Shown here: positions 1 to 64,000 of the stretch, piece by piece
How the letters are laid out: each line of letters starts with the position of its first letter
Numbering within the stretch: the stretch's first letter is position 1
Source: Malacoraja senta
Lineage: Eukaryota
Length of the DNA: 64,000 nt
Assembly: GCA_038087875.1 (NCBI GenBank)
Contig: CM075988.1
Coordinates: forward strand, 7,132,001 to 7,196,000
Direction: 5' to 3'
Notes under the pieces: generated by a model
Database searches by the model: none
Told to the model about the DNA's origin: nothing
The model's input: only the letters and a program-made list of their open reading frames with translations
Translations under genes and position numbers: made by a program

Positions 1-2304
1 GTGTTGAATGCTGATGAGAAGTCTGCAAACAGAAGTCTGGCTGTGGTCTTGGGGATTTCCAGATGCTTATGGATGGTGTTTAAGATGAATATTCTTGCGT
101 CATCGACACCCCTGCCAGCCTGGTAAGCAAACTGCAATGGATCCATCATCGAGCCAGTTGCCTTGGTGATGTGCTCCTTGATGATCCTCTCCATGGCCTT
201 CATGACCAGGGAGGTGAGAGCCACCGGTCTAAGGTGATTCAGGACCTTGGTGGTGCCCTTCTTTGGGATGGGAATCACTGTTGAGTTTTTCCACATCGCA
301 GGGACTGTGCTGCTGGTCAAAGAGCCCTGGAACAGATGCTGGAACACACCTCCCAGCTGCTCAGCACAGTGCCATAGGGTCCGCCCACAGATGTTGTCTG
401 GCCCTGGAGCTGTGTTCTTTTTTAGTCCTTTTGAGGGCTCTCACCACCTCTGATGTGTTGATGTTGAGGCCGGAGTCATCAGGTCTGAGTGTGGAGACGA
501 TTGATTCTAGCTGGGTGCTGTTGTCCTTTTCAAATCTGGTATAGAAGGAGTTGAGATCATTCAGGAGTGAAGTGAAGCTGCTTCCTGCTACCTGAATGGG
601 CTTGCGGCTGGTAGAGACAGAGTTCGCTGCTGCCATGTTCTTGAGGCCCTGCCAAGCCGCACGGAGGTTCCCTTTTCCAAAGGTCTGCTCCACTTTGTTC
701 TTGTATTTCAGCTTGGCAATTTATATGGCCCGCTTGACCTCTCTGTTTACCTCCTTCTTCTCAGCTACAGAACCGGTAAAAAATGTTCTCTTTTTCTTAT
801 TCAATATGTTTTTTAGATCTTTAGTCACCCAGGGTTTATTGTTAGGGAAGATTGTGACCTTCTTGGAGGGGATAATATTGTCTACACAGAAAGTGATGTA
901 TGCTGAGACTGTATCCGCTTGCTCACTGGTGTTGGTGGAGGAGGATGTGAGGGTATTCCAGTCTGTGGTTTCAAAACACCCTTGAAGCCTGTCAATACTG
1001 TCCGGTGTCCACTGTTTGATGTCCTTGATGACTTTCTCTGTTCTCTTTACCACAGGTGTGTAGGCAGGAGCGAGCAGTATGCTGCTGTGGTCAGCAGAGC
1101 CTAGGGGAGGGAGGGAGACGGCTCTGTAGGCTTCTGGGACTGACCCATAGCATTTGTCCAGTGATTTCCCTAGACGGGTGGTGCAATTGACATACTGGTA
1201 GAATCCTTTAAGTGACTTGTCAATGGAACAGTGAATGAAGTCACCCATGATGAATTTGGGGGCGTCCGGAGATATCAGTTCGAGTCTGTTGAGCATATTT
1301 CTTATATGTTCCGTAGCAGTGGATGCATTTGCTCTGGGGTGGATATAAACCAGAATGAAAAACAGTTGTGGGAATTCCCTGGGAAGGTAGAAGGGACGCA
1401 GGGAGACAGCCAAGAGTTCAATGTCAGGGTTGCACAGTTCTTCTCTGACAACAACTGTTTTGCACCAGCGTGGATTGATGTAGAGGCAGACACCACCGCT
1501 ATGGTGCTTGCCAGTCAGTTCAGTATCACGGTCTAACCTTACAGGAGACCCGAAGCCATCTATGTGCATGCTGTCACTGTTGTCACTCCCAGTCAGCCAT
1601 GTTTCAGTGAAAGCAAGAATGGAAGCAGTCCGGTATTCATACATGTGAAAAACGTTAGCTTGCAGTTCATCAGTCTTGTTACGCAATGAGCGCACATTAG
1701 CAAGGATCACTGAGGGAAGTGCACGGTGCTTACTTTCTCCTCGCCTAAGTCTTGCTTTAATACCACCCTTCTTCTTCCTCCCCCGTCTCGTTACCTTCTT
1801 TCTATTGTTGTGCAGGGTGCCTGTCCGGTCGGTTGGGAGTTCACATTGTAGCTCCTCCGGCAACTTGTCTATGGCAGGGGCTTGGTGAGAGCGAAATTGC
1901 AGCTGAAGAAAAAAGTCCCTGCAGTAAGTAATCCGTTGGTTGTCCGGAAGAGTGTATCCATATGATGCAGTGGGCAGATAATCCAAGACGAACAGTAGAA
2001 GCATAAGAGTCCATAGTGTCCATGTGAAGTCCATACTTTGGAGCAGTGAACGCAAAAAGCTAGCTGGCTAATTAACGTTAGCTCGTTGGTCCGGTGTGTG
2101 TGTGAGGTAGTGGCAGCGCCCGCACAACCACACCACGAAGTACTGAACTATACGGCAGCAGTTGACCGTCAATCGATACCCAATGTACTTAAAACGAAAC
2201 AAAGCACTCTCACAAACTCACGTAACGTAACGTAACGAAGAAACAAACATTCAAAGCTACTCTCTGCACTGACCGGTCGACCGCACGAGCAGTGACCCGG
2301 AAGT
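1..2304 (-). mobile_element. Rex1/Babar-clade non-LTR retrotransposon, 5' end present, runs off the left edge of the window
   Basis: ORF 721..2055 encodes an APE endonuclease (ILANVRSL, AFTETWL, GGVCLYIN, IMGDF, LGSADH). An in-frame TAA at 721-723 and a frameshift near 420 follow, then RT motifs (APGPDNI, RPVALTSLVMK, DPLQFAYQAGRGVDDA, LFADFSSAFN). First ATG is at 2034. The 5' end is at about 2304 (ACTTCCGG on the - strand), abutting a CR1. Confidence 0.88.
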
Positions 2305-3858
2305 TATTGCCACCAAAGTGGATAACCTCACATTTATCCACATTATACTGATCTGCCAAACATTTGCCCACTCACCCAGCCTATCCAATCACCTTGCAGT
2401 CTCCTAGCATCCTCCTCACAGATAACACTGCCACCCAGCTTCGTGTCATCCGCAAACTTGGAGATGTTGCCTTCAATTCCCTCATCCAGTTCATTAATAT
2501 AAATTGTAAATAGCTGGGGTCCCAGCACTGAGCCTTGCGGTACCCCACTGGTCACTGCCTGCCATTGTGAAAAGGACCCGTTTACTCCTACTCTTTGCTT
2601 CCTGTTTGCCAGCCAGTTCTCTATCCACATCAATACTGAACCCCCAATACCGTGTGCTTTAAGTTTGTATACTAATCTCTTATGTGGGACCTTGTTGAAA
2701 GCCTTCTGAAAGTCCAGATACAACACATCCACTGGTTCTCCCCTATCCACTCTACTAGTTACATCCTCGAAAAATTCTATAAGATTCATCAGACATGATT
2801 TACCTTTCGTAAATCCATGCTGACTTTGTCCAATGATTTCACCACTTTCCAAATGTGCTGCTATCCCATCTTTAATAACTGACTCTAGCAGTTTCCCCAC
2901 TACCGATGTTAGACTAACTGGTCTGTAATTCCCCGTTTTCTCTCTCCCTCCCTTCTTAAAAAGTGGGGTTACGTTTGCTACCCTCCAATCCTCAGGAACT
3001 ACTCCAGAATCTAAAGAGTTTTGAAAAATTATCACTAATGCATCCACTATTTCTGCAGCTACTTCCTTAAGTACTCTGGGATGCAGCCTATCTGGCCCTG
3101 GTGATTTATCGGCCTTTAATCCATTCAATTTACCCAACACCAGTTCCCGACTAACCTGGATTTCACTCAGTTCCTCCATCTCCTTTGACCCACGGTCCCC
3201 TGCTATTTCTGGCAGATTATTTATGTCTTCCTTAGTGAAGACGGAACCAAAGTAGTTATTCAATTGGTCCGCCATATCCTTGTTCCCCATGATCAATTCA
3301 CCTGTTTCTGACTGCAAGGGACCTACATTTGTTTTAACTAATCTCTTTCTCTTCACATATCTATAAAAACGTTTGCAGTCAGTTTTTATGTTCCCTGCCA
3401 GTTTTCTTTCATAATCTATTTTCCCTTTCCTAATTAAGCCCTTTGTCCTCCTCTGCTGGTCTCTGAATATCTCCCAGTCCTCTGGTATGCTGCTTTTTCT
3501 GGCTAATTTGTACGCATCATCTTTTGCTTTGATACTATCCCTGATTTCCCTTGTTATCCACGGATGCACTACCTTCCCTGATTTATTCTTTTGCCAAACT
3601 GGGATGAACAATTTTTGTAGTTCATCCATGCAGTCTTTAAATGCCTTCCATTGCGTATCCACCGTCAACCCTTTTAGAACTAATTGCCAGTCAATCTTGG
3701 CCAATTCACGTCTCATACCCGTAAAGTTACCTTTCTTTAAGTTCAGAACCATTGTTTCTGAATTAACAATGTCATTCTCCATCCTAATGAAGAACTCAAC
3801 CATATTATGGTCACTCTTGCCCAAAGGGGCACGCACAACAAGACTGCTAACTAACCCT
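2305..3858 (-). mobile_element. CR1 (HER1-like) LINE ORF2 fragment, 5'-truncated, interrupted at its 3' side by the Rex1 element
   Basis: ORF 2343..3887: LGKSDHN (APE C-terminus), [51 protein letters not shown]. Frameshift near the 3' end; sequence stops at the EVIHFGG codons. Confidence 0.93.
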
Positions 3859-4211
3859 AATGGAGGATGACAATGTGAAAGGTTCATCTCTACCCATGTG
3901 GCAAGATCAAGATTGGGCTTGGCTTGATGCCAGGGTCTGAATGCACAAGTTAAGCAGTGCCCACATCTCTGATTTGTTTTTTTAAATAAAGCATTCTAGC
4001 CCTGTGGAAGATTTTGGTTGTGCAATTCTGTTACATTTGTACCTTGGGGATGGAAAGAATGTATTTCCTTCTCAGTCTTTGGGTTTCATTTCCACGTTCT
4101 CAAAAGTAGCTAGGTTGTCCTTCTCTGGTGGATTGTATCCAACAGGTTTGTTTTTTTCCCTTGCCGGGATCACGTCACTTTGTGAATTGTCCTGTGAACT
4201 GATACAAACTG

Positions 4212-4813
4212 TGTCAAAAAGGCACAACAGAGGATGTACTTCCAACGGCAGCTGAGGAAGCACAATCTGCCACAGGCAATGATGGTCCAATTCTACACGG
4301 TCATCGTAGTCTGTTCTCACCTTCTCCATCATGGTCTGGTTTGGCTCAGCCACCAAGCACGACACCTGGAGGCTGCAGCGAATCGTCCGATCAGCTGAGA
4401 AGGTTATTGGCTGCAACCTTCCCTCCATTGATAAACTGTACACTGCAAGGGCCAGGAAGCGAGCGGGCAAGATCATCTCTGACCCCTCTCACCCTGGCCA
4501 CAAACTCTTTGAATCACTTCCCTCTGGAAGGTGACTCCGGACTGTCAAAGCTGCCACAGCCAGAAATAAAAATATTTTTTATCCACGAGTAGTTACTCTA
4601 CTCAACAGCCAATCTGTAGCCTCCCTTTGATCTGGTATTTTGTTGGTTCACATGCTTGATCAATGGTGTTTTATCATTAATGTTTTATTATTATTAATGT
4701 TTAGTGTTTTCCGAGTCATTCGTAACTGTCACTGTATGTCATGTTGTTACTTGTGGGCGGAGCACCAAGGCAAATTCCTTGTATGTGAATACTTGGCCAA
4801 TAAACTTACTTAT
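4212..4813 (+). mobile_element. Rex1/Babar 3' fragment (post-RT C-terminal domain, 3'UTR, tail)
   Basis: Reads VKKAQQRMYF...VWFGSATKHDTWRLQRIVRSAEKVIG...DPSHPGHKLFESLPSGR with lesions; ends AATAAA-CTTACTTA. Confidence 0.85.
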
Positions 4814-4876
4814 CTATAAGCACTAAAAGGTTTTATTGCCTCACTGTTGCTTCATACCAGTATGCTTTATATCCAC

Positions 4877-5636
4877 CGGGTGGCGCTTCAGTGGCAGCCT
4901 CGCCTACAGTCTGTCTGTCCTTCTCGTCTTTTTTTGTTATTTTTACTGTGTTTAAAAAGTATGTGCTAATGTTCTCTGATTTGTTTTATGTGGTGGGGGG
5001 TGGGGGGGGGGTGGTGGTAGGCAGGCTCAGAGGAAACTTTTCTCAATCGCTTACCTTGCATGAGATGCGATTGTTTTCTGGGTCGTATCTCCGGTTGCTC
5101 TGCGGCCTAACATCGTGGAGCTGGAGGCCTTCTCGGGACTGACTTTGAGCCCCACAGCGGGGCGTGGACTTACCATCGGAGCCTATTCCTTGCCTGGGAT
5201 TGACACTCCAACCGCAGCCTGTGGACTTTAACATCAAGGGGCTCGCAGTCTAGGGTTGAGACCGACGTTGGCAAGCTCCAAAAGCTCCACACGACGTTCA
5301 ACTAGCCCTGACCCAGGATAGATTGCCCGGCGTGGGGGATCTGAGATTCTCCCCCCCCCCCCGATCGCCCCGACAAGGAGGCCCACCACCGGAGCCAAGA
5401 TCGGCCCATCAACGGAAGGTTAGAGGCCCCCGATCGCTGGAGGACAAAGATGGGAGCGATTGAACTTTTTTTCCCCCTTTCATCACAGTGAGGAATGTGG
5501 AGGAGTCACTGTGGTGGATGTTCATGTTAAAATGTATTTTATATGTTCTGTTTCTTTTTATTGGTATGACTGTATGGCAAATCAAATTCCTCGTATGTTG
5601 CAAAACATACTTGGCTAATAAAGTATGATTATGCTT
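4877..5636 (+). mobile_element. GC-rich non-autonomous retroposon, copy A (Rex1-type tail)
   Basis: Shares head, GACTTTAACATC motifs and a 3' hairpin with copies at 44626, 52774 and 62888. Tail CAAATTCCTCGTATGT...ATACTTGGCTAATAAA matches the Rex1 tail at 4771-4804. Confidence 0.7.
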
Positions 5637-6389
5637 ATCATGACAAACTTGTGTGTGTTGTTATGTTAATATATATGGATCCAAACACAAGTGCATATGA
5701 GCATCTGACTGCCAAGTATTAGATTCCATTCCTGAATGGCTTTTTTTTGTGAAGAGCCAAGTATGGTGGTTGGCAGTAAAAGTTGCTGGGATTGGAGGGT
5801 ATCAGCTACAGGGAGAGGTTGGACAGACTTGGATTGTTTCCTCTGGAATGGTAGAGGTTGCAGGCAGACCTGATAGAATTATACACTATTATGAGAGGCA
5901 TTGATAGGGTGGACAGTCAGAACCTTGTGCATTATGGAACATGGTGTCAGAAGATAATAGGACACAGAGAAAAAATAGTTTGCTGAGGAAGATAATTTCA
6001 GATAAGCTCAGAACAAGTCTCCAGAATGGGGGAACCAGCACTCCCCACACTGGGTCCCCTTTTGTTCTCCCTCTCAGCAGACCCCCACGCTGGGTACCCC
6101 TTTGTCCTTGGCGACCCCTGGCAACCACTTACGTGACCGGTCCTCGTCCGCCCATGGTATAATAAAGTGATGCCGGTGATTTTAATGGGATTGGGAAATA
6201 TCTGTATCTCTAAACTAAACTGAATATATAGCACCCTGGATTCCAGTTCACACACATAGTGTTTCATACACAAACCCCAGCTCCAGCCTGACATCCACCC
6301 CATAATCCAGATGCACCCCAAGCTTTCAAGGTCAAGGTCGCATGTACCAATTAAGGTACAGTGATTTACCCACGTACCCATTCCCACGT

Positions 6390-7225
6390 TTAGTTTACTG
6401 TCACGTGTAGCGAGGTACAGAGAAAAGTTTTTGTTGCGTGCTAACCAGTCAGTGGAAAGACAATACATGATTAAAATCGAGCCATCCACAGTGTACAGAT
6501 ACATGATAAAGGGAATAACATGAATAACATTTAGTGCAAGATAAAGTCCAGTTAAAGATAGTCCGAGGGATTCGGATGAGGTAGATAGTAATAATAATAA
6601 TAATAATAATGGATGGGATTTATATAGCGCCTTTCTAATACTCAAGGCGCTTTACATCGCATTATTCATTCACTCCTCAGTCACACTCGGTGGTGGTAAG
6701 CTACTTCTGTAGCCACAGCTGCCCTGGGGCAGACTGACGGAAGCGTGGCTGCTAATCTGCGCCTACGGCCCCTCCGACCACCACCAATCACTCACACACA
6801 TTCACACACATTCACATACATTCACACGCAGGCAAAGGTGGGTGAAGTGTCTTGCCCAAGGACACAACGACAGTATGCACTCCAAGCGGGATTCGAACCG
6901 GCTACCTTCCGGTTGCCAGCCGAACACTTAGCCCATTGCGCCATCTGTCGTCCGAACTATCTGTCGTAGCTCAGGACTGCTCTCCAGTTGTGGTAGGACG
7001 GTTCAGTTGCCAGATAACAACTGGGAAGAAATTGCCCCTGAATCTGGAGGTGTGCGTTTTCACACTTCTGTACCCCTTGCCAAATGGGAGAGGGAGGAAG
7101 AGGGAGTGTCTGGGGTGCGACTCGTCCTTGATTATGCTGCTGGCCTTGCCGAGGCAGCGTGAGGTGTAGATGGTCAATGGAAGGGGGGCTGGTTTGTGTG
7201 ATTGTCTGGGCTGTGTCCACAACTC
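6390..7225 (-). mobile_element. Rex1/Babar 3' fragment interrupted by a SINE
   Basis: ORF 6971..7252 reads IYTSRCLGKASSIIKDESHPRHSLFLPLPFGKGYRSVKTHTSRF. The 3'UTR at 6390-6588 matches the copy at 10525-11000. Confidence 0.75.
6589..6953 (-). mobile_element. tRNA-derived CORE-type SINE resembling teleost AFC SINEs, with L2-type tail and (ATT)n
   Basis: - strand: A box TGGCGCAATGGG, B box GGTTCGAATCCC, CORE-like GTGTCCTTGGGCAAGACACTT, tail TGTAAAGCGCCTTGAG...AAAGGCGCTATATAAAT followed by (ATT)7. Confidence 0.8.
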
Positions 7226-7648
7226 AGTAATTTCTTGCAGCTCTGGCTGCACATTCTGCCTGCACTCTAGTCCTCCAACTCACTCTAGTCCTCCAGCTCA
7301 CCATTCCAGATTAATAAGTGGACCCAATATCAGACCATCAGGACTTCTGAACTATTGGTGGATTATCAGAGTTTTACTGCTTTATCACATTTCCAGCCAG
7401 ACAAAATAACTGTGCAAATGTCTGCAGAAATAGTCATAGAGTGATACAGTGTGGAAACAGGCCCTTCAGCCCAACTTGCCCACACTGGCCAACGTGTCCC
7501 AACTACACTAGTCCCACCTGCATGCGCTTGGCCAATATCCCTCCAAACTTGTCCGATCCATGTACCAATGTACTATTGCTGACCCTAGTTTAAGTTGAAT
7601 GGATTACTATCTCTAAGGCTTCATCTTCTCTTTGCAAATGATTGTCTT

Positions 7649-7680
7649 GTCTGAAGAAGGGTCTCGACCCGAAACGTCAC
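7649..7680 (+). ncRNA. Minimal type I hammerhead ribozyme motif (consensus copy) in a Penelope-derived short repeat spanning 7649-7780
   Basis: CTGAAGA (7651-57, CUGANGA box), A, stem II GGGTC-TC-GACCC, GAAA (7671-74), CG, TC; predicted cleavage after 7678. Stem I is only about 2 bp. Confidence 0.65.
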
Positions 7681-8779
7681 CCATTCGTTCTCTCCAGCGA
7701 TGCTGCCTGTCCCGCTGAGTTACTCCAGCATTTTGTGTCTACCTTCGGTTTAAACCAGCATCTGCAGTTCTTTCCTACATGTCTTGTGTTATCACTGTGC
7801 AAAACCAGAGCAGCTGGGGTCAATATTAGAATAAATATCATCTTATTATTTCTATACTGCCAGAATGCACATCAGATGAAAACACTTACTTTGATTTGTG
7901 AAGGGATGCAGGGACAGTATACTGAAGTCTTACCTGAAGAACTGAAACCAGAAAAGCTTACTGCTATTTAGATTCTAATCATAACCCAGGCATGTATCAT
8001 GCCATTTTGTTCTGCAATACAGCGAGGAATATATATATATAGTCAATAATATTCGCTGAAACTAAATATCTGACAAAGTCAAAAGCCAAGTCAAAATTCT
8101 TGTGTTGAAAGCAGAGTGTATATACATAGATACTCTTTCGAACCTGTAGACAGAGGCAGCACTGTTATTTCTTCAGATCGTGGAAGCTTGGATGATAAAC
8201 ATGTCTTTCTTTCTGTAATGCACCGATCCCCAAGTGCATTAATTAAAAAGGCTGAGTAAGAAAACTTACCGCTGCTAATTAAAATATCTATTTGAATGTG
8301 TTGCACCTCTGTGCTTAAGATTTCACACAGGAAGGAACTCACAGTTCCATTGGACCAGGGGGAAATAATCTGAATATAGTGTATGAGCCATTAAACCTGT
8401 GAATTGGAATTGGTTTCCTTGGAGACCAGCATGTCAAGACACAGAATGCATCATAATCTAAATATAGAAAAATTCCATCTCCATCACTGGAAGTAGTGTC
8501 TGGGAGATTGGGTGAAGTGCTGGGTGACGACTCTGTCAATGTGACCTCAATAGATGAAGGACATTCAGAAATTGAAATGGATAATAATCGGATGAAATAT
8601 TTTTTGGGGGGCATCTTTTAGTGTCATATTATGGAAACCAAGAGGAAACATAAGAGACTGTAAATGATGGGATCTTAAGCAAAATACAAAGTGCTGGAGG
8701 AACGCGGCAAACTACCTTGAGTCTGAAGAAGGTTCCCACCCGAACCATCATCTATCCTTTTCCATCAACAGATGTTACC

Positions 8780-8960
8780 TCTCTGTAGAGAAGGAATGGG
8801 TGACGTTTCAGGTGGAGACCCTTCTTCAGTCTGAAGAAGGGTCTCCACCTGAAACGTCATCCAGTCCTTCTCTCCAGAGATGCTGCCTGTCCCGCTGAGT
8901 TACTCCAGCTCTTTGTGTCTATCTTTGGTTTAAACCAGCATCTGCAGTTCCTTCCTACAC
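8780..8960. repeat. Head-to-head palindromic pair of Penelope/hammerhead short repeats
   Basis: 50-bp arms 8780-8829 and 8831-8880 with a 1-nt spacer and 3 mismatches; the + copy continues to about 8960. Confidence 0.9.
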
Positions 8961-10015
8961 AGATGTTGCCTGATCTGCTGAGGCCCTCCAGGATGTTGTT
9001 GCTTGCTTATTAAAACCAAGCTCACACTGGGGATGTACTCAACACTGGATGTCAGGGGAGTGGATTTACTTTAAAAAAGACACAAAGTGCTAGAGATACT
9101 CAGTGCTGGAGAATTATCCTGCCAGAGATGCTGCCCGGCCCTCTGAGTTACTCCAGCACTTTGAGTCTTGTTTTTAGTAGACCAGCACCTGCAGTTCTTT
9201 GTTTCTACAATGGATTTATTTTACTTTGATTACATTGTCATGGAATTTGGAACTGGGTGACGATAGAACTATTTTCTGGGAGGAGCCTGGGATCTTTCCT
9301 TGAGTCCAAACTCAGACCAATGTGATGGACTGTGCCAATTTAGTAAGAATTCAGGAGTCTTCTGTGATCATGTTCAAGGTGCTCGTGTGATAAATTGGGA
9401 ATTGCTCTTCTTTTAGAAATGCCACCTGAGTGAGCGTGCTTGCTAAATCCAAATCCATCACAGACGTTGAAGAGATCACGGGGATGCTTCATGGTTGCTG
9501 CCTGACTGCTGAGTATTTCAGATTCACAGCATCTGTAGTATTTTGCTTTTCAATTGCAGATCATTAGAACTGGTGATGATTTGGAGAAACTCATGATCTT
9601 TATAAACCTCGTGTTGCAGTACAACTCTTGGGCATCTTGCTATAACAATCCTGGCATGGAATTTCCAGGTTCTCCTACCAGGAGCAACATTCCTTGGTTT
9701 CTATCATTCTGAGGAAGGGTCCCGACCCAAAGCGTCACGTTTCCATGTCGTGCAGAGATGCTGCCTGACCTGCTGCCTTACTCCAACACTTTGTCTTTTT
9801 TTGTAAACCAGCATCTGCAGTCCTTGTTCCTGCATATTCTTTGGTTTCTTATTTCCCTTCCTAACCTAAGTAGCAAAGAGATGACTTATAGCATTTCTCC
9901 TCTTTGCTCCGATCTCCAATGAGTTTGTCTGCTATTCTAACTGCATCAATGCCACATTACATACCGGTAGTTTAAATGACCACAACATTATGCAGCAAGC
10001 CAAATATTGGGATAG

Positions 10016-10258
10016 ATAGAAACATAGAAAATAGGTGCAGGAGAAGGCCATTCATCCTTTCAAGCCAGCAACCCTTCAATATGATCATGGCTGATCATCC
10101 AGAATCAGTACCCTGTTCCTGCTTTCTCCCCGTATCCCTTGATTCCGTTAGTCCCAAGACCAATATATAACTCTTTCTTGAATACATCCAGTGAATTGGC
10201 CTCCACTGCCAACTGTGGTGGAGAATTTCACAGATTCACAACTCTCTGGCTAAAAAGG
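10016..10258 (-). mobile_element. CR1 3' end fragment
   Basis: Matches the 3'UTR and tail of the CR1 at 16290-16518 (CATAGAAA-type tail, GATCATGGCTGATC). Confidence 0.8.
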
Positions 10259-10524
10259 TTTTGTGCCACATGGGTGTCCAAAAGATGTCTCCTGTATTCC
10301 ACATTTTGGAGGGGGATTTACACAGAGTATTGATGAGTCCACATATTGAGCATGCTCTGCAGTTTGTATTCCCCATTGTTAAAAAAGCATCAACGTCACA
10401 TTGGTTCTCCAGCATCAATCTACTGGATAGAAGCAGAATATGCCTTGTAGGAAACTATAGCACCAGGGAGTTGTAAAATACAACAATTATTTCCACAGGC
10501 AAAGATAAAAATCAGACCACCCGG

Positions 10525-11000
10525 CCAGCAGCATAGTCAAGGATGAGTTGCACCCCTCTCCCATCGGGCAGAAGGCATAGATGTGTGAAAACGCACACCT
10601 CCAGACTCGGGAACAGTTTCTTCCCAGCTGTTATTAGGCAACTGGACCATCCTACCAACAACTATAGAACAGACCTGAGCTACTATCTATCTCATTGGAG
10701 ACCCTCGGACAATCTTTGATCAGACTTTACTGGACGTTATCTTGCACTAAACATTATTCATGTTATTTCCCTTCATCGTGTATCTATACACTGTGGGCGG
10801 CTCGATTGTTATCAGGTCATAAGTGATAGGAACAGAATTAGGCCATTCGGCCCATCACATCTACTCTGCCAGACAATCATGGCTGATCTCCCCATAACCC
10901 CTGACACCTGTTATCATGCTATCATGTGTTGCTTTCCGCTGACTGGTTACCACGCAACAAAAGCTTTTCACTGTACCTCGGTACACGTGACAATAAACTA
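10525..11000 (+). mobile_element. Rex1-type 3' fragment with a nested CR1 tail (about 10815-10910)
   Basis: Homologous to 6390-7225; ends GTGACAATAAACTAA. Confidence 0.7.
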
Positions 11001-12941
11001 ACCTCTTAAACTCCAAGAACACATTAACAACAGAAATAGAAATAGGAGCAGACCTCAAGGTTGTCCTGACACTCAATGTGATCATAACTAATCTATGTTG
11101 GCCTGAATTCCCCTTCCCTATCCTCAACCCTCAGTTTCCATAACTCTCAATTCCTCGATCTTTATAAAAGACGGATCTATCTGCATCTTAAATATATCTG
11201 TCCTTCATTAGCCTCAGAGACACTGAATTCCAAAGATTCATTGGGAGACAAAAGTGCTGGAGAAACTCAGTAGGTGCGGCAGCATCTATGGAGCGAAGAA
11301 AATAGGCAACGTTTCAGGCCAAAACCCTTCTTCAGACCCAAAGATTCATTACCCACCAAGATAAGAAATTTCTATGCACCTTAGTTAAAAATGACCGGCC
11401 CGTGATGTGTAGTTTTCGTTCAGAGATACAGCATGTAAACAGGCCCTTCAGCCCATCGAGTCCACGCTGACCATCGATCACCCGTTCACACTAGTTTCAT
11501 GTTATGCCACTTTCTCAACCACTCCCTACACATTAAGGGCAATTTTCTTTTACAGCTGTCAGTTAACACACCAACTCAAAATGTATTTGGGATGTGGAAG
11601 GAGACGGGAGCACCCAGAAGGAACCCATGCTGTCACAGGGAGAACAGGCAAACTCCATACAGACAGCACCCGAGATCCATATCACACCCGGGTCCCTGGT
11701 GCAGTGAGGCAGCACATCCAGCAGCTGTGCTACTCTGCCACCTTATCTTGTAACTATGCCTTCTTGTTCATGACTCACTCTAGTGCAAACATCCTCACAT
11801 CTACTCTGTCTAGACTACTAATGATATTTTATAAGGTCACCTTTCATTCTTCTAAACTCTAAGGAATACAGACCCAAACTGACTACAATTCCCCTTCATG
11901 AAGTCTTCCTGCTGCATCCTCAAAGCAGGTTTGTCAAACATAATTTACCTTTCATAAAGCCATGTTGACCAGATTTGATTATATTCTGCTATCCAGAATG
12001 AGTTTGATTTTTTCCCTCTTTGGTTATTGACTGTGGAAATTTGCCAGCAATGGTTGTTGAACTAACAGGCCTCTAGTTACCTGTCTTCTGCCTTGCTCCC
12101 TCTTTGAACCATAGAGTCACGTTGGCTGTTTTCCAGTCTCCTGATACCGTCCTCGAATTTAGCAAATGTCGAAAACTTTCAACCAGTGGGTATGTACCAC
12201 AACCTGTGTAGCTTCCTTTAAACCTTCTGGTGCAGGAAACTTGTCTGCCGTACATCCTGTCAGGTTCTCTCATACTTTCTATCCCTTGTGATTGGGATTT
12301 TTACAAGTTCATCCCAGTTATTTGTAATTAGTCCATCTGTAATTTTAGTAATATTTGCAGTGTCCTTCACAGTGAAAAGCAATGCAGAAATATTGATTTG
12401 ATCTCTCTGTCATTGCATTGTTTCCTGTTATTAATTAATTAGCCTAATTCACTGGAGGTCCCATATTTACCTCAGCTGCCGTTGGCCTATTTATATATCC
12501 ATAGAAACTCTTACTGTTTGTTTTAATATTGCACACCAGAGTTCCTCCTTCTCGGGAACATTTTTGTCTTTCACCACTGGAATCTAAAGCACATTTCACA
12601 CCTCTGGCCCACCATAACCCTTGCCACTTTGTGTACCTAACTTCTCAATTCAACAAAGATAGACACAAAATGCTGGAATAACTCAGCGGGTCAGGCAGCA
12701 TCTCCGGAGAAAAGGAATAGGTGAGGTTTCAGGTCGAGACCCTTCCTCCGACTCATTCAACATTGATTTCCTTTGTTAATCGCCGATAAGGAGAAATTGA
12801 TGTGAATGAGTAGAAACTATTTCCTCTAATCCAAAGTCAATGACCGAAAGGATTTTTACTGGTGAAGGAAGTTGTAATAAGAAATGCTTTGCGTTCAAAT
12901 GATAGTTGCAGCACAAACCATTCCATTCTTTAAAACAAACT

Positions 12942-13185
12942 GGTGGCATGGTGGCGCAGTGGGAAGAGTTGCTGCCTCAAAGTGGCAGAGACCCGGGTTA
13001 GATCTTAACTACGGGTGCTGTCTGTACGGAGTCTGTGCGTTCTCGCTGTGACCTGTGTGGGTTTTCTCCGAGATCTTCGGTTTCCTCCCACACTCCAAAG
13101 ACGTGCGGGCTTGTAAATTAATTGGCTTGGTATAAATGTAAAATTGTCCCAAGTGTGTGTAGGATAGTGTTAGTGTGCGAGGGGC
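12942..13185 (+). mobile_element. HE1/V-SINE-like tRNA-derived SINE
   Basis: A box TGGCGCAGTGG, degenerate B box, V-domain GGTTTCCTCCCACA. Confidence 0.8.
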
Positions 13186-13523
13186 GACCTTATTCACATA
13201 AGAACGTAAGGTGGCTTGACAGTCTGAAGAAGGGTCCCGACCCAAAATGTCACCTGTCCTTTCACTATCCATTCCCTCCACAGAGGCTGCCTGACTACTT
13301 AGTTCTTCCATGTGCATTGCAATGGATTAGTTGCAGCAGTCTCACAGGATTCATTTCAACAAACTTCCAATTCAAGGTGAAAGTGTTGCCATGAACCTTG
13401 ACTGACCTTTTGACTCTAAATTGATAGTAATATTGATTTTATTTTTGTTGATATTATGGCAGCAAAACCTGTTTATGTGCATGGATGGCAGTGTGTGAGG
13501 CAAGGAGCTGTGACGTCTCCCAC

Positions 13524-13797
13524 AGTTTAGTTTAGAGATACAGCGCGGAAACAGGCCATTCGGCCCACCAAGTCCGCACCGACCAGCGAACCCCGCACAC
13601 TAACAACACCCTACACACTGCGTACAATTTACAATTATACCAAGTCAATTAACCAAGAAACCAGTACGTCTTTGGAGGAAACCGGAGGTCCCGGAGAAAA
13701 CCCAAGCAGGTCACAGGGAGAATGTACAAACTCCGTACAGATAGCACCCGTAGTCAGGATTGAACCTGGGTCTCTGTCGCACCACCATGCTGCCCCT
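13524..13797 (-). mobile_element. HE1/V-SINE-like SINE
   Basis: CR1-derived tail ending (CTAAA)n on the - strand; same body as the other copies. Confidence 0.8.
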
Positions 13798-14237
13798 AAT
13801 CCTGCACACAGAATAGCATGCAGTGACATTCACCACAGCAAGCTCTCAGGTAATGAATGGACACTCTGGAACTACATTAAAGGGAGATATTGGCTATTGT
13901 GCAACAGTAAAGAAGAATGAATCCCTGATTTAAACTTGGCAGAATAAAAATTATCAAGATCAGATCTTATCTGTAGCTCATCCTGAACTTGGTAATTAAA
14001 CCGTAGAAACAAAGAACTACAGATGTTGGTTCATACGCAAAAGGACACAAAGTGCTGGAATAACTTAGCAGGACAGGCAGCATCTCTGGGGAACAGGGAA
14101 AATGTCAGCTATCCTTTTTCTCCAGAGATGCTGCCTGATCTGCTGAGTTCTTCCAGCACGTTATATCCACCAGTCATTAAACCCGTTGATTTTTAAAATC
14201 CAGTTCTAATGTAATGAACCGGATTTGAACCGGATTT

Positions 14238-16518
14238 GATAAGGGAACCCAAGGTAAAGGAACCATTAGGAGGTAGTGACCATAATATGATGTTTTAATC
14301 TGCAAGTTGAGAGGGAGAAGGTATAATCAGAAGTGTCAGTAGTGCAGTTGAACAAAGCAGACTATGGGGGCATGAGGAATGAGCTGGCCAAAGTTGACTG
14401 GAAAGGGACCCTAGCAGGGATGACGGTGGAACAGCAATGGCAGGTATTTCTGGGAATAATCCAGAAGATGCAGGATCATTTCATTCCAAAGAGGAAGAAA
14501 GATTCTATGGGGAGTAAGAGGCGACCGTAAGAGGCGACAGTATATAAAAATAAAAGAGAAGGCGTATAACATTGCAAAGATGAGCGGGAAGCCAGAGGAT
14601 TGGGCAACTTTTAAAGGTCAACAGAAGGTAAGAAAAAAGGCAATACGGGGAGAAAAGATGAAGTGCGAAGGTAAGCTAGCCAACAATATAAAAGAGGATA
14701 GTAAAAGCTTCTTTAGGTTTTTGAAGAGGAAAAAATTAGTTACGACAAATGTGGGTCCCTTGAAGACAGAAACAGGTGAATTTATTATGGGGAACAAGGA
14801 AATGGCAGATGAGTTGAACAGGTACTTTGGTTCTGTCTTCACTAAGGAAGACACAAACAATCTCCCAGATGTATTAGGGGGCAGAGGACCTAGGGTGATG
14901 GAGGAACTGAAGGAAATTCAAATTAGTCAGGAAATGGTATTGGGTAGACTGATAAATCCCCAGGGCCTGATGGTCTGCATGCCAGGGTACTCAAGGAGGT
15001 GGCTCTAGAAATCGTGGATGCATTGGTGATCATTTCCCAATGTTCTATAGATTCTGGATCAGTTCCTGTGGATTGGAGGGTAGCTAATGTTATCCCGCTT
15101 ATTAAGAAAGGAGGGTGAGAGAAAGCAGGGAATTATGGAACAGTTAGCCTGACGTCGGTGGTGGGGAAGATGTTGCAGTCGACTATTAAAGATGTAATAG
15201 CGGCGCATTTGGATGGCAGTAACACGATCAGGCCAAGTCAGCATGGATTTACCAAGGGGAAATCGTGCTTGACTAATCTTCTGGAATTTTTTGAGGATGT
15301 AACAAATAAAATGGAAAAGGGAGAGCCAGTGGATGTTGTGTACCTGGACTTTCAGAAAGCCTTTGATAAGGTCCCACACAGGAGAATAGTGGGCAAAATT
15401 AGAGCACATGGTATTGGGGGTAGGGTATTGACATGGATAGAAAATTGTTTGGAAGACAGGAAACAAAGAGTAGGGATTAACGGATCCCTTTCAGAATGGC
15501 AGGCAGTGACTAGTGGGATGCTGCAAGGCTATTTACAATATACATTAATGATTTAGATGAAGGAATTAAAAGTAACATTAGCAAATTTGCAGATGACACA
15601 AAGCTGGGTGTCAGTGTGAACTGTGAGGAGGATGCTATGAGGATGCAGGGTGACTTGGACAGGTTGGGTGAGTGGCCAGATGCTTGGCAGATGCAGTATA
15701 ATGTGGATAAATGAGGTTATCCACTTTGGTGGCAAGAACAAGGAAGGCAGATTAATATCTGAATGGTGTCGTGTTAGGAAAAGGGGAAGTACAACAAGAC
15801 CTGGGTGTTCTTGTACATCAGTCACTGAAAGTAAGCATGCAGGTACAGCAGACAGTGAAGAAAGCTAATGGCATGTTGGCCTTCATAACGAGAGGAGTTG
15901 AGTATAGGAGTAAAGAGGTCCTTTTGCAGTTGTACAGGGCCCTGGTAAGACCACACCTGGAGTATTGTGTGTAGTTTTGGTCTCCTAATTTGAGGAAGGA
16001 CATTCTTACTATTGAGGGAGTGCGGCGTAGGTTCATGAGGTTAATTCCCGGAATGGCGGGACAGTCATATGCTGAGAGAATGGAGTAACTGGACTTATAT
16101 TTACTGGAATTTAGAAGGATGAGAAGGGATCTTATAGAAACGTATAAAATTATTAAGGGATTTAACATGCTAGATGCAGGAAACATGTTCCCGATGCTGG
16201 GGGAGTCCAGATCCAGGGGTCACAGTTTAAGAATAAGGAGTAGGCCATTTAGAACGGAGATGAGGAAAGATATTTTCATCCAGAGGGCAGTGAATTTGTG
16301 GAATCTCTGCCTCAGAAGCCAGTGGAGGCCGATTCACTGGATGCATTCAAAAGAGAGTTAAATAGAGCTCTTAGGGCTAGCGGAATCAAGGGATATGGGG
16401 AGAAGGCAGGAAAGGGGTACTGATTGAGGATGATCAGCCATGATCATGTTGAATGCCGGTGCTGGCTCGAAGGGCCGAATGGCCTAATCCCGCACCTATT
16501 GTCTATGCATCTATGTTT
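14238..16518 (+). mobile_element. CR1 LINE, 5'-truncated, about 2.3 kb, multiply frameshifted ORF2 with complete 3' end
   Basis: ORF fragments [45 protein letters not shown]; 3'UTR GGGCCGAATGGCCT and CTATG-type tail. Confidence 0.92.
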
Positions 16519-16772
16519 TAGCCGACACTGCTGTTCTTCATAAAATCCACCAATTTAGATTAAAAATAGTACAAATCACTTCAGTCAAATAAAGAGTGAA
16601 AATCTTGCTCAAAATATCCTCCTAATTTCCTTCTAATTTAAATTGGCATCTTTTGGAGACATGTCCTTAATTTGGTTCTGTGTTAATGAGGCCAGTAATT
16701 AACAGAACCCGTGGTGATAGGAATTTCAAGATGCAGTTAATGGCTGTTTATTAATCAGTTGGAATCACTTTG

Positions 16773-16787
16773 GTTTGCCAAGGCAAC
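16773..16787. promoter_or_regulatory. Possible RFX X-box upstream of the PDE9 start codon
   Basis: GTTTGCCAAGGCAAC resembles the palindromic X-box GTTGCCATGGCAAC and lies in unique sequence about 165 bp before the ATG. Confidence 0.3.
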
Positions 16788-16950
16788 AATACCCAGCTGG
16801 AGACAGATTGGTAGATCGCAGCCTTTTAGCCTTCTGCAGTTCAGTCGCACCTGTTTGAGTTTGCTGGGTCACAGGAGGGGCTCTGAGGGCTGACAGTAGC
16901 AGTGTTGCTCCCGTTTCTGCTATACCTGACGTTCTCCGAGTCAACAGGAA

Positions 16951-17022
16951 ATGGGATCAGCCTCCTCCTCTGGCAATGTATCAAAGATTATCTACTTGGA
17001 GAAAAACAATGTTTCACGCAAG
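16951..17022 (+). CDS. PDE9A: PDE9A-like coding exon 1: MGSASSSGNVSKIIYLEKNNVSRK
   Basis: Aligns to PDE9A MGSGSSSYRPKAIYLD...QK; donor AAG|gtaata; MGxxxS myristoylation-type start. Confidence 0.85.
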
Positions 17023-17669
17023 GTAATATCTTCATTCTGTAGCTTGTTGCTATCATTTGAGGGTGAAAATTGATTCGGAGGCACATTTTGTTTAGGTGAG
17101 ATTTTCACTTGCAAGATTTGTCAAGGAGTGATATTATGTTAAAGCATGATTCGTATTTGTTTTGGTTCTCACTTACATGATTTATATTAAGAACCCATTT
17201 GCACTGAGGCATGAATCATTCGTGTTATTAAGGCATGCTTCTCACTAGCTTTGGCATAAAATGATTTGACTTTTTTTGTTTGTGAGTTTGCATGAAGTTA
17301 TCAGACAAATTATAATCTTTTATGACTATACGTAAAATTTTATAATAGAAGGTAAGCTATAAGTAAATAGACAGGAACATTAAGTAGAAACAAGGAACGG
17401 CAGATGCTGGTTTACACAAATGAGACAAAACACTGGAGTAACAACGGGATAGGCAGCATCTCTGGAGAGAAGGATTGGGTAACGTTTTAGGTCGAGACCC
17501 TTCTTCAGACTGTACGATACCTTTAAGTAAACAGGCAGGAACATTGGGTAGAAACAAGGAACTGCAGATGCTGGTTTACACAAAAGGATACAAAGTGCTG
17601 GAGTGACTCAGCGGCCCTGGAGAACAGATAGGTGACGTTTTGGTTTGGGACCCTTCTTCAGACATTAGG

Positions 17670-18135
17670 TACATAGTTGGGGACATATCATCTGTGTGAT
17701 CCTGTGATATATGGACCCTCCAGGATGTTTTGTGTGTGCTGGATCTCTGAGGTCTGCCTGTTTAAGTCCCAGTCCAGGGTTACTGAACTCCAGGTGGTAT
17801 CCCATTCCAGTGAGGGTTCACCTTCCAGGTGTTGGTAACTACAGAGTCACATTTTCAGAGTAAGGTAGGTGGGCATCAGCATGGTAGAAAGAAGCAGACA
17901 GGATGGCGATGCTCTGCGTAGATATGTTGCAATTTGGCTTTTAGATTGAAGGAAGGAAAAGGCAATGTGACGGACAGGGCCAGCTCGAGCAACCCATGAC
18001 ACAGGAGGCACCAGGTGTTTCAGACGATTGGAAAGCTAAGGGATAGATAGCAGTTTGTGCGATTACTGATGTGAGTCCTCCATGGCGTGATGCTCCTGGT
18101 GCCAGGCTAAGAGACATCACCAACAGGTGCAAGCG
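17670..18135 (+). mobile_element. Degraded CR1 ORF1 (esterase-like) remnant
   Basis: 18040-18127 reads roughly GIDSSLC..ESSM..PGARLRDITNR, resembling the CR1 ORF1 LPGARVRDI motif. Confidence 0.4.
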
Positions 18136-19177
18136 ACAGGGATTAGTCAGAAGCTACGCTTCATGTGGGGAAGGCAGAACAAAACAAATATAAATATGCC
18201 CGACCGCCAGAGTATCTGTAACAAGGGGAAAGATACAGATCAGGATCTCAGAGTTGGTAGTATGTGTAGGGAAGAACTGCAGATGCTGGTTTATTCCAAA
18301 GATAGACACACGATGCTGGAGCCACTCGGCGGGCCAGGCAGCATCATAGGAGAAAAGGAATAGGTGACACTTTGGGTTAGAAGCCATCCTCAGAAAGCTT
18401 TGTATCTGAGCATTCGGTGTCTGAGGAAGGGTTCCGACCCAAAGCATCTCCTGTTCCTTTTCTCCAGGGTTGGTGCCTGGCCCACTGAGTTGCTGCTGAA
18501 TTTTGTGCCTAGTTCAGAGTTGGCCATGTCTGTATTATTCTAGCGAGTAGGTGTTAAGCAGGTGGTTGCATTGTCAGAGAAATGATACATCAATGAGCGT
18601 GCCATTTTCCTGAGTCATTGAAACTTGCTCTGGGTTAGACAGGGTTTTTAGAACGTGGAGTGCAGCTGAACAGGACTGCGATTCAGAGGACATTGACAGA
18701 AGGTAAGAGAGAATCTTATTGGAATAAAGATTATTCTAGATGAAGGAATATTGCAGAGTAGACTAAGGTGAAGATGAGCACAAGTGCATAAATGTGTGGA
18801 GATGCACACACTAGTTCTCACCTGGGGTGAACATAGAAAATAGGTGCAGGTGTAGGCCATTTGGCCCTTCGAGCCAGCACCACCATCCAATATGATCATG
18901 GCTGATCATCCAAAATCAGTACCCCGTTCCTGCTTTTCCCCCATATTTCTTGATTCCTTTATCCCTAAGAGCTAAATCTAACTCTCTCTTGAAAACATAA
19001 ATTAGAAGCCTGAACAAATTAAAAGTGCAAGTGAGCATTTACTTTTGGCAATGTTATTCACAGACTCTTACAGACCAAGGAAAGGGGTGATGTGCCTAAA
19101 AGTTCAAAGGTACAAAAGCTTTTAATGTTTCATGCCAATGACATCAGTCAGATAATAAAAAGTTGATGTAGACACAA

Positions 19178-19460
19178 GGGCAGTACAGTGGTGAAGAGGG
19201 TATAGTGGCTGCCTTACAGCGCCAGAGATACAAGTTCGATCCCGACCATAGGTGCTGTCGGAATGTAGTTTGTGTGTTCTTCCCGTGACCGCGTGGGTTT
19301 TCTCCGGGTTCTCCAGTTTCCTCCCACACTCTAGACGTACAGGTTTGGTAAAATTATAAATTGTCCCTAGTGTGAGGATAGTGTTAGTGTATGGGTTGAT
19401 CGCTAGTTGGCGCGGACTCAGTGGGCCAAAGGGCCTGTTTCTGTGCTGTATGTCTGAAGT
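19178..19460 (+). mobile_element. HE1/V-SINE-like SINE
   Basis: tRNA head (GTTCGATCCC), V-domain, CR1-type tail GGGCCAAAGGGCCTGTTTCTGTGCTGTA. Confidence 0.8.
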
Positions 19461-21616
19461 TAGCAAGTATGGGAGGAGGTACTACTAAGTTTAATGAATT
19501 TTGGAAAGTCGTGCAACAACAATAATAAAGAAATTAAAATTTATCCTATTAGAGGCTGATTAAAAAAACCTTATGCTGAGTGCAAGAAGTCTAGGAAATT
19601 TCTGAAATGTGTATAGCACAGCTTTATTGATCAAAATATTATCAGTCTAACAAAATCGGAGGCATTGCCGGAGAATGTGGAGCATATGGGAAATAGCGAT
19701 GAAAATATAATTAGGTTCAGGGTAGTTGTAGAGTTTAACGGTAAATATCAAACTGGAGGTGAGAGATAATTTATGTTTAATTGAAAATGTATTTGGTCCT
19801 AATGAGGTGGAAACAAAGATGCTAGGAGTTGTAACTGATTGATAAGAGATCCAAACATTTAAGGTGGAGGTCAAACACATTCCCAAAGGTTTGGGACTTT
19901 CCATATCAGAGTGTGTAAAATGGAATACTTTAACTTTGTCATCGCTCTTTATGTGTTGACTCTTTGCATACCTTGGGTATGCAAAACAAAGAATATCACT
20001 GGGACACGTCACATGTAACAATAAAGTATCATTTATTCATTCATTCAGTATTAAAGAACTAAAAGATTGATCAGAAGTCTTGAATGTTAATAAAACTGAG
20101 TTGTTGTTTTTTTTAATGTGTTCATTCAATAGTTCATCAAGGAATTCTTGAGCCGATGATCAAAAAAATGATGTTTTGCAGATCAACTGGAAGATCAGGA
20201 TGGCCATACATGTGTTGCAAACATTGAGTGCTGTTTGTTAGAATTAATCAGTGCTAGAGAGGGTGATAGGTTACCGAAAGCCTCCCTTCTGCTCATCCTT
20301 AATGACAGTCACGAGTGTGGCTTTTTCGTGCCAAAAACATGCATCCCTTTGAGGGGCAGAATTAAGATAATCTTGTTTGCATATACTGGTATGAGTGTGG
20401 TGACAACATCGCAATCATCACCTCATGGCTGGGCAGTTCATAAGACCATTGTTTTTGCATTGGTTTCTGCAGCCTATAACTTGGACGGCCCATGAGGATT
20501 GAGGGTAACATGCTTCCACTTCAGTTTTGACATGGTTGATGAGGCCATTGTGTGAGCTGCAGTGGGAAGATGGGACTTGGTGGAAACGACAGGTGTGTAG
20601 GTAAGGGGGTGGCGTGCTCCTTCCTCATTATGCTGGTGTCTTGTGTAACTGGACGGTTTCCAAAGCCATGCAGGATGCTGCTGCTCTATTGTTAATAGTT
20701 TTTTTTTTAAGTCATAAAGTGCTGGAGTAACTCAACGGGTCAGGTAGCATCCCTGGACAACATGGATAAGTGATGTTTCTACCTATTTTGCCTCTAAATA
20801 GTCTGAAGTCCCCAGAATTTGCAACTGATTTTCCTCTCTGCCAAGGATCGGTGAAATGTCACCTATCCATATCCTCGGGGATGCTACCTGACCTGCTGAA
20901 TTACTCCAGCATTTTGTGTCTTTTTTTTGGTGTTAATCAGCATCTGCAGTTCCTTGTTTCTCCATTATTAGTGGTCCTGGGCCAGGATTCCCACACATTG
21001 ATGGGGATGTTATATATTTGTGAGGAGATTTTGCCAATATATTTAAATCTTGTCTGTCTACTTGATAGTCTTTTGCTGTGATAGAGCTTGGAACACTGTC
21101 GATTTTGGGATTCTGCTCTGGGCCTACGTGTAACATGATCTGCTTATTGATTAGAGCTTGGTGATGGAGGACTGCCAGTGGACTTAAAGGATTCTGCAGA
21201 GATGGCATTTACAGCATCTTTTTAATGCCTTGAGGTGCCTCCTTCAGGCAGCCAGCTCTCAAAGTGCACTCGAGACCAAGGGTCACTTCTCCCAGTAAAC
21301 GATGTGTTGGATTTGGGGTTACTTGGAACAGCGGCATGGTGGCATGGTAGAGCTATTGCCTTGCATCTCCAGAGACCCGGGTTTGATCCTGACTACAGGC
21401 GCTGTCTGTGTGGAGTTTGCACGTTCTCCCCGTGACCTGCATAGGTTTTCTCCAAGATATTCGGTTTCCTCCCACATGACCAGTAATAGTGATCAGTGCC
21501 GGGTCCCCCGTTTGTTCTATAGATTATTTTTTCGATGAGAATGTAGGTGCCATCAGTGGATTACAACTATGAATGTGGTGAAAGGAATGGCTGATAGCAT
21601 TCATCCCTGACAAATG

Positions 21617-22206
21617 TGGGTGGCGCAGTGGTAGAGTCATTGCCTTAACACGCCAGACACCCGGATTCGATCCTGATTACGAGTGCTGTCTGTATGGAGT
21701 TTGTATGTTCTCCCCGTGACCACGGGGATTTTACCAGGGTGCTCCGGTTTCCTCCCACATCCCAGGTTTGTAGGTTAATTGGCTTCAGTAAAGGGCCTGT
21801 CCCACTGAACGAGGTAATTCAAGAGTTCTCCCGAGTTTCCCCTGATTCGAACTCGGAGAATTACGGTAATAGCCGCTCATAGGTACTCGGGGCTCTCGTG
21901 GACATTTTTCAATATGTTGAAAAAACGTCACGAGCTTACCGCGTTTCTCGAGTACCTGCCGTTAGCGTTACGAGCCGCTAAGAGACGTCCCGAGCTCCGA
22001 CGTACCCGCTACGTACATTCTACGTACTTACCACCAGTTTGATTTATTTTTTTTTACTCGGGAGAGCTCTTGGGTAAACTCGTATAGTGGGACAGGCCCT
22101 TAACGATTGTAAATTGTCCCCAGAGTGTAGGACATTGCTAGTGTTTGGCGTGGATTCAGTGGGCTGAAGAGCCTGTTTCCGAGCTATATTTCTAAACTAA
22201 ACTAAA
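21617..22206 (+). mobile_element. HE1/V-SINE-like SINE interrupted by a Harbinger MITE
   Basis: Head 21617-21791, tail 22101-22206 ending CTAAACTAAACTAAA. Confidence 0.8.
21792..22100. mobile_element. PIF/Harbinger-type MITE
   Basis: TIR AGGGCCTGTCCCACT / AGTGGGACAGGCCCT; TAA target duplication at 21789-91 and 22101-03; CpG-rich interior. Confidence 0.88.
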
Positions 22207-22571
22207 TACGAAGTAATGCACTTTGGGACAGGACATACACGGTGAAAGGCAGGGCTCTGGGGAGTGTTGTAGAAGGGAACGACAACCAGCATATAGTTCC
22301 CTGAAAATGGCAAGAGAGTTAGACAGGGTGATGAGTAAGGCACATAGCATACTGGCCTTCATTGGCTGGGGAAATGAGTAGAGGAGTTGGGATGGCATGT
22401 TGCAGCTGCAATATTGAGTGGACTTCTAGTCGCCAAAGTAGAGGAAGGATGCTAGAGAGGGTGCAGTAAAAATTCAAAAGGATTTGTCTGGACTGGAGGG
22501 CTTGATAATAAGGAGTGACTAGATAGGCCGGGTTTTTCTCAAGAGCGAAAGTGTCTGAGGGGTGACCTTCA

Positions 22572-22887
22572 TAGTTTAGTTTAGAGATACAGCGCGGAAA
22601 CAGGCCCTTCGGCCCACAGAGTCCGCACCGACCAGCGATGCCCGCAAATTAACACTAACCTACATACAATAGGGGAAATTTACACATGCAGCAAGCCAAT
22701 TAACCTACAAACCTGTACGTCTTTGGAGTGTGGGAGGAAACCGAAGATCTCGGAGAAAACCGACGCGTCACGGGGAGAACGTACGACTCCGTACAGACAG
22801 CACCCGTAGTCGGGATCGAACCCGGGTCTTTGGCACTGCAAGCGCTGTAAGGCAGCAACTCTACTGCTGTACCACCGTGGCTGCCCT
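22572..22887 (-). mobile_element. Full-length HE1/V-SINE-like SINE inserted in a CR1 fragment (22207-23100)
   Basis: Complete head (GGTTCGATCCC), V-domain and tail; flanks are CR1 3'-ORF sequence. Confidence 0.85.
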
Positions 22888-23560
22888 ATAAATTGTTGGA
22901 GCGATATTAAATCATGAGAGGCAGAGACAAGGTGGATGGTCTGTATTTTCCCCAGGGTAGGGGAGGCTAAAACTGGAGGTCATAGGTTTAAGGAGAGTTG
23001 GGATCTGAGTGCACGTTTTTCACACCAGATGGTGCTTACGTATAATGAGCTACCAGTGAAAGTGGTAGGGGTAGGTGCAATGACAATGTTAAAGACATTT
23101 AGACTGGTACTGCATATTATAAAATTAATACAAATGCAAATGGAACTGGTTGGTCTCTTTGAGTAAATAAAATGAGGCTCAGAGGTGGGCGTCGAAAAAA
23201 TAAATCTGAAGCAGTTTGATAGGGTAGGAGGTATTGTTTCCACTTGCCCAAAGAACCAAGACTACAAAGTGGTCACAAATGCAAATAGCATCTGGCAGTC
23301 TTCATTGCTCAGAATGGAAGATATATCATTGCAGGTAAATACAAATACGTATGCCCCTCAAACAGGGAAGGGATATCACTGCAGAGGGCCAAATGAGTGG
23401 CAAGGGAGCCTGGTGTAATGATAGTTTGCCGAACACTACCAAATACAACACCAATGAATGAATGTATAGTCGCCGAGAATGTCAGTGGGATTTTGCACAG
23501 CTTTTGTTTTGTATATATTTATTTTACTTTTGAATTAAAAACAATACAAAGTTGCATTAA

Positions 23561-23867
23561 GACGGCACAGCGGTGAACTGCTGCCTCAGCGCCTGAGACT
23601 TGGGTTTGATCCTGACCACCAGGTGCTGTCTGTGTGGAGTTTGCACGTTCTCCCTGTGGCCGTGTGGGTTTCCACCGGCTGCTCTGGCTTCCTCCCTTAT
23701 CCCAAAGACGTGCCGATTTGTAGTTTAATTGGCCTCTGTAAATTGCACCCCCCCCCACCCCCGTGTAGAGGGAGTGGATGAGAAAGTAGAATAACAGAAC
23801 CAGTGTGCATGGGCGATCGATGGTCGGCATGGAATGGGTGGGTCGAAGGGCCTGTTTCCAGGCTGTA
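23561..23867 (+). mobile_element. HE1/V-SINE-like SINE
   Basis: tRNA head, V-domain, CR1-type tail. Confidence 0.75.
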
Positions 23868-23955
23868 GGTGGGGCAGATGATCCATTATATGCCCATTTT
23901 ATTCTCCATCACTAATTCTATGACACTAACCCATCTACAATACTACCCATTGCAG

Positions 23956-24026
23956 GTTATGTTCAGCAGACATTGCAGACCGAGTGATATTAAGGAGCTT
24001 CTCTGCACAACTATTGGGCTCAGCAG
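23956..24026 (+). CDS. PDE9A: PDE9A-like coding exon 2: VMFSRHCRPSDIKELLCTTIGLS(R)
   Basis: ttgcag|GTT...AG|gtcagg, 71 nt; aligns to [24 protein letters not shown]. Confidence 0.92.
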
Positions 24027-25669
24027 GTCAGGCAAAGAAATCTACTATTTTGTACATTTAAGCAAGAAATGTTTGATGTTGAATTGCATTGATATTTATT
24101 AATTAATGTAAATTAAATTTCATTGTAATATGGATTCTAAACTGGTTGAATACATTACTTAAACATATAAAAAATTAATGATCATAAATAACCAAAATCT
24201 TAGAACAAATTCAACAATATTATGTTCTACATCTATAATGCACATGGCAATTTAAGTTTGCACATTGATTCACTGAAACAACTGTGTTACACTCTAGTTC
24301 TTGAGTTAAGTTCATAAGTTATAGGAGCAGAATTAGGCCATTTGGCCCATTGAGTCAACTCCACCATTCAATCATGGTGATCTATCTTTCCCCCTCAACC
24401 CCATTCTCCTGCCTTTTCCCCTTAACCCCTGACACCCGCACTAATCTGTCAATCTCCACCTTAAAAATATCCACAGCCGTCTGTGACAATGAATTGCACA
24501 GATTCACCACCCCCCAAATCCTCCTCATCTCCTTCCTAAAGGTATGTCCTTTAACTGGAATAAAACTGTGAGAAATTAGCTTCCTTTTATATAGTTTTCC
24601 AAATCTCTGGACTTTCCACAGTGCTTGGCAGCCAATGGAGCTTGCATGTAGTGTCTACAGGACTAGTGTAGATAGGACATGCTGGTCAGTGTGAGCAAGT
24701 GGGGCTGAAGGGCCTGTTTTCATGCAGTATGGCACTATGACTCTATGTTCTCCCTGTGGCCTAGTGGGTTTCCTCCAGATATTCCAATGTTCTTCCACAT
24801 CCAAAGATGCCCAGTGCAGTATGCTACTCCGCAACTAAGTGCCCCGATGAATAGTATAATCTGGGATGTTGAGAGAAATGTGGAGAGAACAAAATGGGTT
24901 GGGGGTAGGATTATTATAAAAATGAATGCTCGATGGTTGGCATGGGCTTGGTGGGCTGAAGGGCCTGTTTCTATCCAGCCTCTTTCTCTGACTCTACAAA
25001 ATGTAACTACTTGTATAAAAGAGGAACTTGCAGCCTTGCCCTCCGTATGTCAGAATCTGAAGCTATGATTTTTTTTTGGTGGCATAGTGACATGGGCACA
25101 AGCTGGTGTGGGAGACAGCAATGTCCAGGCCTGCCCAATGACCATTAAGTATATTAAGGATGCATACATGGGAATGTATACAACTTGTTTAACAAGCCCT
25201 TCCAAAAGCATACCAGTTGAAATTCCTGCAACTGCTCCGCTGTATAGAGTTCTACAGTATTTTCTGTACCCTTTGCAAGTTGACAACATCTTTCCTGTAA
25301 AATGGTGCCCAGAACTGAACACAATATTCTAGATGCAGCCTCGCTAATGTCTTATATAACTGCAACATGATGTTCCAACTTGTATACTCAATACTTCTAG
25401 ACCCAATTATGATTCATAACAGGCTTCATTAGTAAGGCCAATGTGCCACAAGCCTTTTTGCCCACCCTATCTACCTGTGATGCCACCTTCAAGGAACTAT
25501 ATACCTGTACTCTAAATTGGGCAATGACAAGTTGTACTCATTGGGCATCATGCTTGTCAAGAATCATTGAATTTCGGATCAAATGCAACTGCTGAATATA
25601 AAGTTGATCAATGTTTTTTGGATCTGTTCACTAAATGCTTGTCTTTCTCTGTTCTGCCTCACTGTGTAG

Positions 25670-25747
25670 GGACACCTTGATTATGCTCATGGATCAAGAT
25701 GATGCTATTATATCCATTGACCCAACTATGCCATCTAACACACCAAG
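25670..25747 (+). CDS. PDE9A: PDE9A-like coding exon 3: DTLIMLMDQDDAIISIDPTMPSNTP(S)
   Basis: gtgtag|G...AG|gtatga, 78 nt; conserved SIDPTMP motif. Confidence 0.94.
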
Positions 25748-26122
25748 GTATGATTGTAGAAACAAATAACTGTAGATGCTGGTTAGTACACAAAAGGACA
25801 CAAAGTGCTGGAGTAAGTCAGGCAGCATGTCTGGAAAACATGGATAGTTGACGTTTCGGGTCAAGACCCTTTTTCATGGCAAGTAATACGTTGACGCAGG
25901 CGAGGGGGATTTTTTGGCAGATAGATGGTTGGAACAAAGGCCAGAGACAAGAATAATAGGTATGATTGCTTGGATATTCAATGTTAACCCAAACTGATAC
26001 TTCAGTAGTAAAACGAGTGCAGAGCAATTAATATTGGTGCATTAATGTTTGCTAGATTTGTAGGAAAATTAACTATTGAGCTAATCTGAAACCTTACTCG
26101 TATATAGCAGCTCAGTGGCAGC

Positions 26123-26426
26123 ACAGGGTGGCACAGTGATGCAGCGGTAGAGTTGCTGCCTTACAGCGCCAGAGAACCAGGTTCGATCTTGACTACAGAT
26201 GTGACTTGTATGGAGAATGTACCTTCTACCTGTGACCACGTGAGTTTTCACAGAGTACTTCAGTTTCCTCCCACAATCCAAAGTCGTACAGGTTTGTAGG
26301 TTAATTGGCTTTGGTACAATTGTATATCGTCCCTAGTGTGCAGGATAGAGCTAGTGTATGTGGTGATCGCTGTTCGGCACGGACTCTCTGGGACGAAGGG
26401 TCTGTTTCCACGCTGTATTTCTAAAG
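26123..26426 (+). mobile_element. HE1/V-SINE-like SINE
   Basis: A and B boxes, V-domain, tail CTGTATTTCTAAA. Confidence 0.8.
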
Positions 26427-28489
26427 TCCAAAATTTAACGTCTAAAGTAAAGTTCCATACGTTCAAAAACGTGGCATGACCTTCACTGGGTGAAAATATA
26501 AAGATTTGCCCATCTTTGTGCACATTATGTCTTTGCCGTATGTGATATCTTTAGTTGGAGCAGTTTCAAATACTTTACAAACACTGTAATCACACATGTG
26601 TTCTGAAAATGAAACCATTTCATCAAAAGTACTGTCCTTATCAGTACTTCCAAAGCAAACTAAACTTCCAAAGTGAACTAAAAAGCAAATTCTAGAAATA
26701 CTCACAGGATAGAAATGTAGAAAATAGGTGCAGGAGTAGGCCATTCGGCTCTTCGAGCCAGCACCGCCATTTAATATGATCGCGACTGATCATCCTAAAT
26801 CAGTACCCCGTTCCTGCTTTTTCCCCCATATCCCTTGATTCCTTTAGCCCTAAGAGCTAAATCTAACACTCTTGAAACCAGCATGTTCACAAATTCATGT
26901 TCCCGGAGCAGAATAAGGCCATTCGAACAATCATGTCCACTCCACCATTCAATCACGGCTGACCTGACTTTCCCCTCTCAAACCCGTTCTCCTGCCTTGG
27001 CCCCATATCCCCTGACACCCGTACTAATCAAGAAATCAACATCTGAGGAGGGAGAAATAGTTAATGATTCAAATCAACGATCAGAACGATGTTTAATTGT
27101 TTCCCCCATAAAAAAACAGCATCCACTGCTGCTTTCCAGCATGCACTGCTTTTTATTTCCAGCGTCCGTAGGTTTTACTCTCTGAGCAACTGTGCTTAAT
27201 CCTGCTCATCCAGGTGAGATGACCCAGGACAATAATCAATGTTACATTCAATTATGGAGCTGAATTACAGATGGCACCAAGTAGGAACTTTGTAATGATG
27301 AGAAATGATCTGCTTATCATCTTTGAGTACAGATACTAATGGAACAGAGAATAAGAAGCCACAGTAACAATTAGTAACAACTAAATCAATCTTGTAGATA
27401 TTAGAGTTAGGATAGAGAAGAACTTTTTTGTAGATTTTGAGAGTGTATTTAAAGGAGAGGCAATGACAGTTTAGGACCATGGGACTATGTTTCCAGTCTA
27501 GCTAGATATATGGTTCTTCACTGTGTATTTGAGAACAATAACTATAATCAATGTTTCAGGTCTTGTGAAAGATATACCACTGCAACATTTTGGCCAGTTT
27601 CAGTTTATCCTTCACTTCTGCCTAACAAAGTCAATACTTTGCCACCAATTCCAGAGCTAAATCTATATGAAATCTGGATCAGTACAAATGACATTAACAG
27701 ATATGTATTTCCCAGTCTATTACTTTAATTACTTAAAGTTCAATTTGTTTTTTTTCAAATATGATAAAAACTTTAAAAATTCATGTTTCCATATTCAACA
27801 GGTTTCTTAAATGCTCAGTCTTTTTGACTTTATTAAAGCTTCTAATAACTTTCTCACATAATATTCTATAATTCCTTCCCCCTTTCCCTCAGCTTTTCTT
27901 AAATTATTGCAGTTACAATTTAATATGACAAAATATGAAGGAATAATTCCTGCATCAGGAGCTTTGAAAGACAATAGGCAACACTTCTGGAATGTCTCAC
28001 TAAGTTCTTTTAAAACTTTGTATTTGTGCGGCATTACTGCCAATATTTTTTTTAAATATTGTTGGCTAATTTAGGTTAAGTATTCAGCAAAGTCCTTCTC
28101 TTATTCAATTGTTGGTCTCACAGGCAAGTCACAAACATTGTCCTTCTTTACCATGAAAAGTCTCTCAAAAACTTATTTGACACATCTGTGATTTTCCTTT
28201 AAAATAACCCAATCTGTATTCAGGAAGTCTCTATTGCCTTAAAAAAAGACCTGGGGTAAATCAGTGGGCCAGGTACTGGAGGACTTGAGTAGTTGACATC
28301 TTCAGACCCTCCTTGTGTCTCGATATTATCTTTAATTACATTCAAATATATATCTTTTTTTAAAGTCTATTCTCTTTATCTCGATAACTCTTACGTATTT
28401 CTTTAATTTACGGGGCGATAAATAATAAGTTGATTGTAGGTAAATCATAAAGACAGCAACGTACAAGAGACCACAGACTTTGGAGTTGT

Positions 28490-29120
28490 TTTAATCAATA
28501 AAATGAGAGATCTAGAGATTGGTATAGTTAGGGTAGACAGTCAGAACCTATTTCCTCAGGATGGAAATATCAAATACTAGAGGGTAGAGCTTTAAGATGC
28601 GAGGGGCAAAGTTTAAAGGAGGTGAGAGGCATGTTTCTACACAGAGGGTGGTGAGAACCTAGAACATGCTGATGGTGGAGACAAATATGATAATGGATTT
28701 TAAGAGACTTTTGGATAGACGCATGTGGTAGATTCGAGGACCAGATGTCATACCCTCAGAATTCAAGGACGTTCCTTTAGGAAGGAGATGAGGAGGAATT
28801 TCTATAGTCAGAGGGTGGTGAATCTGTGGAAGCCAAGTCAATTGATATTTTTAAGGCAAAGATAGATTCTTGATTAGTACGGGTGTCAGGGGTTATGGGA
28901 CGAAGGCAGGAGAATGGGGTTAGGTGGGAGAGGTAGATCAACCATGATTTAATGGCAAACTAGACTAGATAGGCTGAATGGTCTAATTCTGCTCCTATCA
29001 CTTATGAACTTATGGGGCTGTAGGGAATGAAGGGATGCTGATTATGTGCAGGCACTTAAGGATTGAACTTGGCATAATGTTCTGCACAGACATTGTGGGC
29101 TGAAGGGCCTGTTCCTGTGC
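28490..29120 (+). mobile_element. Composite CR1 3' fragments
   Basis: Two nested CR1 3' ends (CAGAGGGTGGTGAATCTGTGGAA; GGGCTGAAGGGCCTGTTCCTGTGCTGTA). Confidence 0.7.
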
Positions 29121-30224
29121 TGTACTGATCTATGTTCCATGAGGAATTTCTTCAACCTGGGTTATTAGATTTTAGCATCTCTTTTTATCTTTTCCTCTCC
29201 CCTGATGAACTGATGAGCTGAAGCATGGTCCTTGCGTGCCACCAGCTACCAGAAACATCTGCTTCTTCTCTGCACAGCAGCCTATTCAACCATGAGGGAG
29301 GATGCTGCAGGACACAGTTCTATCCTTGCCTGATATTTATGTTTGGCCTTGCTAGCAGGAAGCCCCTGGCAATACTTTACCATGGTGATTAGATCAGTGA
29401 ATAAATCAGTCCCAAATGGGGATGGAAATTCAGATTGGCACATTGCAAAGATTTATACATAAGCAGCCCAGCGTATGAACTATTAAACAGCGTTCCAACA
29501 TGAAGATTAGACAGAACAGAGCAGGGTCCAAAGTTGATCTGTTAAGGACAGGTGAGAGTATTCTCCCCTAGGAGGTCAGTGGTGTACTATTAAGTATTCA
29601 TGCCTTTTCTGATGATTCTTAACAGCTTGTTTACGAGATTTGCTTACTACAGTCAGCTGGTGAATTACAGCTGCACTGTTTGAAGGTGGTCTCCACTGCT
29701 GCCTTGCTTATCCCTCTGTATTCTGAGGAACAAAAGCATTGCTGGAATTGGCATTTAAAATTGGTCACTATTTCAACGTCTCGACCCAAAACGTCACCCA
29801 TTCCTTCCGTCCAGAGATACTGCCTGTCCCGCTGAGTTACTCCAGCATTTTGTGTCCATCTTTGTGTAGAGAGAGATGCATTGCTGACAACACTGTTGTG
29901 CCTGGACCCTGGCTGGAACCCCAGCAGTGAATCATCGCATGGTTTAACGTGGAGAAGTTGCCTATGAGAAGTTCCTTGTGTCTCCGTGACCTACTGTGCC
30001 TCTCCTCGCCCTCCTGTTGAACACGATGTCTCTCCTCAGAGCTTGTAACCATAGAGGGGATGGATCAGTGGCACAGCTTGTGATAGTTTGAAGACGGCTG
30101 CCTCATAACACCACCACCTCAGGTTCAAACTGCTGCTGCCAGTGTGGCGTTTGCATGTTCTTCCCGTGACCATGTGGATTTCTTCCAGGTGCTCTGATTT
30201 CCACCCATTCCAAAAACTTTAGGC

Positions 30225-30740
30225 TTTAGAGAGATACAGCGCGGAAACAGGTCCTTCGGCCCATCGAGACTCGCCAACCAGCGATCATCCCATACAGTAG
30301 CTCTATCCAGCACACTAGGAACAACTTTTTCCTAAGCCAATTAACCTAGAAACCTGTACGTCTTTGGAGTGTGGGAAGAAACCGGATCGCCCGGAGAAAA
30401 CCCACACGTTTAGAGGGAGAAGGTACAAACTCCACACAGATACGGAGTTTGGACGGTCTCCCCGTGACTGCATGGGTTTTCTCTGAAATCTTCGGTTTCC
30501 TCCAACACTCTAAAGACGTACAGGTTTGTAGGTTAATAGGCTTGGTGTATGTGTAAACCCTCCCCAGTGTGTGTAGGATAGTGTTAATGTGCGGGGATCG
30601 CTGACCGGTGCGGACTCGGTGGTCTGAAGGACCTGTTTCCGCGGTGTATCTCTAACTCAACAGCACCCGTAGTCTGGATCAAAGCGAGGTTTCTGCCGCT
30701 GCAAGGCAGCAACTCTACTGCTGCACCACCGTGCCGCCCC
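30225..30740. mobile_element. SINE-in-SINE fold-back: - strand SINE (30225-30440 and 30659-30740) interrupted by a + strand SINE (30441-30656)
   Basis: The two halves of the - copy join as ACTCC...CAGA|CAGCACCCGTAGTC across the insert. Confidence 0.75.
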
Positions 30741-31252
30741 GGATGTGTGGACTTATAAGTAATTGCCCCCCACATGGTCATATAGCTGACTGGTAAAATA
30801 TGGCGAGAGTTCATAGTAATACAAAGAAATAATGGAAATAATACAGAATTAATGCAAATGGATGGTTGATGGCCAGTACGGACTCATTGGACTGAAGGGT
30901 CTGTTTCTTTGCTATTTGTCTCTGAATGAGGTTGAGGCAGCAATTGCATTACATTCAACACATGGAGAATGAGGTTGTGAGGGAAAGATGGATCAGCCAT
31001 GGTTGAATGGCGAAGTAGACTTGATGGGCCAAATGGTCTAATTCTGCTGCTTATGAGATTATGAGCCAACGTCTTGGTGCAGAGTCGCTACATCACTCAC
31101 TGTGGCTCACCCGACACTAGTCCCAACAGACAGTCTCTCCATACCCAGCCATGGGATGATGCAATGTGGCAGGACTGCCAGCAGAGGGCAGGGACGTGCA
31201 CCAGATTCACAACAGAGCAACACACACAGACCCGATTGTTTAAGTGCAGAGT

Positions 31253-31469
31253 AGGGCCTGTCCCACTTTCACGACCTAATTCACGAATTCTGCCGAGTTT
31301 GCCCTTGACTCATACTCGCAGCATGGTCATCACGAGGTCGTAGGTAGGTCGCGATGCTAGTCGTAGGTACCCGTGGCATCAAGTAGGTCGGGGCGTTTTT
31401 CTAGCCTGATGAAAAATGTCCACGAGTACAAAAGGTCGTGAATTAGGTCGTGAAAGTGGGACAGGCCCT
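31253..31469. mobile_element. PIF/Harbinger-type MITE
   Basis: 34-bp perfect TIR AGGGCCTGTCCCACTTTCACGACCTAATTCACGA; right flank TAA, left TSD not preserved. Confidence 0.85.
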
Positions 31470-32509
31470 TAACACATATGTGTGAGCTATAGACAGGAGG
31501 GCCAAGAGCACAACGCTCTGCAGAGTAGTACTAGACTATGGGGGCTGTCTGCACAGAGTTTGTATGTTTCCCAAATTCCAAAGAAGCGCAGGTTTATAGG
31601 TTAATTGGCTTCTGCAAATTGCCCCTAGTGTGTGGGATAGAACTAGTGTACGGGTGGCCGCTGGTCAGCGTGCACTTGGTGGGCCAAAGGTCCTGTTTCC
31701 AGACTGTATCTCAACATTACACAATGTACACTCTGGGTATGAAACAACCTGTAGTCTTTTCCTTTAAAAACAACTGCAAACTCCTTCCTGCGCCTCCTGC
31801 TCCCTGCCATTAGATTATTTTAAATGGCTGTTTTTGGTGGCCATTGCAAATCCCTTTTGTCAGGCTTTTGGGATAATTACCTGCTTTGATGCACAAACGC
31901 ACCTGTCAGCAATATGAAATATTTAACATTTCCATTACAATTCCAAAGTCTTTACTTATAATAGTGCTTCTGTAAACTTAGCAACTGTATTTACCACTTC
32001 CTTCACTGTTGTGCCACTACAATTATTATGAATCTATAATGACAACATTTCAAATTTACATATACAACATGCAGCATAAATGTTTGCATTAAGAATTATA
32101 GGGGAAAGTTTCAAATAACTTACACTTAAAAATGGGAACTTGGGTCTGTTTGAATGCTTTCACAAAATCCTCGTGGCGTTGAATCTTTTGCAAGCTGTTC
32201 ATTCCAAGGCCAAGATCTTATAGACTCAAAATGCTGGAGTAAATCAGGCAGCATCTCAGGTAGTAACTCACATATCACTGTACCTCAATTGGTGCAGGTG
32301 ACAATAGATTCGAACTTGAACTTGAACTTGGAGAGAAGGAATGGGTGACGTTTCAGGTCGAGACCCTTCTTCAGACATGATCTATATGTTAATCCTGAAC
32401 AAGGATACTCAGTTGGCATTTATTCACTTAAATTATGTTACAGAGTGCAGTCAGCCTGATGCAAGTGTATTGGTGTCTCCAATTTAACTTTTTCTCTATT
32501 TCCTTCTAG

Positions 32510-32553
32510 CTCACCTTACAGAGTGGTTCCTCTCAGCACTGGACAGCTTGCAG
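32510..32553 (+). CDS. PDE9A: PDE9A-like coding exon 4: SPYRVVPLSTGQLA(E)
   Basis: Strong polypyrimidine tract, ttctag|C...G|gtattg, 44 nt; aligns to TPYKVRPVAIKQLS. Confidence 0.9.
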
Positions 32554-33080
32554 GTATTGACTCCTCACACAGAGAAGCAAGAAACTGCAGATGCCGTAAT
32601 CTGGAGCAAAAATAGGAGAGCTGCTGGAGAAACTCAGCGTGCCAAGCAGCAACTGTCGAGGGAAATGGATGGTCGATGTTTTTGGTTGGGACTCGTTATC
32701 TGGACTGAAAAAGCGAAGGGGAAATAGCCAGTGTAAAGAGGTGGGGAGAGGAGAGGGCTCTTTATACTGGCTATTTCCCCTCTGGTCTCAGTTTAGATGA
32801 AGGGTCCCAACCCAAAACATTTACTATCCATTTCTCTCCATAGTTGCTGCCTGATCCATTGAGTTCCTCCAACAGCTTGTCTTTTTTCCTACTAATTCTT
32901 CACGGACTGATAGCCACATCAATTGAAACATCTATTAAATAATGGAGCAACTGATGATAAAGTACAAAAAGATTTATGTGGTTTCACTAGATTGATTTCT
33001 GGATGAGCTTAATGTTCAGCGCGGGGAGATTAAAGAGAGAGAGTCAATATTCTCTGGTGTAGAAGTGTCGCATTAAATTG

Positions 33081-33990
33081 TAAGCATTTCTTAGAAGGTT
33101 TTGTAGAGGATCCCTATAAGTAGGAGCGGCCTTGCATCAGAAATATATTCTAATTGTATGTACACAGACATGTGAGACGTCAGGAGAATGCAGGGTCTTT
33201 TATTCTTATAACAGAATTTCAGGCCCAATTGGAACTTTATCAAGCTGAGATTTTTTTTACCTTAAAACTGTTGATCTACATTCTAGGATCTATTTATTTT
33301 GGTTTTCTGTGGCATCGATGAAATTAAAAACTGGAAAATATTCTCAATTGTAGGCTTGCATACAAGCTATGATAAAAGTGCGTTAATGCTTGTAAGATGA
33401 ATTGAAGCATTTAATGAGGCTGTTTCCTGGGTTGAGGGTCCACAGTTACTAGAATAGACCAGAGAGGTTGCAACTGTCCTCTTTAGAGAACATTGAGGAG
33501 AAGCTCGTTCTAAGTAAATAAAATTGGTGGTCTGAACAAAGTGCATAATGGGAAGATATTCCATTTGGTGGAAGGGTGAATGACTGTGTGCGTTAAATAT
33601 AAAATAAAGGGGAAGAGAATTAAGAACTAAATGAGGAAAAGTACATTTATGCATTTTGTATTTGGACTTTAACTTCGTACAAGCATTAACGCCTTTTATC
33701 ATAGCTTGTACGCAAGCCTACAATTGAGAATATTTTCCAGTTTTTAATTTCATCGATGCCACAGAAAACCAAAATAAATAGATCCTAGAATGTAGATCAA
33801 CAGTTTTAAGGTAAAAAAAATCTCAGCTTGATAAAGTTCCAATTGGGCCTGAAATTCTGTTATAAGAATAAAAGACCCTGCATTCTCCTGACGCCTCACA
33901 TGTCTGTGTACATACAATTAGAATATATTTCTGATGCAAGGCAGCCCCTACTTATAGGGATCCTCTGTAAAACCTTCTAGGAAATGGTTA
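33081..33990. repeat. Long inverted repeat: about 310-bp arms (33081-33394 and 33678-33990) with about 285-bp spacer
   Basis: Direct read-off: the second arm is the reverse complement of the first, with about 10 differences or fewer. Confidence 0.95.
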
Positions 33991-34219
33991 TTTGGACTTT
34001 GTAATGCATTGCCCTAAGATATAATGCACTGCCCAAAGAGGTTCCATTGTGGCCTTTGATACTTGATAAATATATGAAGAAGAAAAATTGCTACAGATAA
34101 AGGGGTGGAGGTTGGAACTAGTGAGTTGCTCTCGTAGAAAGCCAGCGTGGACGTGTTGTGCCAATGGCTTCATTCTGTGCAGTGACTGTTCTATGACAAG
34201 ATTTGTATACTGTAATGTA

Positions 34220-34453
34220 CAGGCACTCCCTGACTTATGTAATAGGCAACTAATGTAAACTCTCACTTATGTAAGCATTCTCTATGTTCACTGACACCCA
34301 CGTTGCCCCATATTGAAGCCCCCCCCCCCTGGTCCCCACAACAAATAGTGAATTTATGCATGCGCTGTAGCACTTCAGTTCCCAATTATGTAACATCCAA
34401 CATACTCAAGGGTCTGTGGGACTTAACCCTTAACATAAGTCGGGGGATGTCTG
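34220..34453. mobile_element. Tc1/mariner (Tigger/pogo-like) MITE
   Basis: TA-CAGGCACTCCCTGACTTATG ... CATAAGTCGGGGGATGTCTG-TA: imperfect TIRs with a TA duplication. Confidence 0.75.
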
Positions 34454-34731
34454 TATTTGAATGTTTCAGGGAACCTGATCGTTTATCCCGATTTGGTAGA
34501 TAATTGAACATTACTTGATATTGGCCTGGTGAAGTGTAGCTTTAGGAAGAGGAAACTCCAGGTTGTACTGTTACTGAACAAGGTCCCTGCTAACAAAAAC
34601 CTGATGCCAAATCAATTACCTATAATTGAATAGCTTTGTGAAGCAAACGGGGGCATCTTTAGAAAGTGGGTGTAGTTAATATGTTGAAGGTGACTCATGG
34701 TTGCTAACGTCCAGTTTCTTTCCATTCCCAG

Positions 34732-34786
34732 AAGAAGAAGACTTACTGCAGAATGTTCTGACCCAAGTGGCTGACCAGTTTTCAAG
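34732..34786 (+). CDS. PDE9A: PDE9A-like coding exon 5: EEDLLQNVLTQVADQFS(R)
   Basis: tcccag|AA...AG|gtaatc, 55 nt; aligns to REELIQSVLAQVAEQFSR. Confidence 0.93.
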
Positions 34787-35056
34787 GTAATCTGTAATTA
34801 GCACTTTAATTAACGCATTTTCTCATGCCAAGAATACTTATTTTACAGTGTGGATCCATTGGCACCAGTGGCCCAAGAGCTTTTACCAAAGTGATGATTC
34901 ATCTATAAGTTGGAAGAGCGAAATGCTAGAAACCAGTCAAACCACAATTAAACCTGTTCCTGTCTTTTAATGATGTTCAAGTCCATAATCAGCCTGGGTC
35001 AATAATGGGAATGGATGCATAATTTGTCTTTCCACACTTAGTTCAAGGGACACTGC

Positions 35057-35353
35057 AGTTTAGTTCAGAGATGCAGTGCGGAAGCAGGCCCTTCGGCTCA
35101 CCGAGTCCACACCGACCAGCGATCCCTGCACATTAACATTACCCTACACACACACACTAGGGACAATTTGCATGTATACCAAGCCAATTAACCTACAAAC
35201 CGGAATGTCTTTGGAGTGTGGGAGGAAACCAAAGATCTCAGAGAAAACCCATGTGGTCACGGGGGGGGGAACGTACAAACTCCGTACAGACAGCACCCGG
35301 GATCGCACCCGCTGCAAGTGCTGTAAGGCAGCAACCCGACCACTGCACCACCC
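35057..35353 (-). mobile_element. HE1/V-SINE-like SINE
   Basis: Same family body and tail. Confidence 0.8.
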
Positions 35354-35605
35354 TTAAGTTAAGCAGAATATTTTTATTGCAAATCTCTTATCTATCTCTG
35401 AACCGAATCTGCAAGGAGATCCACAACACTTCTTCCCTCCCTCTATGTTAGAGAACACAACCTCTTCCCTATTGCAAACCCTAATTAGCAAAGGAAGTTT
35501 ACATGACCTTCTGGAACACCAGTGATTTTTGTCCAGAAGGCGCATAAATACATGATTTGAATGCACAGAGTTTGCAATGCTGGTGATGGCTTTCATCTCT
35601 TACAG

Positions 35606-35676
35606 AATTTTCAAAGTCAATGACCTGAAAACTGAGATCTCAAGCAGGTTGGCGGCTTTGGAGAAGAGAGTTGAAC
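35606..35676 (+). CDS. PDE9A: PDE9A-like coding exon 6: IFKVNDLKTEISSRLAALEKRVE(L)
   Basis: ttacag|A...C|gtaagc, 71 nt; aligns to [24 protein letters not shown]. Confidence 0.95.
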
Positions 35677-35814
35677 GTAAGCTTTCACGTTATTTAATAT
35701 AAGATTCAATTTTAGTGCTAATGATGAATATTATGGTACAGGATAACTATTTACAGCAGGTAGATTAATGATACTCAAATTGTTGATTCTAGTCCACCTA
35801 GGGTGTTGAGGAAC

Positions 35815-35960
35815 CTCTCGTAGCATCTCGATGATGACATCCTTGGAAAGCCTAAGCTTGCAAATGCATTGTTCTTCGAGAAGGTCCAGTAGAATGTAAT
35901 GTCTGCAGGTTTTGAGAGCATCTTTATGGGCATGTTTATACTTCCTCGGCTGAGGTCCCT
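35815..35960 (-). pseudogene. Possible degraded Harbinger transposase (HARBI1-like) N-terminal fragment
   Basis: ORF 35731..36090 contains LLDLLEEQCICKLRLSKDVIIEML, resembling the recalled N-terminal pattern of Harbinger transposases (LDLSEEQCxRRLRxxKE). No DDE core seen. Confidence 0.4.
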
Positions 35961-36180
35961 GCCAACCAGTGTGGCCAGTCATTGCTGTAATAATGGCTTT
36001 GGTAGTTGTGAACCCATGGTGTGACCACTGCAGTTCCCATTGAATGAGTAATTCAGTAGGTAGAGTAGACTTTGGAAGGCAATTGAGCAACCTGCAGCGA
36101 GTTATGAAGATCCCTGTTCAGGTCTCCTTATGTAGCGGTGTTCCCTCAATTTAACAGAAAATGGAACAAAGTAATTTGGT

Positions 36181-36396
36181 GTGTTAGTAGTTGTGCCACA
36201 ATGTTTAGTGTTGGTAGGTGTCCCACGATGTTTAATTTTGTTAGCAGTATCACAGTGTCGAGTGTTGGTAGCTGTACCACTATGCTCAATGTTGGTAAGT
36301 TTACCACGATGTCTAGTGTTGGTAGCTGTATCACAATGTTTAGTGTGGGTCGATGTACCACTATGTTCAGTGTTAGTAGGTGTACCACAATGTTTA
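36181..36396. repeat. 27-bp minisatellite, 8 diverged copies
   Basis: Consensus GTGTTGGTAGNTGTACCACAATGTTTA; 8 x 27 = 216 bp with no indels. Confidence 0.92.
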
Positions 36397-37514
36397 ACAA
36401 AGGTTGTAGGTTTCAACCAAAAGATCCAATTTGTATGAACAAGGGCAGAAAAGTGTGTTAAGGATGTGATTAGATGCATACCTGACGCACTTATGTATAT
36501 GGTTCACAGAATAGGTTAACTAGGTGATATTTCACTTGGAAAAAGTGGTTAAAGACACTTTAGGATCCTGAGCTTTCTAAGTGGAGGCATAGGTAAGTAC
36601 AAGAGCAAGGAAGGAATGGTGAACCACTGGATTAGCTACAATTGGAAGAATGTATCTTGGCATCACACTTTAGGAAATATGTGAAGGGTTTAGAGAGCAT
36701 GAGAAAATATATATTCTGGAGATGACGGGCTTTTGTGGCACGGATGGAGTGGAAGTGGAGGTTGCTCTCCTGAGAATCAAGAAGGATACAAGTAAAGCCG
36801 AGAGATAGTTAAAGACATGAAGTGGGTATAGAGGAACAGTTCCGATCAGTGGAGAAGGCACATTGAATGAAGGTGATTGGCAAAAGAATCAAAAGTAACA
36901 AGGAAAGTCTATTGGTATAAATAGTTAGAATATAGAATATTGTAGTTAGAATATGGAATTTATTGTTGGAGTCGGATTTTGTGGTAAGATTCGAAAAGGT
37001 AGCTGGGCAATTATCTGAAAGGAAGGAATTTTCATAAGCTCTGTTTGCATATGGTTGCCACAGATGTGATGGGTCATTTGGCCTCGTACTGTAACCATTC
37101 TATGAAACGTTCTCCAAGGCGATTTGGGAAAAGCTATTTCACCTATCTTTGACATAAACAGGTGCAAATGCAACCAATTTTTAGAGAAACAAGGAACTGC
37201 AGATGCTAGTTTACAAAAAAAGACACAAAGTGCTGGAGGTAACTCAGCGGGTCAGGCAGTATCTCTGGAGAACCTGGATAGGTGATGTTTATGGTTTTGG
37301 GACTCTTCTACAGACTGATAGTAGGGGGTTGTTGTGAGAGAGCTGGTAGAGAGGAGGGGGAAGACAAAGCCTGGTGAGTGTTACGTAGATAGACACAAAA
37401 TGCTGGGGTAACTCAGTGGGACAGGCAGCATCTCTGGAGAGAAGGAATGGGTGACGTTTCTTCAGATATAGATGGGGGTGGGGCATCTATTCTTCAGATA
37501 TAGATGGGAGGTGT

Positions 37515-38806
37515 TTATCACTTTTATTACCTATAGTCAATAACCCTTCGTTTAATCCTTCTATTATAGATAAAGCTTATACACAATGGGATAGATTAGG
37601 AATTAAAACGCTTGGTGACTTGTATGAAACTGGAAAATTACTTTCATTTCAACAATTACAAATAAAATATAAACTCGGAAATAATCAATATTTTAAATAT
37701 TTTCAAATATGCGACTATTTGAAAAAATATACAAAAGATCATTATAATAACCCAGCAGATGTACTGGACGAGGCAATGCAGATAAAAGCGGAATCAGCAA
37801 ACTTAATATCATATTTGTATAATATTATCTTAAATGCACAAATACCATCTACGGAGGGTATCAGAAGAGACTGGGAACAAGAGTTAGCTATTAAAATTTC
37901 AAAGGAAAGTTGGAATGAATACTTATTAAACGTGCATAAATGCTCGATTAATGTAAGACACACTTTAATACAATTTAAAATTTTACATAGATTATATTAT
38001 TCGAAAACTAAAATTCATAAAATTTTCCCAAATGTATCATCTATTTGTGATAAATGTTAATCCCAAGAAGCTACCATAACGCACTCATTCGTTTCTTGTA
38101 CAAAAATTCAAAAATTTTGGAATGAAATTTTTGAAATCTTTACAAAGTTATTTAAAACAAGACTGATACCCAAAGCAGAATGGATTATCTTCGGTATAAC
38201 GGAAGATGGTCCAGAACTAAATGTGTTTCAAAAGAAACTAATGGACTATGGGTTAATAACTGGAAAAAAGCTAATTCTAAAATTTTGGAAGAAGGCTCCA
38301 ATACTAACTATAAATATGTGGATTTCAAATATGTTTGAAACATTACACCTAGAAGAGATAAGACTCCTCCTAGCAGGTAAACCAGATCATTTCCACCTGA
38401 CGTGGTCTGCATTTATAGAATTATTACAAACATAGGGTGCAAAAGTACTTTAAAAAAAATTGAGGTCAGGTAAGGGGGGATGATAGTTGAAGAGTTGGTA
38501 TGTCCAATTTGCATAATGCTCATAAAAATATTTGTTTCTCTCTTTTTCCTCTTTCTCTCTTTCTTTCTTTCCTAGGGTCTATTTCTTAACTCTTTTTCTT
38601 TTGTTTTTAATTTTGCTCTTATAGGGTCTTCGTCCTTTTTTGTTGTCACATTTCCTACACTTCCACTTTTTCCTTCACTTTCTTCTTTCTTTCAATCTTT
38701 TCCTTTTCTAGTGTAAAAAATAAATGGAGTACATTAATTGTAAGAAGATATAAATGACAAGTACTAATGTATGTGGTTGTAATGTAATGTACTTCTAATA
38801 AAATAC

Positions 38807-38842
<36 letters not shown>
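37515..38842 (+). mobile_element. L1-clade LINE 3' fragment (ORF2 C-terminus with CCHC zinc knuckle, 3'UTR, poly(A))
   Basis: QFKILHRLYYSKTKIHKIFPNVSSICDKC*SQEATITHSFVSCTKIQKFW; AATAAA at 38797-38802 and a pure A30 tail at 38813-38842. Confidence 0.9.
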
Positions 38843-38846
<4 letters not shown>

Positions 38847-39186
38847 GAGAGGAATAGATCGGGTAGATGCACAGAGTCTCTTGAGTCCCAGAGTAGGTGA
38901 ATCGAGGTCCTGAGGACATAGGTTTAAAGTGAAGGGGAAAAGATTTAATAGGAATCTGAGGGGTAACTTTTTCACACAAAGGGTGGTGGGTGTATGAGCT
39001 GCCAGAGGAGATAGTCTATCCCAACGTTTAAGAAACAGTTAGACAAGTACATGGATAGGACAGGTTTGGGGGGAGTTGGACCAAATGCTGGCAGGTGGGA
39101 CTAGTATAGCTGGGCCATGTTGGCCAGTGTGGGCAAGTTGGGCCGAAGGGCCTGTGCCCACGCTGTATCACTCCGAGTCTATGACA
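38843..39186 (+). mobile_element. CR1 3' end fragment (target of the L1 insertion)
   Basis: Homologous to 55385-55745 and to the reverse complement of 56458-56830. Confidence 0.8.
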
Positions 39187-40274
39187 CAGCTATTGTATAA
39201 AACTCCTGTTTACATAATACAGCAGATGGACGAGTCACAAGGGCACCATCTCAACAGGAACTCAACAACCTCCATCAAAAGCATTTAGAAATCAGGTTAA
39301 GTATAAGGCAAATCAAATACAGCTGTTAGATTCAAATTGAAGGACCAGATTTGATTTCACTGCAGTGTACCTTGTCAATCACAGTCATTATGAACAAACT
39401 GCCTCCATGTTGGCTTTTGAACCTTCTATAGACCTTATTCATTGTTTTGAAGAAACAAAACAATTCTGAAAACGTCACCCATTCCTTCCCTCCAGCGATG
39501 CTGCATGTCCCGCTGAGTTACTCCAGCATTGGTCCATCTTTGGTTTAAACCAGCATCTGCAGTTCCTTCCTACACATTATTCATTGTTTTATTTGGTGGG
39601 TCAATTACTAATTGTTAACTGTTTATCGTTCCACAACTACCCTCTAACCTACTGAATATTTCCAGCCTGATTCCTTTTACTTCACTATATGTTCTTGAAG
39701 TGGGCGATGTCATTAGAGAACTCTGCGAGCTGCACTTTAAAATTCCCTGGTGCAAAAGGCAGTAGTGAGATACCAGATTAAATAACAGGATTTAGGTGGT
39801 TATTTTCACATGACCATGTCACACAGTGAAAGCTTTGTTTTGCATGCTATCCAAATAGATTAGATTATGGGTAATAATAGATTAGACAGTCTGAAGAAGG
39901 GTCTCGCCCCGAAACATTCCTTCTCTCCAGAGATGCTGACTGTCCCGTTGAGTTACTCCAGCTTTTTGTGTCTATATTCAGATTAGAGAACACTATACAT
40001 AAATACAATCAAGTCATTTTCCCTCTCATCCCCATTCTCCTGTCCTGTCCCCGTAACCTTTGACACCCTTACTAAGCAAGAACCCAATCAATCTCCTTTT
40101 TAAACATACCAAATGAATTGGCCTCCACAGCCGTCGATAGCAATAAATTCCACAGATTCACCACCCTCTGGACAAAGAAATCCTTCCTCATCTCCTTTCC
40201 TTCTATTCTGAAGCTGCGCCTTCTGGTCCTAGACTCTCCTACTACTGAAAATGCCCTCGCCACGTCCCTCCACA

Positions 40275-40495
40275 GATACTGACTGACCTGCTGACTGAAC
40301 CGCAGATGCTGGTTTAAACCCAAGATAGACACAAATTGTTGGAGCAACTCAGTGGGACAGGCAGCATCTCTGGAGAGAAGAAATGGGTGACGTTTCGGGT
40401 CTGAAGAAGGGTCTCGACCCAAAACGTCACCAATTCCTTTTCTCCAGAGATGCTGCCTGTCCCACTGAGTTACTCCAGCATTTTGTGTCTGTCTA
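40275..40495. repeat. Head-to-head pair of Penelope/hammerhead short repeats
   Basis: - copy 40275-40400 directly joined to + copy 40401-40495. Confidence 0.8.
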
Positions 40496-42039
40496 TGATG
40501 ATGGGCCTTTGGTTTGTCTATTGTTTCTCATTTGAGGGTTTTGCAGAACAATGAGATATCTTCCTACAGTAAAATTCTGATAATCTGGGACATTAGCGGT
40601 GCCAGGTTTGCAGATGTTTTGGACTGTTACTGTACTGTACTTTTGCATGGTACAGTAGTAACATGCAAAAGCAAATGAATGCAGGAACTGGGTACTGATT
40701 GTGGATGATCAGCCATGATGACATTGAATGGCGGTGCTGGATCGAAGGGCCGATTGGCCTACTCCTACACCTATTGTCTATTGTCATGTATAATACATTT
40801 TCTCGTGAACCCAGTGAGTTGAAAGAGAGTTGGAATAATATCAGCATTCTGGATCCCGACTCTGGCCATGAAAATCCCCACGTGCCTGAACATGAACCAT
40901 GCATCGGTTTGAAGAAGGGTCCCGACCTGAAATGTCACCTATCTATTTTCTCCAGAGATGCTGCCTGACCTGCTGAGTTACTCCAGCACTTCGTGTCTTT
41001 TTTTGTAAGACAGGATTTGCAGTCCCTTATTTCTACATGTAGAATAGTCAGCACAGGAAAGGACCCTTTGGCCACAATTTACTTGACCTTTTGTGTTCTA
41101 GAACTCAGCGCTGGCTCTGTCTGCAACCACCACCACTTATACTCTTGACCCTTGACACAGTCCAGACTAACGACTGAGCATGATACCAGAACTTTTAAAC
41201 AATGAGATGCAATTGGAGTTTTACTGTAGGTGATCTCTGATTATCTATCTTATATACAGGGAGAGAAGGGATTACTCAGGAGCGAACACAATCCAATGTT
41301 GCCACTGAATTTTTACACAGAATATCGTCTATTAAAATGTTAATGTAATCCAGTATTGATGTCACCATTCAGAGTGCAGGGCAGATCTTTCCATTTGAAA
41401 ACCCCAAAACTGCAGGCAGACTTTTGACATTTATTTAGACCAGTGATGGACATGGGTTTTAGGAACTAGGGGTACGCTAAGGTCCGTGAGACTGAGGTTG
41501 GGAAGGAAGGGGAGGAGGGGATTTTTTTTTAATGTGCGATCATACCCATGTAAGAGTACAAGAATGCATAACTTGTTTATTGTGTATTTGTAATAGTTTA
41601 TTGTGTATTATATGTCACAGCTGCTTTCTTGCATTAGAGACAGCGGTTGATTGGCCGCCAAATAATCGGGCACAAAAAATTGACAAATAGGAAAACAATA
41701 AAATCGGAATTCCGATTTAAATCAGAAGAATGTCATGCCTAATCTGCAGCAAAGATACTAGTATCCGCTCTGGTATCTTTGATCTGCATTTCCTTCCTAT
41801 TGAAGAAGAACCCTGGCCCAAAACAACTCCTAATCCATTCCCTCCACAGATGCTGCCTAGCCCGCTGAGTTCCTCCAGCACTGTGTTTTTTATTTAACTC
41901 TGAAATTGAAGATAGACATAAAGCTAGAGTCACTCAGCAGGACAGGCAGCGACTCTGGAGAGAAGACCCTTCTTCAGACGGAACTGAACTCTCGTCGGTG
42001 AGAGTACTTGTGATTGTCTGAAGAAGGGTCTTGACCCGA

Positions 42040-42900
42040 AAAGCCACCCACTCCCGGAGCCACCGCTCGTCCTGCTGAGCCACCCCAGCCCCCTCCCCCC
42101 CCCCCCCCGGGTCCACCTTCAACTCCAGAGCCAAACAAAAAACACAGAGTGCTGGACGAACTCAGTAGGCCAGGCGGCATCTGTGAAGGAAACGGACCAC
42201 GAGCCGCCACGGGCCAGGGCTCCCCCCCTACAGGAAGGAACCGCAGATGCAGCCGTCCCCGCAGAACGGCAAATGATTTCGGGAATGCCGAGGCGAGAGG
42301 GAGTGAGAGAGCGAGAGAGAGACGAGATGGGGAGCGAGAGGGAGCGTGCGAGAGAGAGAGGGAGGGTGGGAGAGAGCAAAAGACAGAGACACAGCGAGAG
42401 AGGGAGATACGATGAGGGATGGAGGGAGAGAGAGGGGAGAGAGGAGAGAGAGAGAGGGAGAGCGAGAGAATAATAAAATAGCGTGGGTGAATGACTTGAC
42501 CTGCACACCAGAAGAAGCCCGTGCTCACGGTCCGGAGCCCTCAATGACAGTGAGTTAAGAAATTCTCCCGTGAATTTTATTCAAAGGAACACGGTATCAT
42601 TAATACTTGGTCAAAACACAATTACATGTACTGAGGAATGTGGATCGATGTATTGACGACACATTGTATAACTACGTGTCAACTACTGGCTGTTAACAAG
42701 TGCTAACAGTGGTAGTTAACAAATCATTTTCATCTCATGGGCGGTGCAGCGTGACTCGTAACGATTATCCATGGTCGTTTAAAAAAATAAATCCGTATTT
42801 AACAACTCTGACTCCCTTCTAGTACAGAAATTGGATATAAACTGGAAACTGAAAAGTAGGGGAACGCCGTCCCCCTGCGTTCCCCCCCCCCCCCCCATTT
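42040..42900. promoter_or_regulatory. CpG-retaining, GA-microsatellite-containing intronic region; candidate internal promoter and alternative first exon ending at 42549
   Basis: Local CpG enrichment even in repeat-derived sequence; GA-rich tract 42295-42470; donor ACA|GTGAGT at 42550. Confidence 0.45.
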
Positions 42901-42927
42901 CCATCACTGGTTTAGACCTTTTCAGAG

Positions 42928-43228
42928 TTTTAGAGATACAGCAATGGAAACAGGCCCTTCAATCCACTAAGTCCATGCCGACCATCCATCACCCCGTACA
43001 CTGGCACTATCTTACACGCCAGGGACAATTTACAATATACAGAAGCTGATTAACCTACAAACCTGCACGTCTTTGGAGTGTTGCAGGAAACCGGAGCACC
43101 CGGAGAAAACCCACATGGTCACAAGGAGAACGTACACATTTCGTACAGACAGCACCCGTAGTCAGGAACAAACCCGAGTCTTTGACTTTGTAAGGCAGCA
43201 ATTCTATCTCTGTGCCACTGTGCCACAC
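42928..43228 (-). mobile_element. HE1/V-SINE-like SINE
   Basis: Family body and tail. Confidence 0.78.
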
Positions 43229-43593
43229 TGTGCAGGGAGGGTACAGGAAGTCTGAAATAAAAGAAGAGAGAACAGCCTTGCCAAATGAAGTTTGAAAAAG
43301 TAGGCTTTCTGTTTCCCACCCATTACTTGGGACTTTGTCACTGATATTTGCATAGAACAATCAAATCCAATTGCAGATCTCCCCATTGCATGTATATGTG
43401 ATATTCCATCAAAGGCCATCTCCTGATCCAAGCTGATTAACCAAGCCTCCAACCTCATGCCCTCGCCGTTGATAATTAGTCACATCCCAAGTAGAGCAAG
43501 GTAGTCTCCCACCATCCCCGCCAGTCTGAATGTAATCTTCCCCGGGATTACCAGCTCCACAACAGATCGAGAGTCAAGAGTGTTTTATTGTCA

Positions 43594-43921
43594 ACAGTGG
43601 CGCAGCGATAGAGTTGCTGCCTTACAGCTCCAGAGACCCGGGTTCGATCCTGACTGTGGTGTGCTGTCTATGAGTGAATGTATATCTAACAAACTATGGG
43701 TGCTGTCTGTTTGGAGTTTGTACATTCTCCCTGTGACCGTGTGGGTTATTTCCCGGTGCTCCAGTTTCCTCCCATGCTTCAAAGACGTACAAGTTTGTTG
43801 GTTAATTGGCTTCAGTAAAATTATTAATTATCCCTAGTGCGTAGGATAGTGTACGGGGTGATCGCTGGTCGGTACATATTCAGTGGGCCAAAGGGCTTTT
43901 TTCATCACTGTGTCTCTAAAG
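43594..43921 (+). mobile_element. HE1/V-SINE-like SINE with internal duplication of GTGCTGTCT
   Basis: GGTTCGATCC B box; V-domain. Confidence 0.78.
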
Positions 43922-43952
43922 TATGTCCCAAAAAGGAAAAATGATATTCTTA

Positions 43953-44462
43953 ACTGCCTGTCCCACTTGGGCGACCTAATTTGCGAGTATAGAAGAGTTT
44001 AAAAAAATGCCACGTTGAAGACCTCCTTCGACTATGTAGAAGACTAGCTATGACTAGCTACGACTAACTTCGGGAAAATTGGACACCGAATAGTGGAGAG
44101 TTAAGACGACCTCCTTCGATCTCCTTCGACCTCCCTTCGACCATGATGAAGACTATCTACGACTACCTTCGACTACCTACGACTACCTACGAGTAACATG
44201 GCGACCTACTACGACTAAACCTACGAGTAAAAACAGTATCGATTTTTTTCATGGCGACCTTTTTTTACTCGCGGGCATTTTTTATCATATTGAAAAAAAC
44301 GCCGCGACCTAGCTGAGGCCTCGAGTATGCGGAGACCATTCTCGAGAATGAAGGAGAGTTACGAAGACCTCCTATGACCTCGTGACGACCATGCTGTGAG
44401 TATGATTCGAGGGCAAACTCGCCAGAACTCGCCAATTAGGTCGCCCAAGTGGGACAGGCCCT
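43953..44462. mobile_element. PIF/Harbinger-type MITE, long variant with internal (CGACTAC)-like repeats
   Basis: TIR (ACT)GCCTGTCCCACTTGGGCGACCTAATT / AATTAGGTCGCCCAAGTGGGACAGGCCCT; TTA duplication at 43950-52 and 44463-65. Confidence 0.85.
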
Positions 44463-44625
44463 TTACTAGGAGCAGCAGCACAACTGGTTTGTTAACACAG
44501 CACTCAATAGATAACATAATAAACAACAAAAAAACAAGTTCCATAAATAAAGAGGACAATATAATGCATAAACTAAACAGAACCTGAAGTACCCTAGTGT
44601 AACACAGGCAGTTCAGAGTTTAGTT

Positions 44626-45596
44626 AATATTAATAATAATAATTCATTTTATTTACTGGCACCTTTCTAAAACCCAAGGACATCTTACAAGGCATAGAAT
44701 CACAAAAATACAAAACACATAATCGGAATAAATTAAATATAAAAACACCACAGTACACAAATCAAGGACAGAATTCAAGTACAAAAGCACAAAAAGAAAA
44801 TAAGAAACACAATTTGAGGAGAGAGCAGCGGCGACCAATTCGCGCCAGCGTCCACTCTCCCCTCCGACCGCCATCTTGCACACAGACTAACAGGCACAGC
44901 ACACAAAAATCATCCCCCCACAATGACCACCACTGTGGGGGAAGGCACAATGTCCAGTCCCCAACCCCAGTTCTCCCCAGAGTCAGGCCCATCGAGGCCA
45001 CCACAGTTGCCTCTACGGAGGCCCGATGTTCCCGGCCGTCGGGAGAGTCCTCGCAGCGGCTGGAACGGCCGGTTTCCCAGCGGAGTCCATGGCACCTGAA
45101 GCCGACAGGGCCGCGCTGATTTGGAGCCATGAGGCTCCCGATGTAAAAGTCGGCGCGGCCGCCCGCGGCTGGTCGCTCCGCAGTCCCGCAGCCCGGAGGT
45201 GTTGATGTCGGCGGTCACCGCATACCGGAGCTCCAGCGCGTCGATCCAGCGCGGCGACCCAGGCAAGGCATCGCCGGCTCCGCTCCGCTCCACGATAGCG
45301 CTCCAGCGCTGTGCCGCCGACCGAAGCTGAAGGTGCTGGGCGGTCCCCGTCAGGAAACGGCGCTCCAGGCCCGCTGGTAGGCCACGAGGACGGGTCGACG
45401 AGGCAGCCTGGAGAAACAGCTGCCTCACCGACCAGGTAGGGACCCAGAAATAGTTTCCCCCTTACCCCCCCCACATTAAAAGTAAAAATTCCCCAAACAA
45501 ACAAAGAAATAAAAAAAGCTAAAACTAAAGAAAAAGTGAATTTGACGGACGGCTGCTGTTTAGCAGCCGTTCCTCCAAGATGGCGGCTCCTCCTTC
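44626..45596 (-). mobile_element. GC-rich non-autonomous retroposon, copy B (L2-type tail, (ATT)n)
   Basis: Shared head and hairpin; GCCGCCATCTT and CAAGATGGCGG YY1-type motifs; tail TGTAAGATGTCCTTGGG...AAAGGTGCCAGTAAATAAAATG; possible AGTT target duplication. Confidence 0.72.
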
Positions 45597-46169
45597 AGTT
45601 GGAGTTTGTAGTGTTCTATAGCCTCATAGTTGTTGGGAAGAAGCTGCTCTGAACCTGGACACGTGTACGAAGGAACTGCAGATGCTGTTTTAAACCGAAG
45701 ATAGACACATAAAGCTGGAATGGACCGGCAGCATCTCAGGAGAGAGGGAATGGGTGACGTTAAGAAAGGTCTCGACCCGAAACATCACCCATCCCTTCTC
45801 TCCAGAGATGCTGCTTGTCCTGCTGAGTTACTCCAGCTTTTTGTGTCTATCTTCTGAACCTGGACATTACCGTTTTCAGACTTCAGATTAGACTCAACCA
45901 GCAATGACCTTGGCAATAATCCACATGAAGTAGTGAAATGAATCACCAATTTCTTCTCTCTTCCTCTTCTCCTTTCACCCAGTAGATGTGGGTGATAGTG
46001 AACTTCCTCTCATGTGTTCTGAAGTACTGCTAGGTGGAGATATCGCCCTGGCTTCCATCAGCAAGTCATCACAAAGCTCAATTTATTATATCTTGGACAA
46101 AAGGTGAACTTCAAATCTTCTGGTTGCACCTTTTAATACATTGATTTTCTTTCTTTTTTTTGTTTTCAG

Positions 46170-46251
46170 TGGAAGGATTAAAGGTGGTGGAGATAGAGAA
46201 GTGTAAGAATGATTTGAAGATACTTAAAGATGAACTGTCCTTGGGAAACAG
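46170..46251 (+). CDS. PDE9A: PDE9A-like coding exon 7: EGLKVVEIEKCKNDLKILKDELSLGN(R)
   Basis: Long T tract, ttcag|TG...AG|gtgaga, 82 nt; EGLKVVEIEKCK matches PDE9A. Confidence 0.96.
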
Positions 46252-46950
46252 GTGAGAGTCTTCAATAATTGCATAGCAGTTCATCCAAGATGAATGATTA
46301 TTGGGGGGGAAAGCTAATTCCAGCAACAGTACAAAATGTGGCAATAGGCTGCAATGTTAAACCTATTCTGGAGAACTCCACAAATCATCTTCAGGTAATG
46401 CTGTGGGAACTTGAATATCTATCAGTGAGGTCTGTTAAAGAAAAATTTAAAACACAACACAATGATCGGGTAAGACACTCATGACTTTATTTAAGAGCAC
46501 CAAATACAGAGATCACTGGGAATAATCTAAGAGATTGCTCTCTGAACAACGATTCATCTAATTATACAGAATTTTCCTTTGATGTGTTGTTTATTGTAGA
46601 AGGCATTTTTGAATTTTCTTCTATCCAAATGGTCTTATAACAAATATACTTCAAGCACCTCTGAAAGACACAGCGGAGTAAACAGCCCAATTCCACCCCA
46701 ATACAGATAAGCAAATGTCCTGTTACCGTTTCAACCTTATTTTAATGGTTTATGATTGCCATTTGTCCTTTGACAACAGAGAACAGAATCTGACTTAAAG
46801 TAGACTGCAGTAAGTGTCAGTTGCACATGCTCAGTTTCAACCTTCTTTAAAGCACAGAATTATTATAACATATGAAAACATTTTTAAGCGTTACCTATCC
46901 CTTGCTGTCTTCTTGAAGCTTTGTAATTTATTTTTGACAGGTCCACATGA

Positions 46951-47478
46951 TAGAAACATAGAAACATGGAAAATAGGTGCAGGAGGAGGCCATTCTGCTC
47001 TTCGAGCCAGCACCGCCATTCATTGTGATCATGGCTGATCGCCCCCAATCAATAACCCATGCCTGCCTTCTCCCCATATCCCTTGACTCCTCTAGCCCCT
47101 AGAGCTCTATCTAACTCTCTCTTAAATCCATCCAGTGATTTGGCCTCCACTGCCATCTGTGGCAGGGAATTCCACAAATTCACAACTCTCTGGGTGAAAA
47201 AGTTTTTTCTCACCTCAGTCTTTAATGGCCTCCCCTTTATTCTAAGACTGTGGCCCCTGGTTGTGGACTCGCCCAACATTGGGAACATTTTTTCTGCATC
47301 TAGCTTGTCCAGTCCTTTTATAATTTTATATGTTTCTATAAGATTCCCCCTCATCCTTCTAAACTCCAGTGAATACAAGCCTAGTCTTTTCAATCTTTCC
47401 TCATATGACAGTCCCGTCATCCCAGTGATCAATCTGGTGAAACCAAGCTGCACTGCCCCAATCACAAGGATGTCCTTC
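46951..47478 (-). mobile_element. CR1 3' fragment with intact C-terminal ORF
   Basis: ORF 47049..47483 GLSYEERLKRLGLYSLEFRRMRG...FFTQRVVNLWNSLP; (CATAGAAA)n tail. Confidence 0.9.
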
Positions 47479-47650
47479 ACCACTGTTGCACTCTGACAGT
47501 ATGTATTAGTTGGATGATACGTTTATGGAATGGGCTTTGAATCTACAACCATGTAATTTGGAGAAAAGAGAACTTGCACTTTGCCATCATTGGCATCATG
47601 CTGGAAAACAGCTGAGCTTTTCTAATTCTAACCATTCTTATTTCTGCCAG

Positions 47651-47732
47651 GTCAAACACACCTTCCAAACACACCATCATGGAAGACCCAAGGAAGCTGA
47701 CCCCACAACGTGATGTCCCCAAATATCCCAAG
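47651..47732 (+). CDS. PDE9A: PDE9A-like coding exon 8: SNTPSKHTIMEDPRKLTPQRDVPKYPK
   Basis: tgccag|G...AAG|gtaatt, 82 nt; aligns to KKLTPRRDVPTYPK. Confidence 0.93.
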
Positions 47733-50700
47733 GTAATTTTTCAAATAAAGTAAATCTGTGGAGAGACACAAAATGCTAGAGAACTCGGCAGGTCAGGCGG
47801 CAACCCTGGAGAACATGGATAGATGATGTTTCGGGACGGGACCCTTCATCAGACTCGGTCTAACTTTGGGTTTCTGCCCCGAAACGTCACCTATCCATGT
47901 TCTCCAGGGATAATGCTGCCTTATTCGGTCTGAAAAAGGGTCTTGACCTGAAACGTCACCTATCCATGTTCACCAGGGATGCTGCCTGACCTGCTGAATT
48001 ATTCCAGCATTCTGCGACTTTCCTTGGTAAACCAGCATCTCCAGTTCCTTGTTTCTAAAATAACTCTATTGCAATTTAGCATGTGTAATATGATAAGAGA
48101 GAACTTGCATATTGAATACTGCCTAATGAAGCCACACTGTCAACCTTGGCTGATTGGGTGAAGAAAGTGTTAGACAGTAGGGTAAAGATGGGCAGAAAGG
48201 ACCAAATATAGTTGAAGAAAGGGTAGATAATGGGGTGGATTCACAGGGGAAAAAGGGACCAGTTTGAATTGTTAATTGAAAGGGTACAAATCGGGTTTCT
48301 GGGTGGTAAACCCTTTCTGTGTGGTTAATGCTTATCTTGTCAGCCTGCTGCCTAACATACTAAATCTAATGTTATATTCAAATTATTCAGACTGCCCAAT
48401 ATGGGGAATCCACATCTCTGCCCCTTTACTGAAGTTGGCAATAGTTGAAGCAAGGTGAATTACCAATGTAGCTGGAACTGAACTAACTTAAACCCTATGA
48501 ACTACAGGTGGAACGTGCTGTCACCCACTGTGGGGTTGTCCTGTGTGGGTTACCCAGAGTTACGTGGGAAGAACCCACATGAGCCAAATGGCCTATTCCC
48601 CTTCTAAGCACCAGTGAGTTAGATTTGTAGAAGCCATGGTAGCCATTTTGGTGCTACAGGGACTCCTGAAATGACTGTGGAAACTGCACATGGACAAGGG
48701 TAATGCATCATGGAGGTCACGCGAGGATTACTCATGAAGGGATGTATTTATGTATTTTTATTTTGGCGAGACCATATCTTGAGCTGTGGGATTTGCAAAA
48801 AAAAACACTGTCTTCCCATAAGCACTGGCAGCCATTTACTATACTTGTGTTCCCTTAAGAGATCAATGATGAATTCTCCCAATCACCCAACGTGCTGCAT
48901 TACTAGCGTCTGATGAAAGGTCTTCAGCCAAAACGTCACCTAGTCCTTTTCTTCAGAGATGCTGCCTAACCCGCTGAGTTACTATGCATTACCTTTGGTG
49001 TAAACCAACATCTGCAGTTCCGCCTAACACATGCTCGATCACTAGTTGTTCTTCATGGTTAATGCAATGGTTCCAGGCAACACCCATGATACATTATTCC
49101 TTGAACAGCTTGAAAGATTTAACAGCAGCTTCTTCCCTGCAAACTCTGGAACAGACCCCACATAAACTAAGGATGTATTCCTGATCTCCCAATCTACCTC
49201 GTTGTGGCCCTTGCGCTTTTTTTATCTGCACTTTCTTTGTAGCTGGAACTCTATATTCTGCATTCTGTTTCCTTTCTCTTTTTGCACTACATGTTGTACT
49301 CGTGTATTTGACTGTAATCGCGTTTGGGTGATTTATCTAGATAGCATGCATTTTATAAGCCAACAAAGGCTGATAGAGAATATAGAGGGAGAAAATAGAT
49401 GATGAAAGGAAGAAATATAAAATCAGAAGGAGCACCTGCAAGCATACAGCAAGCAATAGAGTAGGTAAGATAAACACTGGTCCCTTAGAGGGTGTGAATG
49501 TGGAAAATAAACTCGGACGTAATCTCAGGATGAGGGTGTTGCCCTTTTAAGATTGAGACGACAAATGGCTTCTTTCAAAAATGTTATGAAACTTTCAATT
49601 CTCTGCACTGTCTGTGAAGGTTGTATCATGAAAGTTGCATCATACGAGTGCTTGTCTGTATAGAGTTTGTACATTCTCCCCATGACCTGCATGGGTTTTT
49701 TTCTGCATGCTCTGGTTTCCTCTCACACACCAAAGACATACAGGTTTGTAGACTAATTGGCTTGGTAAAATTGTAATTTATCCTGAGTTTGTGCACGATG
49801 GTGTTAGTGTGCGGGGATCGCTGGTCGGCGTAGACTCGGTGGGCCGAAATCTCTAAACTAAATTAAACTGGTGGCAAAATTATATGTTTCACATACAGCC
49901 AAATGTTCAAATATCTACAACTTAAAGTTAGCAGGTGATATCTAGATACATGGAAAAGATAACAAGGTAGATTACTGTCCATACTGCAGCCTGCATCACC
50001 TAAAATGAAGATGGACACAAAGTACTGGTGCAACTCAGTGGGTCAGGCAGCATCTCTAGAGAAAAGTAACATTTCCGGTCAGAACCCTTCTTAAAATGAA
50101 CTCCTTAAATATGAAAGCAATTTGCTTTCTCTTCATTAGTTCAATGTTTCTCCATCTTAACAAAGCTTCTGAAGTTTCTTAATTTTTTTAATACAGCCTA
50201 CTAAAAATTTATAATTGATTACAAATAAATCTGATTCATACACTGACGTGCAAAGCTCAATTAATGAGTGCCATTACTGCTACACTGTGGTTTAGATCAA
50301 TTTATTTATAGATCTGAAGAATTCTTATTGAGATAGTTAATATGTTAAAACCACATTGAAAATCAAATGCATATCTGCTGCCATTCTGAATTTTAATGCA
50401 GCTTTTAATTGAGATCTGTATCTTTGTGAATACATTGTGCAATAGAGTCATGACTGCAGGAATATCTATTAGATTTTCTGCACAACCGAAGAGTTTATAA
50501 ATTGAAATAGCCTTTAGTTTAGAGATACAGCGTGGAACCAGGCCCTTCGGCTTACTGATAGACGATCAATGATCACCCGTATACTAGTTCTATCCTACAC
50601 ATTATGGACAATTTACAGAAGCTAATTAACCTACAAACCCGCACGGCTTTGGAATGTGAGGAAACAATTGCTGTCACAGGAAGAATATACAAACTCCGTA

Positions 50701-51960
50701 AACACAGCACCTGTAGTCAGACCTGGGTCTCTGGTGCTGTAAGGCAGCAACTCTACCACTGCACCATGGTGATGCCTTGTAGGTCCCAAATATACATCCT
50801 AGTCACACCTTCTGAATACATATCTCACTTATTCTTTTATCAGAAGAAAATATTTGTTGAATTTATTACTCTCCACTTGTTGGTATGTCAATTATTCCAC
50901 CTATTTCGGACCCAATGGGTGAAATAGTTTAATCTTAATTATTTTTAAATAATATCCCTGAGTCTTCAAATATTTTCCTCTTTTTGTTTCACTTAGCAAT
51001 ATTAGGATTCTAAAGAAGTGTGATGGTTGGGATCTTTCAACTTCCCATACAAGCTAAAAAAGACACAAAGTGCTGGAGTAACTCAGCAGGTCAGGCAGCA
51101 TCCCTGGAGAACATAGATAGGTGATGTTTCGAGTTGGGACCCTTCTTCACTTCTATATATGTTCAATAGCAATAACACTCTATGCATCAGTTGGCTAGAA
51201 TAGGATGTCCTATACTGGGTAGAGAATCTGGTCAATCCTTTACACAATTAATAAATAACCTGTATTGACCTGTATTTTTTTTCTCTACTATAGTCCTCTG
51301 CCAATAATACAAAGCTGATTTTAATTTATCTGATAATTTTTTTAATATTAACCCTCATTTTGTTGTTAAACGATTAAATAATTATATTCTTTAAGTGCAA
51401 AAATTATTTCATTAGTTTGTAGTGTGATCTAACACCCTCCATACCGTAATTAAGATGGCACCTATAAACCAGGCCGAAAGTTGGATTGTTCCCTCTACTT
51501 TAAGGCCATTAAAGCCATGTTAATCACCTTTTGCCTTTGAGTTAAATCCCCAAGAAACTGGAGATTTCTTTTCTAGTCAGAAATAAAAACAGAAAATGCT
51601 GGAAATGTTCAGCAGCATCTTTGGAGAGAAAATGGAGTCAAGTTCTCATGGAAAGCTTGTGGCCAGTAAAATCTCTCTCCATTGGTGCTGCTTGATGTGG
51701 CCATTCCCAGCATTCTGTTTATATTTCAGACATTCCAGAATCCACAATTATTTTTAAATGTTCCTTCCCAATCACCTTTCTGGGATCTGTGGTACTCTGG
51801 ATAAGCTCTCTATGTGTGTGTGTGTCTGTGCGTGCGCATGTATGCGTGCCCGTCTGTCTGTCAGTGTGCATGCTCATGCTTGTTAAGGCACAGACAGTCA
51901 TGTAGTCCATCCTGTGCACCTCTGCCTATAGCAATTTAGTCATTTAGACCTTACTGTAGA

Positions 51961-52256
51961 CTTTAGAGATACAACATGAGAGAAACAGGCCCTTTGGCCC
52001 ACCAAGTCCTCGCCGACCTGCGATCACCCCGTACACTAGCACCACCCTACACGCTAGGGACAATTTACAATTTTACCGAAACCAGCTAACCTATAAACCT
52101 ACACACCTTTGCAGTGTGGGAGGAAAGCGGAGCACCCAGAGAAAACCCATGCAAGTCACACAGAGAACATACAAACTCCATCCAGACAGCATCATAGTCA
52201 GGATCGAACCCGGGTGTCTAGCGCTGTCAGGCAGCAACTCTGCTACTGTGCCACAC
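51961..52256 (-). mobile_element. HE1/V-SINE-like SINE
   Basis: Head GGTTCGATCC, V-domain, tail. Further partial copies at about 11415, 21330, 24745, 31533, 49645, 50513 and 62147. Confidence 0.8.
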
Positions 52257-52773
52257 ACTTTATTTTCTGTCTCAACATCTCTTTTGTTCTCTTTCTAAAT
52301 TTTGGTGACTGGGGCATAGAGGAATAGCTTTTCCATTGATTTAACTGGGAAAACTCATAAAGAGGATTTCAGTCTAGAAAGCCTGTACACTTGAAGTTGA
52401 TGAGTCCAGTTCAAATACTAGAAGCTGAAACACAACACAAGCTTGGCTGTACATCACACTGCACAGAACAGAACTGAGATATTTTAGAAATTCATTACAG
52501 TTAGAAGTGTGCTGTGTTTTTGTATTTAATTCATTTGAGCCTCCTTCAACCCTGCAAGGCTGTGCAATGCTCACACTTTGAATGCTACTCAAGCCCTTCT
52601 GAAACTAAGTCCTGTTGAACAATCAACCTTGCATCCATTGATTGAAATTATCTTCCCGTTCCCCAACTCTTTAATTTGAGAATTCTCATCCTTATTTTCA
52701 GACCATCACAGCTACATCTTTCTCTTTTCCTGTAATTCTTACAATTTCTCCTATCCTCCAAAAGCACAAACAA

Positions 52774-53667
52774 TATCAAATTAAATCAAATTTATTTATA
52801 AAGCACATTTAAAAACAACCCACGTTGCCCAAAGTGCTGTACAGACCAGTGACATTTGAGTTACCATTGCAGCACATAAATAAGATAAACACAACACTAT
52901 AGAATTTAACATTAAACATAAAAACATCCCCCCACAGCGGGATCAACGTTTCCCACTGTAAGGGAAGGCAATAATAATTCAGTCCTCTTCCTCTTGTTCA
53001 CCCGTGGTCGGGGCCTATTGAAGCCTCTGCAGTCGCCGTAACATCCGCCCGATGTTTCAGGCCCCTCTCGCCGGGATAATGGAACTCCGGCGTCAGAAGA
53101 ACACTCTCAGTGGTTTGGAGTTCTGAATCAGCCGCTTCCTACCGGAGACCGCAGCTCCCGAAGTCCACAGGCCGAGCTGTGCAGAGCTCCAACATAGGCT
53201 ATCCTCGGCCGAAAGATCCCAGGCTCCACGATGTTAAAGTCAGCGCCGCCCGCAGCTGGAAGCTCCGCAGACCATAGCTCCATGGTGTTAAAGTCGACAG
53301 TCCCAGCACTCCGGAGCTCCACACGGCGATCTCCGGTTAGGCATCGCCTGCTCCGCGATAGTACTTCAGTGCTGCGCCGCTGCTGGAGGAAAGGCCGTGC
53401 CAATCCAGAAGATGCGGCTCAGAGGAAAGACGCATCCTCGACCAGGTAGAGACTAAGAAAAACAGCTTCCCCCTTTCCTCCACATCCCCCACATAAAAAG
53501 ACTAAAAGACCTCCAAAACAAAACTTTTTGACAGACTAAAAATTAAAAAAAATTAAAAAATTAAAAAATTAAAAAATAATAATATATTAAAAAAAAAATT
53601 AATTACATTTTTTTTAAAGGATGAAAGGACAAACAGCTGCAGGCGAGGCAGCCATACTGCAGCTGTT
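52774..53667 (-). mobile_element. GC-rich non-autonomous retroposon, copy C (Rex-type tail stub plus L2-type tail)
   Basis: Head GGCTGCCTCGCCTGCAGCTG; two GACTTTAACA(T/C)C..GGAGC motifs; hairpin 52927-52966; tail TGTACAGCACTTTGG...AAATGTGCTTTATAAATAAA. Confidence 0.72.
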
Positions 53668-54244
53668 CGAATATATTATTATAATACAGATGTTAAAATG
53701 TCATGATATTTTACTGCACAAACATTTGGCAAACGGCTTCAGAAACAATTAATGCATTTTTAGGTTATGGAAGGGATAGAGGTGGAGAGTTTGAAGGAAG
53801 AAATGCATGAAGAAACAAGGAACTGCAGATGCTGATTTACAAAAGAAGACATGGAGTGCTGGAACAGCTCAGCAGGTCAGGCAACATCACAGGAGGACAT
53901 GGATAGGTGACATTTTAGGCCGGTGGAACCCTTCTTCAGACTGATTGTCTGAAGAAGGGTCCTGACCCTGAACATCAGCTATCCATGTTCTTTCGAGATG
54001 CTGCCTGATCTGCTGAGCTACTCGAGAACTCTATATCGTCAAGAGATTCATGAACTTGGGTTCCAGCTTGCCGATTTTCTTTTTAAATTGAAGGATGCAT
54101 AAGAGGCATATACTTTGCTCTCCTTGATGCAGTTGGGATTGATCTTAAACTGCACCCAAGTCACGAGTTAATTAATGTGTTTTGCAATGGTAGGCTCTGT
54201 TCACTTTAAGAAGTGGCTCTATAATAAAATGCCTGTAGGCAATG

Positions 54245-54465
54245 TGTGTAGAAAGGAACTGCAGATGCTGGTTTATACTGAAGATAGGCCCAAAGTGCTG
54301 AAGTAACTCATGAAGTCAGGCGGCATCCCTGGTGAAAAAGGTTGGGTGACATTTCGGGTCGGGACCCTTCTTCAGAATGAAAGGTCCCGACCCGAAATGT
54401 CACCCATCCTTTTTCTCCAGAGATCTTGCATGACCCGCTGAGTTACTCCAGCATTATGTGTCTAT
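54245..54465. repeat. Head-to-head pair of Penelope/hammerhead short repeats
   Basis: Both arms carry the variant GTCCCGACCCGAAATGTCACCC. A similar pair lies at 53812-54030. Confidence 0.82.
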
Positions 54466-54552
54466 GGCCTGTGGACAATGCTGTGAATCAGAGCTTGCAA
54501 GAGAAAGTGAATGCTGATCATGAGCTTTTATTTCTGTTCTGTGTTTTACCAG

Positions 54553-54627
54553 TATACACTGTCCCAGGAGACCATCGAGGCACTGAAGAAGCCCACGTTT
54601 GATGTGTGGCACTGGGAGTACAATGAG
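54553..54627 (+). CDS. PDE9A: PDE9A-like coding exon 9: [25 protein letters not shown]
   Basis: taccag|TAT...GAG|gtacca, 75 nt; aligns to [25 protein letters not shown]. Confidence 0.96.
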
Positions 54628-54849
54628 GTACCATGAAGTTGTCTTACCTGGACACTGCAGCCGCGAGGAAAATAGTCAAAATAACACAGGTGGCCATGTT
54701 TGGAGTACTGTGTAGGAAGGAACTGCAGATACTGGTTGATACCAAAGATAGACAAAAAATGCTGGAGTAACTCAGCGGGTCAGGCAGCATCTCTGGAGAA
54801 AAGGAATAGGTGATGTTTCGGGTCGGAACCCTTCTTCAGAACTGAAGAG

Positions 54850-55745
54850 TTACTGTGTGCAGTTCTGGTCACCGCATGACAAGAAGGATGTGGGGGTTTG
54901 GAGATGGTGCAGAAGTGGTTCACCAGGATGTTGCCTGGATTAGAGAGTACCGGCTACAAGGAGAGGTTGAACAAATGTGGATTGTTTTCTCTGGAGCATT
55001 AGAGGCTGAGGGAGAATCTGATAGAAATTTATCAAATTATGAGATGTATAGATGGCCTTTTTTCCAGTTTGGAAATGTCAAATATCAAAGTGTAAAGCTT
55101 TAAAGTGATAGGGGGAAGTTTAAAGGAGATTTGCGAAGCAGGTTTTATTTCCACAGAGCGTGGTAGGTGCCTGGGATAGTGGTGGAAGGAGGTATGATAG
55201 CAATGTTCAAGAGGCATTTCTATATACACGTGACACGCAGGAATGGAGGGATATAGACCATGAGCAGACATATGGGATTGGTTTAAATTAACATTGTGAA
55301 CAGGACAAATGAGATGGACTAAAGGGTTTGTTCCTGTGCTGTGTCTGTATTCTTCGTTGCTGAGGCTATAATCACACAGGAGAGACATGAGAGGAATAGA
55401 TCGAGTAAACGCACAAAGTCTCTTGCCCAGAGTGGGGGAATTGAGAACCAGAGGACATGGGTTCAGGTGAGGGGGGAAATATTTAATAGAAACTTGAGGG
55501 GTAACATTTTTTACACAAAGGGTGGTGGGTGTATGGAACGAGTTGCCAGAGGAGGTAGTTGAGGGAGGTCCTATTGCAAAGTTTAAGAAACATTTAGACA
55601 GGTACATTGAAAGGAGAGGTCTAGAGGGATATAGAGGCCAACATAGGCAGGTGGGACTAGTGTAGATGGGGCATGTTGGTCAGTGTGGCCAAATTGGACT
55701 GAAGGGCCTGCTTCCACACAGTGCGACTCTTTGACTGCTTCTATG
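54850..55745 (+). mobile_element. Two tandem CR1 3' fragments
   Basis: GTGCAGTTCTGGTCACC... with 3'UTR tails ending near 55345 and 55745. Confidence 0.75.
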
Positions 55746-56295
55746 ACATGTAGGAACAGAGTAACAGCTGACTAACAATCATTTTCTGGAGAATTTCGCT
55801 CATCTGTTTGTTTAGATCTGGTTTTTTTTTTTGTGTGCCTCCAGCTATAGTAATTATCTCCATTGATCTTGGATTGTCCATCTTGCCATCCTTGAGTGGA
55901 GATTGTCCTTAATTTCTGAAAGTACCTGAGCAACCTGAAAGATTGGCCACTGGGCTGGATGTGTAAACCACCTCCACCTCAACCTCTGCAATAACACTGT
56001 CCGAGATTCCTTCGGGCAACCCAAGGAGGCTTGTAGTGATCCCACAGTAATCATGTAATAGACAATGACCTTCAGTAGCACCACCACAGTTAGAAATCAA
56101 CTGATAATGGTAGAGACCCTCTCTAGTGTGACTGACCCAGCAAACAATGTCAGAGGATGTGTATGATCATGCTTGCAATAACACACCTTTGCTAGTTTAA
56201 CACTTAGAATGTTTCCAGTAAAATATTGGGTAATAGCATATCGTAGGAGAAACAAGTTTAAGTGTGTACTAACTATATGTTGTAATTATTGGCAG

Positions 56296-56382
56296 ATGCT
56301 CAGCTGCCTTGAGTACATGTTCCATGACCTTGGACTGGTGGAAGAGTTTAACATGAACCCCATCATACTGAAACGTTGGCTG
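56296..56382 (+). CDS. PDE9A: PDE9A-like coding exon 10: [29 protein letters not shown]
   Basis: tggcag|ATG...CTG|gtaagt, 87 nt. Confidence 0.97.
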
Positions 56383-56457
56383 GTAAGTTTGCTGCTTTTG
56401 AGGCAAAGTTGGTATTTGTTGGCATTTTACGTTACAGGTTGGAACAGAAATGAGGCA

Positions 56458-57886
56458 TAGAGTCATAGAGTGATACAGTGTGGAAACAGGCCCTTCGGCC
56501 CAACTCGCCCACACCGGCCAACAATGTCCCAGCTACACTAGTCCTACTTGCCTGTGCTTGGTCCACATCCCTCCAAATCTTACCTATCCATGTACCTGTC
56601 TAACTGTTTCTTAAATGATGGGATGGGCCCAGCCTCAACTACGTCCTCTGGTAGCTTGTTCCATACACCCACCACCCTTTGTGTGGAAAAAGTTACCCCT
56701 CGGATTCCTATTAAATCTTTTCCCCTTCACCTTGAACCTATGTCCTCTAGTCCTCGATTCCCCTACCCTGGGCAAAAGACTCTGTGCATCTACTCGATCT
56801 ATTCCTCTCCTGATTTTGTATACCTCTATAAGATCTCCCCCATCCTCCTGTGCTCCATGGAATAGAGACCCAGCCTACTCAACCTCTCCCTTTAGCCCAC
56901 ACCCTCTAGTCTTGGCAACATCCTCGTAATTATTTTCTGAACCCTTTTAAGCTTGACAATATCTTTCCGATAACATGGTGCCCAGAACTGAACACAATAT
57001 TCTAAATGCGGTCTCACTGACGTCTTATACAACTACAGGGGCAGAAAACCCGGGGGGGGGGGGATGGGGGGCCAGAGGGGACACGTCCCCTCCATGTTTT
57101 GAGAGGTGGGGGACATCCCCCCCAAGCTTTTGTAATCCGGATTTAAAAACCCGGTGAAATCTCCGCTTTCCGCGAGACAGTGGGAGTGGGACTGCTGATC
57201 GAGGGGGAGAGAGCCGTCGGTCAGCAGGCAATGGGGGCGGGACATGATAATTCAGCGCGATGATTGGATGAGGGAGGAGTAGGGGTGGGACTGAGGATTG
57301 AGTGCGGTGATTGGAGGAGGGAGACGTGGCACAGACCTGCGCCTCATCCGCAGGCAGGATCGATCCCGGCCGGGTCTCCGGCGCTGTCCCGTCCCCACCC
57401 GAGTGCCCCCCCCCCAGAGAGGTCGGCAGCAGAGATCCTCCGCTATAGGATCTTTGGTCGGTAGTCAGACCGGCGCAGTGCCCCCCAGGCCCACAGCCAG
57501 CGCAGAGAAGCAGCGCTAAACCAGATCAACTCTGCCTGTCCCGCCAGGTGAGCCTATAGCCTTCCTGGACTTGCGGGAAATATGGCCAGCACGGAGAAAC
57601 AGCGCTGGTATCCCGTCAGTCCAGACAGGGCATAACCCGGTGAGACAGGCAGAGTTGAGCTGCATTTAGCGCTAGATTGAGCCTCCGAAGCATCGTGCGT
57701 GTGTGTGCATGTGTGAGTGTGCGCATGCGCGCGCGGCCGCCAAAAAATTGTGTCCCCCGTCCCCTCCATGTTTTGATAGCGAGTTCCGCTCTTGAACTGC
57801 AACATGACCTCTGAACTTCTATACTCAATACTCTGACTGATGAAGGCCAAAGTGCCATGAGTGTTTTTGACCACCTTATCTACCAT
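56458..57886 (-). mobile_element. CR1 3' fragment interrupted by a DNA transposon
   Basis: CR1 sequence resumes at TATAC-AACTG-CAACATG across the 57036-57794 insert; (CATAGAGT)n tail at 56457. Confidence 0.85.
57036..57794. mobile_element. Non-autonomous GC-rich DNA transposon with 5-bp TSD (hAT5-like)
   Basis: Ends CAGGGGCAGAAAAC... / ...GAGTTCCGCTCTTG (imperfect TIR); flanks AACTA (57031-35) and AACTG (57795-99); subterminal GTCCCCTCCATGTTTTGA present twice. Confidence 0.7.
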
Positions 57887-59463
57887 GAAGGCAGCCAGAA
57901 TGGCCAATACATGGCCAATGTATAAAATAGCACAAAATTAATGCCTGTTTTTATTGCTGTTCCATGATGAAGGAATTATGAAAACAGAGCATGAAATTAC
58001 ACTGTCTACATGGATGAACAGGAAGGCATTGGTAATGGAGATCCATGCAATATACATAGGTCTCAAATAGCAGACAGCTACTGCATTGAGAAGACCCAAT
58101 GGGAAAGTTGAAAATAATTATGAGTTAGGTTAAATTCATTTCCAAATGCTTAGCTATCGAGAATTATGTTAGATATAAGGGCAGTGAGTGAAATGAAATC
58201 AGCCAGTCTTAATCTCATCCCTGGTGTGCACAACTTACTGAGACTAATTGCTATTTGATGGAAGAACTGTCACCCTGCATCAGCAGAGATATCTTCCTCA
58301 CACTGGGGCTGATAGAAATTTGCTGTGCATGTGGATTTATCTGGAACTGATTCAAGAGCAGGTGCTGAAAGTTCTGTAAATAAAAATAGAAAATGCTGTA
58401 AATATTCAGCAGGTCAGGCAGCATCTGACGGGAGAGGAACAGAGTTAATAAGTCTGGTCAAAGACAGTTTGTCAGAACATTGAGATATACCTGAAGTTCA
58501 AAATTCTGGAGCTGTTGTAAGAATCTCACACAGGCGCTGTTCTGCAATATTCTGCATTACATTTAATGGTGACAATTATTATGAAGGATTGATTTGCCCG
58601 CTTGCTGTAGATAAATTATATGGTTTGTTCAAGGAGGCCCCTTGTTTATTTTTTATCATCTCATAACCTGGGCCAACATTGGTCAGAGGAAGGGTCCTGA
58701 GACCGATAGCGAGAATGGCCCTTTAACTAATGAAGCTACAGACCACAATCACAGGCAGGGTTGTGTTGAGTGTCCAACAACGAATGCTGGTCGCAACAAT
58801 GAGACTTAATTTCACTTGAAAACACTTAAATGAGTGATGTCAGTCGATGCACTGTTAAGAAACACTGCCCGGCTGAATTCTTAGAGTGAAGTGAAATGAT
58901 CCAGAAGAAGCTATGTTTGCATTTGACTCTGAAATTTTTTGATTTGCATTCACACAATGCTAAAAAGAATAGTTGTGCCATTGAATTTCTGGGCCATAGC
59001 ATTTTGAACAAGACTACTGTTGGAATTGCAACTCTTCAGCCTTTGCGCTTCCGCCTGTTCTTTGGAAGAACTGTCCATTTAATCCAACTATCACACCATC
59101 AATGATAAAACTATAAGGGATAGGAACAGATGTAGGCATCGGGTCCCCATTCAATAAGATAGTGGCTCATCTCATTGTCCTCAAGTTAATTTTCCTCTCC
59201 TCATAATCTTTGATTTCTTGACTTACTAATATCCAATCCTCCTCAGATTTGAATATATTCAAGGGTTCAGCCTCCATATCTTACAGGGGCAAATAAAATC
59301 CTATAAGGCATGAAATTCTTCCTCATTTTAGTCTTAAACTGGTAGCCTCATTCTAAGACTGTGATGACAGCTCCAACTAATTTGCTCCAATTCCGTTTGA
59401 AAGGTTGTGACTTGTTTATGAGTTTCACGTATTAATTGGGCCGGTTTTATATTGTTTATCCAG

Positions 59464-59568
59464 CTCAGCATTCAGGAGAACTACAGAAACAACCCATTCC
59501 ACAACTTCCGACACTGCTTCTGTGTGACTCAGATGATGTACGGTATGATCCATCTGTGTGAGCTACAG
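59464..59568 (+). CDS. PDE9A: PDE9A-like coding exon 11: [35 protein letters not shown]
   Basis: atccag|CTC...CAG|gtgagt, 105 nt; PDE metal-binding motif FHNxxH. Confidence 0.98.
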
Positions 59569-60093
59569 GTGAGTGGAGATTGCCAACTAGCCTGTGCTCC
59601 AGCACAAGTACATCCACCCAACAGTCTCCTCTATGGCCACATGTTTGGAAAGAGGAGACTGTTGGGTGGATGTACTTGTGCTGGAGATGCAATGAATACA
59701 ATCACCTTTTGCATCTGCCAACAATTATAATGGGAACATTTACACCTAACTCACTTCCCATTAAGAGATTCAAATGGAGTAGCAGACATGGTGAATCGAA
59801 CCTGGGTCTCGAGCACTGTGAGGCAGTCGATCTATCAGTTGTGCCATTGTGTTGGACATGGCGAAGTAAAACAAACATAGATTATAGTTACCGATTAACA
59901 TGATAAGAAATTCATAACAAACTTACTTACCAAATGAATGGCTGAAAAGTGGTTGAAGTAAGAAAAATTATTTTTTGGGGGGAGGAAAACCCCCATAAAA
60001 AGAAGTAAGGTCTGGAAGGAAACGTTTATGGGGTTAGATGCAGCAAAATAGGAGAAAGTTTGTGTGAAGACTAAACTCTGATAGGATGCCTAA

Positions 60094-60330
60094 AGGGCCT
60101 GTCCCACTTTCACAACCTAATTCTTGTTCTCTGACAAGTTTGCCCTTGACTCATACTCGCAGCAGGGTCATCACGAGGTCGTAGGAGGTCATAGGTAGGT
60201 CGTAGCAGGCCGTGATGCTAGTCGTAGGTACTCGTGGCATCAAGTAGGTCGGGGCGTTTTTCTAGCCTGATGAAAAATGTCCACGAGTAAAAAAGGTTGT
60301 GAATTAGGTCGCGAAAGTGGGACAGGCCCT
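60094..60330. mobile_element. PIF/Harbinger-type MITE, same subfamily as 31253-31469
   Basis: TIR AGGGCCTGTCCCACTTTC; flanks TAA and TTA; interior closely matches the 31253 copy. Confidence 0.85.
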
Positions 60331-60469
60331 TTAACGATTAAAATTGACTACACGCATACAAACAATAAAAATCACATGCACTAATTGAACAAACTGTTCC
60401 CGCCGTTCTGATTCAACAATTTCTAGCAAACAAGCAAAGAAGCAACTTCTAGAATATTTAGATGTGGTC

Positions 60470-60775
60470 AACACAATGGCACAACTGATAGATCGACTGC
60501 CTCGCAGTGCTCGAGACCCAGGTTCGATTCTGACTGTGTGGAGTTTACACATTCTCACTGTGACCGCATAGGTTTCCTCCGGGTGCACTGGTTTCCTTCC
60601 ACATCCCGGAGATGTGCGGGTTGGTAGGTTAATTTGCCTCTGTGCTGGGAGTGGATGAGAAAGTGGGATAACATGGAACTGGTGTGAACGGGTGAGCAAT
60701 GTTTTTTTGTGGACTCAGTGGGCCCTAGGGCCTGTTTCACACTCTACCTATAAACTAAAACACTAAACTAAAATT
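60470..60775 (+). mobile_element. HE1/V-SINE-like SINE
   Basis: GGTTCGATTC B box, V-domain, (CTAAA)n tail. Confidence 0.72.
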
Positions 60776-61676
60776 AGAAATGGTTGAAAACATAAACTTG
60801 CGGAAGCTGTAAAACTGAAATACCGTAAATAACAATCACAGAAACTCTCAGCAGGCCAGTGAGCATCTGTGGAAAGAGAAACAAAGTTAATGTTTCAGGA
60901 AGATGACCTTTACACAAATGCTGTCTGACTTGCAATGTTTGCACTGTTTTCTCTTTTTCTTCAAGACAAAGAAGATTATACCTTAGATTGTAAACTTTAG
61001 TTTATATCAATAGTCTCAACTGGGAATAAGAGCCCTTTTCTTTGTTGATCAGAAGAATTGGCACAACCAACCAGCCAAAGCTGTGCTTCTGGAACCATTC
61101 ATTAATCTAACAATGTAACGGAGCCTTGCCTTATGAAGGCTCTTTCAAGAATGGCACATCAACAAGCTTTATTTAATCCTTGTCTACTCTTCAAACAACA
61201 AAGTCTATTACCTGTGTCTTCCTGAGTCAATTATAGAACAATGCTTACCAATTTATCTTTTGATCAGAACTATTGCCATTTTGTTCTATGTAGGCAATCT
61301 TTAGCCTGTCTGATATATTGATATAAAGGGATTTTTTCAAATGTTAAAGAGAATTGCATTCAGAAACCAAGTCGTGGATAGAGCTTTTGAGTAGCTGTAC
61401 AACTACACACACATGCATGATAGCATGTTTACTCAATACTTTGTGTGTGCAACCATGCACTAATTCCTTTGCATCAGTCTTGTTGCACTGCTTTGAATAG
61501 ATCTGCAATATGAACGAAAACCCACCAGTTGTTGCATTTATTCTGCTGTTCATATGAGTTGAGATATAAGCTATCTTCAGACCATGTGCCATGCCTCCTG
61601 AAGAGATGGAATAACCTTCTAAATGTTTATACTATCCAGTAATTGTGTTAACCTTGTTCTTACTGCATGTGTACAG

Positions 61677-61759
61677 GAGAGAGTGACTCCAACAGATCTG
61701 GTGATTTTAATGACTGGAGCTATTTGTCATGACCTGGATCACCCTGGCTACAACAATGC
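61677..61759 (+). CDS. PDE9A: PDE9A-like coding exon 12: [27 protein letters not shown](A); gene continues beyond the window
   Basis: gtacag|GAG...GC|gtgagt, 83 nt; class I PDE signature HDxxHxGxxN. Confidence 0.98.
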
Positions 61760-62569
61760 GTGAGTTTGAATGTATTCTGTAACTACTGGTGAGCTATTTC
61801 AATAGGGATTCAACGTGAGGAAAATTGACCAACTGCGTTATATTGAGAACTGTATGTTCCACGGTAAACTGGGAAATGTAATCAAGGAATAGTAAAATCT
61901 GCAAAGAGTTGTATAGATTTAACATGGCGTTGTAGGCACTGAAGCTTAGATTCAACAGTTTGGCTACACGTTGAACTGTGAGATTTAATGTATTGTGCAA
62001 CAATCTATCTGGATTAAACAATGTTGATATAAGAAATAGCAGCAGTTGGTTATTGAGCTCTTTGAGTGTACGCTGCCATTTAATAAGCCAACAGCTTAAA
62101 GGAATTTCACATAACTGCAATAAAATGATATATTTGAAATCTAAGAGGTGCAGAGATAGAGTTGCTGCCTTACAGCGCCAGAGACCCAGGTTTGTTCCTA
62201 TCTACTGGTGCTGTCTGTACAGTGTTTGCATATTCTCCCTGTGACCGCTTGGGTTTTCTCTGGATGCTCTGGTTTCCCCCAACATTTCAAAGATGGGTAG
62301 GTTTGTAGGTTAATTGGCTTCTGTAAAATTGTTCCTAGAGTTTAAGATAGAAATAGTCTACGGAGTGATTGCAGTTCTATTCAATCTCTACTTGTAATTT
62401 ACCCATCCCATCCCAGGAATCTATTGATTTTTTTTGTCAACCTTTCCAGCCTAAAAATATATGTGTATAAAATATGTATATAAAAATATATATCTCTGCC
62501 GACTGGATAGCACGCAAACAAAGCTTTTCACTGTACCTGGTGACAATAAACGAAACAAAATATATCCCG

Positions 62570-64000
62570 CGATAGACACAAAATGCTGGAGTAACTCAGC
62601 GGAACATGCAGCATCTCTGGAGAGAAGGAATGGGTGACTATTCGGGTCGAGACCCTTCTCCAGACTGACGTCAGGGGGGAGGGAGATAGATAGATAAGGA
62701 AGTGTGAAGGTGTGAAAACAGGGCAAAGGGAATGGAGATCAAGGAAAATGTAGAATAGATCATTGTTAGCTGGGAGAAGGTAACAGCAAAGCAAACAGAG
62801 ACAAAATGTAGTCGGAGACAGTAAAACTGGTCGGAGAACTGGGAAGGGGAAGGGATGGAGAGAGAGGGAAAGCAAGGGTTACTTGAATACAATACAATAC
62901 AATACAATACAATTTATTTGTCATTTGGACCCCGTTGAGGTCCAAACGAAATGTCGTTTCTGCAGCCATACATTCCAAAATGAAAAGACCTGAGACACAA
63001 CACAATTTACACATACATCCATCACAGCACTGTGATGGAAGGCAAAAAAAACCGTATCTCTCCACTGCACTCCCCCCCCCCCCCCCCCAATGTCAGAGTC
63101 AAAATCAAAGCCCCCGGCGGGCGATGGTGATTGTCCCACGGCCATTAAAGCCACGCCGGATGATGCAAGGTCGCGCACCGGGTCTTGAAGTTAGAGAAGA
63201 CAATGTTCATACCGCTGGGGGTAAGCTACCCAAGCGAAATATGAGGTGCTGTTCCTCCAATTTGCACTGGGCCTCACTCTGACAATGGAGGAGGCCCAGG
63301 ACAGAAAGGTCAATGTGGGTAAGGGAGGGGGAGTTAAAGTGTCCAGTAACCGGGAGATCAGATAGGTTTCAAGTGGATTGAGCGGAGATATTCAGCGAAA
63401 CAATCGTCGAGCCTGCGTTTGCTCTCGCCGATAGACAGGAGTCCACACCTAGAACAGCGAATACAGTAGAACCTCTGCTTCACCTAAAAGATGGTTGGGG
63501 TCCTTGGACGGAGTCGAGGGGGGAGGTATAGGAACAGGTGTTCTCTTGCGGTTGCAGGGGAAAGTGCCTGGGGAGACCGTGCTTTGAGTGGGAAGGGACG
63601 AGTTGACCAGGGAGTTGCGGAGGGAACGGTCTCTGCGGAAAGGGGTGGAGATGAGAAGATGTGGAGGTGGGATCCTGTTGAAGGTGGCGAAAATGTCGGA
63701 GGATTATGTGACAGCTGATGGGGTGGAAAGTGAGGACCAGGGGGACACTCTCCCTGTTACGACTGGAGGGATGGGGAGCAAGAGCGGAGCTGCGGGATAT
63801 CGAGGATGGCCTAGTGAGGGCCTTGTCTATGACGGAAGAGGGGAACCTCAGATGTCCTGGTATGGAACACCTCATCTTGGGCACAGATGCGGGGTAGACG
63901 GAAGAATTGGGAGTATGGGATAGAGTCTTTACAGGAAGCAGGGTGGGAAGATGTGTAGTCTAGATAGCTGTGGGAGTCAGTGGGTTTAGAGTAGATGTCA
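62570..64000 (-). mobile_element. Penelope-like retroelement: RT thumb, GIY-YIG endonuclease and 3' terminal repeat with hammerhead-like motif; degraded
   Basis: - strand reads YLDYTSSHPASCKDSIPYSQF..L.RIC (63870-63970) and YCIRCSRCGLLSIGESKRRL..F.E (63390-63470). Ends CAGTCTGGAGAAGGGTCTCGACCCGAATAGTCACCC...TGTGTCTATC. Confidence 0.88.
62888..63183 (-). mobile_element. GC-rich retroposon, copy D (short, probably 5'-truncated), inserted in the Penelope element
   Basis: TSD CTTGAA at 62882-87 and 63184-89; hairpin 63018-63039; tail GACAAATAAA followed by (TTGTA)5. Confidence 0.75.

What the first reader, a model, noticed from the sequence alone, without database searches (positions are those of the whole stretch)
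7649..7780. About 30 dispersed Penelope-derived repeats carrying a minimal hammerhead ribozyme motif, with the parent element in the window
Seen: the unit CTGAAGA-A-GGGTC-TC-GACCC-GAAA-CG-TC-ACC...GATGCTGCCTG...CCAGCATCTGCAGTTC recurs on both strands, whole or partial (e.g. 7649, 8831, 9709, 11245, 13221, 17385, 17549, 32345, 39889, 40401, 47930, 54710). The same sequence ends the GIY-YIG/RT element at 62570-62670. Known: CUGANGA, stem II, GAAA and UH form the hammerhead core, and Penelope-like elements carry minimal type I hammerheads with a tiny palindromic stem III thought to act as dimers. Inference: a very high-copy retrozyme-like or solo terminal-repeat family. Stem I is only 2-3 bp, so activity is uncertain.
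Basis: partly seen in the sequence, partly recalled or inferred. Interest (0 to 1): 0.72.

Follow-up and report, generated by a model that had tools for sequence, protein, structure and literature searches.

The report
Penelope retrotransposon end-pieces with minimal hammerheads
The repeat is the short end-piece of a Penelope-like jumping gene in a shark- or skate-type genome, carrying a small self-cleaving RNA motif already known from such elements; it is very dense here, but almost every copy is broken and cutting is untested.

Summary
Real, and denser than claimed: 56 hits in 33 loci, 7.9% of the window, none in a reversed control. The unit is a minimal type I hammerhead motif (7649-7680, predicted cut after 7678) followed by a 65- or 100-nt tail. 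The same unit ends a broken RT-thumb/GIY-YIG Penelope-like element, probably Neptune clade, on the minus strand at 64000-62572. Only 1 of 27 full-span copies (7649) has a perfect core; CpG decay breaks most others, and the parent copy is broken too. The copies are separate insertions with target-site duplications, not tandem retrozymes. 36 of 56 hits start within the first 6 model positions, at the ribozyme's 5' edge, and none starts at the cut site. 24 hits form 12 head-to-head pairs, 11 of them with one long and one short tail. Best model: internally primed reverse transcription of uncleaved element RNA, running off a fixed 5' end. Cleavage and expression could not be tested. The kind is known (Cervera 2014; Frangieh 2024), and this scan noted it before in two other genomes. 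The unexplained fixed 5' edge and the density are the modest novelties.

The parts
7649..7680 (+). Minimal type I hammerhead motif, the only copy with a fully intact core: stem I 5' GU 7649-7650; CUGAAGA 7651-7657; extra A 7658; stem II 7659-7670; GAAA 7671-7674; palindromic ACGU 7674-7677; predicted cut after C7678; stem I 3' AC 7679-7680
   Evidence: layout as in PMC4209133
7681..7779 (+). Long tail. The short form ends near 7741-7746. Predicted hairpin 7714-7729 and helix 7699-7705 with 7756-7762
   Evidence: end positions; fold; 88% and 92% of cells paired
7643..7650 (.). Left copy of the 8-bp target-site duplication (right copy 7780-7787); it overlaps the first two bases of the unit
63180..64000 (-). 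Broken 3' part of an EN+ Penelope-like ORF: RT thumb, Cys linker (one Cys lost at a frameshift), GIY-YIG region; runs off the window
62885..63179 (-). Unrelated 300-bp insertion into the element at its ORF end, bounded by a 6-bp duplication and ending in AATAAA plus (TATTG)n
62666..62884 (-). Pyrimidine-rich 3' UTR (pseudo-LTR) of the element, ending in TGACGTCAG; no other copy of this UTR in the window
62572..62665 (-). Hammerhead motif (three core changes) plus short tail that ends the parent element
8778..8960 (.). Head-to-head pair joined at CAG-T-CTG, inserted into an older copy (8721-8781 and 8953-9018)
40297..40497 (.). Example head-to-head pair (long and short tail). Others: 9064-9199, 14012-14183, 18272-18515, 20710-20954, 32580-32885, 41908-42088, 45671-45860, 47758-48049, 53818-54038, 54254-54465
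11243..11337 (-). Example solo short-tail copy with a 13-bp target-site duplication ending right before the unit's first G; core differs only by C11.1 to U

Best explanation
These are dead-on-arrival, extremely short insertions of a Neptune-type Penelope-like retrotransposon. Step 1 (shown): the unit is the last 95-130 nt of the element, hammerhead motif plus tail. Step 2 (inferred from the Anolis element): the element's RT-endonuclease nicks DNA and starts reverse transcription inside the RNA at one of two sites about 35 nt apart, giving short and long tails. Step 3 (shown as a pattern): the template was uncleaved RNA, because copies keep the whole ribozyme and none starts at the cut site. 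Step 4 (inferred): synthesis runs off a fixed RNA 5' end at the ribozyme's 5' edge, most likely the transcription start (TCAGTCT fits a recalled initiator consensus). Step 5 (pattern shown, chemistry inferred): priming on both target strands, or fold-back at CAG-N-CTG, gives head-to-head pairs with one long and one short tail inside one target-site duplication. The ribozyme was under selection in source elements and probably cuts slowly, as a dimer or with protein help. In inserted copies it decays neutrally.
For: Only one PLE protein region in the window, next to the unit. Its homologues are elasmobranch RT and GIY-YIG proteins, best named hit Leucoraja erinacea at 71%. Starts: 36 of 56 at model positions 1-6, 0 of 56 at 28-34. 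Two end clusters, about 92-108 and the model's end. 11 of 12 pairs mix long and short tails against 50% expected, P=0.003. Duplications flank 7 of 12 pairs and 9 of 19 solos, control 28 of 300. In 4 of 4 laid contig sets the summed depth falls 33- to 85-fold across 62658-62670, and strand-switch joints sit at 62663-62667. N7 varies in 10 of 36 copies against 7 of 111 for A6, G8 and A9, P=0.001. Core CpG positions are 36% changed, like other CpGs (24-30%). In Anolis: two internal RT starts, both strands extended, uncleaved RNA the main template, protein-assisted ribozyme (PMC11167929).
Against: No RNA end, expression or cleavage data: only assembled contigs were on offer. The 5' edge also reads as a 3' splice site (pyrimidine tract plus CAG), as in D. 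virilis. Folding puts stem II at probability 0-0.27 and stem I near 0 for copy 7649, and the dimer minimum-energy folds are not the active form. RNAalifold finds no consensus structure. Stem II has one two-sided change in 27 rows. The core-versus-tail test is marginal away from the edge (P=0.056), rows were chosen for spanning the 5' edge, and copies are related. Local alignments favour starts at the model's first position. A few strand-switch joints lie at 62633, 2 nt from the cut site (19 contigs in 3 runs), so some cleaved templates may be used. Summed contig depth is not a copy number.
Confidence: 0.7

Rival explanations
1. The 95-130-nt unit is an independent non-autonomous family (SINE- or retrozyme-like), transcribed from its own master copies and mobilised in trans by the Penelope protein.
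For: Sharp shared boundaries; diagnostic columns point to at least two subfamilies; the UTR is far rarer than the unit; a few head-to-tail joints 62665 to 62574 in all 4 runs (3, 15, 1 and 1 contigs); PLE-derived retrozymes are described (bioRxiv 2026.07.22.740005).
Against: No tandem of intact ribozymes in the window. The two tail lengths and inverted pairs are ordinary PLE insertion marks. Several copies carry upstream pyrimidine-rich UTR sequence (32700, 32796, 37315, 62665).
Confidence: 0.15
2. The fixed 5' edge is made by RNA processing or by template switching, not by the transcription start: a 3' splice site at CAG/TCTG, or fold-back of the cDNA at the small palindrome just upstream.
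For: Pyrimidine tract plus CAG precedes the core in the copies that extend upstream. In D. virilis the intron end maps to the 5' end of helix I. Junctions at CAG-N-CTG (8829, 54840). Palindromes at inverted junctions were read as self-priming in rotifers.
Against: Copies share no upstream exon: the 14 bases before the edge differ between copies, and at 7649 and 11337 they are target-site duplication. Solo copies without any inversion end at the same place.
Confidence: 0.12
3. The motif no longer cleaves in this lineage, even in source elements; it survives as a promoter or protein-binding sequence.
For: 2-bp stem I; a competing helix hides the core in most folded copies (mean unpaired probability 0.02-0.46 in 8 of 8 copies); no copy starts at the cut site. 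Anolis ribozyme mutants still insert in vitro. 8 of 9 Xenopus dimers did not cleave.
Against: Variation falls on N7 and loop 2 and spares the catalytic bases, the pattern expected of selection for cleavage. A zebra shark homologue ends in a peptide matching the same frame of the motif (P0004, SLMKGLRPKR), indirect evidence that it is old and conserved.
Confidence: 0.2

Closest known systems
Minimal type I hammerheads in pseudo-LTRs of metazoan Penelope-like elements (Cervera and De la Pena 2014, PMC4209133)
   Same: CUGANGA core, extra base before stem II, G10.1-C11.1, palindromic 15.2-16.2 with no loop 3; mostly single dispersed motifs, some pairs on opposite strands; found in Neptune elements of fish.
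   Different: Stem II 4 bp and stem I 2 bp, against 7-8 and 4-5 bp in Schistosoma (2-bp stem I is reported for D. virilis). No shark or skate name in the one supplement table searched; the other file was not searchable. Local density is about one hit per 1.1 kb.
Poseidon element of Anolis carolinensis, PAc (Frangieh et al. 2024, PMC11167929)
   Same: Ribozyme followed by two fixed 3' ends 30-40 nt apart; copies made from uncleaved RNA; both DNA strands extended.
   Different: Different clade (homologues here carry the Cys linker). In PAc the ORF starts at stem II; here the first ATG after the cut site opens only 16-17 codons. A fixed 5' edge of copies is not described in the parts read.
Neptune clade of EN+ Penelope-like elements (Craig et al. 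2021, PMC8557442; Arkhipova et al. 2013, PMC3846280)
   Same: RT, CX2-5CxxC linker, C-terminal GIY-YIG; heavy 5' truncation; inverted truncated copy at the 5' end; tail on one end only; 8-10-bp duplications.
   Different: Here nearly all insertions have no coding sequence at all. No tree was built, so Nematis is not excluded.
Non-LTR retrozymes of animals (bioRxiv 10.64898/2026.07.22.740005)
   Same: Non-coding, type I hammerhead, derived from PLE pseudo-LTRs; reported in one chondrichthyan.
   Different: Defined as tandem repeats with at least two complete ribozymes in a row; not seen in this window.

Membership tests
Minimal type I hammerhead | Core C3 U4 G5 A6 N7 G8 A9, G12 A13 A14, U16.1 H17 | tested here: met
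   Intact in 1 of 27 full-span copies (7649) and in the window consensus; majority letters in laid contigs restore the core at the parent's changed sites (75-95%)
Minimal type I hammerhead | Stem II closed by G10.1-C11.1, extra base after A9 | tested here: met
   4 bp, 87% of cells paired; only one two-sided change
Minimal type I hammerhead | Palindromic minimal stem III for dimer formation | tested here: met
   ACGU at 7674-7677; duplex only -1.7 kcal/mol
Minimal type I hammerhead | Stem I of 4-5 bp | tested here: not met
   2 bp, 77% of cells paired, predicted probability about 0; a 2-bp form is reported for D. virilis
Minimal type I hammerhead | Self-cleavage as dimer or with protein help | not testable with these tools
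   No raw RNA reads
Rfam hammerhead families | Score against a curated model | tested here: not met
   No hammerhead family among 9 matches at E<=1
EN+ Penelope-like element | RT followed by C-terminal GIY-YIG endonuclease | tested here: met
   Window 63999-63216 aligns to P0004, P0005 and P0026 (E to 5e-28), whose relatives score RVT_1 and weakly GIY-YIG; the window fragments alone give no relevant Pfam hit
EN+ Penelope-like element | Hammerhead in the terminal repeat, optional 30-40-nt tail, inverted truncated copies, short duplications | tested here: met
EN+ Penelope-like element | Two pseudo-LTRs around a full ORF | not testable with these tools
   Element runs off the window; no genome held
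Neptune clade | CX2-5CxxC linker between RT and EN | tested here: inconclusive
   Complete in P0004 and P0005; broken by a frameshift in the window copy; also a mark of Nematis
Neptune clade | Placement in an RT tree | not tested
   No reference clade sequences in hand
Non-LTR retrozyme | Tandem units with at least two complete ribozymes | tested here: not met
   One complete core in the window; rare head-to-tail joints elsewhere
Non-LTR retrozyme | Abundant circular RNA | not testable with these tools
   No RNA holder on record

The most novel reading that the evidence does not exclude
The ribozyme sits at the very 5' end of the element's transcript, and the mass of 95- and 130-nt copies are run-off products primed in the 5' leader. 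They would be a genomic record of the transcript start and of a two-subunit, two-site priming step (one long and one short tail per pair). If the window is typical, this would be one of the most abundant ribozyme-derived repeats in a vertebrate: of the order of a million copies in a genome of about 2 Gb (size recalled), with tens of thousands of intact cores held off by a helix with the tail until the element's protein binds.
Probability: 0.35. Interest if true: 0.55.

Novelty: new member of a known kind. Interest (0 to 1): 0.33.

Why it matters
How Penelope-like elements transpose, and what their hammerheads do, is still open; one element has been tested in vitro among the papers found. A family this dense offers a large natural sample of insertion products. 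The fixed 5' edge, the absence of copies starting at the cut site and the long-plus-short rule in inverted pairs can be counted genome-wide and would constrain the mechanism. The ribozyme itself is a known kind. For the host, most copies are inert, but inverted pairs would fold into long hairpins if transcribed (-86 to -138 kcal/mol for 5 of 5 pairs folded), and some lie in introns of a PDE9A-like gene.

Tried and rejected
Rfam scan: no hammerhead; its microRNA-like hits at 14058-14152 and 45710-45828 are head-to-head pairs. Whole-genome counts: no genome held. Pattern scans for relatives in viral and metagenome contigs: 0 and 0. Expression: no RNA holder listed; the two runs guessed as RNA were flagged probably DNA, and all four were contigs. 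Pfam on five window fragments and a PDB sequence search with the GIY-YIG fragment: nothing relevant. RNAalifold: no consensus structure. The first pair count had the two tail helices misregistered and was redone (one search dropped for helices 3-4, one search used). A coding role for the 16-17-codon frame in the tail is not supported: several variable columns fall on second codon positions. Strand bias against the host gene: none (25 plus, 31 minus). One duplication called at 54718 lies inside the element; one search found a flanking one there. Lunse et al. 2017 on dimer cleavage was not held and is known only through the review PMC6765202 (passages). Searches for a description of this family in skates or sharks (listings only) showed none; Repbase and Dfam were not available, so it may be catalogued there.

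Full report
Setting. The window is animal intron-type DNA. Three exons of a PDE9A-like gene lie on the plus strand near 54600, 59490 and 61677. The best named homologues of the retroelement protein are from a skate and two sharks, so the host is most likely a cartilaginous fish (inference). No genome was held. Whether 7649 lies inside the gene was not established.

Observation. The unit is real. A profile built from 28 window copies finds 56 hits in 33 loci, 25 plus and 31 minus, covering 7.9% of the window, and none in the reversed window; a second model finds 58. Median divergence from the window consensus is 13.5%, range 6.6-30.6%, for the 37 hits longer than 80 nt. The stretch 62570-62880 is held at half its words or more by 14 of 23 listed runs, from six coded organisms; one may be the window's own source.

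Ribozyme anatomy. At 7649-7680: 2-bp stem I, CUGAAGA, one extra A, a 4-bp stem II closed by G10.1-C11.1, GAAA, CG, UC and the predicted cut after 7678. This is the minimal type I layout of Cervera and De la Pena (main text read to the start of the methods). A descriptor hits 4 places in the window and none in 30 shuffles. Of 27 copies spanning the motif, only 7649 is perfect; four more differ only by C11.1 to U. Two CpG pairs fall on C11.1-G12 and on the palindrome and are changed in 30 of 84 cells, like other CpGs, so inserted copies decay neutrally. Signs of selection in source lineages are modest: N7 varies far more than its neighbours (10 of 36 against 7 of 111), and non-CpG core bases vary less than the tail (4.6% against 10.3%, P=0.007; P=0.056 for inner positions; 22 of 56 rows used). 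Against activity: Rfam gives no hammerhead hit, the predicted fold pairs the core and stem II with the tail, and RNAalifold finds no consensus. A hand-drawn structure with two tail helices is 87.5% paired in 27 rows, but it was derived from these sequences and is weak evidence.

Parent. The minus strand at 64000-63180 holds a frameshifted RT-thumb, linker and GIY-YIG region, the only such region in the window. A 300-bp insertion with a 6-bp duplication separates it from a 220-nt pyrimidine-rich UTR, the ribozyme motif and a short tail ending at 62572. Shark homologues carry the Cys linker that marks Neptune and Nematis (passages of PMC8557442). This copy's ribozyme has three core changes; laid contigs show the canonical letters in 75-95% of depth. 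It is a relative of the source, not the source.

Insertion pattern. 36 of 56 hits start at model positions 1-6 and none at 28-34. In four contig sets from two coded organisms, summed depth drops 33- to 85-fold across the same edge; this is not a copy number. 3' ends fall in two groups about 35 nt apart, matching the optional tail of these elements and the two internal priming sites shown for the Anolis element (main text read into the methods). Twenty-four hits form 12 head-to-head pairs; 11 have one long and one short arm, none has two long arms, while unpaired copies split 13 to 13 (P=0.003). Duplications of 8-17 bp flank 7 of 12 pairs and 9 of 19 solos, against 9% of random controls, so pairs are single events. 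Inverted copies and one-sided tails are described for these elements (passages).

Mechanism. Shown: origin of the unit, boundaries, pair rule, decay. Inferred: internal priming on uncleaved RNA, run-off at a fixed 5' end, and two-strand priming or fold-back for pairs. The fixed end is best read as the transcription start, since copies share nothing upstream; a splice acceptor or a fold-back palindrome at the same spot remain possible. Some joints 2 nt from the cut site hint that cleaved RNA is sometimes used; they are few, and the 2-bp stem I match could also produce them. No RNA evidence was available.

Comparison and verdict. It works like the minimal hammerheads of Penelope-like elements and meets their sequence features except the length of stem I. 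It fails the tandem criterion for retrozymes (bioRxiv 2026.07.22.740005, parts 1-3 of 5 read, supplements closed). Two earlier notes of this scan reached a like reading on other genomes; they are not independent support. Searches found no paper on this family in skates or sharks, but repeat libraries, one supplement of PMC4209133 and Lunse 2017 were not seen. Verdict: a correct catch of a known kind, notable for density and for a sharp, unexplained 5' edge. Interest 0.33.

Noticed in passing
window 54590-54630, 59480-59567, 61677-61760 (+): Three exons of a PDE9A-like phosphodiesterase gene; the parent element lies antisense just downstream of the third.
   Followed up: partly
window 60092-60332: 240-bp element with 19-bp perfect terminal inverted repeats, MITE-like; family not identified.
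   Followed up: no
window 59580-59684: Long near-perfect inverted duplication beginning just after the exon at 59480-59567; gives a chance microRNA-family hit.
   Followed up: no
window 721-2067, 2343-3995, 14460-15556, 37455-38060: Fragments of LINE-type endonuclease and reverse transcriptase frames; family names not tested.
   Followed up: no
window 60478-60760 and 62150-62370: Two copies of a tRNA-like SINE; resemblance to the elasmobranch HE1 family is recalled, not tested.
   Followed up: no
window 62666-62675 (-): TGACGTCA, a CRE-like palindrome (recalled consensus), abuts the ribozyme's 5' edge; 86% of depth in one run has A in place of the central G.
   Followed up: partly
window 17393-17663 and 41801-42195: A local tandem duplication of a copy with its flank (period about 153 bp), and a four-piece nested inverted arrangement that does not fit the pair rule.
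   Followed up: no
protein P0004, residues 507-522: A zebra shark PLE protein model reads through the UTR and ends in a peptide matching the hammerhead's frame, suggesting the same motif in sharks.
   Followed up: partly
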